Shown one piece after another: positions 1 through 64,000 of a stretch of 64,000 bases of DNA. Positions within the stretch are counted from its first letter, which is position 1, and every line of letters starts with the position of its first letter. The translations under genes and the position numbers were made by a program. The notes beneath the pieces are model-generated. The model saw nothing but the letters and a program-made list of their open reading frames with translations, was not told the origin of the DNA and did not search any database. The stretch spans positions 165,129 to 229,128 of the forward strand of contig JBAYVZ010000001.1 of the NCBI GenBank assembly GCA_041674285.1, given 5' to 3'. This DNA comes from Minisyncoccota bacterium (GTDB taxonomy: Bacteria > Patescibacteriota > Minisyncoccia > Phycocordibacterales > UBA9973).

Positions 1-50
1 CACAACAAGGAAGCGTAACTGCAAATATCTCAAAGGGGGAATTTGATGCT

Positions 51-308
51 TTGTCTAGTAAGCAAAAAAATGATAATAAATTATTACTTAATATTATGAT
101 TGCAGTTGTAATTTTTGTAGTGATTACTTTTTGGATTGAATTATCTTCAATGCATAGAAATTACGAGCAAGATAAGTCATTAATGTTACAGAACAATGAA
201 CTCAACAAAGACTATTTTGATAAGGTCCTTTTATTAAATAATGAGATTCAGGACATTAAAACTAATTTAGAAGTTTTAAAAGCAAAAAATTCATATTTAA
301 AACAATAA
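51..308 (+). CDS. Small membrane coiled-coil protein, FtsB/DivIC-like septum formation initiator (tentative). The frame is open back to window position 1, so the N-terminus may lie upstream.
   Basis: Single TM helix (LLLNIMIAVVIFVVITFWI) followed by a heptad-like coiled-coil of about 50 aa. The track start is TTG. It sits immediately upstream of dnaJ. Confidence 0.3.
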   Translation: MSSKQKNDNKLLLNIMIAVVIFVVITFWIELSSMHRNYEQDKSLMLQNNELNKDYFDKVLLLNNEIQDIKTNLEVLKAKNSYLKQ

Positions 309-309
309 T

Positions 310-1407
310 ATGGCAAAAGATTACTACGAAACATTGGGAATAAAAAAAGACGCATCAAAGGATGAGGTCAAAAAAGCCTTTCATAAGATGGCGCATAAAT
401 ATCATCCTGATAAAAACAAGGGTGATGATTCTAAATTCAAAGAGGTGAATGAAGCGTATCAAACTCTATCTCACGATCAAAAGCGTGCTCAATACGACAG
501 ATTTGGATCCGAGGGCCCAGCTGGTTTTGGTGGTGGCCAAGGAGGAGGATTCGGAGGAGGTCAAGGTTTTGGTGGATTTGATTTCTCTGGATTTGCTCAG
601 GGTCAGGGTGGAATGGAATTCGACATGGGTGATCTAGGTGAAATGTTTGGAGACATGTTCGGAGGTGGCCGTAGAGGGGCCCAGAATCGCCGTGGACGCG
701 ATTTATCTACAGAAATAGACATGAGTTTCGAAGAGTCTATTTTTGGTGCTGACAAGGCTGTGAAGCTCTCAAAACAATCTTCTTGTGCTATCTGTAAAGG
801 TACTGGTGCCAAGGTGGGAACAAAGATGGACGAGTGTAAAACATGTAATGGTCAGGGGCAAATCAGAGAGATAAAAAGATCAATTCTCGGCTCATTCCAA
901 AGTGTAAAATCTTGCGACACTTGTACAGGTACAGGAAAAATTCCTCATGAGAAATGTAGTGAATGTAGTGGCAAGGGTGTCTTACACAAGCAAGAGAATA
1001 TCAATGTAGCCATCCCAGCTGGACTGCATAACGGTGAGACTATCAGGATGACCGGATATGGCGAGGCGATGAAGGGTGCGCCATCTGGCGACCTATACAT
1101 CAGACTAAATGTAAAACCACACAAGACATACAGGAGAGACGGGAATAATCTGATGACAGATATCCATATCAAGCTCACAGATGCTATGCTAGGTACTGAA
1201 TACAAATTAGAGACATTGGATGGCAATCTGGATATAAAGATCCCTGCAGGAGTAAATCACGGAGAACTATTACGCGTAAAAGGCAAGGGTGTACCAAATG
1301 GCTCACACAGAGGGGATATAATAATCCGCATTCAGGTAAAGATGCCTAGCAAGCTATCCAAAAAAGCTCACGAGGCAGTAGAAAAATTAAAAGAAGAGGG
1401 GATATAA
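310..1407 (+). CDS. dnaJ: Chaperone DnaJ (Hsp40)
   Basis: J-domain with the HPD motif (KYHPDKN) and a Gly/Phe-rich linker. Four CxxCxGxG zinc-finger repeats and a C-terminal substrate-binding domain are present. Confidence 0.95.
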   Translation: MAKDYYETLGIKKDASKDEVKKAFHKMAHKYHPDKNKGDDSKFKEVNEAYQTLSHDQKRAQYDRFGSEGPAGFGGGQGGGFGGGQGFGGFDFSGFAQGQGGMEFDMGDLGEMFGDMFGGGRRGAQNRRGRDLSTEIDMSFEESIFGADKAVKLSKQSSCAICKGTGAKVGTKMDECKTCNGQGQIREIKRSILGSFQSVKSCDTCTGTGKIPHEKCSECSGKGVLHKQENINVAIPAGLHNGETIRMTGYGEAMKGAPSGDLYIRLNVKPHKTYRRDGNNLMTDIHIKLTDAMLGTEYKLETLDGNLDIKIPAGVNHGELLRVKGKGVPNGSHRGDIIIRIQVKMPSKLSKKAHEAVEKLKEEGI

Positions 1408-1427
1408 GAATATTTTTATATAAAAAA

Positions 1428-1456
1428 ACAGCTCATATCAGTGAGCTGTTTTTTGA
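1428..1456 (+). terminator. Rho-independent terminator after dnaJ
   Basis: Hairpin ACAGCTCAT-atca-GTGAGCTGT followed by a T-run. Confidence 0.7.
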
Positions 1457-1500
1457 CTTAATCTATTATATATGTTAAAAATTAAGAAAATCCAATACAT

Positions 1501-2184
1501 ATGAAAAAAGATATTAAAATCGCAAACTATTCAGATCTAAAACCTATTAAGGTTATAGAGTCTGCCGAGAAAATGGTAAACATCTCACAGTTACTAAAGG
1601 ATTGTATTTGTGTGTACTTACCACAGTCAAACGACATGATTAATTATGTCGGGAATGATTTGTGGCTGAGAGAGAGCGTGGCTTTAAAAATTGAAAGAAT
1701 TTCTATTCAATTAAGATTAAAATATCCAACGTACAGACTAAAGATTGTATACGGATATCGTCATCTAGAAATTCAAACTAAACGTTTTTATTTAAGGAGA
1801 GACAAATTAAAAGAATCAAATCCTGAAATGAACGAAGAAGATTTACTAGAGCTCGCAAATACAATGGTAGCAAATCCGGAAACAGCAGGCCATCCTACGG
1901 GTGGAGCTGTAGACTTAACTATTACTACGCCCGATGGAGACTTAGATATGGGTACAGAGTATGCTGATTTTTCAATGCCAGAAGAAATAAAAATGTATTG
2001 CCCTCATTTAACTGAAACACAGAAAAGCAACAGGAAATTACTTTGCGATCTTATGATCACAGAAGAATTTGCACCTTTTTATGGTGAGTGGTGGCATTAT
2101 TCTTATGGTGACAGAGAATGGGCCTGGTTTTACAACAAACCAAATGCCATTTACAGTCAAATCGAATTTAGAAATATTTTCTAA
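1501..2184 (+). CDS. D-Ala-D-Ala dipeptidase-like zinc peptidase (M15 / VanX family)
   Basis: The motifs HPTGGAVDL and EWWHYSY match the VanX/DdpX signature (His-x-x-G-x-A-x-D and E-W-W-H). Size is about 227 aa. Confidence 0.65.
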   Translation: MKKDIKIANYSDLKPIKVIESAEKMVNISQLLKDCICVYLPQSNDMINYVGNDLWLRESVALKIERISIQLRLKYPTYRLKIVYGYRHLEIQTKRFYLRRDKLKESNPEMNEEDLLELANTMVANPETAGHPTGGAVDLTITTPDGDLDMGTEYADFSMPEEIKMYCPHLTETQKSNRKLLCDLMITEEFAPFYGEWWHYSYGDREWAWFYNKPNAIYSQIEFRNIF

Positions 2185-2188
2185 AAAA

Positions 2189-2218
2189 AGCCCCAATCAT
2201 AAAGATTGGGGCTTTTTT
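2189..2218 (+). terminator. Rho-independent terminator
   Basis: Hairpin AGCCCCAATC-ataaa-GATTGGGGCT followed by TTTTTT. Confidence 0.7.
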
Positions 2219-2289
2219 AATAATATCCAACTATTTACATTTGTAAATATTTTGATACTATTCTAAAATAGATTGCACACATTAAATAT

Positions 2290-2997
2290 ATGATAAAAAA
2301 ACCAACAAAAAAAATAGGAATACTAGGAGGCGCAGGACCAGCGGCAACTGCAAACTTTTTCAATGACATAGTCACAATTTCTCAGACTAAATACGGAGCA
2401 GAGCAAGATACCGAATTCCCTGAAGTTATTCTGTATAACATGCCAATGGAAGGGTTCAATGAGACTGGTTTTGCTGATCCTGAATCAGTAAAAGGTCAAC
2501 TAATATCAGGTGTTCAGAAGCTTGAGTCTTGGGGTGCTGATTTTATAGCACTACCTTGCAATACTATCCACCACTTCACAAAAGAAATGCGTGATTCTAT
2601 AAAAATTCCAATAATAAGCATTATTGAATCCACAGTAGATAGTGTAAAGAAAAATGAGATAAAGAGTGTAGGAATATTATCATCTAGAAGCACTCGAGAA
2701 TTATCACTATATAAAAATGCACTTGAAAATGAGGGAATTAATGTATTCGAAGCTGACGAAAATGAGCAACAACACCTCGACAACATAGTACTAAAGGTTA
2801 TGTCTGGAACTCAAGGAGAAAAAGAAATGAAAGAAATGAATGCTATGGTAGACAGGATGAGTGAACTAGGAGTCCAGGGTGTTATTTTAGGCTGTACAGA
2901 GCTACCACTAGCAATAAATCAATCTGATTCCGGTACAAAGCTTTTTAATACGATCAAGATCCTGGCTGAATATTCTGTAGACGAAGCATACAAATAG
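2290..2997 (+). CDS. Aspartate/glutamate-family amino-acid racemase (Asp racemase-like)
   Basis: N-terminal IGILGGAGPAAT motif and a second catalytic-cysteine motif ILGCTELPL, both typical of the Asp/Glu/hydantoin racemase family. Confidence 0.75.
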   Translation: MIKKPTKKIGILGGAGPAATANFFNDIVTISQTKYGAEQDTEFPEVILYNMPMEGFNETGFADPESVKGQLISGVQKLESWGADFIALPCNTIHHFTKEMRDSIKIPIISIIESTVDSVKKNEIKSVGILSSRSTRELSLYKNALENEGINVFEADENEQQHLDNIVLKVMSGTQGEKEMKEMNAMVDRMSELGVQGVILGCTELPLAINQSDSGTKLFNTIKILAEYSVDEAYK

Positions 2998-3004
2998 AAA
3001 CAAA

Positions 3005-3040
3005 AAATCCCTGTACTAGAACAGTACAAGGATTTTTATC
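3005..3040. terminator. Bidirectional hairpin terminator between the convergent racemase and the 206-aa gene
   Basis: Inverted repeat CCTGTACT-agaac-AGTACAAGG flanked by A-run and T-run. Confidence 0.55.
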
Positions 3041-3041
3041 T

Positions 3042-3662
3042 TTAAGCCGATTGATGTATCGGAATGGATTCATGGTGAACATGACTCTGTGGCGGATAAT
3101 GATCAACCTGATGAAAGCTACCATCTTTTTCAAAAAGGATAATTGAGAAGTTTAAATCTTTTAGATTTAGCTTACCTAAAATCTTAATGAGATGCTCTTG
3201 TTCTGTCCCGTAATACGAAGGTAGTATATTTATAATATTTTTATACCCTAATTCATATTTATAGACAGTTAAAGCTGCATCAAGGAGTACACATAGAGGA
3301 ATTCCGCTACTATTAGTAATAGGAAAACCTGAAATATAATACTTTCCATCTTTTTGGTTTAGGTGAGCTCTTTTCTTTTTTTGTTCTAAATTCAACAATT
3401 TTTCCAAGATCTCCTTTGCTTTGTCTACCATCTTTGATTCAAAAACCAAAATATCAGGATCAAATAATAGTTCGACAACATCCTCACTTTTTTCAAAATG
3501 AGAAACATTGGCCAGAGGGTGGAAATCATCAACAAAGAGCATTGTTTTGTCGGAGGGCTGTCTTACTTTATTTAGTATTTCAACACCAGTAGTAGACCAG
3601 ATCGTTGGTCCATAAGCTGAATAATAATGTCCAGCTTCGATAATACGTATTACTTTATCCAT
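3042..3662 (-). CDS. Hypothetical protein (206 aa), no recognisable motif
   Basis: Long ORF with protein-like composition. No family recognised by eye. Confidence 0.4.
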   Translation of the reverse strand: MDKVIRIIEAGHYYSAYGPTIWSTTGVEILNKVRQPSDKTMLFVDDFHPLANVSHFEKSEDVVELLFDPDILVFESKMVDKAKEILEKLLNLEQKKKRAHLNQKDGKYYISGFPITNSSGIPLCVLLDAALTVYKYELGYKNIINILPSYYGTEQEHLIKILGKLNLKDLNFSIILFEKDGSFHQVDHYPPQSHVHHESIPIHQSA

Positions 3663-3813
3663 AGTTCAAATTGTTTGTTTTTTAGAATTAAACCATATTT
3701 CAAATAAAAAGGAAATACCAATAGGTATATATTTACATTTTGTCAAATTCGTGTATAATTATCAGTATTATTATTTATCTCAGGTTGGTTAAGAGCCCGC
3801 TTGTCATAAAGAG

Positions 3814-5196
3814 ATGAACAAAAATGTATCCGCTTCTAAGAAGCTTTGGAAGCTCGGAATGAAAGAGTTTAATACTCAATATTTTGATTATAGTAAAGAG
3901 GGTGATCTGATTATCAAAGAAGGTCACAATATTTACAACGTACGATACCTTGCAGAAAAATTCGGAACATCACTAGAGATACTGATGCCTTTTGTTGTTG
4001 AAGAGAGATTGGAGGACTTCCTAGACCTAGCAGAGAGTATGTCTAAAAAGGTGGGATACAAAGGTAAATTCTTTTACCACTATCCTATGAAAGTGAATCA
4101 GAACAAAGAGGTAGTTATGTCTATCGTGGGCGAAGGTGCGCACCTAGAGACTTCATCATTTAATGACCTGTATTTGATAAAGAAGATGCTCGAGCAAGAG
4201 ACCTTCAACCCAAACATCCGTATTCTTTGTTCAGGACCTAAAACAGACAAATACATAAATCTTATCGATGATCTACAGCACAAAGGAATCAAGATATTCC
4301 CACTAATCGAGGGCCCAAATGAGCTCAAATTCCTACAGCACTCAAAATATGATGTGGGTATTCGCCTAGATATGCCAGTAAAGGCAGATTCGTACTGGAA
4401 CAAGCCGATTGACCGTTTTGGTTTTTCTGCAAAAGAAATACTAGAGATGGGTAGCTTCAAAAATCTAAAGATTGTTCACTACCACATTGGCTCACAAATT
4501 GAAAAATTGTCTGACGTCCTGGGTCCTATAAAGTATGCATTGGATGTGTACTTTAAACTCAAGGAAAAGAATCCGTCTCTAGATACATTAGATATCGGTG
4601 GAGGTATGCCTATTCCATATACTCGCACAAAGAGTTATCCTATAGACAAGCTAATGGAAAAGGTTTTCGAATTGATCAAGAAAGAATCTGAAAAGCATGA
4701 GATGCCTCAGCCAAACCTAGTATGTGAATGGGGTCGCTATATAGTAGCTCCTGCACAGATCACAGTTTTCAAGATTATCGATACAAAAACAATAAACCAC
4801 AAAAAAGCTGCTGCAAAGAAATGGTATGTGATAGACGGTAGCTTTATGAATGACCTCCTAGACACTTGGGCAATAGGTCAAAAATGGTCTATAGCTCCAG
4901 TCTCAGCCAAGAGAGATCATAAATTAAACGACGTATGGCTAGCAGGATCGTCTTGTGATTCCGATGACATATACACTGGGGTAAATGGCACAGTTTCATT
5001 GCCAGATTATGATTCCAATGAAGGTGGAGACCCTATGTACATAGCAGTATTCGATACTGGTGCATACCAGGATCCTCTAGCGGCGCACCATTGTATGCTA
5101 TCCTCACCAGCAAAGATCATAATAGAGAATGGTCACGTAGTAATAGCTCGTAAGAGAGAAACTCCCGAAGATGTAGGTAAAGACTTTGGTTGGTAG
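3814..5196 (+). CDS. PLP-dependent fold-type-III basic-amino-acid decarboxylase (Orn/DAP/Arg decarboxylase family), probably arginine decarboxylase
   Basis: PLP-lysine region (YHYPMKVNQN), HYHIGSQ motif, EWGRYIVAP (the EPGR-like motif), and CDSDD plus DTGAYQD C-terminal motifs. An arginase/agmatinase-family gene lies elsewhere in the window. Confidence 0.6.
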   Translation: MNKNVSASKKLWKLGMKEFNTQYFDYSKEGDLIIKEGHNIYNVRYLAEKFGTSLEILMPFVVEERLEDFLDLAESMSKKVGYKGKFFYHYPMKVNQNKEVVMSIVGEGAHLETSSFNDLYLIKKMLEQETFNPNIRILCSGPKTDKYINLIDDLQHKGIKIFPLIEGPNELKFLQHSKYDVGIRLDMPVKADSYWNKPIDRFGFSAKEILEMGSFKNLKIVHYHIGSQIEKLSDVLGPIKYALDVYFKLKEKNPSLDTLDIGGGMPIPYTRTKSYPIDKLMEKVFELIKKESEKHEMPQPNLVCEWGRYIVAPAQITVFKIIDTKTINHKKAAAKKWYVIDGSFMNDLLDTWAIGQKWSIAPVSAKRDHKLNDVWLAGSSCDSDDIYTGVNGTVSLPDYDSNEGGDPMYIAVFDTGAYQDPLAAHHCMLSSPAKIIIENGHVVIARKRETPEDVGKDFGW

Positions 5197-5200
5197 AGAG

Positions 5201-5247
5201 AAATCCCTCGTTTCAATATCGAAAGATGTTGACGAGGGATTTTTGTT
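5201..5247 (+). terminator. Rho-independent terminator after the decarboxylase
   Basis: Stem AAATCCCTCGT ... ACGAGGGATTT followed by TTTTG. Confidence 0.7.
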
Positions 5248-5330
5248 GTGTAATATGCTCAATGTTATATAATATATATATATTAGTAGTTAGTTTAATC
5301 TTGGCAGATTATCTGCCAACAAATTTAATT

Positions 5331-6317
5331 ATGCAAAATAAATTTATTAAAAAGTACGCACCATTGTTAATGTTTGGAGTAATATTTTACTCTGGATCAG
5401 TCAATGCTGAAGAAAATTTGACTATTTCCAACACATCAAGTGATGACTCACTAAAAACTTCAGTAGAAGTAGAACACGAAGAAAATGAGGGTATGGATGA
5501 CAAAAATGATGATCGCCTTAGATTCGGAGCAAAAGATGAAGAAAGAAAGCTAAAACTAGACCAGAAGATGGAAGATCGTAAGATAAAGATCGAGGATCGT
5601 AAAATCAAAATGGAAGAAAATAAAGCTGATTTTGAAAAAAGAATAGAAGACAAAAAGATTAAATTCGAAGAAAAAAAGGAAGGGAAGAAGGTAGAGATAG
5701 AAGCAAAGAGGGAAGAGATGTTGAAAAATGTCCTAGAGAAGAGAAAGGAATTTGAATTAAAAAAAGAAGCTTTAAAAACAGAAATGAAATCAAAAGCTGA
5801 CGCAGCAAAAGAAGCTTTAAAAAAGACTCTTGGGATAATGAAAGATGAGAAGAAAAAGGCATCAGTTGAAAATATCGCAAATATCATAGATAATGCAAAC
5901 AAAAATACTGGCACACGATTTACAAATACTGTCAATAGTGTTGAAAATGTATTAGTTTCTATAAAGTCTAGATCAGAGAAAGTTGGAGCTACAGGAGCAG
6001 ATACAACAGCAGTTCTAGCTGAGATATCAAAAGCAGAAGCTCTTATCACAGAAGCCCGAACAGCTATTTCTACTCAGTCAGCAAAAGTTTATACTATAGA
6101 TGTAACAGATTCTACAAAAGTTAAAGAAGCTATGAAGGCTACTCGCGATCTATTCAATGCAGACATAAAAGCTGTTCAAGAAAAGGTAAAGCTAGCTCGT
6201 GATGGCGTCAAAAAAGCAGCCGATGTCCTAAAGAAGACAACACCAAAGCCAGCTCCAGCAGCAACACCAGTCACAACAGAAGCTAATGTAGAAGCTACAG
6301 TAAATACAACAAATTAA
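5331..6317 (+). CDS. Secreted Lys/Glu-rich coiled-coil repeat protein (hypothetical)
   Basis: Signal peptide at the internal Met (MQNKFIKKYAPLLMFGVIFYSGSVNA). Internal EDRKIK/EEKK repeats and a C-terminal Pro/Thr/Ala tail. The track ORF starts earlier, at 5190, overlapping the terminator. Confidence 0.5.
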   Translation: MQNKFIKKYAPLLMFGVIFYSGSVNAEENLTISNTSSDDSLKTSVEVEHEENEGMDDKNDDRLRFGAKDEERKLKLDQKMEDRKIKIEDRKIKMEENKADFEKRIEDKKIKFEEKKEGKKVEIEAKREEMLKNVLEKRKEFELKKEALKTEMKSKADAAKEALKKTLGIMKDEKKKASVENIANIIDNANKNTGTRFTNTVNSVENVLVSIKSRSEKVGATGADTTAVLAEISKAEALITEARTAISTQSAKVYTIDVTDSTKVKEAMKATRDLFNADIKAVQEKVKLARDGVKKAADVLKKTTPKPAPAATPVTTEANVEATVNTTN

Positions 6318-6345
6318 TTAAATTATTAAAATAATATAAATAAAT

Positions 6346-6585
6346 ATGGACAAAAATAAATTAACTATTGGCGCTATTGTATTGATAATATTGATTGCCC
6401 TGGGTGCATACTACGCATCTACTAGCCAGGAAAGAGAGATGCAAAAAGAAGAAGTAAACAGTCTAGACCAAGCTACTGAGGCTGATACAACAGAATCTAT
6501 CGATGAATCTCTAAAAAATATAGATATCGAGTCAGGAACAGAAGCAGACATTAATTCAATAGACCAAGAGCTAAAAGTTCTATAA
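6346..6585 (+). CDS. Small membrane protein with an acidic C-terminal tail (hypothetical)
   Basis: One TM helix (LTIGAIVLIILIALGAYYA) followed by a D/E/S/T-rich tail. Confidence 0.4.
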   Translation: MDKNKLTIGAIVLIILIALGAYYASTSQEREMQKEEVNSLDQATEADTTESIDESLKNIDIESGTEADINSIDQELKVL

Positions 6586-6596
6586 TGTGTTATATT

Positions 6597-6626
6597 TAAA
6601 AGGCATCCTTATGGGTGCCTTTTAAA
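6597..6626 (+). terminator. Rho-independent terminator
   Basis: Hairpin AAAGGCATCC-ttat-GGGTGCCTTT followed by T/A. It overlaps the GTG start proposed by the ORF track at 6615. Confidence 0.6.
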
Positions 6627-6629
6627 TAT

Positions 6630-7880
6630 ATGAGTATGAACAATAATCTAGATTTTGATGTGATAGTTGTCGGTGGTGGCGCCTCAGGAATGATGGCGGC
6701 TATTACAGCTGCACGTGCAGGACGCAAAGTATGTATAATCGAAAAGAATAAGAAGCTTGGGGAGAAATTAAAGATTACGGGTGGTGGTAGATGCAATGTG
6801 ACGAATGCCGAAGAAGACATCCACAAGCTACTATCTATATACGGAGACGCAAAAGACTTTTTATACTCTCCATTTTCTCAATTTAGCAACTTAGATACTT
6901 TTAAATTCTTTGAAGATTTAGGATTGCCTCTAGTCGTCCAGGCGCGCAAGCGTGCTTTTCCTCATACAGAGAAAGCGGTAGATGTATTGAATGTAATGGA
7001 AAAAGAAGTAAAGAAGCTCAACATTCATATGGTTATGGGTAATGCTGTTCGCAATATAATCCACACAGAATCTAGAATAAAAAAAGTAGAGACGGCAAAA
7101 GGTTCATATAGCGCGGAATCTTTTATTATTTCTACCGGAGGATTATCTCACCCAGAGACCGGATCTACTGGTGATGGATTCAATTTCCTTCGGGATCTAG
7201 GTCATAAAGTAAAGAATCCGACACCTACGATAGTACCACTAGCTGTAGCTGACAATTGGGTCAAAGAGCTCGCTGGAGTATCTGTAGACCTCATGAAGAT
7301 TACATTTTATCTTGAAGGTAAAAAATATTTTTCAAAAAAAGGGAAGATACTCTTTACTCATTTTGGGCTCTCTGGACCACTGATATTGAACTCTTCAGCT
7401 CAAGTCCAAGAATTATTATACGATGGCATAGTAACTGCAAAGATAGACCTATACCCAGATCACGACATAGCAATGCTAGACAAAAAAATTCTAAAAATAT
7501 TTGATGAGAATAAAAATAAAAACTTTGGAACTATTTTTAAATTAATAGTACCTGAGGGGATGCATAAATCTCTCCACACATTTTTTACTGATATAGATTT
7601 TGATACAAAGGTGCATAGCATATCCAAGGAAAACCGCAGAAAGATAATAGACATATTAAAGGCGTTACCTATTGAGATAGAGGGCCTGATGGGCTACGAG
7701 CGCGCTGTGGTGGCCGATGGAGGCGTCACTCTGACCGAGATAGATATGAAAACCATGAATTCAAAAATCATAAAAAATCTATATGTGACAGGGGACTTGC
7801 TGGATATAAACAAGCGTTCAGGAGGATTTCCACTCCAGTTATGCTGGACTACAGGATATGTAGCTGGTAAAAATGCATAG
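6630..7880 (+). CDS. FAD-dependent oxidoreductase, HI0933 / YhiN (BaiN-like) flavoprotein family
   Basis: Rossmann motif DVIVVGGGASGMMAAITAA near the N-terminus and GGGRCNVTN. The C-terminus matches HI0933-like proteins. Start moved to the ATG at 6630, outside the terminator hairpin. Confidence 0.7.
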   Translation: MSMNNNLDFDVIVVGGGASGMMAAITAARAGRKVCIIEKNKKLGEKLKITGGGRCNVTNAEEDIHKLLSIYGDAKDFLYSPFSQFSNLDTFKFFEDLGLPLVVQARKRAFPHTEKAVDVLNVMEKEVKKLNIHMVMGNAVRNIIHTESRIKKVETAKGSYSAESFIISTGGLSHPETGSTGDGFNFLRDLGHKVKNPTPTIVPLAVADNWVKELAGVSVDLMKITFYLEGKKYFSKKGKILFTHFGLSGPLILNSSAQVQELLYDGIVTAKIDLYPDHDIAMLDKKILKIFDENKNKNFGTIFKLIVPEGMHKSLHTFFTDIDFDTKVHSISKENRRKIIDILKALPIEIEGLMGYERAVVADGGVTLTEIDMKTMNSKIIKNLYVTGDLLDINKRSGGFPLQLCWTTGYVAGKNA

Positions 7881-7910
7881 AAATAGCCAACAGTACGATA
7901 GTACTGTTGG

Positions 7911-8405
7911 CTATTTTAAAACTTGGACAGAATGCAGATTCATATCTGTATCTAGATACATTCTGTAATGAATCTTGATATCATCTTCATCTTTTACAAA
8001 GAAAAAAATATCGTGATTCATGGGTACCTCTATGAGCATATAAGGAGCTCCTGGGTCCTGATAAATGATTAATTTATGTTTCAAATTAACGCTATTCTTG
8101 TGTTTAAACAAGACTATTGCTGTGTTAATCTTGGGAACTTTTGATTTACACAAAAAAGTACGTCCTAGATTTGAGTCGTAATAAAAATCTAAATCATAGA
8201 TCATATCATCTTTTATGTCAGGAGGGGAACTGCGACTCAAATATCTTCGAACAGCAATGGGGGGATACGAGCTATTACTCAATCTGATATAGTAGTCGTT
8301 ATTTTCAGCCTTGTAGACGGGTATACCTATGGATACCAGGTCATTCTTCACAGTGAATGTTTTCATCTTAATATTTGTTTTATTTTTAATATAACCAATA
8401 CACAA
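7911..8405 (-). CDS. Hypothetical protein (164 aa)
   Basis: ORF only. Divergent from the next gene. Confidence 0.35.
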   Translation of the reverse strand: MCIGYIKNKTNIKMKTFTVKNDLVSIGIPVYKAENNDYYIRLSNSSYPPIAVRRYLSRSSPPDIKDDMIYDLDFYYDSNLGRTFLCKSKVPKINTAIVLFKHKNSVNLKHKLIIYQDPGAPYMLIEVPMNHDIFFFVKDEDDIKIHYRMYLDTDMNLHSVQVLK

Positions 8406-8486
8406 TAAAAGTCAAAATACTGCGAATCATATATGATATTGACTATGTGTGGTTTTATGTATTATAATACAAAAAAATTTCACATT

Positions 8487-9098
8487 ATGAATACACCCAA
8501 AAACCAAGGTCCGCTACAGGATCTTTTAGGCAAATTGTTTTCTGGATATGTTAAGAGTCCGCTCTCTGGAATCTGCTTTGAATTTACAAAAGATAAAGAT
8601 GATGAATTGAGAGTCTTTACAATGAAAAAACAAATAGACCAGGACAAATTAATATCTTATGAGTCCAACGAGATTGACCCAACATTAGGAAAATTTCACA
8701 TACCCAACAGAGGTATCGTAAAAAAAGAAGATGAAAATACCAGTAGAATTTACCATCCAAATAAATTTTTATTACTAGTAGAACCATCCAAGAAATTCAA
8801 GACAATGCTAGAATCAGTATCAGAGATTGAACACACAGTACTGATAAGCGAACTAGTAAAGCACCACTGGTTGTACCACTCTGAAGTATTTCCTCAAAGA
8901 CAAGAAGGTCCGATTGAGCTCTCTGTGCAATTCAAGTCTCTTAAATTTTCATATGGATACATAGGTGATTATCCATACACTATGAAAAATGAAAAGGACC
9001 AGAAAATTTACCTTAGCATCTATGAGGGGATTGAAGTATTCAAAGAATTAGATCCAGACTATGACAGGATTCCATTAATAGGAAAACAGTCTAAGTAG
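8487..9098 (+). CDS. Hypothetical protein (about 204 aa from the internal Met MNTPKNQ)
   Basis: ORF only. A TATAAT-like hexamer (TGTATTATAAT) lies about 25 bp upstream. A hairpin terminator follows at about 9105-9150. Confidence 0.35.
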   Translation: MNTPKNQGPLQDLLGKLFSGYVKSPLSGICFEFTKDKDDELRVFTMKKQIDQDKLISYESNEIDPTLGKFHIPNRGIVKKEDENTSRIYHPNKFLLLVEPSKKFKTMLESVSEIEHTVLISELVKHHWLYHSEVFPQRQEGPIELSVQFKSLKFSYGYIGDYPYTMKNEKDQKIYLSIYEGIEVFKELDPDYDRIPLIGKQSK

Positions 9099-9249
9099 AA
9101 ATCAGATACTCGACGCGGGTGCAGGATTATATATCTTGCTCCGCGTTGTTTTTTATATTCAATGTCGTAAAAGATATATTGTGCGACACTCACATATAAA
9201 AAACACCTATGAAAAAAGGGCTTTTCAGCCCTTCCCTCAATATATTATT

Positions 9250-10182
9250 TTAAGAATCTAGACCATTAATACATGCATTGAATTTAATTACCTGCATATT
9301 ATAATCTTCGATCTGGGATTTTAATTTCTGGAGCAGTGAATTATAAGAGGACGCTAGGGAATTGTAATCATTAATTTGCTCATTTGTGGTTTTACCCCCA
9401 TACACTCCCCCGCTATCTATATTATTCTTTTGGATATCCAATTCTTTTTGATAATTATCTATTTTTTTCTGATTTAAACTGATCGCAGTATCTAGTACTT
9501 TGTCTATACTAGGACACAGGCTCTTTGGTGTACCAAAATGTTGTACTGCCATCCACACATTGCGACCATTGTATTTACCTTGACCCACGGCTATACCGAT
9601 CTCTGTATATTTAGAATTGAGGATGTTTGCTCTGTGTCCGGGGCTATCCATCCATGCTTTAACTAGATCATAATTATCTTTGAAATTTCCGAGAGCTAGA
9701 TTTTCGCCAATCACTATGTACTCATATCCTACCTGATTACCCAGATCTCCCACTCCTTTACCTCCAGGAGAATTGTGTTCGAAATACTGCTTCTCGAACA
9801 TGTCTTTTACTTTAATCTCAGCAGAAGTATTTAATTTTCTATTTAGAGAAAGTGGGAGTAGATCTGAGGTGTCTTTTCTAAATACATTTGTAGAATTTAA
9901 TATGCCGTCTACGGTCAGAGATTGATTGTTGATTGTTCCGGTGATTAGTGGATCTATGACCCGGAGAGGCTCTGGTTCATTTACAATCTTTTTGATGATG
10001 TCTATCTTTGACTGAGGCTCTGGATTTAGGTCAAATACAGGGCTAGTATCAGATTTTAAATCAGCATTATTCTCATCGATAAAAGAGAGGGTATGCACAT
10101 ACAAGTCTTTTATCTCTACCCTATATGAGTAAAAAAGCATAGAAACCAATACTATTATGATTATATTTGAAAGTGTACGCAT
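9250..10182 (-). CDS. Secreted CAP / SCP / PR-1-like domain protein
   Basis: N-terminal TM/signal sequence. C-terminal CAP-domain motifs FEHNSPGG, GENLA and VKAWMDSPGHRANIL. A hairpin plus T-run terminator lies downstream at about 9208-9232. Confidence 0.7.
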   Translation of the reverse strand: MRTLSNIIIIVLVSMLFYSYRVEIKDLYVHTLSFIDENNADLKSDTSPVFDLNPEPQSKIDIIKKIVNEPEPLRVIDPLITGTINNQSLTVDGILNSTNVFRKDTSDLLPLSLNRKLNTSAEIKVKDMFEKQYFEHNSPGGKGVGDLGNQVGYEYIVIGENLALGNFKDNYDLVKAWMDSPGHRANILNSKYTEIGIAVGQGKYNGRNVWMAVQHFGTPKSLCPSIDKVLDTAISLNQKKIDNYQKELDIQKNNIDSGGVYGGKTTNEQINDYNSLASSYNSLLQKLKSQIEDYNMQVIKFNACINGLDS

Positions 10183-10367
10183 TTGATTTATATTATAAAT
10201 ATACTATATATTTTAGCATTTTTAGGGATATTTCCCATATAAAACAAGGCCCCATCTACCCCTTGATTTTATCAGAGAATTCAGGTATACTAATACAAGT
10301 TTAATTATAAGGTATTTATCAAAAGTTTTCTAGGCTTTATGGCCCTGAAAACAGATGTTTTAACATT

Positions 10368-10640
10368 ATGGCACATAGGAAAGCTGGCGGTAGCGCTAAA
10401 AACTTAACAGATTCAAATCCAAAGTATCTAGGTACTAAGCTTTATGCTGGTCAAACTGCAAAAGCTGGTTCAATCATCATTCGTCAGCGTGGTACAAAAA
10501 TCTTAGCTGGTACAAATGTTGATACAGGAAAAGATCATACCCTTTTTGCACTCAAAGAAGGTAAAATTAAATTTACAACAAAAAGAAAAATAAACTTTAA
10601 CGGAACTACTTCAGTTAAAAAAGTTGTAAACGTAATATAA
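10368..10640 (+). CDS. rpmA: 50S ribosomal protein L27
   Basis: MAHRKAGGS ... [12 protein letters not shown] ... GKDHTLFA matches the L27 signature along its full length. Confidence 0.93.
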
Positions 10641-10643
10641 TAA

Positions 10644-10671
10644 AAAACCTCTCACACGAGAGGTTTTTTTA
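10644..10671 (+). terminator. Rho-independent terminator after rpmA
   Basis: Hairpin AAAACCTCTC-acac-GAGAGGTTTT followed by TTT. Confidence 0.75.
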
Positions 10672-10675
10672 ATAT

Positions 10676-11119
10676 CTATTTGTTTATTATTTGAATTTTG
10701 CACTCCCCTATTTCGTCACCTTTTTTAATCTTGAAAGAATGACTTCCCAATTCTTTTATTGGATTCGGTATGACTATAGAATGATCGTCTACAATATTCC
10801 CAGTTTTTTCTTTGATTAATTTTACAATATCTTTTGGAGATACAGCAGAGAAAAGATGCCCTTTTTCATTTGCTTTTATAGTCAGTGATAGTGATTCATT
10901 ATTTATCCTGTCTACCATACTATAAAATATAGCTACTTCTTCATCGTGCTTTTTTTGCATGGACTTTTTCTTGCTCTCTACTACTGCTATTGCATTGGGA
11001 GTAGCCAGTTCAGCTAATCCTTTTGCTATTAGAACATTGCGAGCATATCCATCTGCAAATTCTTTAATGTCGTATTTTTTACCAATCTTTTGTATGTCTG
11101 CCAATAATATAACTTTCAT
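10676..11119 (-). CDS. rplI: 50S ribosomal protein L9
   Basis: MKVILLADIQKIGKKYDIKEFADGYARN matches the L9 N-domain. Length is 147 aa. Confidence 0.85.
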   Translation of the reverse strand: MKVILLADIQKIGKKYDIKEFADGYARNVLIAKGLAELATPNAIAVVESKKKSMQKKHDEEVAIFYSMVDRINNESLSLTIKANEKGHLFSAVSPKDIVKLIKEKTGNIVDDHSIVIPNPIKELGSHSFKIKKGDEIGECKIQIINK

Positions 11120-11237
11120 CCCATTAGAAGTAGATAATCTTTAGATTATCGTACATTATTTAACTAATAATATCGAATATAAATAATTTTTTTAAATAGA
11201 CCCCGTGTTAAAACAACATATATGACTTCTAACGGGA
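11120..11237 (+). repeat. TIR-bounded intergenic element, subtype 2 (copy A), 118 bp
   Basis: Begins CCCATTAGAAG, directly abutting the rplI start codon (CAT on the plus strand), and ends CTTCTAACGGGA. It contains the hairpin GATAATC-ttta-GATTATC. It is nearly identical to the copies at 13980 and 31095 (the latter reverse-complemented). Confidence 0.85.
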
Positions 11238-11286
11238 TTCATATATAGAATATAACACTATAAAATACCTCATGCAAATACCAATA

Positions 11287-11313
11287 CAAAAGGCCCCCAA
11301 GGGGCCTTTTGTA
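11287..11313. terminator. Hairpin terminator downstream of ctpA
   Basis: AAAAGGCCCC-caa-GGGGCCTTTT. Confidence 0.7.
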
Positions 11314-11315
11314 TA

Positions 11316-12542
11316 TTAATTACCTTTTAATATCTCTACTGCTTTATCTAGCTGGGGATCTTTTTTTTCTAGAATATCTTTAGCTGTGATAGGAACCACA
11401 TGATCAGGAGTAAGACCCTTCTCAGATATAGAGTCACCATTAGGGGTGAGCCATCGAGCTATTGTGACTTTTAATGATGTATCTTTTGTTATCTCGACGA
11501 CCTCCTGCACAGAGCCTTTTCCGAAAGTTTTTTCTCCTACGATAACAGCCACACCATTTTGCTGCAAAGCCCCAGCGAGTATCTCAGACGCAGAAGCGGA
11601 GCCTCCATCTACAATAATAGCCAATTTTAATTCATCAGTAAAAACTTTTGGTCCACGACTTTTTATTACATCAGGCTTTCTCTTTTCTCCATAATCCTCC
11701 GTAACAATAACCTTACCAGCATCTAAAAACCAATTAGAGATATTTACAGCAGAATCTAGATATCCACCAGGGTTACCTCGCAAGTCTACAACTAGCTTGT
11801 CGTATTTAGTCTTGCTAAATTCTAGTAATGCTTGACGGAATAATTCTGCAGAATTTTCAGAGAAACTATATAGACTTATAATGAACACTCCATCTTCGCG
11901 AGCTTCTGTATCTATCGTAGGTATCTCTATCGTGTCACGAGTGATAGACACATCCCTAGGAGACTTCTCACCCTTGCGATAAATGTTTAAGACAACATCA
12001 GTACCCTTTTCCCCTCGTATCAAACTTATAGCCTTGTCTACTGTCATATCGGTTGTATCAACTTTATCTATTTTAAGTATTTTATCTCCAGATTTCAATC
12101 CTACCTTAAAAGCAGGAGTATCCCTCAGCGGTGCTACTATTGTCAGAATTTTGTCTTTTATACCAATCTCTGCTCCGATACCACCAAATGATCCATGTAT
12201 GCTATCACTAAATAGCTTGCTCTCTTCTGGTGGAAAGAAAACAGTATAGGGGTCGCCTAGTGACGAGGCTAAGCCTTGCACTGCACCCCATACTTTTTCT
12301 TGGTCTGTCTTCTTGTTTGCATATATAGATTTTTCATTTATCTTTTGCCATACTTTCCAAAAAGGCGCAAAATCTGCATTTGTAGACACAGTGGAATCTG
12401 TAGTATTAGAAATATTTATTACTGGTAAAATTTCTGGCTGTTGTTTTTTACCAAAGAAATATCCTCCCCAGAATACACCGACTACTAACACGAAAGAAGC
12501 TATTGTGAAAAAATATTTCGAATTTAATTTTATTTGTTTCAT
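11316..12542 (-). CDS. ctpA: Carboxyl-terminal processing protease (S41 peptidase with PDZ domain)
   Basis: N-terminal TM anchor, PDZ domain (GLKSGDKILKID), S41 motifs (NPGGYLDSAV, DGGSASASEILAG) and TFGKGSVQ. Confidence 0.85.
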   Translation of the reverse strand: MKQIKLNSKYFFTIASFVLVVGVFWGGYFFGKKQQPEILPVINISNTTDSTVSTNADFAPFWKVWQKINEKSIYANKKTDQEKVWGAVQGLASSLGDPYTVFFPPEESKLFSDSIHGSFGGIGAEIGIKDKILTIVAPLRDTPAFKVGLKSGDKILKIDKVDTTDMTVDKAISLIRGEKGTDVVLNIYRKGEKSPRDVSITRDTIEIPTIDTEAREDGVFIISLYSFSENSAELFRQALLEFSKTKYDKLVVDLRGNPGGYLDSAVNISNWFLDAGKVIVTEDYGEKRKPDVIKSRGPKVFTDELKLAIIVDGGSASASEILAGALQQNGVAVIVGEKTFGKGSVQEVVEITKDTSLKVTIARWLTPNGDSISEKGLTPDHVVPITAKDILEKKDPQLDKAVEILKGN

Positions 12543-12551
12543 TGAATTTTA

Positions 12552-13760
12552 TTAATTTTGTAGCTTGAGAGCTTTTGGTGTATAGACATTCTTGGGATCC
12601 CATAACATCCAAGAAGTGACCCCTATCTTTTCTGAACTATCTATTTGAGCTCGAACTAGACTCTCTGTATATGTAGCACCCATATCAAAGTCTTGTAACC
12701 AAGGACGAATTTTTGATTTTGGTAGGCCCATAGCTTCTGTTTTCTTTATGGCACCTAGTATTGAATTGTTTATTACAGTACCAGGATTGGCTGCAGGATT
12801 TTTCAATCCATATTGACCTGCTGGATAATGAGATGGGTACACCATAGGGGCTATGTAGTCGAAGTGTGGTATTATCTTTTCCCATATCTGACCTATGCCC
12901 ATATCATCTTTTGCCTCAGTAGTCAGACCAAATACATCAGCGGAGGTGATTATATTATTTTCTTTTTTGACTTCAGAATTTAGGCTGGAGAAAAATTTCT
13001 CTAGGTTGTCAGAGCGAGTAGTACCTTCTTTTAATTTATAATTTATATCTTTCATATTTCCATCAGAAGGATATCTAATATAATCAAAATTTATCTCATC
13101 AAATCCTATAGCATACGAAGCCTTTGCTATTGCTACTGTATAATGCAGTACTTCTTCTTGGGCAGGATCTAGAAACGATAAACCCTTTCTATCTTTCCAC
13201 ACTTTACCATCACTCTTGCGAGTTATAGCCCACTCTGGTTTTTTGGAAGTTAAGTATGAATCTTGAAATACAGATACACGACCAATTACGTATATATTTT
13301 TCTTATGCAAATCTTCTATAAATGTATCCATATCTCGCACACGATTCTCCACGGAGCCTAATTCCGTAATAAATGGGTCAGCTGTTTTAAAAGACACACG
13401 ACCAGTAGCATCTTTTATATCTATAACTACAGCATTCAGTTCTGTTGTGTCTATTATGTCGACGAGCTTTGACCTACGACTAGGAACTCCAGCTATCCAA
13501 CTGGACATATAAAGAGCTTTTACTTGATCTGGGGTAGAGATATGAGTAGCGATCCTAGGCACTACCTCATCAGACAATACAGATACAGGATCTAAGCCTG
13601 GAGCGGACTCTGAATTCGAGGCAATATTTAGGTTATCATTGAGATTACTAGGTGAATCTTTCTTACTAAAAACAAAAAGATACAAGAAAAAACAAACCAG
13701 CACAAAAACAAACATCATGATGAAATTTCTAAAATGTTTTTTCTTGATTATTATTGTCAT
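12552..13760 (-). CDS. Membrane-anchored putative glycoside-hydrolase-like TIM-barrel protein (DUF4015/GHL-like); tentative
   Basis: N-terminal TM helix, then about 340 aa with alternating beta/alpha character and conserved acidic residues (DEINFDYIRYP). The family assignment is from memory and is not strong. Confidence 0.35.
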   Translation of the reverse strand: MTIIIKKKHFRNFIMMFVFVLVCFFLYLFVFSKKDSPSNLNDNLNIASNSESAPGLDPVSVLSDEVVPRIATHISTPDQVKALYMSSWIAGVPSRRSKLVDIIDTTELNAVVIDIKDATGRVSFKTADPFITELGSVENRVRDMDTFIEDLHKKNIYVIGRVSVFQDSYLTSKKPEWAITRKSDGKVWKDRKGLSFLDPAQEEVLHYTVAIAKASYAIGFDEINFDYIRYPSDGNMKDINYKLKEGTTRSDNLEKFFSSLNSEVKKENNIITSADVFGLTTEAKDDMGIGQIWEKIIPHFDYIAPMVYPSHYPAGQYGLKNPAANPGTVINNSILGAIKKTEAMGLPKSKIRPWLQDFDMGATYTESLVRAQIDSSEKIGVTSWMLWDPKNVYTPKALKLQN

Positions 13761-13763
13761 ATT

Positions 13764-13979
13764 TTATTGATTAGGATTGTTGCTATCTACAAATGGCTGC
13801 ATGTTGTTTTCTTCTGAATATATTCTCCTTTTTGCATTTCGGTAAAAATGGTAACCAACAAAAGAAACAAGTAAACCCAAAATGCTTATTAATAGTGACC
13901 TAAAAAAACTAGGGATTCCCATGTAAGGCAAAATAGCGATTAATATTCCTACGATTAAAAGTATGCGTTCTTTTCTCAT
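13764..13979 (-). CDS. Small 2-TM membrane protein (71 aa, hypothetical)
   Basis: Two hydrophobic helices. Its start codon abuts the terminus of element copy B. Confidence 0.4.
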   Translation of the reverse strand: MRKERILLIVGILIAILPYMGIPSFFRSLLISILGLLVSFVGYHFYRNAKRRIYSEENNMQPFVDSNNPNQ

Positions 13980-14098
13980 CCCGTTAGAAGTAGATAATCT
14001 TTAGATTATCGTACATAAATTAAATAATAATATCGAATATAAATATTTTCTTAAAACAAAATCCGTAGCTTGAATGACATATATGACTTCGCACGGGA
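13980..14098 (+). repeat. TIR-bounded intergenic element, subtype 2 (copy B), 119 bp
   Basis: Begins CCCGTTAGAAGTAGATAATCTTTAGATTATCG and ends in the degenerate CTTCGCACGGGA. It is collinear with copy A and with the reverse complement of copy G. Confidence 0.85.
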
Positions 14099-14121
14099 CT
14101 CATTATTTGATTATAAACTAT

Positions 14122-14811
14122 TTAAGAACGAGCTACAATGACAACAAATTCTCCACGGACTTTATCTGTATTTTTTGTAAAGTAGTCAAGGGTATAAGAG
14201 GCGTCACCTTTGACAAATTGCTCGAAAGTCTTGGTCAATTCACGGCAAACAACAACTGTACGCTTTTCATCGAGCACACTCGATAGTGATTCCAGAGTCT
14301 TCATTATTCTATGACTTGATTCATAGAATACATAAGTACGATCATTCCCCGCGATTTCCTTGAATAGAGTCTCTCTCCCCTTTTTATGAGGCAAAAATCC
14401 GAGAAAGATAAAATCGGCAGCAGATACACCAGAAGCTGATATGGCAGATACGAGAGCACTAGCACCTGGTATAGGTACCACGCGAGCTTCGGAGCCAAAT
14501 GATTCATATACTTGGGCGACTAGCATGACACCTGGGTCTGAGATACATGGAGTACCCGCATCGGATACTAGTGCGAGATTTTTACCCTCTTCGAGCATTT
14601 GAATAATTACATTTTCTTTATTCTTTGTACTGTGGGCGTGGTAACTCACACATTTTGTATGTATATCGTATTTATTGAGGAGTACGCGTGTAGTGCGAGT
14701 ATCCTCGCAGAGTATCGTATCTACCTCTCCTAGTATGCGAATAGCCCGGAGAGTCATATCCTCGAGGTTGCCGATCGGTGTCGCTACTATGTATAGTGTG
14801 CCTTTTTCCAT
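14122..14811 (-). CDS. rsmI: 16S rRNA (cytidine1402-2'-O)-methyltransferase RsmI
   Basis: Tetrapyrrole-methylase fold. The N-terminus MEKGTLYIVATPIGNLEDMTLRAIRIL is the RsmI hallmark. Start placed at this internal Met rather than the track start at 14856. Confidence 0.85.
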   Translation of the reverse strand: MEKGTLYIVATPIGNLEDMTLRAIRILGEVDTILCEDTRTTRVLLNKYDIHTKCVSYHAHSTKNKENVIIQMLEEGKNLALVSDAGTPCISDPGVMLVAQVYESFGSEARVVPIPGASALVSAISASGVSAADFIFLGFLPHKKGRETLFKEIAGNDRTYVFYESSHRIMKTLESLSSVLDEKRTVVVCRELTKTFEQFVKGDASYTLDYFTKNTDKVRGEFVVIVARS

Positions 14812-14861
14812 ATGTGGATTATATAGCAAAAAGGCATAAAAACCAATCGTAAGCATAAATA

Positions 14862-14898
14862 AAAACCAGTCCCAAGCACGACTTAGGACTGGTTTTAA
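14862..14898. terminator. Hairpin terminator downstream of the DoxX gene
   Basis: AAAACCAGTCC ... GGACTGGTTTT. Confidence 0.65.
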
Positions 14899-14913
14899 AT
14901 TGAGAAACTTAAA

Positions 14914-15276
14914 TTACAGGAACATAAGAAGTGCACCAATGAGGGCAACGTTCTTCATAAATGCGATTTGATCATTCATCTTCGCTTGAGCATCTTTTTC
15001 TTCCCAGAAATTGTGCATCATGAATGTAGTAGGCACCATGAACAATGTCAAAATCAATGCTGAAGCATTAGTATAAGCAGGACTTATAGCGAGCAAAATA
15101 CCTGCACCTCCGACTACTAGCATCACACCAGTGATGAGAACTGCCAATTCTGGCATAGGCACCTTCTTGAATTTTGCATAACCAGCAAGACTCTTTTGAT
15201 TTCTAAAATGATTAATACCTGAATAAAGAAAATACGCCCCAAACAAAACACGCCCTAATATTGCTAATGCCATCAT
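14914..15276 (-). CDS. DoxX-family membrane protein
   Basis: 120 aa with 3-4 TM helices and a typical DoxX N-terminus (LGRVLFGAYFLYSGINHF). Confidence 0.65.
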   Translation of the reverse strand: MMALAILGRVLFGAYFLYSGINHFRNQKSLAGYAKFKKVPMPELAVLITGVMLVVGGAGILLAISPAYTNASALILTLFMVPTTFMMHNFWEEKDAQAKMNDQIAFMKNVALIGALLMFL

Positions 15277-15380
15277 AATGATTTTGATTCTGCGGAATCA
15301 CTTCGCACACGCGATGCTATCCGATTAACTGTTAATATGCACATAGTATACCATACACATACTTGCATTCAACAAACATA

Positions 15381-15408
15381 AAAACCTCAGTAATTCTGAG
15401 GTTTTTAT
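15381..15408. terminator. Hairpin terminator downstream of gatB
   Basis: AAAACCTCAG-taattc-TGAGGTTTTT. Confidence 0.7.
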
Positions 15409-15425
15409 TGTAAAACTATTTAGAT

Positions 15426-16838
15426 TTAAGCGAGGAGTTCCTTTAGAATCTTTTGGACTAGAGCTGGGTTAGCTGATCCTTTAGTTTCTTTCATAATCTG
15501 TCCTACTAGTGACATCAGTGCATTCTCCTTGCCACCTTTGTACGTAGCGACGACTTGAGGATTCGCATCGATGATCTTTTGTGCGATTTCCTTTAATGCA
15601 CCTTCATCATTCTTCTGTATCAAATCTTTTTCTGTAGCAATCTTCATCGGTGATTCATCTGCGATTACAATCATAGCTAGGATATCCTTTGCTGCGCGAG
15701 ATGAGATAAGACCATCTGTAGTCATACGAATCAATTCTGCAAAGTGCTCGTTGTTCGGTAGATTTATCTCTGGATTGGATTTCTTCAGTCCTAGGTAGTC
15801 TGAGGTGATATAGTTTGAAGCAGTCTTGATCTGCTCAGGGCCATTTAGTTTTGCCGCCACTCCTTCGAACCATTCAGCCAATTTCATATCTCCTACATAA
15901 CTCTCAATATCTTCATCTTTGATGCCATAGTCCTTTTGATATCGAGCACGCTTTGCACTCGGTAGCTCTGGTAGATCATCGCGTAGTTCTTGCATATTGA
16001 ACATCTTGCTCAGATAGAATTTTGGGATATCTGGATCTGGGAAATATCTGTAGTCATCGGCAGTCTCCTTTCTACGCTGAGAGAAAGTCTTTTGCTTTGC
16101 ATCATCCCATCCACGAGTCTCTTTTACTATCTCTTCAATCTTGCCTGCTTCTATTAGGTCTATCATGCGCTTTTGTTCGTAGATAGCAGCACGTTCAGCT
16201 GATTTGAATGAAGCAATATTTTTCACTTCTACTGGTATACCGAATAAATCCTTCTCAGTAGATACAGAGATATTCACCTCGACACGCATCTGACCTTTTT
16301 CCATATTTGCATCTGACACACCGAGATATCGTAGTAGCATCTGTAGCTCTTTTGCAAAATTTCCGATCTGCTCAATGTCATGTATCACAGGCTCGGTCAC
16401 TAGCTCCATGAGCGGCACTCCAGCACGATTGAAATCTACCAGAGATCCATCTGCACTGTGGGATGATGTCGCTGTATCCTCCTCGAGGTGTACACGAGTG
16501 ATATCCACCCCTGCCAATTTACCACCTTTGACTATTGGGTATTTATATTGTGAAATCTGATATGCTTTTGGAATATCTGGATAAAAGTAGTTTTTACGGT
16601 CAAATTCAGTGAAATCGGAAACTTCCCCATCTATAGCCATTCCTACGCGTACGACGCTCTCTATGGCCTTTTTATTACATACTGGGAGGGTTCCTGGGTG
16701 GGCCATACATACTGGGCATACGTTGTAATTTGGGTGATTTTCCTCGGGATCGTTCTTGCACCCGCAAAACATCTTGGAGACTGTATTCAGCTCCGCATGA
16801 ATTTCAAGACCTATTGTTGTGTAGTATTTCTGTGACAT
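15426..16838 (-). CDS. gatB: Asp-tRNA(Asn)/Glu-tRNA(Gln) amidotransferase subunit B
   Basis: N-terminus YTTIGLEIHAELNT...KMFCGC. The full-length GatB/GatE fold is followed by a C-terminal YqeY-like helical domain. Confidence 0.9.
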   Translation of the reverse strand: MSQKYYTTIGLEIHAELNTVSKMFCGCKNDPEENHPNYNVCPVCMAHPGTLPVCNKKAIESVVRVGMAIDGEVSDFTEFDRKNYFYPDIPKAYQISQYKYPIVKGGKLAGVDITRVHLEEDTATSSHSADGSLVDFNRAGVPLMELVTEPVIHDIEQIGNFAKELQMLLRYLGVSDANMEKGQMRVEVNISVSTEKDLFGIPVEVKNIASFKSAERAAIYEQKRMIDLIEAGKIEEIVKETRGWDDAKQKTFSQRRKETADDYRYFPDPDIPKFYLSKMFNMQELRDDLPELPSAKRARYQKDYGIKDEDIESYVGDMKLAEWFEGVAAKLNGPEQIKTASNYITSDYLGLKKSNPEINLPNNEHFAELIRMTTDGLISSRAAKDILAMIVIADESPMKIATEKDLIQKNDEGALKEIAQKIIDANPQVVATYKGGKENALMSLVGQIMKETKGSANPALVQKILKELLA

Positions 16839-16856
16839 AAAGAGATTATAGCAAAA

Positions 16857-16886
16857 AAAACACCCATACTCTAGTGTGGGTGTTTT
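16857..16886. terminator. Hairpin terminator between the RDD gene and gatB
   Basis: AACACCCATACTCTAGTGTGGGTGTT flanked by A-run and T-run. Confidence 0.7.
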
Positions 16887-16892
16887 TAAAAC

Positions 16893-17534
16893 TTACAGGA
16901 TGTCTCTTAGTGAAGAATCTACATTTTGATTTTGATTCATCATTTTGATGTTAGCTTTTTCTCTAGCTTTCACCAATGACTGCAAAGCGATTGAAGCCAT
17001 TATCCCTATGATAGCTATAATAATGAGAGTGATAATGATAGTAGCTATGACGCTTCTCTTGTTTGATTTTTTTAATTCAACCCAATCAATTGATTTTACA
17101 TTTTCAGCAGTATATTCATCGGGAACTACAGTTGTTTTTGCCCATTTATCATGCCAACCAAAAGGATTCTTGTTATTCAGAAAACTAAGAACTTCAAAAG
17201 GAACAAATCGACTCAGAGATCTAATTAAAATTTGCTTTTGAGTCGGTGTACTACCATCTAGACTTACAACCTTTGTTTTTGTAATCCATTTACCTGGTGT
17301 TTTCTGCCAAAGACTTTCAAATATAAAATAAAAAACTATTGTAGAGAATATAACCAAAAGATTTGATACCAAACCATATGTCGTAATAAATATACTCATT
17401 ATTATGATTAATACATAAGTACAAACATAATCAACAACATGATTGATTAGTCGCTTCTTAAAGTGCACAGGCTTATAACCCACTACTACACTGTCTTTGC
17501 TTTCTGTCATGAAATTTAAAATAAATATGTACAA
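16893..17534 (-). CDS. RDD-family membrane protein
   Basis: An RDD-like region (LWQKTPGKWITKTKVV) between TM helices. An alternative start is the Met at 17510. Confidence 0.55.
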   Translation of the reverse strand: MYIFILNFMTESKDSVVVGYKPVHFKKRLINHVVDYVCTYVLIIIMSIFITTYGLVSNLLVIFSTIVFYFIFESLWQKTPGKWITKTKVVSLDGSTPTQKQILIRSLSRFVPFEVLSFLNNKNPFGWHDKWAKTTVVPDEYTAENVKSIDWVELKKSNKRSVIATIIITLIIIAIIGIMASIALQSLVKAREKANIKMMNQNQNVDSSLRDIL

Positions 17535-17677
17535 ATTTTGACTAAAAATTCTCTATATACATAATGAATATTATAAACATATTATACAACATAATGCTCA
17601 AAATATATAAAATTACATTTAACATATCAAACAAAATGTGATAATATCTATCCATTGCCCAAGTGGGTAATATGTAA

Positions 17678-17759
17678 GCCCGAGTGGCGGAATTGGTATA
17701 CGCGCACGACTTAAAATCGTGTCTCGCAAGGGATGCGGGTTCGACCCCCGCCTCGGGCA
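17678..17759 (+). tRNA. tRNA-Leu, anticodon UAA
   Basis: Cloverleaf readable by eye: acceptor GCCCGAG/CTCGGGC, anticodon stem CACGA/TCGTG with loop CTTAAAA (anticodon TAA), long variable arm (class II tRNA), T-arm GCGGGTTCGACCCCCGC, and discriminator A. No encoded CCA. Confidence 0.85.
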
Positions 17760-17764
17760 CAAGT

Positions 17765-17796
17765 AAAAAAGACCTCGCAAGAGGTTCTTTTTTATT
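17765..17796 (+). terminator. Rho-independent terminator after the tRNA
   Basis: AAAAAAGACCTC-gcaa-GAGGTTCTTTTTT. Confidence 0.7.
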
Positions 17797-17988
17797 TGTG
17801 CCCGAGAGAAAATGAACTGCTTCATTTTCATGCGGGGCGTCGAAAAGCTTTTCCTTGTGAACGAAGTTCAAGGAAAAGGTATACTGCCCCTGTAAGGGGA
17901 GACCACCCCGCCTCATACTTGTGACCAGTACCCAACTTTGCAAATCTAAAAGTACCCACCCCATAGGACGAGACCGCCCCGCCTCATA

Positions 17989-18912
17989 TTATAGATTTTC
18001 TCTCATCCTGTTAACTAGCTGTAAGAGTATTTGAGATCTCTCAGCCAATGAATTCATCGCGTATCTTAATTCTTTAATCTTATCCTCCATTTCCGGGTCT
18101 TCGATTTCTATTGATAATTTACTTGCATCCTCTTGTAGTGAGTTTGAAAAACGTCTAACTCCATAAGCAAGTTTTTCTAAATTTTCACTGCTTTCTTTAA
18201 ATGAAGATCCTCTTAATATCTGAATTTCCTCAAACATAACAGCCAATCTATTGATCTGATTTGTAAGACTAGATACGGATTCTGGACCAAAAGCTGAATC
18301 AAAATTTTGCAATTTTTTAATACCAGAGACCATCATATGAAATCTGTCGCTATCCTGTATTTGAGTTAGACCTTGTTGTTGTCTTTCGTAGAGAGCATCC
18401 AGCATTGTCTTAGAATTTAGAGATATATCTTCTGTGGCGTCTTTTAATTTATTTTCAATAATTTTATTTTCTTCATTCTTTCTAGATTCTTTAAATTCTA
18501 AGACCTTTGCATCCAAGCTTTCTTTTACTTGTTTCAATTTTTCAATGGAGTCCATTTCCGTCTTGACTGATGGAGGTAATTCATCAGAAACAGGCAATCC
18601 CAATTCAATTCGAACTTGATTTAATTTATCCTGAGTATCTTTAACTACTTCACTTTTTCTTTCAATCCCCTGATCTGTCTTTTCTGTCTTTGTCGCAAGA
18701 TAAGCCAAAAAACTAGCTCTATCTTCATCTTCGTTTTTTATTTCTTGCTTTTCAGGACTTACATTTTCAACTTCAACTTTTTTGCTAGAAAAAGTATCAT
18801 CAAAACCACCATCTTTTTCAAAAGTTTTTTCATCGTTTGATTTTTCAGATTGATCAGCTACTCTCTCTGCTCCACCAGAAGGTCTCCCCCGAAACATTTC
18901 ATTATTTGCCAT
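17989..18912 (-). CDS. Acidic coiled-coil protein (hypothetical, 307 aa)
   Basis: Glu/Lys/Asp-rich sequence with long predicted helices. No motif recognised. It lies upstream, on the same strand, of a small TM protein and an M23 peptidase. Confidence 0.4.
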   Translation of the reverse strand: MANNEMFRGRPSGGAERVADQSEKSNDEKTFEKDGGFDDTFSSKKVEVENVSPEKQEIKNEDEDRASFLAYLATKTEKTDQGIERKSEVVKDTQDKLNQVRIELGLPVSDELPPSVKTEMDSIEKLKQVKESLDAKVLEFKESRKNEENKIIENKLKDATEDISLNSKTMLDALYERQQQGLTQIQDSDRFHMMVSGIKKLQNFDSAFGPESVSSLTNQINRLAVMFEEIQILRGSSFKESSENLEKLAYGVRRFSNSLQEDASKLSIEIEDPEMEDKIKELRYAMNSLAERSQILLQLVNRMRENL

Positions 18913-18943
18913 ATTTACATTTTAACACATAAACATTGTACAA

Positions 18944-18978
18944 AAAAACCGACCAGGCAGGACCTGGTCGGTTTTACG
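18944..18978. terminator. Hairpin terminator downstream of the 101-aa gene
   Basis: AAAAACCGACCAGG-cag-GACCTGGTCGGTTTT. Confidence 0.7.
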
Positions 18979-18981
18979 CTC

Positions 18982-19287
18982 TTAATTTGAAGTTTTACTT
19001 AAATTAAAATTACTCTTTAGTTCTTCAGGTATTTCACCTTTATTCAGTTTATCTATTGTATTTTGATTTACACCTAGACTGTCTACTTGAGTCTTTAGGC
19101 TGTTCACAGTAGGGTCGACGACAAGGGTTTTAAAAACCATAGTGGGGATAGAACGGAGGTATGCCATATTTTCTTTAAACTGAGGAGATTCGAAAATACT
19201 TTTTAGATTATACTGAGTGACCAAAATCAGACCGATTATGACTATAAATAGAAACAGTACACTTCCCTTTTGTTTATTCTGTTGCAT
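18982..19287 (-). CDS. Small membrane protein (101 aa, hypothetical)
   Basis: A single N-terminal TM helix. Confidence 0.4.
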   Translation of the reverse strand: MQQNKQKGSVLFLFIVIIGLILVTQYNLKSIFESPQFKENMAYLRSIPTMVFKTLVVDPTVNSLKTQVDSLGVNQNTIDKLNKGEIPEELKSNFNLSKTSN

Positions 19288-19308
19288 ATATAGATAATAC
19301 CATTATGA

Positions 19309-20613
19309 TTATTTTTTGACCATTGCAGAAGTAATTTTTGGTAGGTACAACATCGGATCCAGGTATGCACTAGTAGGAGCGATAGGCATTATAAATGTCT
19401 TGCCGGCACAAGATATACTAGGCACAGTATCGACTCGCGCACCCTGAGATGCGTATACAGTCACATGCAAATGTGGACCCGTAGAGTGACCGGTATTCCC
19501 ACTATACCCTACGATGTCACCTGTACTCACCTCATCTCCAGCTTTTGCGGTATAAGACGAAAGGTGTCCGTATGTAGTAGATAGACCATTGTCATACTTT
19601 ATAAATACCCACTTTCCAAAAGATGCTTTCTTGCAATATAGATCTGTGTCTCCTACACCCATCACAACACCATTGGCCATAGATTTCACGGGTGTACCGA
19701 TCGGGGCACGAAAATCCACGCCAGAGTGAGATCCAGATGCATATAGACGCCCAGAAGCAGAAGTCTTGCCGAATAATTGAGTGATGAATACCTTATCCAA
19801 TGGCCAAGAAAATACCTCGGAACCAGCAGATGGTATCAGCTTTGGGTTCAACAAGAACTTTAATTTTGATTCATAATCTCTGATATCTTTTTCAAATTGA
19901 TCACGAATCTTGATCTGCTCGGCTAATATCTTTTTGTATTCAGCTTCTTTATTCTTAGTCTCCTGCAAAAGATTGTCTTTTTCTGATTTTGTAATCTCGA
20001 TTGTTTTCTGTTTTTGGACTAGGGTATTCTTGAGAGTTTTCAAATTTTTCTCCTCTATTTCTTTTTTGGTTTTAGATACGAGAAGTTGATCTTTGTCATC
20101 TGATAATTCTTCGATGGATTTATCGAGCTTTGTACTCACAGACATCACAGAATTGTAATTAAAAGAAGCATCACTAAGATCCTCGGATGATAGTATCCTC
20201 TCTAACTGTGTGATACTTTCATTTTGATATTGTTCGTATAGTAATTTTGCTATAACCCTACGACTGACATCTATATCACTCTGCGTCTCTTTTATGTCAC
20301 TATTCAATGTACCGATTACGAGACCTGTCTTTTTGATTTGTTTTTCAATTTTTTGTTTTTCTGCGAGCAGTTTAGATCTAGTCAAAGTCAGCTCTTTTAT
20401 GATACTCGCTAGAGTTGTTTTCTCTGAAGAAGTCACATCTATCATACCCTGATATCTAGCTATCTCGCGGTCAATCTTGGCTATCTCAGCACTAGCACTA
20501 TCTATGCGCTCCCTCATCTGCTCTGCAGTCTCGGCATTCACGTCAAAAGAAAAGAAGGACATATAAATGCCTATGGTTAAAAAAACAAATAGAGGTAAAA
20601 ATTTTATTTTCAC
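19309..20613 (-). CDS. M23-family metallopeptidase with N-terminal coiled coil (EnvC/NlpD-like murein hydrolase or activator)
   Basis: Signal/TM sequence, a long coiled-coil, and C-terminal LytM motifs (HSGVDF...G, GYSGNTGHSTGPHLHVTVY). Confidence 0.8.
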   Translation of the reverse strand: MKIKFLPLFVFLTIGIYMSFFSFDVNAETAEQMRERIDSASAEIAKIDREIARYQGMIDVTSSEKTTLASIIKELTLTRSKLLAEKQKIEKQIKKTGLVIGTLNSDIKETQSDIDVSRRVIAKLLYEQYQNESITQLERILSSEDLSDASFNYNSVMSVSTKLDKSIEELSDDKDQLLVSKTKKEIEEKNLKTLKNTLVQKQKTIEITKSEKDNLLQETKNKEAEYKKILAEQIKIRDQFEKDIRDYESKLKFLLNPKLIPSAGSEVFSWPLDKVFITQLFGKTSASGRLYASGSHSGVDFRAPIGTPVKSMANGVVMGVGDTDLYCKKASFGKWVFIKYDNGLSTTYGHLSSYTAKAGDEVSTGDIVGYSGNTGHSTGPHLHVTVYASQGARVDTVPSISCAGKTFIMPIAPTSAYLDPMLYLPKITSAMVKK

Positions 20614-20628
20614 CTCTACAGTATACTA

Positions 20629-22110
20629 CTATTTTGTTAAAATTTGAATTGCTGACTTCAATCTCTCTATTGTTTCCTTTTTACCCAATATTTCCATCAG
20701 CATAAATGGGTCTGGGGATTTATCTCTACCTGATAGAGCATATCGTATAGGCCAGAGAATATCGCCTCTACCCACTTCCTCGGCGTATGGCCAGATAGAT
20801 TCCTTTATAAAGTCTTTATTGAAATTCTCTTCTAGGATCCCGTCTACGATAATTATAGATTTATCAAGATATGATGCTAGTATTTCATATTTATTCTCTT
20901 GTGGAATTTTTGATGATTTAAAGAATAATACATCTTTTTCGTATACAGGCTTACCAAAATAGTAGACGAGCTCTCCAGCGAGAGCCATCGTCTCCACATC
21001 TAGGCCTTTGCTCACTCTATCTATAACTACAGGAGTTATATTGTGGACTATTTCATTTGAAAAACCAGGTAGACCCTTGATAGACTCTGGTATAAATTTC
21101 AAAATATACTCCTCTTGATCTTCATAAGAAAGTTTTTTCAAATACTCTTTATTTAGCCAATCCAATTTTTCATCATTGAATTGTGCTCCAGATTTCTGAA
21201 TACGTGAGATATCAAATTCATTGGCTATTTCAGATGCGGACATCACCTCTCTATCGTCACCAGGATTCCACCCTAGGAATGCCAAGAAGTTCACCATAGT
21301 CTCTGGCAAGTATCCCTCTTTTCGGTAGTCTAATATATCTTTGGCTCCGTCTCTCTTACCGAGCTTTTTATTTCCACCAGTGGCCATGATGGGTGGCAGT
21401 GTAGCAAAAATAGGTGGCACGATATCGAGTCCTTCATATATAGACAGGAATTTGGGAGTAGAAGATATGAATTCTTGGCCACGCATGACATGAGTCACAC
21501 CCATCTCTATATCGTCTACTATGTGTGCAAAGTTATATGTAGGATATCCATCCCCTTTGATTAGTATGATATCGTCGAGTGCTTCCTCTCCAGCAGAAAG
21601 ATCACCAAATACTAGATCGTACCATTCATACCTCTTTATATTTGGGACTTTGAATCGTAGAGGTGCCCTGCCGTCCCACTCTTTATCGTGGTCTGGTCTA
21701 TGCTCTCTATACAGGAATGGTCTCTTTTCTTCTTCAGCTTTTTGGCGAAATACAGCTACCTCTTCCTCTGTATAAGGATCAGGGTAGGCTAGACCTTTTT
21801 CTAGTAATTTCATCGCATATTTTTTATACAAATCCAATCTTTGTGATTGTATATATGGAGCATGTGGACCATCTATACCAGGACCCTCATCCCAATCTAT
21901 ACCTAGCCATTTTAGAGATTCAAAAATATGCTCGATTGAACCTGATACTTCTCGCTCTTTGTCTGTATCCTCGATGCGCAGGATAAAAGTACCATTGTTC
22001 CTCTTTGCCCATAGATAGGCGAACAATGCGGTACGAACATTTCCCACATGCATAAAACCTGTAGGTGAAGGAGCAAAACGTGTAACTATTTTTTTATTAT
22101 CTGTATTCAT
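20629..22110 (-). CDS. gltX: Glutamyl-tRNA synthetase
   Basis: Class I HIGH-region variant (VTRFAPSPTGFMHVGNVRTALF). The length and C-terminal anticodon-binding domain fit GltX. The related glutaminyl-tRNA synthetase is possible but less likely, given gatB is present. Confidence 0.85.
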   Translation of the reverse strand: MNTDNKKIVTRFAPSPTGFMHVGNVRTALFAYLWAKRNNGTFILRIEDTDKEREVSGSIEHIFESLKWLGIDWDEGPGIDGPHAPYIQSQRLDLYKKYAMKLLEKGLAYPDPYTEEEVAVFRQKAEEEKRPFLYREHRPDHDKEWDGRAPLRFKVPNIKRYEWYDLVFGDLSAGEEALDDIILIKGDGYPTYNFAHIVDDIEMGVTHVMRGQEFISSTPKFLSIYEGLDIVPPIFATLPPIMATGGNKKLGKRDGAKDILDYRKEGYLPETMVNFLAFLGWNPGDDREVMSASEIANEFDISRIQKSGAQFNDEKLDWLNKEYLKKLSYEDQEEYILKFIPESIKGLPGFSNEIVHNITPVVIDRVSKGLDVETMALAGELVYYFGKPVYEKDVLFFKSSKIPQENKYEILASYLDKSIIIVDGILEENFNKDFIKESIWPYAEEVGRGDILWPIRYALSGRDKSPDPFMLMEILGKKETIERLKSAIQILTK

Positions 22111-22227
22111 CCCGTTAGAGATAGGAAATGTTTACATTTCCGTATATTTTTAATTTTAGTAAATAATACGACTTATGTTTATATAATACTTAATGTTAGA
22201 GATAAAACAAACAAATCTCTAACGGGA
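22111..22227 (+). repeat. TIR-bounded intergenic element, subtype 1 (copy C), 117 bp
   Basis: CCCGTTAGAGATAGGAAATGTTTACATTTCC ... ATCTCTAACGGGA. The left terminus directly abuts the gltX start codon. Internal hairpin GGAAATG-ttta-CATTTCC. Confidence 0.85.
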
Positions 22228-22240
22228 GACCTATATTTTA

Positions 22241-23368
22241 TTAAGCTTCATGAGCAAGTGCCATATCTATGGCTTCTTGGGCTATCTTTGTAGCTGCGTC
22301 TGGAGTAGAGAAAGCTTTCGCTTTTTCTTTCATCTGATTCAATCTATCTGTATTATTCATAAGTTTATCGATCTCTGCTACGAGTACATGTGGTGTCAGA
22401 TTTGCCTCTTCTAGTACATCGCAAGCTCCAGCTCGAGCATAAGAGAATGCATTCTTTCTCTGATGGTCACCATTTGAATTTGTGATCGGTATGATGATAG
22501 ATGGCACACCCCAAGCTGCAATCTCGAATATCGTAGACCCTGCACGAGAGATGACTAGTGTCGCTGCGCCTGCAGCCATCTTTGTAGTTAGATTGTTTAG
22601 GTACGGATATGCCAAGTAACGAGCCTTGTATGGATTCTTTTCTAGCATCAAATCAGAGCGCAATTTTACTTCTTCAAAATTCTTTGGACCAGCCTGATGT
22701 ATAATCTGATATTTTGATATTAGATCAGGTAGCGCCTCGATCAATGTACTGTTTATGATTTCTGCACCCTGTGACCCGCCTACTACAAATATAGTCTGCA
22801 CATCACGACTGAGTTTAAAGAATTCAAACATGCCAGTAGTAGCGGCAGCAGATACTTCGCGTCGAACAGGCTGACCTACCCATGCAGTTTTATCTTTTGG
22901 AAACTGCTCACCTGCTTCTGGGTATGACACAGCGATACGTTTTGCAAATTTTGAAGCCCAAAGATTCAATCGTCCAGCACTAGAATCTGATTCATGGACG
23001 ATCACTGGTATACGCAAAATCTTTGCTGCGAATACAGCTGGGAATGAGGCATATCCGCCCTTTGATATAACTACATCAGGATATATAGAGAAGAGTCTAA
23101 TCAAGCCATAGAATAGGCCGGTAGCAGTTTTGAATAAATCCAAGAAATTTAAGATAGATGAGTATGTGCGCATCTTGCCTGCAGGCACACCCACAAATTC
23201 GATATTATTCTCAAAAAGCATCCTTTTATCATAAGGTGCATCTGACATATAATATAACTTTACATCTAGTATTTTCTCTTTATCTACAAGCTTATTTATC
23301 TCTTCGGCAATAGCGATAAGTGGATAAAAATGACCACCAGTACCACCTCCTGTCAACAATATTTTCAT
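22241..23368 (-). CDS. murG: UDP-N-acetylglucosamine--N-acetylmuramyl-(pentapeptide) pyrophosphoryl-undecaprenol N-acetylglucosamine transferase MurG
   Basis: MKILLTGGGTGGHFYPLIAIA N-terminus and GT28 C-terminal domain. Start placed at the internal Met rather than the track start at 23563. Confidence 0.85.
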   Translation of the reverse strand: MKILLTGGGTGGHFYPLIAIAEEINKLVDKEKILDVKLYYMSDAPYDKRMLFENNIEFVGVPAGKMRTYSSILNFLDLFKTATGLFYGLIRLFSIYPDVVISKGGYASFPAVFAAKILRIPVIVHESDSSAGRLNLWASKFAKRIAVSYPEAGEQFPKDKTAWVGQPVRREVSAAATTGMFEFFKLSRDVQTIFVVGGSQGAEIINSTLIEALPDLISKYQIIHQAGPKNFEEVKLRSDLMLEKNPYKARYLAYPYLNNLTTKMAAGAATLVISRAGSTIFEIAAWGVPSIIIPITNSNGDHQRKNAFSYARAGACDVLEEANLTPHVLVAEIDKLMNNTDRLNQMKEKAKAFSTPDAATKIAQEAIDMALAHEA

Positions 23369-23417
23369 AGTATTAGTATAGCTTATTTTTAAAAATTTGA
23401 AAAATAACAAACAAAAA

Positions 23418-23450
23418 CTGCTTAAAGCAATTTTTGTTTGCTTTAAGCAG
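23418..23450. terminator. Hairpin terminator between the 166-aa gene and murG
   Basis: CTGCTTAAAGCAA-tttttgttt-GCTTTAAGCAG. Confidence 0.55.
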
Positions 23451-23951
23451 TTAATAATCTTTCCCAAAGTCAGGTTGTGTACCGTATGTCGGATAGGAAT
23501 TATGTCTTTCCTGTTCTTCCCTACTACTATAGAGTAAATCTCTAAATTCATCGGCTTGTTCACTACGCCTTACTTTGTGTTCTTCTTCCATTTTAAATTT
23601 CTCTTCCTTCATCCACAAAAGTGCACCTTTGAGTAATTTATACTCTGAATGTTTTTTGTTCTCAAAAAAATCTCGATGGATCATATACTCATTTAGATTT
23701 TCAGCAGAAACAAATGCTTTCTGGAAAAGTTTAAAATTCCTCCAACAATAAATCATAGCCAGAATCTTTACAGTAATAACTTCGGGGATAGGGCAATTAT
23801 TTTCTTTTAAATAATTGAACACAATATCTTTGTTATGTTCTATGGGGTAGATACTCATCCTACCGTACATATCATCCATAACAACTTTATTCAAATGTTC
23901 AACATTAAAATCAAATCTACCTATTTTTAAAATTTGGTTTTCATTTTTCAT
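23451..23951 (-). CDS. Hypothetical protein (166 aa) inserted in the dcw cluster
   Basis: ORF only. Basic/acidic C-terminal tail. No motif recognised. Confidence 0.4.
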   Translation of the reverse strand: MKNENQILKIGRFDFNVEHLNKVVMDDMYGRMSIYPIEHNKDIVFNYLKENNCPIPEVITVKILAMIYCWRNFKLFQKAFVSAENLNEYMIHRDFFENKKHSEYKLLKGALLWMKEEKFKMEEEHKVRRSEQADEFRDLLYSSREEQERHNSYPTYGTQPDFGKDY

Positions 23952-24012
23952 GTCTTTATATTTTTAAGACATAGTACAATTTACACCCCCGATTAGTCAA
24001 TTATTTAAATAT

Positions 24013-24044
24013 TTACACTCCAAACCTTAAGGTTTAGGGTGTAA
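24013..24044. promoter_or_regulatory. Imperfect 32-bp palindrome TTACACTCCAAACC-TTAAGG-TTTAGGGTGTAA (copy 1 of 2)
   Basis: Inverted-repeat symmetry centred on TTAAGG. A related copy lies at 24568-24604. The two flank the wHTH/Cas2-like gene. Confidence 0.45.
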
Positions 24045-24050
24045 TTTTGA

Positions 24051-24548
24051 TTACTTGATTGTATACCCTTTTGCTAGTTTAAAAGTTTTAAAATTCTCAT
24101 TCAATTTTATCTCTTTTACGTATTTCTTAAAATCCTCTGGAAGTGGAGATGGACCCACCCATACACTACGTTGGATCATAATAAAATGAAATTGTCTCAG
24201 TTCCCTTCGGAACCAATTCCTAGCTGAAGTTTGATTGTCTGGTATGTCATAAATGATCAACAAGTCTTTAGGATCTTTATCTGTTTTTTCTGTTGAAAAT
24301 TTTTTAAAAACAATCTTTTCTTTTGATTTTAAAAACTTCTCGCCCAGCTGTGTTATAGAATATACACCGTTTAACTCTTTTATGTATCCTTTACTCTTTA
24401 GGCCAGAGCACCTACTAGCCAGAGTTTGATGTTTATAATATTTAAAATCAGGTAAACCCAAAAACCCTGTCTTGACGCCTTTATAACTAACAAATTTTTT
24501 GTTTTTATTTTTACTTAAATATTTTAGAATTTCTCTCTCTATACTCAT
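24051..24548 (-). CDS. Winged-helix DNA-binding domain fused to a Cas2-like / PaaX-C-like domain (putative regulator); tentative
   Basis: The N-terminal ~70 aa are HTH-like (SYKGVKTGFLGLPDFKYY...GYIKELNGVYSITQLGEKFL). The C-terminal ~90 aa carry a Cas2-like beta-alpha-beta pattern (LLIIYDIPD ... ARNWFRRELRQFHF ... IQRSVWVG). Assignment is from pattern only. Confidence 0.4.
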   Translation of the reverse strand: MSIEREILKYLSKNKNKKFVSYKGVKTGFLGLPDFKYYKHQTLASRCSGLKSKGYIKELNGVYSITQLGEKFLKSKEKIVFKKFSTEKTDKDPKDLLIIYDIPDNQTSARNWFRRELRQFHFIMIQRSVWVGPSPLPEDFKKYVKEIKLNENFKTFKLAKGYTIK

Positions 24549-24567
24549 AATAAAATTTTAGCACACT

Positions 24568-24604
24568 TTACATTTCAATCCGTAAGGTTTCAGGTGTAAA
24601 TCGA
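24568..24604. promoter_or_regulatory. Imperfect palindrome TTTACATTTCAATCC-GTAAGG-TTTCAGGTGTAAA (copy 2 of 2)
   Basis: About 30/38 identity to copy 1. It lies between the ftsW stop and the start of the wHTH/Cas2-like gene. Confidence 0.45.
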
Positions 24605-24627
24605 TAATAGATAGTAATTTTTTAAAA

Positions 24628-25731
24628 TTAAGCAGTTTTCTTTTGTTCTCGTGAGATGTTCAATATGATACCGATGATACCTGTAGCTAGGAGCAGATTC
24701 GTACCACCATGAGATACAAATTCTAACGGCACCCCCGTGAGCGGGAATACTCCGATGATAGATGCGATATTCATAAATGATTGAGCCGTGAACAGAGTGA
24801 TGATACCGATAGTAAATATCTTACTGAATGAGTCTGGCGAATAATATGCTATCTTGTACCCTCGCAAAGCAAAAGCTACAAAAAGGAATATGAGTAAAGT
24901 CGAACCGATGAATCCTACTTCTTCACCGATGACTGCGAAAATTGAGTCCCCTTGTGGTTCTGGAAGGTAATTGAATTTCTGTATACTCTGACCTAGTCCT
25001 CTACCAGCCACACCACCCGATCCCAGGGCGATCAGAGACTGCTGGAGCTGATAGGATGATCCTGATGGATCATATGATGGGTCCATAAAAGTTTTTACAC
25101 GCTCGAGAAGATATGGCTTTGTCATGACTAGTCCACCAAAAGCTAGCATCGCCACCATAATCATCATCAGTATATATTTCCATGGCATACCAGACACGAA
25201 TAGCATGACCAATGCGGTCGCAGACATGAGGATCAGACTCTTTGTATCAGGCTGATTGATCAGGATAGTAGCGATCAGCCCGAGTAGTACCACTAGTGGC
25301 AGCACGCTCCACCTCCAATCAGAAACCTTTGTCTTCACCCAAGACAGCCAAGCAGCAAAATACAGAACAAAAGCAATCTTAAGAAATTCCACAGGCTGGA
25401 AAGACAATCCAAATACATTGATCCACCTCTTTGCACCTCCATGAGAGAATCCGACATGTGGCACAAAGACCAGACAAGTCAGCACGATAGCTCCAATAAA
25501 TATATATAGCGAGTATGCCCTCCAGAATTTATACGGAATCTTCATCGTAAAAAACATAGCCACCAATCCACCAAGTAGCCCAAAGACAAATTGATTGAAC
25601 ATCACTCCGTAGAATTTCGCTTCATTCTTGGCAAGTATCCCCAGAGATGAAGAGGTAAACATAACAGCCCCTACTACTATGAGAGCCACAACTATACCAA
25701 AAAATACTTTGTCGATGTGTTTTGTTTTCAT
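24628..25731 (-). CDS. ftsW: Peptidoglycan glycosyltransferase FtsW/RodA (SEDS family)
   Basis: About 10 TM helices and SEDS motifs (GSGGVAGRGLGQS, LPEPQGDSIFAVIGEEVGFIG). Confidence 0.85.
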   Translation of the reverse strand: MKTKHIDKVFFGIVVALIVVGAVMFTSSSLGILAKNEAKFYGVMFNQFVFGLLGGLVAMFFTMKIPYKFWRAYSLYIFIGAIVLTCLVFVPHVGFSHGGAKRWINVFGLSFQPVEFLKIAFVLYFAAWLSWVKTKVSDWRWSVLPLVVLLGLIATILINQPDTKSLILMSATALVMLFVSGMPWKYILMMIMVAMLAFGGLVMTKPYLLERVKTFMDPSYDPSGSSYQLQQSLIALGSGGVAGRGLGQSIQKFNYLPEPQGDSIFAVIGEEVGFIGSTLLIFLFVAFALRGYKIAYYSPDSFSKIFTIGIITLFTAQSFMNIASIIGVFPLTGVPLEFVSHGGTNLLLATGIIGIILNISREQKKTA

Positions 25732-25848
25732 CCCGTTAGAGATAGGAAATGTTTACATTTCCGTATATTTTTAATTTCTAGTAAATAATACGACTTTATT
25801 TTTTAAACAACCGTAGTTAGAGATAAAACAAACGCATCTCTAACGGGA
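25732..25848 (+). repeat. TIR-bounded intergenic element, subtype 1 (copy D), 117 bp
   Basis: CCCGTTAGAGATAGGAAATGTTTACATTTCCGTATATTTTTAATTTCTAGTAAATAATACGACTT ... CATCTCTAACGGGA. It abuts the ftsW start codon and is >85% identical to copy C. Confidence 0.85.
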
Positions 25849-25854
25849 TTCATG

Positions 25855-26904
25855 CTAACTCACGATGTAGAGGATTACACCCAAGATAGAAGTAATAATG
25901 CTCACTACCCAGTATCTCATAACAACTTTGTATTTAGACCAACCCATAGCTTCAAAATGATGGTGCAATGGGGCAAATAAGAAAACCTTTTTACCATTTC
26001 TAAATTTACGAGAAAACATCTGAATCAAAACAGACAGAGATGTGATAAATAGAGGAAATGCAATTATAGGTAGCAAGAGTACAGTATCAGTTAGAAAGGC
26101 CAACACCGATATAGTAACAGTCAGACCCATCATGCCAGTCTCCCCCATATAAAAACGAGCCGGCGGAATATTGAACCAGAGAAATACGAGTATTCCTCCG
26201 GTTATCACAGCACAAAATGCTGCTAAATCTATCTGCCCATTAAAGAATGAGATAAAAGTATAAGCGGCAAATATAGATGCCAGAACTCCACCAGCTAGAC
26301 CGTCGACACCATCGATAACACTACCTGACCATACAGCTAACATGACTAGTATGAAAGCTGGAATAAATAAAAATCCTAATTCAACAAATCCATAACTAGG
26401 TATGTAGATAGAGCTGATCCCCAGCTTGCTATAGAACCACCAGCTGATCAGTACTCCGAGAACCAATATGATAGATAATTTTATAAAACGTAAAACCATA
26501 GGATCTCTCCTCCACATACCAGTACCAAAAATCTGTATCAGATCATCTCCCAGTCCGATAATAGAAGCCAATATCAATGTGAACAATGGCAATATTGTCT
26601 GTCCGCGAGATATGAAATACATCTTTTCTGTCCAAGCAGAATTATAAGAAATATTTAAAATAAGAAAAATAAAAATAGTAAAGAGTGCAGACATCCACAC
26701 CACCGTACCCCCGACACGAGGAGTAGACACCTCAGCCACCCCGTCATGAATCTTTTCAAAATCCCCCTTCACTACATTTTCATTGCGAGAAGTACTCTTC
26801 CACATCTTATATTTATAAAAATAATGAGTCAGAATTGGAGTCAGGAAAATACCTGAAATAAAAGAGACTGCTGCTGGTAATAATATTTTTATTGCATTAG
26901 TCAT
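25855..26904 (-). CDS. mraY: Phospho-N-acetylmuramoyl-pentapeptide transferase MraY
   Basis: Polytopic membrane protein with the FYMGETG motif and the LHHHFEAMGW motif characteristic of MraY. Confidence 0.8.
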   Translation of the reverse strand: MTNAIKILLPAAVSFISGIFLTPILTHYFYKYKMWKSTSRNENVVKGDFEKIHDGVAEVSTPRVGGTVVWMSALFTIFIFLILNISYNSAWTEKMYFISRGQTILPLFTLILASIIGLGDDLIQIFGTGMWRRDPMVLRFIKLSIILVLGVLISWWFYSKLGISSIYIPSYGFVELGFLFIPAFILVMLAVWSGSVIDGVDGLAGGVLASIFAAYTFISFFNGQIDLAAFCAVITGGILVFLWFNIPPARFYMGETGMMGLTVTISVLAFLTDTVLLLPIIAFPLFITSLSVLIQMFSRKFRNGKKVFLFAPLHHHFEAMGWSKYKVVMRYWVVSIITSILGVILYIVS

Positions 26905-27433
26905 TGTTTTGATTGTTGATTGTATTGTTTAATCGAGCGACCACATTCTCATAATCAGGTAGATCCTCTATCTTTGTCACGCCCATATATGACAGAGTTT
27001 CGATTGTAGGCTTGTACAGAATTCTCCTAGTGTCTTTTGAGTCAGATTCTTTTGCTACTAATCCTCGGACTAGCAAATTACGGAGAATAAAACTAGAATT
27101 CACTCCACGGATATAATCTATCTCACTACGAGTCACGCCATTTTTATACAGGACGATGGACAGTGTCTCTAGTGTCGCCTTGGATAATTCCTTTGTTATC
27201 TCATCTTTGCGTAGTGACTCTATTACAGGAGATAGCTCTTTTGATACAGACATCATAACTTCATCGCCATTGCGAACCAGGGCCACACCACGAGAAGATA
27301 GTGATTCAGAAAGAGAATTGCAGGCATTATCTACCTCCTCCATAGACACAGATAAAATATCGGCGATTTTCTTTATCGTCATACTCTCGCCTTTATAAAA
27401 AAGTAATCCTTCTATTTTTTGTTCTAATTGCAT
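26897..27433 (-). CDS. scpB: Segregation and condensation protein B
   Basis: Tandem winged-helix pattern (LEGLLFYKGESMTIKKIADIL, ETLSIVLYKNGVTRSEIDYIRGVNSSFILRNL). It overlaps mraY by 8 bp. Confidence 0.8.
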   Translation of the reverse strand: MQLEQKIEGLLFYKGESMTIKKIADILSVSMEEVDNACNSLSESLSSRGVALVRNGDEVMMSVSKELSPVIESLRKDEITKELSKATLETLSIVLYKNGVTRSEIDYIRGVNSSFILRNLLVRGLVAKESDSKDTRRILYKPTIETLSYMGVTKIEDLPDYENVVARLNNTINNQNND

Positions 27434-27465
27434 AAAATTAATTAAGTGAATTAATTCACCCCCCC

Positions 27466-28221
27466 TTAAGGAACGATTTGTTTACTAATACTCATATCTT
27501 CAAAATGATTGTTCTGCATCACGTCTATCAACCCTTCTCTGACTAATTCTAACATAGCGAGAAATGAAACGATAACATGGACCTTGACCTCACGATGATC
27601 CCCTCCTCCATGACTCTTTGCAAAATCTCGGAAAGATAAATTCATCGCATTTTGTATCCTGTCTGTCAGATTATTTATCATCTCATCCATGCTTATCACC
27701 TTTTTTATCTCTACTTCGGGTAATGGTTCGGCTTTCTTTGGAATATTTTGCAGTACTTCATTTACCAGACTTGCCATATTGGCGATAGTGATATTTTTAT
27801 CCGGAGAAAAAATAACTTCATTGAAATTCCTATCCAGTGGTGCATGGAAAATCTGCTGACCAAAATTCTCACGGACTTTTACACTCACATCTTTTACTAT
27901 CTTGTACAGAGACAATCTAGATTCTAGATCCACAATCTTTTCCTCTTCATCTTTTGATAGTGCTAGATTTGGCAACAATGATTTTGATTTGATTAAAATC
28001 AGAGTAGAAGCAATAAGAATAAAATAAGACACATCCGATACACTCTTTTCAGTCGGAATATCAGACATACTTTTAACATAAGAGATATAATCATTCGTCA
28101 CATCAGATAGCGATATCTCGTTAACAAAAAGCTTCCTACTCTCTATAAGAGAAAGTAGGAGCTCTAGTGGCCCTTCAAATGAACCTGCTTTTACTTTGTA
28201 AAATGTAGCAGTTTCTTCCAT
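27466..28221 (-). CDS. scpA: Segregation and condensation protein A (kleisin)
   Basis: N-terminus FEGPLELLLSLIESRKL, diagnostic of ScpA. About 250 aa. Confidence 0.8.
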   Translation of the reverse strand: MEETATFYKVKAGSFEGPLELLLSLIESRKLFVNEISLSDVTNDYISYVKSMSDIPTEKSVSDVSYFILIASTLILIKSKSLLPNLALSKDEEEKIVDLESRLSLYKIVKDVSVKVRENFGQQIFHAPLDRNFNEVIFSPDKNITIANMASLVNEVLQNIPKKAEPLPEVEIKKVISMDEMINNLTDRIQNAMNLSFRDFAKSHGGGDHREVKVHVIVSFLAMLELVREGLIDVMQNNHFEDMSISKQIVP

Positions 28222-28227
28222 ATTATT

Positions 28228-29544
28228 TTAATATCCTTCGCCTTCACCGCTTAGTCGTTCATCGATTCTATTCATATCGCGCGGGAACATACAAGCTTCA
28301 CGCACATTTTTAAGTCCGAGCAATTGCATGGTGATACGCTCTGCACCAAATGCGAATCCACCTTCGGGTGGGACACCGTACTTGAATGCTTCTAGGAACA
28401 TTTTTACCTTTGCTGGATCCATACCCCAAGTCTTTACATTTTCCATAAGTTGATCGTATTTATTTACACGACGTCCACCAGATAGCCACTCGAGACCACG
28501 ACACAATAGGTCCATACCTTCATTGTATTCTGGCTCTTCAGGATTTGCATAGACATAAAAAGGTTTTTGACGAGTTGGGAAACCATACACAAAGACAAAG
28601 TCTGAGCCTGTCTCATTTTTTACTATCTCACATATTTCTCTCTCATCTTGAGCATTCAAATCCTTTTCACCGCGAACATCACGAGCATAGACATCAAATA
28701 TTTTTTGTTGAACTTCACGAAGTGAATATGTAGGAGTTTTCTCTATCATCACAGGCAAAGTAGCATCGAGCAATTTTAAGTGCTCTGCATTTTTCTCTTC
28801 TACTTGCTTCAATATATATCTCACAGTATCTTCGGCCATATCACGTACATCTTCCCAAGAATCGATAAATCCCATCTCAGCATCGAGTGACACTATCTCT
28901 GTAAGGTGACGAGTTGTAGAGGATGGCTCTGCACGAAAAACTTTGTTCACAGAAAAACATCGCTCAAAAGCAGACATTACTATTTGCTTGTAGAGCTGTG
29001 GAGATTGTGAAAGGTATGCCTTTTTACCAAAGTAATCCAATTGAAAAACTTCTGCACCACCCTCAGCAGTAGCAGGGACCATAGACGGAGCCTGGAATTC
29101 AAAGAACATATTCTGCTTCATAAATTCACGGAATGAATCGATGATAGTCTCACTCACTTTGAATACTGCTTGGATTTTAGGCTGGCGTAGAACAAGAGCA
29201 CGATTGTCTAGCTCTGTAGTCAGCTCTAGATTATAACCAGTCAAAGACATATCAAAAGGTAGAGTCTCGGCTTCTGCTAGAACCTCTATACCCTGTATCT
29301 CAAGCTCGAGTTCACCATTGAGTACTCCAGCTTTTACATTTCTCTCTGGACGAGGATTTACCTTGCCTTTTACTTTTACTACGAATTCACCACGTAGAGT
29401 TTTCCCCACTTCTAGGGCCTCTGTATAATTTGGCAGTATCACACCTTGTACTCGGCCAGTCATATCGCGGAAATCTAGGAATATCATCTTGCCTTGATCA
29501 CGGCGAACATCTACCCATCCAGCGATAGTCACCTCTTCACCCAT
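28228..29544 (-). CDS. aspS: Aspartyl-tRNA synthetase, archaeal/eukaryal-type short form (asparaginyl-tRNA synthetase not excluded)
   Basis: N-terminal OB fold, class II motifs (FRAE...RHLTE, QSPQLYKQ, GGGAERITMQLLG), 438 aa. gatB in the window suggests Asn-tRNA is made by transamidation, favouring a non-discriminating AspRS. Confidence 0.75.
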   Translation of the reverse strand: MGEEVTIAGWVDVRRDQGKMIFLDFRDMTGRVQGVILPNYTEALEVGKTLRGEFVVKVKGKVNPRPERNVKAGVLNGELELEIQGIEVLAEAETLPFDMSLTGYNLELTTELDNRALVLRQPKIQAVFKVSETIIDSFREFMKQNMFFEFQAPSMVPATAEGGAEVFQLDYFGKKAYLSQSPQLYKQIVMSAFERCFSVNKVFRAEPSSTTRHLTEIVSLDAEMGFIDSWEDVRDMAEDTVRYILKQVEEKNAEHLKLLDATLPVMIEKTPTYSLREVQQKIFDVYARDVRGEKDLNAQDEREICEIVKNETGSDFVFVYGFPTRQKPFYVYANPEEPEYNEGMDLLCRGLEWLSGGRRVNKYDQLMENVKTWGMDPAKVKMFLEAFKYGVPPEGGFAFGAERITMQLLGLKNVREACMFPRDMNRIDERLSGEGEGY

Positions 29545-29583
29545 CTTCTTATTTAAATCTTTTATGTATGTTCTGTTTTTCTT

Positions 29584-29700
29584 CCCATTAGAGATAGGAA
29601 ATGTTCACATTTCCGTATATTTTTAATTTCTATTAATAATACGACTTAATTTTTTAAAACAATTTACGTTAGACATCTTACAAGCACATCTCTAACGGGA
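29584..29700 (+). repeat. TIR-bounded intergenic element, subtype 1 (copy E), 117 bp
   Basis: CCCATTAGAGATAGGAAATGTTCACATTTCC ... ATCTCTAACGGGA, 40 bp from the aspS start. Its right terminus abuts the stop codon of the 70-aa ORF. Confidence 0.8.
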
Positions 29701-29913
29701 CTAGTGTATATATTGAGGAATCTGTTCACATGGATACCCTATCATAAAAGTCAGACCTACTAGTATCCAATAAAATGGGGCAAAAGCAAAATAGATCACT
29801 TTGTCATTTTTCCACATTGGTAGATACCATTTTTGGACTTTCATAAATAGCATAGACAAAGGTATGTTTATGACATTTAAAAGTATGAGTACAATACTAA
29901 GGAAGAATTTCAT
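29701..29913 (-). CDS. Small 2-TM membrane protein (70 aa) exactly filling the gap between element copies E and F
   Basis: Two hydrophobic helices. The start codon abuts the copy F terminus and the stop codon abuts the copy E terminus. Coding status is uncertain. Confidence 0.3.
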   Translation of the reverse strand: MKFFLSIVLILLNVINIPLSMLFMKVQKWYLPMWKNDKVIYFAFAPFYWILVGLTFMIGYPCEQIPQYIH

Positions 29914-30030
29914 CCCGCTTAGAAGCAGATCGCGATCAGCTCGCTTTTTTGCTTGATTATATTAATAATATTTTTAAAGCTTTTTTCCATATTTTTGTTT
30001 TTTAAATTGCGATCGCGGCTTCTAACGGGA
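29914..30030 (+). repeat. TIR-bounded intergenic element, subtype 3 (copy F), 117 bp
   Basis: CCCGCTTAGAAGC ... GCTTCTAACGGGA. The termini match the family but the interior is different and GC-richer, with palindromes GATCGCGATC and GCGATCGC. Confidence 0.7.
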
Positions 30031-30039
30031 TTCATATAA

Positions 30040-30984
30040 TTAAAAGTCTACTCCAACTTTTGTACGAACATCCTGCATCTTTTTCAATACCTGATTTCGA
30101 GCCTTATCACGACCATCTTGTAATATCTTCTTTACTTCGTCGATATTGTCTTCGTAGTATTTTCTCTTGTCTCTCATCGGACCTATGAATGCGATCACAT
30201 CTGACAGTAGTGCCTCTTTTAGATCTTTGTATTTACCTTCATGCTTTGCATATAAATCAGCTAGATACGCTTCGTCGCGGAATAGTTTATGTATAGCATA
30301 TACATTCTCAGGTCTCTTGCCGGTAGAATCTGTGACGATACCCATCACAGCCTTCTTTATCTCCTCGTCTGTTCCGAATAGTGGTATGACATTGTCGTAG
30401 CTCTTGCTCATCTTTCGTCCATCGATACCTGGTACGACTGCTACATTGTCCATGATTAGTGGCTCTGGCAATTTGAAAGTCTCGCCGTATGCATTGTTGA
30501 ATTTCTGTGCGATATCGCGTGCGTATTCGATATGCTGTTTTTGATCTTGCCCTACTGGTACAATATCTGAATCTTGGATCAGGATATCTGCCGCCATGAG
30601 AACTGGATAGTCGAATAGTCCTACACTAGCCTCCTTGCCCTTTGCCTCAGTATCCTTGTATGCATGTGCACGCTCGAGGAATGGCACAGTGACCAGACAA
30701 TTGAAATACCAACATAGCTCTGTGACCTCTGCTATGTCTGATTGCTTGAATAAGCAAACCTTCTTTGGGTCCAGCCCGCACGCCAGGTAGTCCATAGTGA
30801 TATTTAGTATTGATTTTGATAGCTTTTCCTTGTCTTGTACTGTAGTGATAGCGTGGAGGTCAGCTATAAATATAGATGTCTCGTATTGGTCCTGCAGGTC
30901 CACAAACTGACGAATAGCCCCAAAATAATTACCAAGATGCATGTCCCCAGTAGGTTTTATACCTGAAAGTAAAACTTTTTTCAT
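30040..30984 (-). CDS. trpS: Tryptophanyl-tRNA synthetase
   Basis: KKVLSGIKPTGDMHLGNYFGAI N-terminus (class I HIGH-like) and a KMSKS motif. About 315 aa from the internal Met; the track start is at 31023. Confidence 0.85.
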   Translation of the reverse strand: MKKVLLSGIKPTGDMHLGNYFGAIRQFVDLQDQYETSIFIADLHAITTVQDKEKLSKSILNITMDYLACGLDPKKVCLFKQSDIAEVTELCWYFNCLVTVPFLERAHAYKDTEAKGKEASVGLFDYPVLMAADILIQDSDIVPVGQDQKQHIEYARDIAQKFNNAYGETFKLPEPLIMDNVAVVPGIDGRKMSKSYDNVIPLFGTDEEIKKAVMGIVTDSTGKRPENVYAIHKLFRDEAYLADLYAKHEGKYKDLKEALLSDVIAFIGPMRDKRKYYEDNIDEVKKILQDGRDKARNQVLKKMQDVRTKVGVDF

Positions 30985-31094
30985 ATATATGAATAATAGC
31001 AAAAAACCAAAACTTTTGCACATTTAGTCCACAGTTTTATCCCATTTTGTCTGTTTGCGATATTTTGACGGATTGATAGAATACATAACATGGT

Positions 31095-31213
31095 CCCGTT
31101 AGAAGTCATATATGTCATTCAAGCTACGGAGACTGTTTAAATAAATTATTTATATTCGATATTATTAGTTAAATTATGTACGATGATCTAAAGATTATCT
31201 ACTTCTAACGGGA
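31095..31213 (-). repeat. TIR-bounded intergenic element, subtype 2 (copy G), 119 bp, inverted relative to copies A/B
   Basis: Reverse complement of the copy A/B sequence. Its right terminus CTTCTAACGGG-ATG supplies the nucleotides immediately preceding, and overlapping, the dnaB start codon. Confidence 0.85.
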
Positions 31214-32619
31214 TGGCTATCAAAAAAGAAAATCTCAGAGTCCCTCCACAGAGTGTGGATTCAGAAAAAGCAGTCCTCGGATCTATCATGCTCCGACCTG
31301 GTGCAATACACGAAATCACAGATATTATAAACAGTGATTCTTTTTATGCTGGCAAACATGCTCAGATCTGGAATATCATGAATGAGCTCTCTGCAAAGGG
31401 TGATCCTATCGACCTAATCTCTGTATCACACAGACTAGGCGAAAAAGGCATGATTGATCAGGTGGGTGGTATCGGGTATTTATCTGAATTGACTAATGCA
31501 GTCCCCGCTTCTACAAACATCCGCCACTATGCAGATATAGTAAATAAAAAACATGTACTCCGAAAAGTTATTGAAGCTGGATCAGATATTTCTGAACTCG
31601 GTTTCAAAGAAGACATTGAAGATATCCTAGATGTAGTGAATCAGGCGGAGAAGCGCATCATGGGTGTGGGCGGATTCTCAAAAGGCAAAACATTCCAATC
31701 TCTAAAAGAATCCCTACCCGAGGCTTGGGAGCGCCTAGAAAAGCTCCACGAGAACAAGGGTATGCTCCGCGGTGTTCCTACAGGATTCCGAGATCTCGAC
31801 AATCTACTATCTGGTTTTCAAAAGTCTGACCTAGTCATCCTCGCTGCCCGTCCATCTGTCGGTAAGACAGCCTTTGCTCTGAACATCGCTCGTCATGCAG
31901 CGTCCAAGCACCAGATACCTACAGTCATTTTCTCACTAGAAATGGGAACTCAGCAGCTAGTAGACAGAATGCTCGCCGCTGATGCCAATGTGAATGCTTG
32001 GAATTTGCGAACTGGAAATATCTCTGCAGAGAGTGAATTTTCAAAGATTCGCGACTCCCTAGACAAACTAGCCAAGGCTCCGATCTTTATCGATGATATC
32101 GCCGGAAATACTATCGGCCGTATGCGCTCTGTATGCCGTCGTGTGCACGCCGAGCATGGTATAGGATTAATATTAGTCGACTACCTACAGCTGATGTCTA
32201 CAGCAAAGAGTTATGATAATATGGTGAACCAAGTAACTGAAATATCTCACTCTCTCAAGGCTCTAGCCAAAGAGTTCGACGTGCCAGTCATCGCCCTATC
32301 TCAGCTATCTCGTGCTGTGGAGCAGCGTGGGGGCAAGCCTCGATTATCTGACCTCCGTGACTCTGGATCTATCGAGCAGGACGCCGACGTCGTGATGTTC
32401 ATCCACCGAGAAGACAAAGGTAAAGATGAGAGTGAGCGTACAAATATCGCCGAGATACTAGTGGAAAAGCACAGAAATGGACCAGTGGGTCATGTACAGC
32501 TATACTTTGATGATAAACTAGGTGCATTCCTAGACCTTGAAAAAGGCAACCTAAATGGCTTTGCGGCAATGGCAAATTCCCAAATATCATCCCCTCAAAA
32601 TGGATTGGATGGATTTTAA
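31213..32619 (+). CDS. dnaB: Replicative DNA helicase DnaB
   Basis: N-terminal DnaB domain (PPQSVDSEKAVLGSIM) and RecA-like domain with Walker A (ARPSVGKTAFALNIA). Confidence 0.93.
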   Translation: MAIKKENLRVPPQSVDSEKAVLGSIMLRPGAIHEITDIINSDSFYAGKHAQIWNIMNELSAKGDPIDLISVSHRLGEKGMIDQVGGIGYLSELTNAVPASTNIRHYADIVNKKHVLRKVIEAGSDISELGFKEDIEDILDVVNQAEKRIMGVGGFSKGKTFQSLKESLPEAWERLEKLHENKGMLRGVPTGFRDLDNLLSGFQKSDLVILAARPSVGKTAFALNIARHAASKHQIPTVIFSLEMGTQQLVDRMLAADANVNAWNLRTGNISAESEFSKIRDSLDKLAKAPIFIDDIAGNTIGRMRSVCRRVHAEHGIGLILVDYLQLMSTAKSYDNMVNQVTEISHSLKALAKEFDVPVIALSQLSRAVEQRGGKPRLSDLRDSGSIEQDADVVMFIHREDKGKDESERTNIAEILVEKHRNGPVGHVQLYFDDKLGAFLDLEKGNLNGFAAMANSQISSPQNGLDGF

Positions 32620-32627
32620 TTATGAAT

Positions 32628-32746
32628 CCCGTTAGAGATGTGCTTGTCATATTTCTAGTATTGGGTAACATATAAAGATTAAGTCGTATTATTTACTAAA
32701 AAATTAAAATATACGGTAATGTAAACATTACCTATCTCTAACGGGA
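32628..32746 (-). repeat. TIR-bounded intergenic element, subtype 1 (copy H), 119 bp, inverted relative to copies C/D/E
   Basis: CCCGTTAGAGATGTGCTTGT ... GGTAATGTAAACATTACCTATCTCTAACGGG-ATG. Its right terminus abuts the recR start codon. Hairpin variant GGTAATG-taaa-CATTACC. Confidence 0.85.
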
Positions 32747-33354
32747 TGAATCAAATAGAAATACTCGCACAACTTTTCAAGGAATTTCCAGGTATTGGTG
32801 AAAGACAAGCCAAGCGTTTTGTGTATTTCCTACTCCACAAAAATCCTACATACATCCGCGAGCTCAGTGATGCGATAGTCGCAGTCAAAAATACAATAAA
32901 GCAATGTCCCTCATGCTACCTATTCTTTCAGTCTGAGCGCGACAGTCTATGTGATACATGTCGTGATTCTAAGACAGACCATACTTCCCTATTGATTATC
33001 GAAAAAGATGCAGATTACGAGAGTATTAAAAAGAGTAAGAATTATAGTGGGATGTATTTCATCCTAGGCGGATTGATACCTATAGTCACAAAAGATACAC
33101 CCAATTTTGTCCGAGTAAATGAATTGATGAGAGTGATTGAGAATAGATTTAAAAATGAAGGACTAAAAGAAATAATTATTGCCCTATCGCTGAATCCTCA
33201 AGGAGAAAACACTGACACATATATCCGTGAATTACTAAATAGTTATGATGGCAAGATCAAGATATCGAGCCTAGGCCGTGGACTATCCACAGGTTCAGAG
33301 CTCGAATACGCCGACAGTGAGACAATAAAAAACGCCCTTAGGAATAGGTCATAA
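32746..33354 (+). CDS. recR: Recombination protein RecR
   Basis: HhH motif (FPGIGERQAKRFVYFLL), C4 zinc finger (CPSCYLF...CDTC) and a Toprim domain. Confidence 0.9.
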   Translation: MNQIEILAQLFKEFPGIGERQAKRFVYFLLHKNPTYIRELSDAIVAVKNTIKQCPSCYLFFQSERDSLCDTCRDSKTDHTSLLIIEKDADYESIKKSKNYSGMYFILGGLIPIVTKDTPNFVRVNELMRVIENRFKNEGLKEIIIALSLNPQGENTDTYIRELLNSYDGKIKISSLGRGLSTGSELEYADSETIKNALRNRS

Positions 33355-33409
33355 GAAATACCCCAATAGTCAAAGACTCTTGGGGTATTTACGTAGTAGT
33401 TTTCTCTCA

Positions 33410-34096
33410 TCATAATGTAAACTTTTTATGATCAGCAATGACAGAATACTGAAGTCCAACAAAGAACTCCAATTTCCCTTCATAAACCTGACCTGTTCCT
33501 AACATTAGTATTGAGTGCCATTTTGGATACTCTACACCACCTTGAAACAATAAAAAATCATGTCCATTACGAATTCTACCTGATGATTGGAATACTATTC
33601 CAAAATTCTTGTTAATCCACATGGGATGAGTCAAAAGCATATAAGATACTTCCACACCACCGACACGATGCTCGGCTGTACCATAAGTAGAATAATTTAA
33701 ACCTACATTACAATTCAAGAATGGCTTTGTAAACCACTCAATTTCTTGCATATAGAATTTAATCCCTGTTTGAAAGTGATTTTTTTCAGGATGAATCCCG
33801 AATAGATCATTTTCAAAAGAAAAAGAAAGGTGTAATGGACCATAAATCTTAGGGTCCAAGGAGACAGAATAATCTTGAAAACCATTTGTGAGATTGTACT
33901 CATAAAACCAAGTTGCCTTGATATGATTAAATCCCACCAATCCATTTGTATTCACCATAAATTGATGTTCATGGGGTGAATAAGCAGCTTCAACTTCAGC
34001 TACTTTCAAAGGATTGTGATTTTCATCAGAATGTTGAGAGTTTGCATCTAGTGCTCCGAGCACTAGCACTGCAAAGAGTAGATTTTTAAGGTGCAT
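33410..34096 (-). CDS. Secreted beta-rich protein (hypothetical; possible outer-membrane or cell-wall associated)
   Basis: Signal peptide (MHLKNLLFAVLVLGALDANS) followed by aromatic-rich alternating segments. Confidence 0.4.
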   Translation of the reverse strand: MHLKNLLFAVLVLGALDANSQHSDENHNPLKVAEVEAAYSPHEHQFMVNTNGLVGFNHIKATWFYEYNLTNGFQDYSVSLDPKIYGPLHLSFSFENDLFGIHPEKNHFQTGIKFYMQEIEWFTKPFLNCNVGLNYSTYGTAEHRVGGVEVSYMLLTHPMWINKNFGIVFQSSGRIRNGHDFLLFQGGVEYPKWHSILMLGTGQVYEGKLEFFVGLQYSVIADHKKFTL

Positions 34097-34215
34097 AAAT
34101 ATTAAGTTAATATAGTCGTTTGGTTTTATAGAACCTCATGGGTTCATCAGATCTAGTAAAACCAAACGACTCTCCGTTTGACAACTTAACTTTTCTGTAT
34201 TATAACATAATCCTA

Positions 34216-34250
34216 CAGAAAAAGCAAGCCCCCACCGGATGGTGGGGGCT
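34216..34250. terminator. Hairpin terminator downstream of rplU
   Basis: AGCCCCCACC-ggat-GGTGGGGGCT with a T-run on the minus strand. Confidence 0.7.
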
Positions 34251-34267
34251 TTGCCTTGTGAGTGTGA

Positions 34268-34585
34268 TTATTTTATTGCTGAGATCTTTACTTCGACAAA
34301 AAGCTGACGATGACCATTTCTCTTCAAATATCGGCTCTTTTGCTTGTATTTTACAACCTTTACTGTCTTTCCGCGTCCTGATCTCTGGAATAGTGATTCT
34401 ACAGTAGCGCCTTTTATATAAGGTTCACCGATTGTAGTATCTGTACCGTTATCTACTAATAGCACCTTGTCAAAAACTATCTTGTCGCCAAGAGTAAAAT
34501 CCCTTGCAAGTTTCTCAACTTTCAAGACATCGCCTACTGCGACTTTATATTGCTTTCCACCTGTTTCAATAACTGCAAATTCCAT
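34268..34585 (-). CDS. rplU: 50S ribosomal protein L21
   Basis: MEFAVIETGGKQYKVAVGDVLKVEKL matches L21. Start placed at this internal Met; the track start is at 34654. Confidence 0.88.
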   Translation of the reverse strand: MEFAVIETGGKQYKVAVGDVLKVEKLARDFTLGDKIVFDKVLLVDNGTDTTIGEPYIKGATVESLFQRSGRGKTVKVVKYKQKSRYLKRNGHRQLFVEVKISAIK

Positions 34586-34644
34586 AGTGGATATATAATA
34601 CACAAAAGTTTTGAAAATTGCAAGGGGGGCGGTATAATATCCAT

Positions 34645-35448
34645 ATGATTTCAAAATACACCTATAAAGGACTCACTTGGATAGACTTGGAAAACCCTAC
34701 AAAGGGCGAGGTCGACCATATAGATGAAGACTATAGCATCCCCTCTTCTTTTGCTACAGAACTACTAAATAATGACCCAGATATAGGTATCAGTGGCCAA
34801 GAAGACACCGTCTGCGCAGTATTGAATTTTCCTAAAATCAAAAACAACAAAAATACTATAATAAATCAAAAAGTCACGTTCCTAGTCGGACGAGATTTTA
34901 TCATTACATCCCACGATCACAAGATAGATACGATATCGGAGTTCTCCAAGAAGCTAGAAATAAAACTTTCTCTAGAACAACCACTCCCAGTATCCAATGC
35001 GAGCCTGGTGTACTTCTCTATGGTAAAGACTCTGATAAATAGCAATATGGAAAATCAAAAAGAGATAGAGATTCAGATTGAGAATATCGAGAAAAAGCAT
35101 CGCAAGAATTCAAAAAAGATAGTCAGCCAGATTATGAATCTAAAAAAGATCTTGATAGATTTCAAGTACAATACAGAAATCCAGCGGAGTATGCTACCGT
35201 ATTTTGATTACTACGCAGAGAGCTTTTTCAAGATAGACACTCGAAGACATACAAATGAGATGGTCATAGAGTGTGCAAGATTAGAGAGTGTACTACATAT
35301 GCAGTCAGGCACATTGGACAATATCTCAAATATGATAAATATAATCATAGACAAGAGAATCCACCGATTGATATTTGTCTTCTCATTCTTTGCTATACTT
35401 GCTCTATCCGCTATATTAATCCTACGAATAACCAATATTAACTTCTAA
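34645..35448 (+). CDS. CorA-like divalent-cation transporter homologue (divergent, no GMN motif seen); tentative
   Basis: The N-terminus has the W-I-D-L-x-N-P-T layout of CorA cytoplasmic domains, plus a long coiled-coil and a C-terminal TM helix. A TATAAT lies 8 bp upstream. Confidence 0.3.
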   Translation: MISKYTYKGLTWIDLENPTKGEVDHIDEDYSIPSSFATELLNNDPDIGISGQEDTVCAVLNFPKIKNNKNTIINQKVTFLVGRDFIITSHDHKIDTISEFSKKLEIKLSLEQPLPVSNASLVYFSMVKTLINSNMENQKEIEIQIENIEKKHRKNSKKIVSQIMNLKKILIDFKYNTEIQRSMLPYFDYYAESFFKIDTRRHTNEMVIECARLESVLHMQSGTLDNISNMINIIIDKRIHRLIFVFSFFAILALSAILILRITNINF

Positions 35449-35452
35449 ACAT

Positions 35453-36850
35453 ATGCCCCTTATACTCAAAAATACATTAACTAGAACAGAAGAAGTTTTC
35501 GAGCCTACCAATAAAGACTCTGTATCTTTGTATACCTGTGGGCCTACTGTCTACAACTATCCCCACATAGGCAATTACCGTGCATATGTATTTGGCGATA
35601 TCCTAAAGCGTACTCTCTCCTATCTTGGATACAATGTGAAGCACATCATGAATATCACAGACATAGACGACAAGACTATTCGTGACTCTATTGCTGGGGG
35701 CAAGACTCTAGCAGAATTTACAGAATTCTACACACAGGAATTTTACAAAGATATCGAAGCACTCCATATCGTACGTGCAGAAAAATACACAAAGGCTACA
35801 GACTACATAGATGAGATGGTGAAGATGATAGAGACTTTAATAGAGAAAGGTTTTGCATATAGAGGTGATGATGGCTCTGTTTATTTTGATATTGCAAAAG
35901 ACAAAAATTATGGACAACTCGTAAAACTTGAGAATAAGATTGATGTAAATTCTGACTGTGCCCTCGCTAATCAAGAAAAAAAGTATAATCGTATAAATAA
36001 TGATGAATATGATAAAGAGAACATTTCTGATTTCGCATTATGGAAAGCTTGGGATGAGAATGATGGTGAAGTATTCTGGGAGACCAGTCTAGGAAAAGGA
36101 CGCCCTGGCTGGCACATAGAATGCTCTGCGATGAGTATAGCCGAGCTCGGTGACCATATCGACATCCACACTGGAGGAGTCGACAATATGTTCCCTCACC
36201 ATGAGAATGAGATCGCCCAATCCGAATGCGCCACAGGACACCAATTTGTAAAATACTGGATGCACAATGAGCACCTGATGGTAGATGGCAAGAAGATGTC
36301 CAAGTCAGCGGGTAATTTCTATACCCTCCGAGATATCGAGAAACTAGGAATCACTCCGTTGGCATACCGTTATTGGCTCTATACGGGCAATTACGACACG
36401 AAAGTGAACTTTACGATTGATGCTGTGTCTGGTGCACAAACAGCCCTAGAACGCCTCTATACTGCATATAGAGATTTAGGAAACAATCTGGAAGTCGGAC
36501 TTCCAGATATGAGATACAAGACAAAATTCACTGAATTTATCAGTGACAATCTAAATACTCCAAAAGCCCTAGCCCTTGTGTGGGAATTGGTAAAGGATGA
36601 CAGTGTATCCCCTGCAGATAAAAAAGCGACTCTCCTTGATTTAGACAATGTTCTTGGTTTTGGTTTCGAGAATCTAAAAGAAGAGACTGATATAGAGATC
36701 CCAGCTGAAGTATTAAAATTGGCAGATGCTCGTACAGTGGCTCGCAATGAAAAGAATTGGTCCGAGAGCGACAAACTCCGCGACCAGATCAAAGATCTCG
36801 GCTACGAGATCAAAGACACAGATACCGGACATAAAATCTCTAGAATATAA
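35453..36850 (+). CDS. cysS: Cysteinyl-tRNA synthetase
   Basis: YTCGPTVYNYPHIGNYRAYVFGDIL (HIGH motif), KMSKS motif, 465 aa. Confidence 0.92.
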   Translation: MPLILKNTLTRTEEVFEPTNKDSVSLYTCGPTVYNYPHIGNYRAYVFGDILKRTLSYLGYNVKHIMNITDIDDKTIRDSIAGGKTLAEFTEFYTQEFYKDIEALHIVRAEKYTKATDYIDEMVKMIETLIEKGFAYRGDDGSVYFDIAKDKNYGQLVKLENKIDVNSDCALANQEKKYNRINNDEYDKENISDFALWKAWDENDGEVFWETSLGKGRPGWHIECSAMSIAELGDHIDIHTGGVDNMFPHHENEIAQSECATGHQFVKYWMHNEHLMVDGKKMSKSAGNFYTLRDIEKLGITPLAYRYWLYTGNYDTKVNFTIDAVSGAQTALERLYTAYRDLGNNLEVGLPDMRYKTKFTEFISDNLNTPKALALVWELVKDDSVSPADKKATLLDLDNVLGFGFENLKEETDIEIPAEVLKLADARTVARNEKNWSESDKLRDQIKDLGYEIKDTDTGHKISRI

Positions 36851-36886
36851 AAATCTCCCACAGGTCCGACCTGTGGGAGATTTTTA
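36851..36886 (+). terminator. Rho-independent terminator after cysS
   Basis: AAATCTCCCACAGG-tccgac-CTGTGGGAGATTT followed by a T-run. Confidence 0.8.
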
Positions 36887-36926
36887 TATTGTATTATGCT
36901 AGCACCTAGAATCTAACTACTAGAAC

Positions 36927-38606
36927 CTAATTCACTGCTTCGAGTTCAATAAAGAAAGTAGAACCTTTACCCATACCTTCTGAATTCACTCCTACATGAC
37001 CCTTGTGTGCATCTACTATTTCTTTTGCTAGATATAGACCGAGTCCTGATCCGCTAGTGTTCATACGGGCACCTTCACCACGAGCGAATTTCTGGAATAG
37101 CGTAGCCTTGATCTCTGGAGATACACCCATACCAGTATCTTTTATCTCTACGAGAACCTTATTGTCTTTATTAGATAAAGTTACTTCAATACTACCCTGT
37201 TTTGTGTATTTTATAGAATTGTCTATCAGGTTTAGGACCACTTGGCGGAGCTTTTCTTTATCTCCGTGAACCTTGTGATTCCCTGCATCTTCTGAGTAGG
37301 TTAGCTTTAATCCTTTTTTATTTGCAGTGATAGATAAATCTTCAGATGTGGTCTTTACTATCTCTGTCATACTGAAATCCACCATCACATACTTCATTCC
37401 ACCAGATTCAATTTTGGGCACATTGAGCAAGTCCTCTACGACAAGGGTCAGATTTTGACTAGATTGAAATATTCTTTCCACAGCTTCTTTTGCTTTTGGT
37501 CCAATCTCTCCAAAGTCACCCTCGACTACCATAGATGCATAACCCTTTATAGCCGTGAGCGGTGATCGGAGCTGATGTGAAGCCAGTGAAAGGAACTCTG
37601 TTTTTAACTTATCAACATTTATCAATTTCGCATTTGATTCTTCGAGCTTGATATTTGATTCTTCTAATCTCATTTTTGAAGATTCCAAATCTACAGACAA
37701 TTGCTCGATACGTACACGCTGATCACTCTCCCTCTTTAGATTTCTGTATAGGATAATAGAGAGTCCTAGTGTCAGAGCTACAGTCACAATAGTCAGCAAT
37801 GTATCTGCCCCTCCATTGATAAAGAATAATTGCCCACCCATGAGTATAACCAATCCTCCGACCAGATAGTGGGTACCTAGCATGTTGAAGTGGAATATAT
37901 CTAGCTCAAATACAGCATAGATAATAGCTATGAGGAAAAGAGGCATGGCAAACAAACTATACAGATTGTATTCATATACACCTGTCACAGATGCTATGTA
38001 TTCTGTAATTCCAAAAACAGACAAGAATAAAAATATAGACCCTAGAACGATCAAATCTGCCTTTTTATCTTCCGGAGGTTGCTCGATAAAAAATGCTCTG
38101 ATTATATACCCCAATATTGTAAGACCGATGATACCCTCAATTACAAGCTTGTAGATATCTAAAGTATTATTATTTAATGCTTCGCAAAATGAATGATCAA
38201 AACCAATAACGGAATTATTTGTAATTGTAATCACAAAAGGAACAACAAGAGCTAGTATAAATAATATTTTTATATAATTATTTATATCTCTTTCATAGAT
38301 AAACGTAAGTACAAAATAGAGAGACAAAAGAAAGAAAACAATCTCGATATAAGGCAAAACAGACCAGAAAGAATAAACAAGGTCGTAATTTGTTGATGTC
38401 CAAATAACAACATCGCCAATTAGCCAAACACAGAAAGACAAAATAAACGATAAAAATAGTTTAGAAAATAAGTTAAATTTAGATTTAAATAAAATAAACA
38501 AAGACAATACCAATGATAGCAACATTGGAACTATGTGTGAGTATTTTGCCAAAAGTTCAAGACTTCCCCCAGTCACGCTTGTGCAAGTATTAATTATTTC
38601 ATTCAT
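36927..38606 (-). CDS. Sensor histidine kinase with a multi-pass membrane N-terminal domain
   Basis: About 7 TM helices, a coiled-coil, H-box (LASHQLRSPLTAIKGYASMV) and HATPase N/G1/G2 boxes (NLIDNSIKYT, DTGMGV, GSGLGL). Confidence 0.85.
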   Translation of the reverse strand: MNEIINTCTSVTGGSLELLAKYSHIVPMLLSLVLSLFILFKSKFNLFSKLFLSFILSFCVWLIGDVVIWTSTNYDLVYSFWSVLPYIEIVFFLLSLYFVLTFIYERDINNYIKILFILALVVPFVITITNNSVIGFDHSFCEALNNNTLDIYKLVIEGIIGLTILGYIIRAFFIEQPPEDKKADLIVLGSIFLFLSVFGITEYIASVTGVYEYNLYSLFAMPLFLIAIIYAVFELDIFHFNMLGTHYLVGGLVILMGGQLFFINGGADTLLTIVTVALTLGLSIILYRNLKRESDQRVRIEQLSVDLESSKMRLEESNIKLEESNAKLINVDKLKTEFLSLASHQLRSPLTAIKGYASMVVEGDFGEIGPKAKEAVERIFQSSQNLTLVVEDLLNVPKIESGGMKYVMVDFSMTEIVKTTSEDLSITANKKGLKLTYSEDAGNHKVHGDKEKLRQVVLNLIDNSIKYTKQGSIEVTLSNKDNKVLVEIKDTGMGVSPEIKATLFQKFARGEGARMNTSGSGLGLYLAKEIVDAHKGHVGVNSEGMGKGSTFFIELEAVN

Positions 38607-38609
38607 ATT

Positions 38610-39410
38610 TTATTTAATATTATTTTTAATTAAAGAGAGGTGCGAATACCAAAAATCTTCAGTTTCAATATCCATGGGTGGAATAGGGACGATCAGAGGT
38701 TTAAGACCTGTCAAATTTATAACTTTTTCCAACGCAGGCAAAACAACTTCCTTAGTAAAATCACCTTCACTGTCAGTAGAAACTAGAAAATTTTCAAATA
38801 ATATACCGTGGCAAACAAAAAATAAAAAAAAGTTAAAATAAACAAAATGTATAGAATCAGCATTGTTTTCTTTATACCAACTTGATTCATCATGAAAATA
38901 AATATCACTTAAACCATACAATCCAAACAACTTATGATGAAAATCTATAAGTGATTCGTCCCATTTAGTTTTAATTTCTTTAATTTTTTTACCGTTATAA
39001 ATATTAAAGTCTACTATATTTATTTTTTCAACAATATCATCTCCCTTTTTATCTAAACCGTCACTGACATGAATTTGACCCAATGAATGCTTATACTTAT
39101 TGTTTGATGTAAATTTATCATCATAATACTCAAAAAATATAGGCTTCAAATTGTTTTCACGCGCCAAACCAACAAAAGCTCTACACTCGTGATTGGGTGT
39201 AGCTAACTGCCTAGCAATAACAGCACAATTTTTGTCATTTAAAATTTCAGGTATTTCTCCAGCAAAAAGATCTTTGATCTTATTAACCAAATCAACATCT
39301 TTTTGCCTTTCTTCAAGTAGTCTTAGCGCATCAGATAAAGGAGTATACACTACTTGATTAAAGATATTGTGATCCGACATTATAGTATTGTAATCGCCGA
39401 TTGAAGACAT
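38610..39410 (-). CDS. Hypothetical cytoplasmic protein (266 aa) translationally coupled to the histidine kinase
   Basis: Its stop lies 4 bp from the kinase start. No motif recognised. Confidence 0.4.
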   Translation of the reverse strand: MSSIGDYNTIMSDHNIFNQVVYTPLSDALRLLEERQKDVDLVNKIKDLFAGEIPEILNDKNCAVIARQLATPNHECRAFVGLARENNLKPIFFEYYDDKFTSNNKYKHSLGQIHVSDGLDKKGDDIVEKINIVDFNIYNGKKIKEIKTKWDESLIDFHHKLFGLYGLSDIYFHDESSWYKENNADSIHFVYFNFFLFFVCHGILFENFLVSTDSEGDFTKEVVLPALEKVINLTGLKPLIVPIPPMDIETEDFWYSHLSLIKNNIK

Positions 39411-39413
39411 ATA

Positions 39414-39833
39414 TTATTTCTTTTTATTAACCTTTACTTCTTCGACTACAGGAATAACTATTTCTTCTTCTGCAGGCTCCGGGACCACGCATACCTCGCC
39501 TGCGATATCTTCTTCTGTACACTCAGTCTTTTCCGCCTGTATCGCTCCGGACTCTATAGCTGAAGTACAATCTTCATTTACACAAGCAGAAAAATCACGA
39601 GCTTTGATCGTGTATTGATTATAATAAGACAAATTATTTGGAGGACATTCTCCGTCTATGGAGCAGTCTCGATAGAAGCAAGTTTCTTTTGTATTATCAC
39701 AAGCAGTATCGACTATAAAATTATAGTCTTTTTTGAAATAGAAAAAATAAAAAGAAGTAGCGATAACAACAGCACAACTTATTAATAATATATAGAGAAA
39801 TACATTATGACTTTTTGGTTCTTCTTCAGGCAT
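39414..39833 (-). CDS. Membrane-anchored Cys-rich small protein (139 aa, about 10 Cys, acidic tail)
   Basis: N-terminal TM helix followed by a C-x-n-C-rich segment (CDNTKETCFYRDCSIDGEC ... CVNEDC). Confidence 0.4.
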   Translation of the reverse strand: MPEEEPKSHNVFLYILLISCAVVIATSFYFFYFKKDYNFIVDTACDNTKETCFYRDCSIDGECPPNNLSYYNQYTIKARDFSACVNEDCTSAIESGAIQAEKTECTEEDIAGEVCVVPEPAEEEIVIPVVEEVKVNKKK

Positions 39834-39897
39834 GTATTTATTTTACCATAGAATGCAAAACAAAAACATACAACTGGGTTATAAACTGAATAATAAG

Positions 39898-39906
39898 TGT
39901 TATAAT
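39898..39906 (+). promoter_or_regulatory. Extended -10 (TGtTATAAT) 6 nt before the ATG at 39913; a possible leaderless promoter
   Basis: TGTTATAAT directly upstream of the start codon. No -35 was evaluated. Confidence 0.25.
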
Positions 39907-39912
39907 GTTTAC

Positions 39913-40806
39913 ATGGAACAGAACAATTTTACAGGTAAAAACATAAATGAAAATTCGATAAATAATGCTCAAAAAAAATTAGATAATGCGCAAGAACATC
40001 AAGCGATTGAAAATAGTAATTCATACAGAGAACCCACAGAGCATGAAGTATTACTGATAAGTAAATCTAAGGAGGTAGTCAGAAAAGAATTATCAAGATT
40101 AGGGGTTGAGGCTAGATTAGATGAATATAAAATTAAATTTTTAGACAAGAACAAGGGTACAGGTAGCTACAATTCAGACTCAAGAATCATAGAAATAGAC
40201 AGTAAATATAAACCTGATACTATTCTAAATACCAAATATTATCTATTTAGAATACTCTCTAAATTAAACCCGGAGTCGAAAACGATAAGTAATTTTAAAA
40301 CAATAATCCATGAAATGATACATGCAAAATCATTTCATAAATACAAGATTGAGAATAATGAAGTATCTTCTTACAGGAATGGATATTTAACAAAGAATGA
40401 TAAGGGTGCATACTTCCGAGGACTAAATGAAGCTATAACAGAAAAAACTGTTTTAGATATTTTAAACGATGAAAATAAAAAAATTAAAATTAATTTAAAT
40501 ATACTAGAAACAAAATACAGAGTAGAATTAAAAATTATAGAAAATATAGTAAAAAAGATCGCAAAAAAAGAAGGAAAGGAAGAAAAAGAAATCTGGGATA
40601 TCTTTAAAGAAGGTCATTTTTCGGGTAACATGATGCATTTAAGAAAAATTGAAGAAAATTTTGGAGAGGGGTCACTCAGAATATTGGCAAAAATGGGCTC
40701 AAATGAAAAACTAACGAGTAAAGAAAATTTGCTTTGCTATATATATTTTTCAACAAATTCTATCTTTATTAAAAAGACAATATTAAATAAATTTAAAAAT
40801 GAATAA
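39913..40806 (+). CDS. Hypothetical Asn/Lys-rich protein with an HExxH motif (IIHEMIHAKSFH); putative zincin-like metallopeptidase
   Basis: HEMIH followed by a third His five residues downstream. Start trimmed to the internal Met, since the track start would overlap the divergent gene. Confidence 0.35.
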   Translation: MEQNNFTGKNINENSINNAQKKLDNAQEHQAIENSNSYREPTEHEVLLISKSKEVVRKELSRLGVEARLDEYKIKFLDKNKGTGSYNSDSRIIEIDSKYKPDTILNTKYYLFRILSKLNPESKTISNFKTIIHEMIHAKSFHKYKIENNEVSSYRNGYLTKNDKGAYFRGLNEAITEKTVLDILNDENKKIKINLNILETKYRVELKIIENIVKKIAKKEGKEEKEIWDIFKEGHFSGNMMHLRKIEENFGEGSLRILAKMGSNEKLTSKENLLCYIYFSTNSIFIKKTILNKFKNE

Positions 40807-41161
40807 TAATCTTAAAATATACAAAGTAAAAAACAAGGAATACAAGAACTATTTTGTACCAAAAGAAAAAAGAGCTCCTGCTTTCGGTCAAGCATTTCCA
40901 TATGAAAAAAAAGGAGGATACGCTGAAGTCAGAAATGACTTAAATCCGATAGTGAAGAGGTTTGTCACAGAGCATGAGTTGTATCACCTCACAGACAACT
41001 CAAAATGGCTTGGAAGATTAGGAATGGAAATTAGGGCAAATATTATTCCAGGCATAAAAAATCCGATTGGTTTTATATATACTATTATTTATACAATATT
41101 TTCAAAAGAGAGAATAAAATTATACTACGAGATGATATTTAAAAAGTCGCACATGAAATAA
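40799..41161 (+). CDS. Small HExxH protein (VTEHELYHL); ImmA/IrrE- or SprT-like minimal metallopeptidase (tentative)
   Basis: HELYH motif. It overlaps the upstream gene by 8 bp, so the two probably form an operon. Confidence 0.35.
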   Translation: MNNNLKIYKVKNKEYKNYFVPKEKRAPAFGQAFPYEKKGGYAEVRNDLNPIVKRFVTEHELYHLTDNSKWLGRLGMEIRANIIPGIKNPIGFIYTIIYTIFSKERIKLYYEMIFKKSHMK

Positions 41162-41198
41162 ATTATCATGTACGACTTATCATCAGAAAAAATTAATT

Positions 41199-41513
41199 TT
41201 ATTTAGTCAGCTTAATTCCATTAATCTTGATGAACCAATTGATCGCTTTTTTAGCGATTGGTTTTAAAAATGGAGCAATTTCTAAAATAGAAGCACCAGG
41301 CCTCCCTAAGAAACTGTAATAAGCACGAATAAACAAAATTTTACCTTTTTCGGTTCCTTGGGCCAAAATTTTATCTCTCCAAACTCTCAATGAATCTGTA
41401 ATATAATCATCCTGCCCGTAACAAGCAGTAACTACAAAACATTTAAAATTTGGACTAAAATTAGGTCCATCATTAGAAACTAAAGGTTTTTTTTGTTTTT
41501 CAACCTCTTTCAT
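41199..41513 (-). CDS. Hypothetical protein (104 aa)
   Basis: ORF only. Confidence 0.3.
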   Translation of the reverse strand: MKEVEKQKKPLVSNDGPNFSPNFKCFVVTACYGQDDYITDSLRVWRDKILAQGTEKGKILFIRAYYSFLGRPGASILEIAPFLKPIAKKAINWFIKINGIKLTK

Positions 41514-41620
41514 GTCTTTTTCTCCTTTCTAGATTTTTGTATTATTCTTTAAGCAATTAAAAGAACCTTAATCTTTAAAAAGTATACTACATAAAAATTT
41601 AAAAGTCAATATGAAGGATA

Positions 41621-42145
41621 TTAAAGATTATATTTCCATCCTGGTTGCCATTCCCATGGAGTCTTTATGTATTCCTCTAACTCTACGCCATTTATAAAAT
41701 GCTCTAGACCTAGTTGAGTTGCGCGATGGCCGATGATTACAATATTTTCATAATTAGATTTTTTTAAATCGGCGATAAAACTTTCCATACGAGCCATTGC
41801 ATCTTTAACACTCTCACCATTCATGTATGGAGTATCAATATGATCAATCAGACTACCAAACACTAGTTTTTTATCTCCGCCCTCTAGGTCTCCGTAATTG
41901 TATTCTCGAAGTCTTGAATCAGAAAAAGTAGGAATATTACGTTCACCAAAGATTAATTCTGCTGTATCTATAGCTCTCTGTGAGTCAGAAGTAAAAACCG
42001 CATCGAATAAAACATCAGCGTACCGAGTACGATCATTAATCCCCTGTTCTCTACCTTTTTCAGATAAAGGAGAGTTCCTCCATCCAGAAGCCAGTCCAGA
42101 TTCATTGTCTACACTAGTTTTATGTGATTCAAATATAATTTTCAT
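41621..42145 (-). CDS. Histidine phosphatase superfamily protein (phosphoglycerate-mutase-like) with a degenerate RHG motif
   Basis: SDSQRAIDTA and a C-terminal IIGHRATQ motif fit the family. The N-terminal catalytic region reads ESHKTS instead of RHGE. Confidence 0.55.
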   Translation of the reverse strand: MKIIFESHKTSVDNESGLASGWRNSPLSEKGREQGINDRTRYADVLFDAVFTSDSQRAIDTAELIFGERNIPTFSDSRLREYNYGDLEGGDKKLVFGSLIDHIDTPYMNGESVKDAMARMESFIADLKKSNYENIVIIGHRATQLGLEHFINGVELEEYIKTPWEWQPGWKYNL

Positions 42146-42147
42146 AT

Positions 42148-43068
42148 TTACATTAGCAAGAACACACTTCCTACTATCATCACCACGATGGCGATGATTT
42201 TTGGGATTAGGACTTTTTTGGTGATGTTCTCGTTCACTATATGTGGGAAGAATTTTGTCCCGATGATAGTCAAGAATAGTACTATAGCAGGCTGGAATGT
42301 ACCTACGAGATATACCATAGTCACAGGTGCTAGCAATAGTGCAAAGTTTGTTAAAAGATTACCAGAGATAGTAGCCAGTTCACTCACTGTATTTACGATA
42401 AAAATCTTTACACCACCCTTGTGGTTCATATTCATAAATTCTTCTCTGTATTTAGGCACGAATAGATATATTATGAGGCCAGATATTCCGAGGCCAATAT
42501 ATTCCCAGAATGATGACACCCAGAAGTCCCCTTCGATGGTCACATATTTAAATATAATCCCAGATAGAGCTACTAGCACGCAAGCGATGAGCATATAGAA
42601 TACTGGCTTTCTCTTTACTTGTCTCTTTTCTGTACTAAAATCAATAGATAGGAATACTAATCCTAGGAGCATGATGACAGTACCTAGGATCTGATTATTA
42701 TTGAGTGTCTCCCCAAGGAATAGATAGCCAAATATGTAGCCAAACATGGGAACAGTCAGGAACCATGGGGCCACATTTGATACATCTTCAATCTCCAATG
42801 CATATAGATACAATACTATCCATACGATAGTGATGAATCCAGTGAGTCCGAGTAGCAATGCATCTGTTATCGATATCTCAAATAATCCTCGCACAAAAAA
42901 TGCGATAAAGAATGCAATGAAGAATCCTATGAGACTAGAGAACAGTACTAGCCCTCCAGAACTGTGTTCCTTTTCCCTATCTGAATATTTAGCTATTAGA
43001 TATTGATCGGCTATATTGACCAATGCCCATAAAAATGGAGCCCCCAATGCAATTAAAAACCAATTCAT
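42148..43068 (-). CDS. EamA/DMT-superfamily permease (10 TM)
   Basis: Two repeated 5-TM halves. The N-terminal LIALGAPFLWALVNIADQYL resembles an EamA domain. Confidence 0.6.
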   Translation of the reverse strand: MNWFLIALGAPFLWALVNIADQYLIAKYSDREKEHSSGGLVLFSSLIGFFIAFFIAFFVRGLFEISITDALLLGLTGFITIVWIVLYLYALEIEDVSNVAPWFLTVPMFGYIFGYLFLGETLNNNQILGTVIMLLGLVFLSIDFSTEKRQVKRKPVFYMLIACVLVALSGIIFKYVTIEGDFWVSSFWEYIGLGISGLIIYLFVPKYREEFMNMNHKGGVKIFIVNTVSELATISGNLLTNFALLLAPVTMVYLVGTFQPAIVLFLTIIGTKFFPHIVNENITKKVLIPKIIAIVVMIVGSVFLLM

Positions 43069-43167
43069 ATGAGTATATTATATCACACAAATAAAATACT
43101 ATAATTTTGACAAAAAAATATTTCAGGATATAATGCGCAAAAACCCACAATTTAATATAAAAAACCA

Positions 43168-43989
43168 ATGAAAGAGTATTTTGTAATTGAAGGACAAAAT
43201 GAAGGTCCTACTAGTGTGATTATGGCAGGTATTCATGGCAATGAACCTTGCGGAGTAAGAGCTTTTAAAAAGCTAGAACACAAATTAAAGATCAAGTCAG
43301 GAAAAGTAATTTTTCTTTTAGGTAATCCTGTTGCCCTGAAAGACAACGTTCGATTTGTTGAACAAAACATGAATCGAATGTTTGCCGAGCAAAACAAGGA
43401 GTACACAGAAGAAGAGAAAAATTCCTACGAGTACCGCAGGGCACAATTCATCAAAATGTTCTTAGATGAAGCAGATGCCCTGTTAGACATCCACTCCACA
43501 CGAAACAAAAGTCTTCCATTTGTTTTTACAGAAGGCAATGCTTTTGATATCGTAAATTATTTCCCAAAAGAAGTTTCCCGTATCGTTATAAACATAAACG
43601 AATACGAACCAGGTGGCACTGATGGGTACATGTACGAGAAAGATAAAATTGGTATTTGTATTGAGTGTGGTCAACACGACAGCAAAAATGCTGACAAAGT
43701 AGCCATAAAGTCCATAATGATTTTCCTGCAAAAACGCGGGCATATAAAAGATTCTACAAAGAAAAAATTACCAAAAGAAATTGTTATGGTAAATAGTATT
43801 TATTTTACGAAGACAGACAATTTCAAAATGGCAAAACAATTTGTAGATTTTGAAAAAATCAAAATGGATCAATTAATAGGCACAGACGGCAATGAAGAAA
43901 TCCGGGCAAAACAAAAAGGATTAATCATGTTTGCTCATGATTGCGACAAGATCGGATCTGAAGCATTCTTGATGACTAAAAAGATATAA
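43168..43989 (+). CDS. Succinylglutamate desuccinylase / aspartoacylase-family zinc hydrolase (AstE/AspA, M14-like)
   Basis: The motifs GIHGNEPCG and LDIHST match the family's Zn-binding His/Glu and downstream His. Confidence 0.65.
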   Translation: MKEYFVIEGQNEGPTSVIMAGIHGNEPCGVRAFKKLEHKLKIKSGKVIFLLGNPVALKDNVRFVEQNMNRMFAEQNKEYTEEEKNSYEYRRAQFIKMFLDEADALLDIHSTRNKSLPFVFTEGNAFDIVNYFPKEVSRIVININEYEPGGTDGYMYEKDKIGICIECGQHDSKNADKVAIKSIMIFLQKRGHIKDSTKKKLPKEIVMVNSIYFTKTDNFKMAKQFVDFEKIKMDQLIGTDGNEEIRAKQKGLIMFAHDCDKIGSEAFLMTKKI

Positions 43990-44010
43990 AAGCCAAATGA
44001 TTAAATTTAG

Positions 44011-44046
44011 CACCCCATAAAGAGAATTCTTTATGGGGTGTTTTTA
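44011..44046 (+). terminator. Rho-independent terminator
   Basis: CACCCCATAAAGAGAATTCTTTATGGGGTG followed by TTTTT. Confidence 0.75.
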
Positions 44047-44098
44047 TTGCAAAACAATAGTATTTTGATACAATGCTTTTATCTATATGGGATAGTAT

Positions 44099-44214
44099 CC
44101 CGTTAGAGATGTGTTTGTTATTTTTTTAATCTTGGAACAATAAAAGAAAAAGTCGTATTTTTAATATAAATTAATCAGATACGGAAATGTAAACATTTCC
44201 TATCTCTAACGGGA
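44099..44214 (-). repeat. TIR-bounded intergenic element, subtype 1 (copy I), 116 bp, inverted
   Basis: CCCGTTAGAGATGTGTTTGT ... ACGGAAATGTAAACATTTCCTATCTCTAACGGG-ATG. Its right terminus abuts the arginase-family start codon. Confidence 0.85.
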
Positions 44215-45104
44215 TGGTAGATTCAATAATCAGTGCAAAGAAAATCGAAGATGCAGATGTAGTCATACTATCAGCTGCATATGAAAAGACAGCTTCTAGT
44301 CGCAAAGGTACAGCCAGCGGTCCATCAGCAGTTATGAAGATGCTCGACAGCAAGCTTGAGCTTTTTGACCGCAACTACAAGAAGAATGTATGCGAATATG
44401 TAAAGATAGGTCACAAAGATGTGGGCAATATCAGCAAGATGACTCCACAAAAAGCATTAGACAAGATAGTGGCAGAATCTACAAAGATCTTAGATAAAGA
44501 TAAATTTGTATTCCTCCTCGGTGGAGAGCATTCTGTATCTCTAGGACTCCTCACTGCCCTCTCTAAAAAAATAAATCCAAAAGACGTAACAGTAGTCCAG
44601 ATAGATGCACACTGCGATCTACGCAATGATGACAGTGACTACAGTGATGATCCTACAAATCTGGCTCATTCATGTGTCCTACGCCGTGTAAACGAGCTAG
44701 GTTACCCATTAGTACAGGTAGGTATCCGTACATATTTCAAAGGTGAATACGAATACTTCTCTGACCCAAAGAACAATATCAAGACTTTTGAATGGGGCAA
44801 TGATAAAAAAGTACCGACAGTAGAGGAAATAGTAAAATCAATCAAGACAAAGTATGTATATATAACTATCGACGTAGATGGATTTGATCCGGCTCATATG
44901 CCAGGCACAGGCACATCAGTCCAAGGGGGTCTCGAGTGGTGGTACGGAGTAGAACTACTAGAAAAGATTGTGAAATCAAAAGAACTCGTAGGTGCAGACA
45001 TAGTAGAAGTCTCCCCTATGAAAGACTCCGTCCTGACAGAGTACGGAGCAGCCCAACTACTCTACGGAATGGTAGCTCACAAATACAGAAACAAATTAAA
45101 ATAA
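44214..45104 (+). CDS. Arginase/agmatinase/formiminoglutamase-family ureohydrolase (likely agmatinase)
   Basis: Mn-binding motifs GGEHS, QIDAHCDLRND and ITIDVDGFDPAH, and SVQGGL. The decarboxylase gene elsewhere in the window favours agmatinase. Confidence 0.75.
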   Translation: MVDSIISAKKIEDADVVILSAAYEKTASSRKGTASGPSAVMKMLDSKLELFDRNYKKNVCEYVKIGHKDVGNISKMTPQKALDKIVAESTKILDKDKFVFLLGGEHSVSLGLLTALSKKINPKDVTVVQIDAHCDLRNDDSDYSDDPTNLAHSCVLRRVNELGYPLVQVGIRTYFKGEYEYFSDPKNNIKTFEWGNDKKVPTVEEIVKSIKTKYVYITIDVDGFDPAHMPGTGTSVQGGLEWWYGVELLEKIVKSKELVGADIVEVSPMKDSVLTEYGAAQLLYGMVAHKYRNKLK

Positions 45105-45110
45105 AAAGAA

Positions 45111-45146
45111 AAAATCTGCAAATCAATTTCTTGATTTGCAGATTTT
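45111..45146 (+). terminator. Rho-independent terminator
   Basis: AAAATCTGCAAATCAA-tttc-TTGATTTGCAGATTTT followed by TTAT. Confidence 0.75.
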
Positions 45147-45155
45147 TTATTTTCG

Positions 45156-45638
45156 TCACATTTTTTTAGGTACTTGCCATTTTTTACTTTGGCAATTATA
45201 CACATAATACAGTTCATTCTTTCCTACAGCTCTCATCATTAACTGAAAATTAAAGCTGTCTAAAAGGTAGACCATATCTTGTGGATAGTACCATCCATAC
45301 GGATCATTTGTAGGATTTACAATCTCTTCAAAAATAAAAGAATTACTCACACTATCAAATCCTTTATTTTCAAATAGGACAGAGAAAATTCTGTCATTCC
45401 TAAAATTCACCACTGCATAGTCCCCGCAGGCAGTATGCCATTCATAGGCAACGTACGCAGATCTTTTGTAAAACGGAGTAGTATCTCTACGGTAAATCTG
45501 CACGTCCTGATTATCGTACAGCAATCTAATCTGGGCACCAAAATTAAAGGTGGCCACAGATGATGGAGTGACATTTGTTTTTGAGCTCATGCAAGAGCTG
45601 AAAAACAAGCAAAAAGGTAAAATGTATAAGTATTTCAT
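45156..45638 (-). CDS. Putative lipoprotein (hypothetical)
   Basis: Lipobox-like LFFSSC after an N-terminal hydrophobic segment. Aromatic-rich mature region. Confidence 0.45.
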   Translation of the reverse strand: MKYLYILPFCLFFSSCMSSKTNVTPSSVATFNFGAQIRLLYDNQDVQIYRRDTTPFYKRSAYVAYEWHTACGDYAVVNFRNDRIFSVLFENKGFDSVSNSFIFEEIVNPTNDPYGWYYPQDMVYLLDSFNFQLMMRAVGKNELYYVYNCQSKKWQVPKKM

Positions 45639-45695
45639 ATTGGTAAGAATTTTTTAACACAATACCACAATACACACAAAATGTCCATACAAACA

Positions 45696-45737
45696 AAAAT
45701 CCTCGCAAGGACGGTCCTTGCGAGGATTTTTGTTTTT
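45696..45737. terminator. Bidirectional hairpin terminator
   Basis: AAAATCCTCGCAAGG-acggt-CCTTGCGAGGATTTT with flanking A/T runs. Confidence 0.75.
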
Positions 45738-46486
45738 TATATTTTACTTCCTACTTCTATGCCTAGATTTTTTGATGCATTTTGTCTCTGTAATACTATC
45801 TCGATAAATCTTTTATCTTTATATCCGGAGCTACCTTTTGTAAAGTATGCCTTGCCGTCTTTTGGTACATCGGTGAGTCTCTCGATAAAATCATAATCAG
45901 ATGTAGAGTTTCTCAATTCTTGATCGTGCTCGTATACGATAGTAGTCTTGCAGTTACCAAAGCAATCCACATACCAGACAAAATTGTCATTACCAAAATC
46001 AAAGATCTCCCCTATTTTTGCATTTATATCTTTACCTTGGAAAATCCAATTTGTAAGATGAGGTAGATATTCATAGCTTCGGAATTGTGATTCAGATATT
46101 CTCCTAGCTTCCTCCTCTGGTAGGAACTGACTACATACAGTATATACATCAGTCTCCTGTATTTCCGACATGAGACCGAGCTTCTTTGCGAGAGTAAAAC
46201 AATTTGGCGTACCTACTACGGTGATGTTTCCAGCCTTACCAAAACAAAACGGTATACCATTTGGGTATTTATCTTTAGTTCCGCGTGGAGCTACATTCAC
46301 CACGATGATACCCGATGTACCACTGTAGGCATCCAGTGCATCGACTAGACAGCCGGCAGCTTCTAGATCGTGTGATACTCCTATGAAATTTAAATTAGCA
46401 CTATCACCTATTAGTGATTTGTATCTTATCTCTTGGCGTCCACGAGCATTTGCATCAGCACAGTCTGAAATAATAGTTATCTGCAT
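45737..46486 (-). CDS. SAM hydrolase / SAM-dependent halogenase-like protein (DUF62 family); tentative
   Basis: N-terminus MQITIISDCAD (compare the TDFG start of DUF62 proteins) and a C-terminal VDCFGNCKTT motif (compare D-x-FGN-x-x-TN). About 250 aa. Confidence 0.4.
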   Translation of the reverse strand: MQITIISDCADANARGRQEIRYKSLIGDSANLNFIGVSHDLEAAGCLVDALDAYSGTSGIIVVNVAPRGTKDKYPNGIPFCFGKAGNITVVGTPNCFTLAKKLGLMSEIQETDVYTVCSQFLPEEEARRISESQFRSYEYLPHLTNWIFQGKDINAKIGEIFDFGNDNFVWYVDCFGNCKTTIVYEHDQELRNSTSDYDFIERLTDVPKDGKAYFTKGSSGYKDKRFIEIVLQRQNASKNLGIEVGSKI

Positions 46487-46489
46487 ATA

Positions 46490-47512
46490 TTATCCTAGGT
46501 ATTTTGCTATCAATTCATTTGCCTTTGCAGGATTTGCTTTTGCCTCTAGTAGTGCAGTCATCATCAGTGGAGCTACGATTGTAGCATCACTCTCGACTAC
46601 GAACATAGGTGTATCTTGGGTGAGTTTATCCCAAGTGATTTTTTCATTTGGAGTAGCTCCAGAGTATGATCCGTATGATGTAGTAGAATCAGAGATCTGA
46701 CAGAAGTATGCCCATGGCTTTGCAGGTAGCTCCATGTCGTATTTAAGAGATGGCACTACGCAAATTGGGAAATCTCCGGCTATACCTCCACCGATTTGGA
46801 AGAATCCGATACCAGCACCTTCTGAAAGCTTTTGATATTGATCATAAAATTCACCCATGTATTCAATACCTGACTTTGCGATTAGGGCACTCGCATCACC
46901 ATGCTTTACATGAGATGCAAAGATGTTTCCAAAAGTAGAATCTTCGTATCCTGGGACTACTATAGGTAGATTGTGTTCTGCTGCAGCTAATAGCCAGCAT
47001 TCTTCAGCTTTACCTTCATGCTTTTCCTTGTCTAGGGCCTGGATAAGCTCATAGAAATATTCATGCCAAAAACGGCGCTCATTGTTCTTTGTAGCATTTT
47101 CCCACATTGGTACGATATGCTTTTCAACAGCACGAAAAGCCTCATCCTCGGGGATACTAGTATCTGTCACACGGCGCATACGATTCTCCAGGATCTTTGT
47201 ATCGTCTTCTTTTGTAAAGTAACGATAATCAGGAAAGTCTTTATAGCTACTATGCGCAACAAGGCGAAATAGTGACTCTTCTAAGTTCGCACCCGTCACA
47301 GACATGCCATGTATTAGTCCTGCACGGATAGCCGGAGCCAGAGTGATACCTAGCTGAGCAGAAGACATAGCTCCAGCCACAGCCCAAAACATCTTTCCCC
47401 CATTCTCTATATGGCGCCAATATGCGATAGTCGCATCACGAGTAGCACGTGAATTAAAGTTCTTGTAATTCTTAAGGATAAATTCTAATGTTGGTAATTG
47501 TGTGTTTTCCAT
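46490..47512 (-). CDS. Deoxyhypusine synthase-like protein (DHS / homospermidine-synthase-like NAD-dependent aminobutyl transferase family)
   Basis: AGAMSSAQLG...GLIHGMSVTGANLEESL aligns with the DHS NAD-binding core. 340 aa. Confidence 0.55.
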   Translation of the reverse strand: MENTQLPTLEFILKNYKNFNSRATRDATIAYWRHIENGGKMFWAVAGAMSSAQLGITLAPAIRAGLIHGMSVTGANLEESLFRLVAHSSYKDFPDYRYFTKEDDTKILENRMRRVTDTSIPEDEAFRAVEKHIVPMWENATKNNERRFWHEYFYELIQALDKEKHEGKAEECWLLAAAEHNLPIVVPGYEDSTFGNIFASHVKHGDASALIAKSGIEYMGEFYDQYQKLSEGAGIGFFQIGGGIAGDFPICVVPSLKYDMELPAKPWAYFCQISDSTTSYGSYSGATPNEKITWDKLTQDTPMFVVESDATIVAPLMMTALLEAKANPAKANELIAKYLG

Positions 47513-47545
47513 GCAAAAATTATACTCCGAAAATACCCTAAACGC

Positions 47546-47577
47546 AATTCTCCGCCAACATTGTGGCGGAGAATTTA
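47546..47577. terminator. Hairpin terminator downstream of pth
   Basis: ATTCTCCGCCAACA-ttg-TGGCGGAGAAT. Confidence 0.6.
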
Positions 47578-48138
47578 TTAGTTGTATTTTGTCATCGCTT
47601 TTTCGTAACCCTGAGATACTGTAGTGGTCAAAATATCAGAGACTAAGGGTGAGATATATTTTTCTAGAATATCCAACTCTTCTTTAGAGAAATTACCGAG
47701 CACATCCGGCTTGCGCAGAGTGCCAGTGTTATCGAGTATCGATACACCTACACGTATACGTACAAATTCCCGAGATGAGAGCTGTGCCATTATAGATTTG
47801 ATACCATTATGTCCACCATCACCTCTATCATGAGATATCTTTATCTTGCCGAGTGGTAGGTCTATATCATCTTGTACTACGATGATATCATTGTTTGTAA
47901 AATTATATTCTTTGACTAGATACGGGAGGATATTACCAGTATCATTCATAAAAGTCTCAGGTTTTGCAAAAATTATATCCTCATCAGATAGATTAATATG
48001 AGCCAAATTTGAATTCGCATATTTATTAAAACTCCAATCAAGATTTTTATTTAAATTATCAAAAACAATCCAAGCCACATTGTGCCTGGTGTGTGCATAT
48101 TTTTCTCCTGGGTTACCCAGACCGATAATTAATTTCAT
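47578..48138 (-). CDS. pth: Peptidyl-tRNA hydrolase
   Basis: MKLIIGLGNPGEKYAHTRHNVAW and a DLPLGKIKI...GGHNGIKS motif. Confidence 0.9.
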   Translation of the reverse strand: MKLIIGLGNPGEKYAHTRHNVAWIVFDNLNKNLDWSFNKYANSNLAHINLSDEDIIFAKPETFMNDTGNILPYLVKEYNFTNNDIIVVQDDIDLPLGKIKISHDRGDGGHNGIKSIMAQLSSREFVRIRVGVSILDNTGTLRKPDVLGNFSKEELDILEKYISPLVSDILTTTVSQGYEKAMTKYN

Positions 48139-48238
48139 TTTTAAATTTTACCAAAAATTGATAAAACTAGCTAATTTGAATCATGACACATACCCTCCTA
48201 TTCCGTCAAATATATTTATGTGGTAAAATAGCATATAT

Positions 48239-48847
48239 ATGGAAAATAATACCGAAGAAACAAAGGTAATTTTGAAAAAAGACAAAAAAGCATGGATTAA
48301 AGAACAATTACTCAATATTTGGGATCTGGTCAAATTTATGGCCCTAGCTCTTATAATAGTCATCCCTATCCGTACATACATAGCTCAGCCATTTATAGTA
48401 TCGGGTGAATCCATGGTCCCGACATTCCAAGACGGAGAATACCTCATCGTAGACGAGCTCTCTTATAATATGGGTAATATAAAGCGTGGAGATGTTGTCA
48501 TCTTTAAATACCCACATGACCCATCTAGATATTTTATTAAAAGAATCATAGGCTTACCGAATGAAAAAATAGAGATATCAGGTCAAAAAGTAAAGATCGA
48601 GAACAAAGCAAATCCAGATGGATTTATCATAGATGAACCATACATAAATGAAAATTTTTCGACTAATGAAAAATACGACACAGGACCCAATGGATACTTT
48701 GTAATGGGAGACAACAGAAACAGAAGCTCAGATTCAAGAGTATGGGGTGTAGTTGATAAGAAATTTTTAATAGGCAGGGCTTATCTTCGACTACTACCAT
48801 TTAATTCGATAGACTATCTACCAGGAGAATATAACCAAGAAAAATAA
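48239..48847 (+). CDS. lepB: Signal peptidase I
   Basis: TM anchor; catalytic Ser (SGESMVPT) and Lys (RGDVVIF) boxes; GDNRNRSSDSR box. Confidence 0.88.
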   Translation: MENNTEETKVILKKDKKAWIKEQLLNIWDLVKFMALALIIVIPIRTYIAQPFIVSGESMVPTFQDGEYLIVDELSYNMGNIKRGDVVIFKYPHDPSRYFIKRIIGLPNEKIEISGQKVKIENKANPDGFIIDEPYINENFSTNEKYDTGPNGYFVMGDNRNRSSDSRVWGVVDKKFLIGRAYLRLLPFNSIDYLPGEYNQEK

Positions 48848-48848
48848 A

Positions 48849-50150
48849 ATGAGTACACCAAATAAAAAAACAAATAAAGAAGCACCCGTATCTGTAAAAG
48901 GTATGCGTGATTTTATAGATGAGCAGTACTACCTATACCAGGGTTTTTTTGAAAAAGCACAAGAGATAGCTGTTTACTACGGATTCAAGCCAATCAAAAC
49001 TCCAATAGTCGAATTCAAGGATGTATACACAGCCGGAGTCGGTGAAGGTACAGATATCGTAGACAAAGAAATGTACAACTTCAAGACAAAGGGTGGCGAC
49101 GAGCTCGCTCTGCGCCCAGAAGGTACCGCGGGTGCTATGCGTGCGTATATAGAGCACGGAATGCAATCACTACCTCAGCCAGTGATGCTCTACTACTATG
49201 GACCATTCTTTCGTCATGACAATCCTCAGCGTGGTCGCTATCGTGAGCTACATCAATTCGGCCTGGAGATCATGGGTACAGAAAAGAGTATCGCTGACGC
49301 ATTAATAATAAAGACTACCATTGCCATACTAGAAGAAGTAGGAGCCAAGAATCTTGTTGTAGATATAAATTCTATTGGAGACAAGGAGTCTCGACCTGCA
49401 TATGTAAAAGAGCTAGTAAATTATTACAAAAAGCACCTCAATGAACTAGGCGCTATAGACAAAGATAGACTCAAGACAAATCCACTACGAATACTAGATT
49501 CCAAGGACCCAAAGACTATATTGGTAAATGAAGGGGCCCCCGATGCCGTATCTTTTTTGACTGGTGATTCAAAAAAGCACTTCAAGCAAGTATTAGAGTA
49601 CCTAGAAGAGATGGGCGTACCCTATCGCATAAACAAGAATCTAGTTCGAGGTCTTTCTTATTACACTCACACAGTGTTTGAGATTATAGAGATACCCGAA
49701 GATGAAGGTCTCCCACCACTAACTATCGCTGGAGGTGGTCGCTACGACTACCTAGCTCGCATGCTCGGTAGCAAGAAGGATGTGCCTAGTATGGGTGTAG
49801 GTATTGGAGTAGATAGAGTCATCGAGTCACCTTGGTACAACAGACCTCTACCTAGAGTATCGAAGAAGCCAAAGATGTATTTTATCCAGTTAGGATTTGA
49901 AGCAAAACTAAAATCACTAAATGTTATAGAGATATTACGTAAGGCCAAGATACCAATAGCCCAATCTTTGTCAAAAGACAGCCTAGGATCACAGTTAGCT
50001 GTCGCTGAGAAGATGGGACTACACTACGCTATTATTTTTGGACAAAAAGAGGCAATGGAAAATACAGTTATCGTCCGAGATATGACTACTCGATCCCAAG
50101 AGACAGTCAAGATATCCAAACTCCTTGATTACGTAAAGAATCTAAAATAA
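48849..50150 (+). CDS. hisS: Histidyl-tRNA synthetase
   Basis: Class II motifs (FRHDNPQRGRYREFHQ, GGGRYDYL) and a C-terminal anticodon-binding domain. Confidence 0.9.
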   Translation: MSTPNKKTNKEAPVSVKGMRDFIDEQYYLYQGFFEKAQEIAVYYGFKPIKTPIVEFKDVYTAGVGEGTDIVDKEMYNFKTKGGDELALRPEGTAGAMRAYIEHGMQSLPQPVMLYYYGPFFRHDNPQRGRYRELHQFGLEIMGTEKSIADALIIKTTIAILEEVGAKNLVVDINSIGDKESRPAYVKELVNYYKKHLNELGAIDKDRLKTNPLRILDSKDPKTILVNEGAPDAVSFLTGDSKKHFKQVLEYLEEMGVPYRINKNLVRGLSYYTHTVFEIIEIPEDEGLPPLTIAGGGRYDYLARMLGSKKDVPSMGVGIGVDRVIESPWYNRPLPRVSKKPKMYFIQLGFEAKLKSLNVIEILRKAKIPIAQSLSKDSLGSQLAVAEKMGLHYAIIFGQKEAMENTVIVRDMTTRSQETVKISKLLDYVKNLK

Positions 50151-50153
50151 ATT

Positions 50154-50690
50154 ATGGCAGTTGAAATTGTACAAAATGGGCACCCCGTATTGAGAGAAAT
50201 AGCAAAAGCTATCCCAATAAAAGACATTCAATCCGAAAAAGTCCAAAAGATTTTAAAAGATATGTCAAAAGCATTAGCATCCCAAGATGATGGGGTGGCT
50301 ATTGCTGCACCTCAGATTGCAGTAGCTTTACGTATATTTACTATTTCTGGTCGTGTATTTGATGATGAATTTATACGAGGAGAAAAGAACCTAAAAGAAA
50401 AGAAACATAAAGACGTAGTCTGTATAAACCCTATATTTAAAAAAGTATCTAAAGATAAAAAATTAATGGCCGAAGGCTGTCTATCTGTACGACCACTATA
50501 TGGCAAGGTCCGTCGTGCTACTCGCGCAACCATAGAGTCCTATGACGCAGAAGGTATCAAATTTACACTTGATGGCACAGGACTTCTGGCTCATATATTT
50601 CAACACGAGATAGATCACCTAGACGGAATACTGTTTATAGACAAAGCAAAAGACATACACGAATCAGACGGTGAGGGTGAATTTTCATAA
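50154..50690 (+). CDS. def: Peptide deformylase
   Basis: Motifs GVAIAAPQI, EGCLSV and HEIDHLDG, the three PDF boxes. Confidence 0.9.
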   Translation: MAVEIVQNGHPVLREIAKAIPIKDIQSEKVQKILKDMSKALASQDDGVAIAAPQIAVALRIFTISGRVFDDEFIRGEKNLKEKKHKDVVCINPIFKKVSKDKKLMAEGCLSVRPLYGKVRRATRATIESYDAEGIKFTLDGTGLLAHIFQHEIDHLDGILFIDKAKDIHESDGEGEFS

Positions 50691-51523
50691 TGAAAAATAA
50701 TGATAAAAAATTTGTATTTTGGGGTACACCAGATGTAGCTAGTCGCACATTGGATATTTTGTATAGTGCGGGTTTTACCCCAGAGCTGATAGTCACATCA
50801 CCCGATGCTCCATCAGGACGCGGTATGAGCATGACAGCATCCCCTGTATCAGCATGGGCAGAGGAAAAGATGATAGATTGTATTAAACCAGAAAAGATAG
50901 ACGATGAATTCATCAAAACTATATCTGAATACAAAGCTGATCTATTCATCGTAGTAGCCTATGGAAAGATATTGCCTCAAAGCATTATAGATATGCCAAA
51001 ATTTGGCACTATAAATATACATTATTCACTACTACCACTATATCGCGGTGCATCACCAGTAGAGAGCGCACTATTGAGTGGTGACAAAGTCACTGGCATA
51101 TCCATACAACAGATGGCATTTAAAATGGATGCCGGAGACATCATAGATGAAAAAGAAATCAATATAGATATCACAGATACAAAGAGTACTCTCCGCAGTA
51201 AACTCATACAATCAGGAGGAGACCTACTAGTATCCATACTGCCAGATATCTTTACGCAAAGAATAACACTAAAAAAACAAGACGAATCAAAAATTACTTA
51301 TTGTAAAAAGATTAAAAAAGAAGATGGATTGATAAATCTTTCCGATGATAATTTTACAAATTACAATAAATACAGAGCTTATGAAGGATGGCCTAGTGTA
51401 TTCTTTATGTTAGACGGCAAGAGAATAAAAATAAAAAAAGCAAAGTATGAAGATGAAAAATTTGTAATTGAGAGAGTGGTACCCGAAGGTAAAAAAGAAA
51501 TAGATTTTAAATTACTAAAATAA
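50690..51523 (+). CDS. fmt: Methionyl-tRNA formyltransferase
   Basis: FWGTPDVA N-terminus, formyltransferase core (INIHYSLLPLYRGASPV), a short C-terminal domain, and a 1-bp overlap with def. Confidence 0.85.
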   Translation: MKNNDKKFVFWGTPDVASRTLDILYSAGFTPELIVTSPDAPSGRGMSMTASPVSAWAEEKMIDCIKPEKIDDEFIKTISEYKADLFIVVAYGKILPQSIIDMPKFGTINIHYSLLPLYRGASPVESALLSGDKVTGISIQQMAFKMDAGDIIDEKEINIDITDTKSTLRSKLIQSGGDLLVSILPDIFTQRITLKKQDESKITYCKKIKKEDGLINLSDDNFTNYNKYRAYEGWPSVFFMLDGKRIKIKKAKYEDEKFVIERVVPEGKKEIDFKLLK

Positions 51524-51556
51524 AATCTCTCATTTATAAATGAGAGATTTTATTTT
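51523..51556. terminator. Bidirectional hairpin terminator between fmt and the convergent permease gene
   Basis: AAAATCTCTCATTT-ataaa-TGAGAGATTTT followed by ATTTT. Confidence 0.75.
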
Positions 51557-52764
51557 CTTGTAAATGCTTCTTTTGGAGAGAGTCCTGCTGCGCGGTGTGC
51601 TGGCCACCATCCAGATACGAAACCGATAAGGATAGAGAATCCCATGATGAGCAGTACGAACCAAAACGGTACTACGAATAGTTCTAGAGACTCCCCTCCG
51701 AATCTTCTAGCCACAGCAGAGAGCAGGAAGTTAAACAGCTGTCCCAATCCAAATCCGATAGTCACACCTCCGACACCCCCCAGGAATCCCATAAATGATG
51801 CTTCTACGAGGAACAGATTTCGGACATCATAATCAGTAGCTCCGATAGATTTCAATATACCCACCTCGTATATACGTTCCAGGAATGCCACGAGCATTGT
51901 ATTGAACATTCCAATAGCTGACACGATCAGAGCTGTCACCCCAAAAACTCCAAGAACCATTGTGATGATATTGGTGATTTTACGAGCTTGGGTCACCAAG
52001 TCAATACGAGCAGACACAAGCAAGCCTTGTGAGATTAATTTATCACGCAGACCTTCAAGCGTATCAATATCTTTTGCTTTTACCAATGCCTTGCGGTAAA
52101 ATGGCGGATCTCTAGGAAATATTGTGGAATACACCATAGATGTAGGTTGCAAGTTTTCATCAACAACTACACCTTGCAGTGGTAGCGTCTCCACAAAAAA
52201 AGTTTCCTCTTCTGCTAGGTCGACTTTTTCATCTTGAAAAGAAACTTTTAAAGTAAAAGGTTTATCAATCAAAATAGGTTCTATTGGTAAACCTAGAGCA
52301 GATAATGTCTGGCTAGATACTATAGTTCCTTTATTATTTATATCTAAAACCTTACCAATGTTTGGAGTTAACCCAGCAAGACGAAAATAAGATGGCTCAA
52401 TTATCTGAGTATTTACTATCAAACCAGACGTACCCTCAGCACTTATTTCCCCTGGAAATTCAGCTACAGGACTCACCTCGGCTACATCTGGGGAGCTTCT
52501 TAATTCATCGATAAAAGATTTTTTAATTAAAATATTACTCTCTGTAGGATAAGATACTTCCATGGTTATCAGGGAGTCCTCTGTAGTCACCAATTTGCCG
52601 ATCAATATATACTGCAATCCATATCCAAGAGAAACGAGCAGTAGCACCGTCGCAATACCCACAGACATACCCATGATCGTCAAAAAAGCTCTCTGCGGTT
52701 TCGTACGGAAAGATCTAAAAGAAAGAGTTATAAGCTCATTAAATTTTAATTGCTTGTCTAACAT
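51550..52764 (-). CDS. ABC transporter permease, FtsX/MacB-like (4 TM plus a large extracytoplasmic domain)
   Basis: N-terminal TM helix, a periplasmic domain of about 200 aa, and a C-terminal 3-TM FtsX-like domain (GVFGVTALIVSAIGMFNTM ... ILKSIGAT). Confidence 0.75.
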   Translation of the reverse strand: MLDKQLKFNELITLSFRSFRTKPQRAFLTIMGMSVGIATVLLLVSLGYGLQYILIGKLVTTEDSLITMEVSYPTESNILIKKSFIDELRSSPDVAEVSPVAEFPGEISAEGTSGLIVNTQIIEPSYFRLAGLTPNIGKVLDINNKGTIVSSQTLSALGLPIEPILIDKPFTLKVSFQDEKVDLAEEETFFVETLPLQGVVVDENLQPTSMVYSTIFPRDPPFYRKALVKAKDIDTLEGLRDKLISQGLLVSARIDLVTQARKITNIITMVLGVFGVTALIVSAIGMFNTMLVAFLERIYEVGILKSIGATDYDVRNLFLVEASFMGFLGGVGGVTIGFGLGQLFNFLLSAVARRFGGESLELFVVPFWFVLLIMGFSILIGFVSGWWPAHRAAGLSPKEAFTRK

Positions 52765-52770
52765 AGTTTA

Positions 52771-54207
52771 TTATATTTTTTTCAAGTTTACATCTTGAAC
52801 TTCAGAGACACCACTAGAAACAGTTGGATTTGCAGTAGAACCACTCTTTACATTATCAACTATTATACCCTCGAGCACAAGCTCCAATTTATCACCAAAT
52901 ATTTTTGCTGCACGAAAAGATAAACCTAACCCCCCTCTGGAGATAGATAGTGTCAGGAGATCGACAACTTTTGTTCTTGATATAAAGTTACGTATACGAT
53001 CAGAGACTATCTGAGTGAGGGCTTTAACCTCGGGGTTAGTGAGCTCGCGAGTATACCCCTCTACGAGCCAATTACGGAGATTTTGAACTTCATAGAACAT
53101 ATCCACTTCTGGATTCTTTTCCATCATCCTATGAATTCTCCTCATATCACGCCTTCTAGATATCACATCTTCTACGTAGAACAAAACTTTGTCAGCCTTT
53201 TTGTCTTTGAGGCCCAGACCATTTTGATTAAATGATGCCAACAATAACCTCTTGAAGTCTATAGTATCTATCTTATTGGCAAATCTGTATTTTACGATAG
53301 ATTCGAATCTAGACATCTCTTCTAGTGAATATCCACTCATGAGGAAGTTTGCTAACTGATGAGCAGTTATATCATCCCCTGTCGTCTCATCAATTTTTTC
53401 ATCTTTTTTAGGATCAATTAGTGGTTCTATTTTAGGTGGAGAGACTGTCTTTTTATCGTCCACAAATGAAAGCTGGGCATTCATATGCGACACGACAGAC
53501 TCTTCTAGGGTCTTTGGTGTTACGTGTTCCACTTCAGTAACAGAACCATCTTTCATGTGATAGATAGTCTTTACATCACGCAGACTCCAGGCTTCGTGGG
53601 TAACCATGATTATAGTTCTACCATCTTTTTCATTTAGCTCTTTCAAAAATTCCAAAACTTTTTTAGCGTTTACAGAGTCGAGGTTTCCGAGTGGTTCGTC
53701 GGCGATTATTATCGGTGGGTCATTAGCGAGAGCTCTTGCTATACCTACACGCTGCTGTTGACCTCCAGACAATTCAAAAGGGTAACGATTTGCATATTCC
53801 GTTAGAGCCAGACGTTCTAATAATTTTGCAGCTTCTACATCAGCTTTTTCTGATGATATACCTACGAATAGCATAGGCAATGCTACATTTTTCAAAACAG
53901 TTAAAGATGGTACGAGGTTGAACTGCTGAAAGACTATACCTATCCCAGTCTGTCGAAATATAGCCAATTCTTGATTAGTCAGTGTCGAGATATCTTTATC
54001 ATTTATATGTATAGTACCTTCTTGGAAGTGATCAATTCCAGATATAGCGTAGAGCATGGTTGTCTTACCACAACCAGATGGACCGAAAAAAGCGACATAG
54101 TCACCTCTGGCTATATCTATGGTGATATTCTTTAGGGCTTTTACTTCAATATCTTTCCCCTTTTCATACCACAAACTTACATTGTTTAACTTAATTATTG
54201 GTTCCAT
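52771..54207 (-). CDS. ABC transporter ATP-binding protein (MacB/LolD-type) with a C-terminal extension of about 240 aa of unknown function
   Basis: Walker A GPSGCGKTT, Q-loop, signature LSGGQQQRVGIARAL, Walker B IIIADEPLGNLD and H-loop VTHE. About 240 further residues are unrecognised. Confidence 0.8.
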   Translation of the reverse strand: MEPIIKLNNVSLWYEKGKDIEVKALKNITIDIARGDYVAFFGPSGCGKTTMLYAISGIDHFQEGTIHINDKDISTLTNQELAIFRQTGIGIVFQQFNLVPSLTVLKNVALPMLFVGISSEKADVEAAKLLERLALTEYANRYPFELSGGQQQRVGIARALANDPPIIIADEPLGNLDSVNAKKVLEFLKELNEKDGRTIIMVTHEAWSLRDVKTIYHMKDGSVTEVEHVTPKTLEESVVSHMNAQLSFVDDKKTVSPPKIEPLIDPKKDEKIDETTGDDITAHQLANFLMSGYSLEEMSRFESIVKYRFANKIDTIDFKRLLLASFNQNGLGLKDKKADKVLFYVEDVISRRRDMRRIHRMMEKNPEVDMFYEVQNLRNWLVEGYTRELTNPEVKALTQIVSDRIRNFISRTKVVDLLTLSISRGGLGLSFRAAKIFGDKLELVLEGIIVDNVKSGSTANPTVSSGVSEVQDVNLKKI

Positions 54208-54637
54208 GCATTTTGTCTGTGAATAAAATTATTTCTTTAGGCATTATCTCGCCTTTTGCAAGATACCCATCTACTCCCAATTTCAATGCCTCTTCTTTCA
54301 AGATTTCATCTTTTTGACCAGAATAAATAATTATATTTATATTGGAATAATCTTTATTTTTCTTGATACGACTGATGAACCCCAAAGATAATGCCATCTG
54401 GTACGCAGGAGCACTGCACCCTGCCCCCTTTGAAGACATCAGAACATCTAGGAATATTGTATCGGGTCGAGTCTTTGGGTCTTTTAATATATCTTCTGCT
54501 TTCTCAAGAGAAGAGACCATAATTATTTCGTATTTATTACTCTTGCCGTGTATCCAGAATATATCACGAAAATATATACGCATCATTTCGTCATCATCCA
54601 CAAGTAGTATTTTTATTTTCTTTTGATTATTTTCCAT
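54191..54637 (-). CDS. Stand-alone response-regulator receiver (CheY-like) protein
   Basis: KILLVDDDEMMRIYF with an Asp in FLDVLM and a conserved Lys near the C-terminus. No output domain. It overlaps the ABC ATPase gene by 17 bp. Confidence 0.7.
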   Translation of the reverse strand: MENNQKKIKILLVDDDEMMRIYFRDIFWIHGKSNKYEIIMVSSLEKAEDILKDPKTRPDTIFLDVLMSSKGAGCSAPAYQMALSLGFISRIKKNKDYSNINIIIYSGQKDEILKEEALKLGVDGYLAKGEIMPKEIILFTDKMHGTNN

Positions 54638-54681
54638 TTAGATTAAAATTATTTTTACTATTTAATTATAACAAATATAGA

Positions 54682-56520
54682 TTACACAACAAAATCTTTA
54701 TTTAAAATTCCATTTCTTATAATTAAATTTTCTGAAGTATAGACATTTGTATAAGATTCATCGTTATTTTTTTTATCAATTTTGATGTAATATTCCCCTT
54801 TTGGAATCAAACAATAGTAGTTCCCATGCTTGTCTGCAACACGATGAAATATTTCTTTTGTTCCACCTTTGGCAAATATCCTCACGACAGCAAAAGACAA
54901 TGGGAACATTGTATCTTTTTCTCTTATCACTCCGTGTGTTTTTGTTTTTATATTTATCTTTTTAAATATCATCAATACGATATAAAAAGATATAACGACG
55001 ATATTATAAAGATTGAAACCATTAACAATAATCAAGAACACAGCCAACAAGAAACCAGCGTAGAACAAGAAGTTAGAAACAACGGACAATATCCATGCAT
55101 ATGGTGAGTTGAACTTCAAAAGATTTTTATCTTTTTTAGTAAACTCGTTCCAGTCAAAACGCTCCGGATCCATAGGGATATTCTTTGTGATTATTTTACC
55201 CTGCTCGATAAACATATCATCCCCAAAATAAAGATTGTCATAGACACCGTCCGTATCTCGACCTTTTAATTTCAATGATGGGAAAATATAATTATTCTTT
55301 TTTACAGATATACGATAAGTTCCAGATGGTACTAGGAATCCAAAGCGTCCATCCATATCAGTTATCGCGGTAGCTACTTCTTTATTGTTTTTATCTAGCA
55401 ATACTACATACACGGGATCTAGTGGTTGCTTTGTGACACTATCATACACAGTACCCCAGGATTGTCTTTTTTTCTTTAGTCCGACGGCAGAAAGGAATAG
55501 GCTCCATAACCTAATAAAGTTTAAAAAGAAATCTGAGATAGACAGGGCGCTAGCTATCATAGAAGATACGATAGTAGTACTACCTCCCACTACTCCAACT
55601 GTTGTTACTGTTTTTGTTGATATATCTAATCCCGGAGCAAAAGAAACAACTGTTTCTTCTATACCAGAATCGTTTTGTTTTTCTTGGATAATATTGTTAG
55701 TAATAGCGACTGTTTTCTTTGCTACACTAGTTATGATTCCGGATGGTTTTTCTACTACGACATCTGAAGATTTTTTATTGTTAGGAATAGATTTTTCATC
55801 TGTAGGCATTATATATGTGACAGCTCCATCAGGGTTTGTCACAGTACCATTGTTTATCTTTATCACATCCCCACCATAGTAATATTCACCATCGCCTAGC
55901 ACTGGTAAGGGTTTTTGCTTTACGGTAGTAGTATCATTTGTATCTGCAATTGTAGTAGGCTTGTTTGATGGAGGTACGGTCGATGCTGTCACATCTGGAG
56001 CGATGGTTCCGTCTGCTCGCACAGATATAGGCCTCCAATCTGTCACTACTTTATATTCATCAACAGCACAGGAGTCATTGTTTTTACAATTGAATGATAT
56101 TTTTCCAAATTTTTCAGAGTTTGCGTAACCCGCGAATTCTCCATCCGAATTTATGATTACACCACTGAAATTAATCCATCCACCAAATTCAGACGTAGCG
56201 TACCCAGACAGTATTCCTTCTCCATTATTCACGACTCCCCCATCCGACGGTGCAAGATTCACCCATCCTATACCCTCACCCCATGCAAACCCAGATAGGC
56301 CACTATCTGACACTTTGACATTTATACTCCCCTTAAATAATCCAAAATTAATTTTTATATCTTTATTGTCTACACCTTTCGCAGTCTTGTATGTACCGTC
56401 TATCACACCCAAAGTGGTGGACGCATCTATGATGTATGGATTGTTTATCGAGAATACCAAGAATGATATAACGCCAACAAACACAATAAGACTATTTTTA
56501 TTGTGTTTGTATGGTGTCAT
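54682..56520 (-). CDS. Membrane/surface protein with two carboxypeptidase-regulatory-like (CarbopepD_reg) beta-sandwich domains and N-terminal GW-containing repeats (hypothetical)
   Basis: Signal/TM sequence. Repeats SGFAWGEGIGWVNL, EFGGWINFSG and KFGKISFNC. Two segments resemble CarbopepD_reg (TDMDGRFGFLVPSGTYRISVK, ADKHGNYYCLIPKGEYYIKI), separated by TM helices. Confidence 0.45.
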   Translation of the reverse strand: MTPYKHNKNSLIVFVGVISFLVFSINNPYIIDASTTLGVIDGTYKTAKGVDNKDIKINFGLFKGSINVKVSDSGLSGFAWGEGIGWVNLAPSDGGVVNNGEGILSGYATSEFGGWINFSGVIINSDGEFAGYANSEKFGKISFNCKNNDSCAVDEYKVVTDWRPISVRADGTIAPDVTASTVPPSNKPTTIADTNDTTTVKQKPLPVLGDGEYYYGGDVIKINNGTVTNPDGAVTYIMPTDEKSIPNNKKSSDVVVEKPSGIITSVAKKTVAITNNIIQEKQNDSGIEETVVSFAPGLDISTKTVTTVGVVGGSTTIVSSMIASALSISDFFLNFIRLWSLFLSAVGLKKKRQSWGTVYDSVTKQPLDPVYVVLLDKNNKEVATAITDMDGRFGFLVPSGTYRISVKKNNYIFPSLKLKGRDTDGVYDNLYFGDDMFIEQGKIITKNIPMDPERFDWNEFTKKDKNLLKFNSPYAWILSVVSNFLFYAGFLLAVFLIIVNGFNLYNIVVISFYIVLMIFKKINIKTKTHGVIREKDTMFPLSFAVVRIFAKGGTKEIFHRVADKHGNYYCLIPKGEYYIKIDKKNNDESYTNVYTSENLIIRNGILNKDFVV

Positions 56521-56527
56521 ATATTTA

Positions 56528-59500
56528 TTATTTTACGTTATTGATAAAGTTGAATGATTCGTTGAAGTTTTTAAAGATAACATCAACGATAGACTCACTA
56601 GGTCTCGGTGTTATTATAGTACGAATTGGAAGTTTTTTCACATTCTTTGCGTCATCAGATGAAGCTACTTGGAATCGATATACCGTACCTGGCTTGAGTG
56701 TAGTTAGGATAACCACATGATTCAGAGTAAGCTCTGTATCTTCTTGCTTGTTTGCCAATGGCTTATCAGGAGATCCAGATCCTTCCTCGTAGTAAACCAC
56801 AGAGGTAGATGGTTCATCAGTCTTCCATGAGATGATAGTCTGAGTTTTGTCATTTCTACCTACAACCAGTGAACTATCTACTTTTACTTTTGATATTGCA
56901 GGAGCTGTCACATCTGTAGAAGTTTTGATTGTAATTGTTCCCGCTGATTCTACCGTATTTCCTATATCATTTAATCCTGACACATCTACTTGATACAAGG
57001 TTCCAGGATCAAGATTTTCTATTTTTACAACGTGACCAGTACTCCTAATATCATCTGTTCTCTTGTTTACTTTGCCGGTCTTTAGATTCTTGTATTCTAC
57101 GATTGATGAAGTTTTACTATTTGTACTCCACGACACAGTGAATGAATTCTTTGTAAGATTTGTAACAGAAACTTTTATCTTTGAAGCTTTGGTTATAAAG
57201 GTAAAATCTTTTGATTTACCTACGATCTGAGGCAATGAGAATGCTTTTGCCGAGAAGTGGTATTTTGTATTTGATTTTAGATTTATAAGTTTTACTTTGT
57301 GTATAGTTACCTTGCTTGTAGTATCTGATACTTCACCATTATAAGGATTATCTTTTGTCTCATCATAGTAATCATCTGTAGCATAACCAACGAGAGAGAA
57401 TCCTTTGATGTTTGTCTTGTATGTAATCACAGCACTATCCTCAGTAATATCAGTGACCACTGGAGCCTCTACGAATGGAGGCACGAGAGATGGCAATATT
57501 GATTCAATGCTTGATTCTATTTCATTTTGGAATTGCTCGACATTTTCAATCTTGTTTATCTCATCTAGATTCTCACTAAAGAATTTTGTCTTGAAAACTT
57601 GCTTGTCTCCTATAGATACAGCTACATTGCTATATTTATCTACAACTGCTATTCCATAGTAGTAATCTGTACCCACAGTCAAGCCTCCTATATTTATCTT
57701 GTGGTTTGTAGACCATTTAAAGTTACCTTCTGTCTTGCCGAAATCTTTTGTCTTGCCATAATCTACTCCAGCTACAGTCAATCGATCTGTATCAAATGTC
57801 ACTGTTGCTCCGAAAGCTGTAACATCAGATACTTTTATATTTGAAATCACTGGTAGTGTCGTTATCCCAAACATATTATTCTTCTTTAATTCTGCAAGCT
57901 CCTTCTGTAGAGCTTCGTACACAGATAGAGCTACTCCAGATGAACCGCCACCACCACCACTATTTACTACTATGACCTGACCTGCAGCCACAGTCTCTAC
58001 TTCTTGTTCTGGTGATATAGCGATATTCCCTGACCCATCCTCTGATACAACGACATAATAGTATGTAGTAGTAGCAGTGAGTGAATCCATCAGCGCCCAG
58101 TGAGTAGCTTGCTTGTCAGAATCATCACGTAGAGCACTAGATGAATATCCATTGTTAGGATCACCTAAAATATCTTCTGTGACCAAACCTTCCTCATTTT
58201 TTTCAAACGTATTTGTACTCCAATACACTTGAGTATTTGATCGCTCGTTAGTATTCCAACTCACCATCACAACATCACTCTTTATCACAGGAGTAGATAT
58301 ATTTGATATTGTTGGTGGAGCACTATCTTCTACTGTTCTTGTTGCTGTACCTGTTACTGTGCCACCTATACCTTCCGTATAGGTAACCGTATATATCACG
58401 TCACCACCAGAAACTCCGGCAGTAGAACTATTACTACTGATTGTATACGTAACTCCAGGGACATCAGTAACTGGTTGTCCATTTGTAATAAGATTTATTG
58501 ATGTAATACCATCAGCTGAATAAGTAGCACTCCAGTCGTCTGTAGGATAAGGCGCTCCTGGTGCCAAAACTAGAGGATTACTACTAAAAGTAATTGCGGG
58601 TAAGGGCTCATCAATCAAACCGAATCCGACTGCCATAGATACATCTCCTTTGATTTGTGAGAATGTATACCCAGCCTGATAATCATCTACATTCAAAGGT
58701 GTAATTGTGTCTCCGATAGTCACAGATAGAGTCTTTACTTTATGTAGATCTGTATCAGGGACAAATGTGTATGCTGGAGTAGACAGCTTGTCGACGACAA
58801 CATTTCCAGCAGAGATAGTATCTCCATTTGCATCCTTGACTGTTCCTGGACCTGTAATAGTAAGAGTTAGGTTATATGTATCTGCATAATCAACATTAAC
58901 TATTCTTTCTGCAGTAGAAATCCCTCCTGCACTTATCGCTTTGTAAATTATTTTATATTCCCCTACAGCATTAACATTTACCGCACCACTCTTGCTCCAT
59001 AGACATCCATTTTGCGGTGCAGTTGTAGTATCACCCTCTGTACAAGACACATCATTATCTTCTACAGCAGTTATGCCGTCATCGATATATTCTTCTCCGA
59101 GTACTACATCAACTTCAGGATCACCTAACAATGTGATCTCTGGTGCAGTTGTATCTAGAGTAGCAGTGAAAGAAACATTTATAGTTTTATTTTCTTGTAT
59201 ATCTGTGAATGATACAGAAGTAGAATTATTTGCACGAGTCTCACCCCCTACAGTCAGTAAATCTATACTGTATCCATCAGCTGGTGTGATTGTAAATGTA
59301 GCATCATTACCTGTAGTAGCACTTGCTCTTGGTATCGTATACACACTGTTACTTGCTGAGTAACCTGTTAGAGCTTGAGTAGTAGCATCTGCATCAACTG
59401 CTCCATTCGCACCCACAGTCACTGTGACTGTATATGATGCTGCTAGAACGACATTAACTGTTCTACTTTTTATGGTAGACAATCCACCTGAATCTTTTGC

Positions 59501-62500
59501 TGTATATGTATATGTATAGGTTCCTAGTGCATTTGTATTTACAGTTCCAGTTCTTATATATTCACAATCAGTAATAGTTGTACTGAAAGATGACACTGAA
59601 GTACAAGCAGACCCACTATCTTCAATAGTAGCACCAGCATCAGTATATGAACCACTATTAAGAACAACCTCAATACTGTCAGAATCAGTAAGAACTATAG
59701 TAGGAGCGACATTTTCAATATCATCATTGTATATAGTATAAATGAATGTTGATGTTCCTAGTGTCGCATTGTTTGGGTTAGCCAGTGTGACAATAATTGT
59801 TTCCCCTGCCTCAGAATTATCATCATTAGTAACAGTAAACGGAATACTTGCATTTGTAGATCCTGGAGCTATGGTCAAAGTTCCAGTTGTATTTGTCGCA
59901 GTAAAATCAGAATTCAATGTTGCTGTACCATCTGTGGTGATAGTATATGCGACAGTCACACTCTTACCAGAAGCAGGTAGAAGAGATACGTCTATAGTTT
60001 TCGCTGCTGGTGTATCACTTTCGAGACTACTATCATTATCTGTTGTAAATCCGATAGCAGGAGCATCATCATCATCATTTATGGTATATGTATATATTTT
60101 ATTTGTGAGAGCTACAGTCGCCATACCAGAAGACACAGCACTCAGAGTGACGACGATAGTCTCAGGATCTTCGTCTGTAGTATCTGCAGTTATTGGTATT
60201 TGAATAAGAGCAGAATCAGTATTTGCAGGGATAGTCACAGATAGCGGATTTGGAGCAGTGTAATCTGTACCTGCTGTTGCTCCACCTGTTAGAGTATATG
60301 TGACTACTGTATCTGTACCAGATTGAGCTGATATATATACTGGGATATCTATTGTACCAGCTGTATCTTCTGTGTCACTTAATGAAAGTGCATTTTCGTC
60401 AAATGAGACAGTGGCACTGATATCCGCGTCGATAGTATATGTATATGTATTTGTCGGTGATGAAGCACTGGCAATCTCCACATTGTCAGGAGACAATACC
60501 AAAACTACTGTTCTTGAACCCAATACATTTGGATTGTTGTTTACACCTAGTGTGATAACCCCAGTTGTTTGCCCTGCTGGTATTGTGATAAATCCAGCAC
60601 CCAGGTCATAGTCTTCTACTGGTGCAGTAGAGCTCGCATCTGCAGTGTAGTTTACTCTGACATCTTGGTATGAGGCATTTGTAAGTGTGACTGGGATACC
60701 AACTGTATCTACAGTCTCTGCACCATTACTAAATAGAGGTGAATCAAAGGTTATAGCAGGGATAGTATCGTCATTTGTAATTGTATGAGTATATACATCA
60801 TCAACTCCAGTAGTCAAAGTTGCGCCTGGTGCACTATTTATAGTCAATATTACGGTCTCATTTTGTTCATACCCGGTATCTCCAGTTATGTTCAGAGTTA
60901 TATCTGTATACAATTCACCCGCTGGTATAACAGCAGATCCTGACAATGCAGTAAAGTCTGTACCGCTAGTAGCTGTACCAGTTACTGTATATGTAGCTGT
61001 GATAGGACTACTAGATGCGCCAACAATAGAAAGTCTTATTGGAATTACTCCACTATTTGCATTTTCATTCACACTTGAATTATCAGTTACAGTAAATCCT
61101 ATAGCTGGAGCATCATCATTGTCTGTGATTGTATTTGTATATGATGCATTCCCGCCTGATGTAATCTTTGTAGGATCAACATTTAAGATAATAGTCTCTC
61201 CATTGTCTTGGATTGCGTCATCTACAACACTGATAGCAAGTGGTGCTACTAGAGTAGTATCTCCCGCTTCAAATGTCACAGTTCCAGCTGATGAGCCAGT
61301 CTGAGCCATTGTATAGTCGGTAGTAGCATCAGCTGAACCAGTGACAGTGTATGGGAATGATATATCGAGAGGATATGCACGTGATAGTGTCATACCTACA
61401 TTCACCGGCACTACTGGCGTAGCCTCAGCACTTGTACCCGTTAGAGAATCAAATGTGACAGTAGGAGCAGTGAGTACGAGTGGGTCCAATGTTCCATCTT
61501 CAGAATAATCACTCTGACTAGATAGCGGACCGGAGTCAGCAGCCTGATTGTCATGAACTAGGACTCTGATTCCAGTGTTTGAATAAGATCCACCAGCAAG
61601 GTCAACATCATTCTGAGCATTCCATGTGATAGAACCAGAGTAACCACTTGTAGCTATTGAACTATCGACGACTGAGACTAGGCTGTCAGTAGCCATGATC
61701 CATACAGGAGTACCAGTAAATATCGTACTGTTTTGTCTAGTTACCCTTGGTGATGTAGGCCATGTAGCACGTACAATACCAGTGAGAGAATTACTATTCT
61801 TTCCAGTATACTGAAGAACTTCATTGTTTAATTGAATATACCCTCCGCCAGATTTGAATCGAGATACATCAGATACAGGCAGATTACCACTAGACAATGC
61901 TCCAGTCGTCACTACCCCTATATTGTACATAACAACAGCTTCATACTCCGGACTATTTTTTGTACTAGCAGAAGGGTCTGTTAATAGGTAAGATACACTG
62001 ACAACTTTTGTTGTTGTGTTCTGGCTCGGAACAACATTTTCAACTTTTGGAGCAGTAGCTACGCTACCTCCTCCACCTTCACCATAGTCCTGAACACCAT
62101 TGGGTTTAACGTGAGTTTGAACATTCACCGAGATATTACTTCCACTGACCACAGAAAGCTTGTATTTGTAATGTTTTGTAGTATCTAGACCAACATCAAG
62201 GAAATGATAATTACCATTATTATCAGTAGACAAGCCACCTGAAGTATCGACAACAGAATATGATTCTTCGTACGTTATGTTGTCCGAAGATGAAGCTCTT
62301 TGCAGTTTATATGCACCAACTTCATTTGAATCAGCCCAACCGATATACATCGCATAGTAAGAAGTAGCGACATTTGATACGTCTTGGATAGTGAGTGACC
62401 CTGAGGTTACAGGTGCTGGAGTAGATATCAAAACGGGACCAGTCACATTACCATAGGAATCCCTAAATTCATAGTTCAAATCTTTAGCCTCAAAACCAGC

Positions 62501-64000
62501 ATCAAAACCCCAAGATGCAGTAGTATCTCCAGTTATAGACGTCCATGATCCTGTAGTCTGTGGTGTATTTGAAGTATGGTCAGATATCCTATATTCAACA
62601 GTAGATATATCTACAGGCATCGGAATAGTGACAATAGCATCTGAACCACCGGCTGTTCCCGCCTCTACTGTTACAGTAGCGGATGGGGCTTTTTGATCAA
62701 AATTAAATGATGAAGATTCAACATAGTGCACCATTTCACCAGTAGCTCCGTCGTCTGCCAGTAGACGTATTGTCATCGCACTATTTTCCATACCAGATGC
62801 ATCAGTTCTTGCATCCCATACGATACTCTTGTCTGCTGGAGGTGTATCATTTAGACTTTTTGCCTGATATCCATAATCCCCAGATACACTAGGTGCGTAT
62901 ATGTAAATTTTTGTATTCTGAGAATGTGAAGCTGGAGTTGCTTGATTATCAGTAGAAGTAAGACCACTAATTAGATAGTTAACACCCGCACCCCTAGTCA
63001 AACTAAGGACATTACCTGATTTTGTATATTCAATAATTTCATTATCTATAAGAATATATCCTGTGCTTGGAAATAGTGCTCCACTAGACACAGTCATACT
63101 AACAGCAGATGAATTTATTCCACCTGAAGGAACCAATATTCCAGAATCATAGAACAATGAGATACTAAGATTGTCTGACTCGATATCAGTTGCCTTGTAA
63201 CTAAGACTAATAGTGCCATCAGAAGCATGTTGAGACGGCGTAGACAGATTAGAGACTACAGGAGGAGCATTTGTAGAAACAAATGATATATCTGATATGG
63301 TACTAGTATTAGAAGCTCCATCAGTGGACTTTGCTCTTATTTTATAAGTCCTACCGATTTCAAATGGAACACTGGATGTAGAATAAGACCAAGTTGTTGT
63401 CCCAGTAGCTGTATTCCAACTCTCAGTAGTAGATGAGAAATCGGAACCATTATAATAATTACCATTTGATGATCCTCCTACACCGAGATCCTGGATAGAA
63501 ATTTCTACAGTATCCACATTAGACCCTCCTGTGTCAGCAGAAGTTCCAGCCACAGACCTCATGCTGTAAATTTGCTGAGGGGTTGCAGACTGACCAGCAC
63601 TAGTACATCCATTTCCAGGGATAGAACAAAATGCTGTCATAGCCAAAGTCGGAGCATTGACGTCAATCAAAACTGAACCATAACTAGAATACGCCGACTC
63701 ATTCAATGCACGGTCGATGGCTTTTACTCGGAAATACCAAGCACCATTAGCTAGAGTGGATTGATGGGTATAAGAATTTGTACTTGATGTACCATTTCCA
63801 ACATTCTGAGTAAACAAAGAATCGCTTGCCCACTGCACAGAATAAGTAGCCCCCACCATATTAGATTCGGTATCTGTAGAAGCATCCCATGACCATGTCG
63901 GATCACTATCGCTCAGTGGAGTTGATGTAGTTGATGGTGTACCAGGCACAGTAGGCGCAATGCTGTCTACATTTATAAGAGCGCCAGAACAAGCATAATT
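56528..64000 (-). CDS. Giant Ser/Thr-rich surface protein with tandem Calx-beta-like and Fn3/Ig-like domains; N-terminus truncated by the window edge (>2,490 aa)
   Basis: The reading frame stays open to the window end, and the track M at 63949 is a GTG. There are at least 5 repeats with the Calx-beta pattern (D-D-D-A-P-x-I-x-F ... Y-T-V-T-G-T-A-T-x-G-T-D-F/Y-T ... I-P-A-G ... I-T). Fn3-like modules are near the C-terminus. Confidence 0.75.
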   Translation of the reverse strand, partial: NYACSGALINVDSIAPTVPGTPSTTSTPLSDSDPTWSWDASTDTESNMVGATYSVQWASDSLFTQNVGNGTSSTNSYTHQSTLANGAWYFRVKAIDRALNESAYSSYGSVLIDVNAPTLAMTAFCSIPGNGCTSAGQSATPQQIYSMRSVAGTSADTGGSNVDTVEISIQDLGVGGSSNGNYYNGSDFSSTTESWNTATGTTTWSYSTSSVPFEIGRTYKIRAKSTDGASNTSTISDISFVSTNAPPVVSNLSTPSQHASDGTISLSYKATDIESDNLSISLFYDSGILVPSGGINSSAVSMTVSSGALFPSTGYILIDNEIIEYTKSGNVLSLTRGAGVNYLISGLTSTDNQATPASHSQNTKIYIYAPSVSGDYGYQAKSLNDTPPADKSIVWDARTDASGMENSAMTIRLLADDGATGEMVHYVESSSFNFDQKAPSATVTVEAGTAGGSDAIVTIPMPVDISTVEYRISDHTSNTPQTTGSWTSITGDTTASWGFDAGFEAKDLNYEFRDSYGNVTGPVLISTPAPVTSGSLTIQDVSNVATSYYAMYIGWADSNEVGAYKLQRASSSDNITYEESYSVVDTSGGLSTDNNGNYHFLDVGLDTTKHYKYKLSVVSGSNISVNVQTHVKPNGVQDYGEGGGGSVATAPKVENVVPSQNTTTKVVSVSYLLTDPSASTKNSPEYEAVVMYNIGVVTTGALSSGNLPVSDVSRFKSGGGYIQLNNEVLQYTGKNSNSLTGIVRATWPTSPRVTRQNSTIFTGTPVWIMATDSLVSVVDSSIATSGYSGSITWNAQNDVDLAGGSYSNTGIRVLVHDNQAADSGPLSSQSDYSEDGTLDPLVLTAPTVTFDSLTGTSAEATPVVPVNVGMTLSRAYPLDISFPYTVTGSADATTDYTMAQTGSSAGTVTFEAGDTTLVAPLAISVVDDAIQDNGETIILNVDPTKITSGGNASYTNTITDNDDAPAIGFTVTDNSSVNENANSGVIPIRLSIVGASSSPITATYTVTGTATSGTDFTALSGSAVIPAGELYTDITLNITGDTGYEQNETVILTINSAPGATLTTGVDDVYTHTITNDDTIPAITFDSPLFSNGAETVDTVGIPVTLTNASYQDVRVNYTADASSTAPVEDYDLGAGFITIPAGQTTGVITLGVNNNPNVLGSRTVVLVLSPDNVEIASASSPTNTYTYTIDADISATVSFDENALSLSDTEDTAGTIDIPVYISAQSGTDTVVTYTLTGGATAGTDYTAPNPLSVTIPANTDSALIQIPITADTTDEDPETIVVTLSAVSSGMATVALTNKIYTYTINDDDDAPAIGFTTDNDSSLESDTPAAKTIDVSLLPASGKSVTVAYTITTDGTATLNSDFTATNTTGTLTIAPGSTNASIPFTVTNDDNSEAGETIIVTLANPNNATLGTSTFIYTIYNDDIENVAPTIVLTDSDSIEVVLNSGSYTDAGATIEDSGSACTSVSSFSTTITDCEYIRTGTVNTNALGTYTYTYTAKDSGGLSTIKSRTVNVVLAASYTVTVTVGANGAVDADATTQALTGYSASNSVYTIPRASATTGNDATFTITPADGYSIDLLTVGGETRANNSTSVSFTDIQENKTINVSFTATLDTTAPEITLLGDPEVDVVLGEEYIDDGITAVEDNDVSCTEGDTTTAPQNGCLWSKSGAVNVNAVGEYKIIYKAISAGGISTAERIVNVDYADTYNLTLTITGPGTVKDANGDTISAGNVVVDKLSTPAYTFVPDTDLHKVKTLSVTIGDTITPLNVDDYQAGYTFSQIKGDVSMAVGFGLIDEPLPAITFSSNPLVLAPGAPYPTDDWSATYSADGITSINLITNGQPVTDVPGVTYTISSNSSTAGVSGGDVIYTVTYTEGIGGTVTGTATRTVEDSAPPTISNISTPVIKSDVVMVSWNTNERSNTQVYWSTNTFEKNEEGLVTEDILGDPNNGYSSSALRDDSDKQATHWALMDSLTATTTYYYVVVSEDGSGNIAISPEQEVETVAAGQVIVVNSGGGGGSSGVALSVYEALQKELAELKKNNMFGITTLPVISNIKVSDVTAFGATVTFDTDRLTVAGVDYGKTKDFGKTEGNFKWSTNHKINIGGLTVGTDYYYGIAVVDKYSNVAVSIGDKQVFKTKFFSENLDEINKIENVEQFQNEIESSIESILPSLVPPFVEAPVVTDITEDSAVITYKTNIKGFSLVGYATDDYYDETKDNPYNGEVSDTTSKVTIHKVKLINLKSNTKYHFSAKAFSLPQIVGKSKDFTFITKASKIKVSVTNLTKNSFTVSWSTNSKTSSIVEYKNLKTGKVNKRTDDIRSTGHVVKIENLDPGTLYQVDVSGLNDIGNTVESAGTITIKTSTDVTAPAISKVKVDSSLVVGRNDKTQTIISWKTDEPSTSVVYYEEGSGSPDKPLANKQEDTELTLNHVVILTTLKPGTVYRFQVASSDDAKNVKKLPIRTIITPRPSESIVDVIFKNFNESFNFINNVK

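Follow-up and report, generated by a model that had tools for sequence, protein, structure and literature searches.

The window (the whole 64,000-nucleotide stretch of Minisyncoccota DNA analysed here) contains three adjoining minus-strand genes, which encode, in order of transcription, a 139-aa membrane-anchored Cys-rich protein (Cys139, 39414..39833), a 266-aa protein predicted to be cytoplasmic (U266, 38610..39410) and a 559-aa sensor histidine kinase (36927..38606), with stop-to-start spacers of 3 nt each. On the plus strand, two genes encode proteins that each carry an HExxH motif, HEx297 (39913..40806) and HEx120 (40799..41161), the second overlapping the end of the first by 8 nt. All five open reading frames had been called in the initial annotation, and their coordinates and strands hold. 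Beyond them, all on the minus strand, lie the genes of a small CFI-box-like protein (CFI104, 41199..41513, convergent with HEx120), a 174-aa protein of the histidine-phosphatase superfamily (41621..42145; Pfam His_Phos_1, 89.7 bits) and a 306-aa EamA/DMT-family transporter (42148..43068; Pfam EamA, 65.4 bits); the phosphatase gene begins 2 nt past the EamA stop. A hairpin with a 20-bp stem (36845..36889), found by terminator scan between the convergent kinase and cysteinyl-tRNA synthetase (CysRS) genes, is likely a bidirectional terminator at the 3' end of the operon. Leaving the kinase aside, U266, Cys139, HEx297 and HEx120 have no significant match in Pfam, NCBIfam, PHROG or PADLOC.

The block is AT-rich, as had been noted: GC content is 0.371 in the window, 0.298 in 39855-42147, 0.296 in U266 and 0.265 in HEx297, the second-lowest value among the gene-sized ORFs compared (lowest 0.263). 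HEx297 is also rich in Asn and Lys (N+K 0.248; window mean 0.141, sd 0.035). A motif scan found an extended -10 element, TGTTATAAT (TGtTATAAT), at 39898-39906, 6 nt 5' of the ATG at 39913. The motif reported there is real, and the idea of a leaderless promoter agrees with a pattern that runs through the window (TGnTAnAAT-N5-8-ATG), for which all six minus-strand matches end exactly at ORF starts, those of Cys139 and EamA among them. The element of Cys139, TGGTAAAAT (39840..39848, minus strand), lies 6 nt 5' of its ATG and may drive a leaderless transcript of Cys139, U266 and the kinase; EamA has its own, TGATATAAT (43077-43085). For HEx297 we prefer the start at 39913 over the one at 39832; as called by the gene finder, the L001 protein starts at 39913 and has 297 aa, and the L002 protein starts at a codon further upstream and has 317 aa.

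The kinase has its catalytic domains where they had been placed (Pfam HisKA, 49.5 bits; HATPase_c, 92.7 bits), and its gene has the same orientation as, and is tightly coupled to, those of two proteins of no recognised family, as described before. Its conservation and hydropathy were averaged over an alignment of 50 sequences, which gives about nine predicted membrane segments (residues 24-288) instead of the seven first proposed, followed by a coiled coil, HisKA (with H344) and HATPase_c. A Pfam search of the membrane half returned nothing, and HisKA and HATPase_c are the only domains found beyond it. Cys8 and Cys141 are conserved, and both are predicted to face outward.

U266 belongs to an undescribed family and is the constant partner of the kinase. 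We collected 398 homologues (54-100% identity), and at E<=1e-3 the family comprises 835 clusters (50% identity); no sequence match was found in Pfam, NCBIfam or the PDB. The AF2 model is confident (pLDDT 89.8, pTM 0.87) but gave no significant hit in fold searches of two independent libraries (best E 0.0075, TM <= 0.34). Most of the weak matches are nucleotide-binding proteins of the HUP class, the kinase KdpD with its USP domain among them, and they weakly suggest a Rossmann/HUP-like alpha/beta fold, but the HUP signature motifs (HxGH, SGGxDS and the USP glycine motif) were not seen when the U266 alignments were read. About ten polar residues are near-invariant and lie on loops that follow beta-strands; E94, D98, H158 and E215 are the near-invariant acidic and histidine residues.

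Cys139 consists of an N-terminal anchor and a conserved Cys scaffold, C-x6-C-x2-RDC-x5-CPPN ... NEDC ... (alignment of 43 homologues), which is also present in distant loci. The anchor had been recognised correctly; the count of about ten cysteines is corrected to nine, one in the anchor and eight in the domain. The family consensus has ten domain cysteines, and the window strain and its closest relative lack one pair. Cys139 has no Pfam match, and its topology in Paceibacteria is ambiguous by the positive-inside rule, so the domain could be cytoplasmic and metal-binding.

Comparison with L003, the closest relative (92-94% nucleotide identity), separates these genes into two sets. In BLASTN, window positions 39854 and 42148 both align to L003 position 9557, and 39855-42147 is missing from L003, where EamA is joined straight to the Cys-rich gene across a 20-nt spacer that retains the TGGTAAAAT sequence. 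The window thus bears, between EamA and Cys139, 2,293 bp of strain-specific inserted DNA, within which lie the histidine-phosphatase gene and, as a cassette, HEx297, HEx120 and the CFI-box gene. Neither flanking repeats nor a tRNA or recombinase gene is present at the insertion. The third cassette gene encodes the CFI-box protein (CFVVTACYG...; NCBIfam NF041770, 31.5 bits, under the cutoff of 40), and the trio recurs at two other loci, L062 and L145. In L145 it stands in a different upstream context, with no Cys-rich gene where one flanks the trio in the window and in L062; the cassette is therefore separable from the kinase genes. The phosphatase gene is absent in L003, L062 and L145, which places it inside the insertion and outside the cassette at both other cassette loci. 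In NCBIfam it comes closest to alpha-ribazole phosphatase and PGAM-like families, all below cutoff, and the SixA model is not among the 18 NCBIfam families listed for it.

The kinase, U266 and Cys-rich genes, usually together with EamA, are conserved jointly in about 50 Paceibacteria species, plus distant metagenome loci. Among informative loci, the kinase is directly downstream of U266 in 49 of 55 from Paceibacteria (41 within 60 bp) and in 29 of 40 distant ones. Upstream of U266, Paceibacteria have the Cys-rich gene in 30/50 loci and EamA, immediately 5' of Cys139/U266, in 30/50, which makes EamA the usual fourth member there. At distant loci the upstream genes are F4 (16/37), a polytopic membrane protein of about 190 aa that mostly takes the place of EamA, and the Cys-rich gene (10/37). 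The constant core is thus U266 with a polytopic HisKA-type kinase immediately after it, accompanied by a membrane-anchored Cys-rich protein and a membrane protein (EamA or F4). Seven loci (L008, L010, L014, L038, L042, L056 and L060) keep the four genes together in permuted orders. In other lineages U266 is fused to a SET domain (L064, L069 and L087) or a GNAT domain (L138), all at the same operon position, and 12 more loci have a free-standing SET gene, which either intervenes between U266 and the kinase or adjoins U266. U266 genes with no adjoining kinase occur in L063, L066, L068 and L055 (the last from the same genome as L012). The median identity of kinase, U266 and Cys-rich proteins is 53-65%, as compared to 62% for the neighbouring CysRS. 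As the trio is syntenic across the lineage and diverges like CysRS, the earlier suggestion of horizontal acquisition is unsupported for these three genes; it is plausible for the insertion only.

No receiver gene adjoins the kinase in the window. A scan with five known receivers and the window receiver itself confirmed that the 148-aa stand-alone protein at 54191-54637 (minus strand; PF00072, 44.3 bits), whose gene overlaps the start of an ABC ATPase gene, is the sole receiver there. The reported lack of a cognate regulator near the operon stands for the window and most genomes; it fails in a minority, as L018, L089, L091 and L127 encode a stand-alone receiver immediately behind the kinase, and L069 does so on a reading of its gene map by eye. 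By count, a receiver adjoins the kinase in 1/51 Paceibacteria loci and 3/32 distant loci. The window receiver is only about 25% identical to these, so that orthology is not clear from the sequences; it is a candidate phosphoacceptor of the kinase.

We give an even chance, taken as a whole, to the reading in which the minus-strand genes descend vertically from an old signalling module of Patescibacteria (CPR) whose products act as one sensor complex, the HExxH genes being, as the comparison above shows, a separate, inserted cassette. The module is widely conserved in Patescibacteria yet uncharacterised, a CPR-wide claim that rests on matches in Paceibacteria, Nomurabacteria and Parcubacteria, the distant loci being mostly metagenome contigs; the cassette is unrelated, and its insertion is confined to this strain. 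From gene linkage we infer that the four proteins would form one membrane sensor complex. A signal would reach the membrane domain of the kinase via the Cys-rich protein and its membrane partner, possibly through thiol chemistry or transport. U266, probably a nucleotide-binding protein if its modelled Rossmann/HUP-like fold is right, would act in the cytoplasm as a regulator or adaptor of the kinase, as its linked gene suggests. The output would pass to a single-domain receiver, whose gene immediately follows that of the kinase in a few genomes and lies at another place in the genome of the window.

Parts of this arrangement resemble known systems. KdpD combines cytoplasmic KdpD/USP domains, four TM segments and HisKA/HATPase_c, and its HUP-class nucleotide-binding domain modulates activity. 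Like the kinase here, it sits in the membrane and lacks a large external sensor, and its USP domain is among the weak matches of U266; however, that domain lies within the kinase polypeptide and has recognisable motifs, whereas U266 is a separate protein, its match is non-significant (E 0.046, TM 0.23) and the USP motif was not found on reading the alignments. We regard the link as an analogy, not as membership. In UhpB/UhpC, PhoR/PhoU/PstSCAB, DcuS/DctA and BceS/BceAB, the kinase is polytopic or sensor-less and relies on a membrane protein that resembles a transporter; the Pho system also needs the cytoplasmic adaptor PhoU. Here EamA and cytoplasmic U266 similarly stay linked to the kinase, but no partner family is homologous to theirs (Pfam, NCBIfam), F4 replaces the transporter in distant loci, and the anchored Cys-rich protein is an extra component. 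Small membrane-anchored proteins encoded in the operon control the kinase via its membrane domain in the case of YycH/YycI with WalK and LiaF with LiaS. The gene of Cys139 also lies in a kinase operon, but its scaffold has no Pfam match.

A different role for U266, which we consider rather unlikely, is that of a metabolic or envelope-modifying enzyme that makes or alters a small amine, polyamine or lipid head group; EamA or F4 would move the compound, and the kinase and Cys-rich protein would sense it, in a synthase-transporter-sensor circuit like CqsA/CqsS or an envelope-homeostasis loop. In CqsA/CqsS and LqsA/LqsS, the gene of an autoinducer synthase adjoins that of a multi-TM kinase with no soluble sensor domain, and here, too, the gene of a cytoplasmic protein lies beside that of a polytopic kinase; unlike CqsA and LqsA, U266 is not a PLP-dependent acyltransferase by Pfam, NCBIfam or fold searches. 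The near-invariant polar residues on post-strand loops would suit an enzyme no less well than an adaptor, a DMT transporter is constantly linked in Paceibacteria, and U266 is fused to or adjoins amine-modifying enzymes (SET, GNAT). Some neighbours also fit: an MFS + PlsC-acyltransferase + GNAT protein directly 5' of U266 and the kinase in L130, an LPG_synthase_C protein at the position expected for U266 in L062, an AdoMet decarboxylase gene overlapping the start of the GNAT-U266 gene in L063, and, near EamA, an agmatinase and a deoxyhypusine/homospermidine-synthase-like gene in the window and an agmatine deiminase 5' of EamA in L062. However, each polyamine or lipid neighbour is limited to one or few loci (the family taken as agmatinase is nearby in only about 10/60), and sequence and fold searches assign U266 to no catalytic family. 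U266 is linked most tightly and most generally to the kinase and not to the transporter, and EamA is mostly replaced by F4 in the distant group.

It is improbable, in our view, that the kinase signals out through U266 itself, which would then stand in for a response regulator as a non-canonical phosphoacceptor or effector. This would explain why most genomes have no adjoining receiver, and it suits the translational coupling of U266 and kinase and the near-invariance of E94, D98, H158 and E215; but orphan kinases with distant receivers are common, the stand-alone receivers after the kinase in several genomes point to ordinary His-Asp transfer, the order of secondary-structure elements in U266 is not that of a (beta-alpha)5 receiver, and no receiver is among its fold matches. 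The initial annotation had joined the kinase, its two partners and both HExxH proteins in a single, horizontally acquired sensing-and-proteolysis module, a very improbable reading despite their adjacency, their divergent transcription from a 79-bp spacer, the AT- and Asn/Lys-rich composition of the entire stretch and the same juxtaposition in L062, since the presence/absence data contradict it: the trio is intact in L003 with no HExxH genes, these are absent next to U266 in 58/60 genome loci, the cassette of L145 has no flanking Cys-rich gene, and the trio itself diverges like a housekeeping gene.

The two HExxH genes thus lie outside the kinase module, in a cassette of their own with the CFI-box gene. 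Both motifs are present as first noted, HEMIH at residues 133-137 of HEx297 and HELYH at residues 59-63 of HEx120, and they are conserved in all homologues found. HEx297 has relatives in only two database proteins, plus L062 and L145, and its motifs are invariant in four sequences (down to 28% identity); those of HEx120 are invariant in its six-member family (53-66% identity). The description of HEx120 as ImmA/SprT-like could not be confirmed, as no Pfam, sequence or fold match is significant; the top two fold matches, both non-significant, are an M61 aminopeptidase and PprI/IrrE. Gluzincins combine HExxH with a downstream Glu, e.g. in the 'NE' motif of the M1 and M61 types. HEx297 has an invariant LNE (171-173), 34 residues past the second His, and is a putative gluzincin-type metallopeptidase. 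In HEx120 the invariant HELYH is followed 14 residues on by the Glu of an invariant E77-x-RAN, as in gluzincins, minigluzincins and ImmA/IrrE (M78). Unlike members of these families, neither protein is matched significantly in Pfam, NCBIfam, PHROG, PDB-sequence or fold searches, and the assignments are putative. The AF2 model of HEx120 (pLDDT 65.8) resembles these families in placing a predicted beta-sheet before two helices that bear the motifs, and the cassette may be a metallopeptidase system.

The histidine kinase gene at 36927-38606 belongs to a conserved, uncharacterised kinase module of Patescibacteria, which is interrupted in the window strain by an unrelated AT-rich insertion. The initial annotation had described five ORFs here, and all five were reproduced in our ORF list. 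The minus strand encodes a Cys-rich protein (Cys139; 39414-39833, 139 aa), a 266-aa protein (U266; 38610-39410) and the 559-aa kinase, with 3-nt spacers between them. On the plus strand are two genes for HExxH proteins, HEx297 (39832/39913-40806) and HEx120 (40799-41161), which overlap by 8 nt. The five had been taken together as one AT-rich, possibly horizontally acquired module for sensing and proteolysis. The AT-rich composition is confirmed (GC is 0.28-0.32 across 38-42 kb vs 0.371 in the window, and the U266 gene itself is AT-rich), as is the observation as a whole; the interpretation stands in part, as the protease-like genes lie in a strain-specific cassette outside the signalling system. 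Pfam domains (HisKA and HATPase_c) were found in the 559-aa protein only, with no significant Pfam match for the other four proteins. Searches against NCBIfam, PHROGs and PADLOC added only a sub-threshold CFI-box match of the neighboring 104-aa ORF (CFI104; 41199-41513, minus strand).

We scanned one genome per species, which gave 60 loci, and searched their six-frame ORFs with the window proteins (homologous loci from this and a metagenome scan are numbered with an L prefix; L003 is the closest relative of the window). The recurring gene order is EamA, Cys-rich protein, U266 and kinase, often followed by convergent cysteinyl-tRNA synthetase (CysRS) and CorA genes, as in the window. Among loci with enough flanking sequence, the kinase gene is downstream of U266 in 49 out of 55 (within 60 bp in 41), and the Cys-rich gene and the EamA gene are each found upstream in 30 out of 50; these counts are conservative because the gene calling was crude. 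The same four genes also stay together in other orders (L008, L010, L014, L038, L042, L056 and L060), which is strong evidence of a functional link. Among the 14 loci carrying all four, the median identity to the window is 53-65% for the four module proteins, as compared to 62% for CysRS. With this level of divergence and conserved synteny, the kinase trio shows no sign of recent acquisition (correlating the identities of the module proteins with those of CysRS gave no information, due to the narrow range of values). Gene order and identity levels lead us to conclude that the trio belongs to a conserved Patescibacteria module that was inherited vertically. Some Paceibacteria have two U266 paralogues (L012 and L055, from the same MAG; L060, 10001-12520), one in the Cys-U266-kinase arrangement and the other with an EamA gene directly after it.

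The insertion is delimited by comparison with L003, whose DNA is 92-94% identical to the window on both sides of it. Positions 39854 and 42148 of the window align to one and the same position in L003 (9557), so the window carries 2,293 extra bases (39855-42147). In L003, the EamA stop is separated from the Cys139 start by 20 nt, and this spacer includes the same TGGTAAAAT element as the window. The insertion, absent from L003 and deviant in composition (GC 0.298 vs 0.371), encodes a 174-aa histidine phosphatase (41621-42145, minus strand), the CFI-box protein, HEx120 and HEx297. The HEx297 gene has a GC of 0.265, and Asn and Lys together make up a fraction of 0.248 of its product, which exceeds the window mean by three standard deviations. 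Apart from L062, no other Paceibacteria locus has genes of the insertion beside U266. HEx297, HEx120 and CFI104 are found in the same relative arrangement in the window, L062 and L145, and the cassette flank occupied by a Cys-rich gene in the window and L062 has none in L145. As L003 lacks the insertion and the cassette recurs in L145 without the flanking Cys-rich gene, the HExxH genes and the kinase trio cannot be upheld as one self-contained module. The HExxH genes are, on this comparison of loci, a separate cassette in a strain-specific insertion, unrelated to the kinase module. None of the four inserted ORFs matches a recombinase family in Pfam or NCBIfam; no direct or inverted repeats and no target-site duplication were found at the flanks; no tRNA is close (the nearest in the window is at 17678); and HEx297 and HEx120 have no relatives in viral contigs.

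The histidine phosphatase may be a separate acquisition, since L003, L062 and L145 all lack it and its GC is ordinary (0.366). We considered whether it could act on the kinase as a phosphohistidine phosphatase of the SixA type and rejected this, as the protein is most similar to alpha-ribazole phosphatase and PGAM-like proteins, no SixA model is among the listed families, and the gene is absent from the other loci. L003 has its own 3.4-kb island (12526-15850) between the kinase and CysRS genes, absent from the window, with ORFs of 253, 267 and 443 aa and a Cys-containing 80-aa ORF; thus the neighborhood accumulates strain-specific islands. From its sequence, our guess is that the 443-aa ORF is radical-SAM-like, in which case this island could be a peptide-modification cluster.

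The HExxH motifs are conserved in both families. HEx297 is nearly an orphan: the database search gave just 2 proteins, and no more than four relatives are known overall. H133, E134 and H137 are invariant in four sequences, down to 28% identity. L171-N172-E173, also invariant in the four, contains a candidate third metal ligand of the gluzincin type, and the pattern as a whole (HExxH + LNE) resembles that of gluzincins; HEx297 has no sequence match in Pfam, NCBIfam or PDB. For HEx120, H59, E60 and H63 are invariant in six sequences (as are E77, R79, A80 and N81), which is a weak test, as all six known relatives are 53-66% identical to the window protein. Its AF2 model, built from a 5-sequence alignment, is of low confidence (pLDDT 65.8) and has a four-stranded sheet followed by two motif-bearing helices. 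The fold search returned no significant match; its two best entries, an M61 aminopeptidase and PprI/IrrE, have E values near 1 (for PprI/IrrE, 1.0 over 48 columns). Neither Pfam nor NCBIfam gave a match at E <= 1, and a PDB profile search gave nothing relevant. The suggestion that HEx120 is an ImmA/IrrE (M78) or SprT member therefore found no backing in family profiles or significant fold matches. Neither HExxH protein has a convincing PHROG or PADLOC match. CFI104 scores 31.5 bits against NF041770 (cutoff: 40) and covers profile positions 1-68 of 69, and we take its similarity to the CFI-box-CTERM domain as real but below threshold. HEx297, HEx120 and CFI104 together constitute a small putative metallopeptidase cassette.

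Within the module, the kinase is a two-component sensor histidine kinase of the HisKA class. It has a HisKA domain (PF00512, 49.5 bits, residues 335-402), in which H344 is conserved at a level of at least 90% in a 50-sequence alignment, a HATPase_c domain (PF02518, 92.7 bits, residues 448-556), and no other Pfam domain. Hydropathy averaged over 50 homologues gives about nine membrane segments rather than the seven counted initially, followed by a coiled coil and the catalytic core; C8 and C141, both in loops predicted to face outward, are conserved at the same level of at least 90%. The Cys-rich family has an N-terminal anchor and ten conserved cysteines. We counted nine cysteines in the window protein (about 10 had been reported), eight of them outside the anchor. 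The window protein and its L003 orthologue (9578-9997) lack the same two of the ten family cysteines, the pattern expected of one disulfide pair. The orientation in Paceibacteria is ambiguous from the charge distribution; the Lys/Arg-rich N-termini of distant homologues favour an external Cys domain. A pilin-like role was rejected by inspection (no class III signal motif).

The EamA protein (42148-43068, minus strand) matches PF00892 with 65.4 bits (cutoff: 28.2). Polyamine-related genes are found near EamA genes: window 43168-47512 encodes an agmatinase (passing the TIGR01230 cutoff), a deoxyhypusine/homospermidine-synthase-like protein and an aspartoacylase/AstE-like protein, and L062 has an agmatine deiminase gene (2404-3453) upstream of EamA. 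L063 has a GNAT-U266 fusion gene that overlaps with a gene for AdoMet decarboxylase.

U266 is recorded at NCBI as a hypothetical protein of "Candidatus Paceibacterota bacterium". A word-indexed search gave 398 homologues (the best 120 are 54-100% identical), and those with a name are all from Paceibacteria, Nomurabacteria, Parcubacteria or Patescibacteria bins. An exhaustive profile search gave 835 cluster representatives (50% identity) at E <= 1e-3, 355 of them at E <= 1e-30. In the AlphaFold model (pLDDT 89.8, pTM 0.87), four helices at the N-terminus precede a doubly wound alpha/beta domain. Foldseek found no significant match in PDB or BFVD, to HUP-class or other proteins; the weak matches in both libraries are mainly to HUP-class Rossmann-like proteins (including the photolyase N-domain, KdpD USP domain, pantothenate synthetase, FAD synthetase, cytidylyltransferases and QueC). 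Reading of the family alignments revealed no HxGH, SGGxDS or USP G-x2-G-x9-G(S/T) motif; what the family conserves instead is ATPNxE following strand 1, E-x3-DKF following strand 2, and the motifs DFHH and LFENF. We read the model as a nucleotide-binding-like fold of an undescribed family. With 835 clusters, a confident model and no structural relative found, the family offers structural biology and biochemistry a well-defined target.

The module extends beyond Paceibacteria. Scanning metagenomes with seven U266 sequences of a distant subgroup, which share about 30-35% identity with the window protein, gave 80 loci. The recurring order here is Cys-rich protein, F4 (a polytopic membrane protein of about 190 aa without a Pfam match), U266 and a kinase of the same family, which follows U266 in 29 out of 40 informative loci. 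The distant Cys-rich protein shares its anchor and cysteine scaffold with that of Paceibacteria and has an acidic tail in addition. L064, L069 and L087 encode a U266 with a SET domain fused to its C-terminus, whereas in L138 and L063 a GNAT domain is fused to the N-terminus. In 12 further loci a separate SET gene is found between U266 and the kinase or directly beside U266, and several loci have separate GNAT genes upstream. SET genes (lysine methyltransferase-type) thus recur in the U266-kinase operon (L042, 10797-11351; L079, L086, L088, L107, L116, L132 and others), and GNAT domains take the same role at other loci. In L130, a fused MFS, PlsC-acyltransferase and GNAT protein is encoded immediately 5' of U266 and the kinase. 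L062 (9977-13078) retains only a short piece of U266, some 55 codons long, with an LPG_synthase_C (MprF C-terminal-like) gene in its place; there, the catalytic core of the kinase has an ORF of its own (282 aa), after a 283-aa polytopic ORF and a 98-aa ORF.

From gene linkage, fusion patterns, conservation and the fold class of U266, we infer a complex, a ligand and a direction of control. One sensor complex would unite the kinase with U266, the Cys-rich protein and a membrane partner (EamA or F4), and input would reach the kinase via its membrane domain. U266 would modulate the kinase from the cytoplasm and may bind a nucleotide; in some lineages it would work with a SET or GNAT enzyme, and the output would go to a single-domain receiver. 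We give this overall architecture about an even chance of being right, and its mechanistic details a much smaller one. The main alternative has U266 as an enzyme: the membrane partner (EamA or F4) would transport its substrate or product, and the kinase would sense that compound. This reading is supported by the conserved polar residues of U266, the GNAT, SET, acyltransferase and LPG-synthase neighbors and the scattered polyamine genes. We consider it rather improbable that U266 represents a new class of cytoplasmic histidine-kinase partner, specific to ultra-small CPR bacteria, that docks on the kinase or receiver and, with a fused or adjacent SET or GNAT enzyme, tunes two-component signalling by lysine methylation or acetylation. 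That U266 itself is the phosphoacceptor of the kinase is weakened by the receivers that adjoin the kinase in some genomes.

A stand-alone receiver of 125-135 aa directly follows the kinase in L018, L089, L091 and L127, and reading of the gene maps adds L069. The description of the kinase as an orphan therefore holds in most genomes by gene position only, and fails in these five. For the window it is correct that no receiver adjoins the kinase. A scan with five textbook receivers and the window's own as queries found only the 148-aa ORF at 54191-54637 (minus strand), which matches PF00072. It is in a different operon from the kinase and overlaps an ABC ATPase gene; at about 25% identity, it is not clearly an orthologue of the receivers that follow the kinase elsewhere. 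The minus-strand gene run at 51550-63949 encodes, in order, a 2,473-aa repetitive surface-type protein, a 612-aa membrane protein, this receiver, the ABC ATPase (its start overlapping the end of the receiver gene) and a 404-aa membrane protein that reads as a putative FtsX-like permease.

In its working, a sensor complex of this kind would most resemble UhpB/UhpC, PhoR/PhoU/Pst and WalK/YycHI, in which kinases rely on accessory or transporter proteins, and KdpD with its cytoplasmic USP domain. The module is not a member of any of these systems, as none of its partner families is homologous to theirs. A regulatory or adaptation layer of U266 with SET or GNAT enzymes, as in the improbable reading above, would share the logic of CheR/CheB methylation in chemotaxis and differ from it in chemistry. 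A search of the full-text literature found no description of the U266-kinase module, which is not proof of absence. The genomes of CPR/Patescibacteria are tiny and encode few regulators, and little is known of how these bacteria sense hosts or surroundings. The module, built almost wholly of unannotated families, diverges about as slowly as the neighboring tRNA synthetase and survives genome reduction, which strongly recommends it as a candidate core sensing device of the group. The recurrent fusion of U266 to SET and GNAT enzymes provides a concrete, testable hypothesis.

The leaderless promoter proposed for HEx297 is credible, since the element before 39913 fits a window-wide TGnTAnAAT-N5-8-ATG pattern. 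A motif scan found nine occurrences: all six on the minus strand end exactly where an ORF (80 aa or longer) starts, Cys139 (39833) and EamA (43068) among them, and one of three on the plus strand ends at 39913. The extended -10 TGnTAnAAT thus lies 5-8 nt 5' of the ATG at seven gene starts (16838, 18912, 24548, 39833, 39913, 43068 and 48138), which points to a frequent use of leaderless transcripts in this genome. A perfect hairpin with a 20-bp stem (36845-36889), likely a bidirectional terminator, separates the kinase gene from the convergent CysRS gene.
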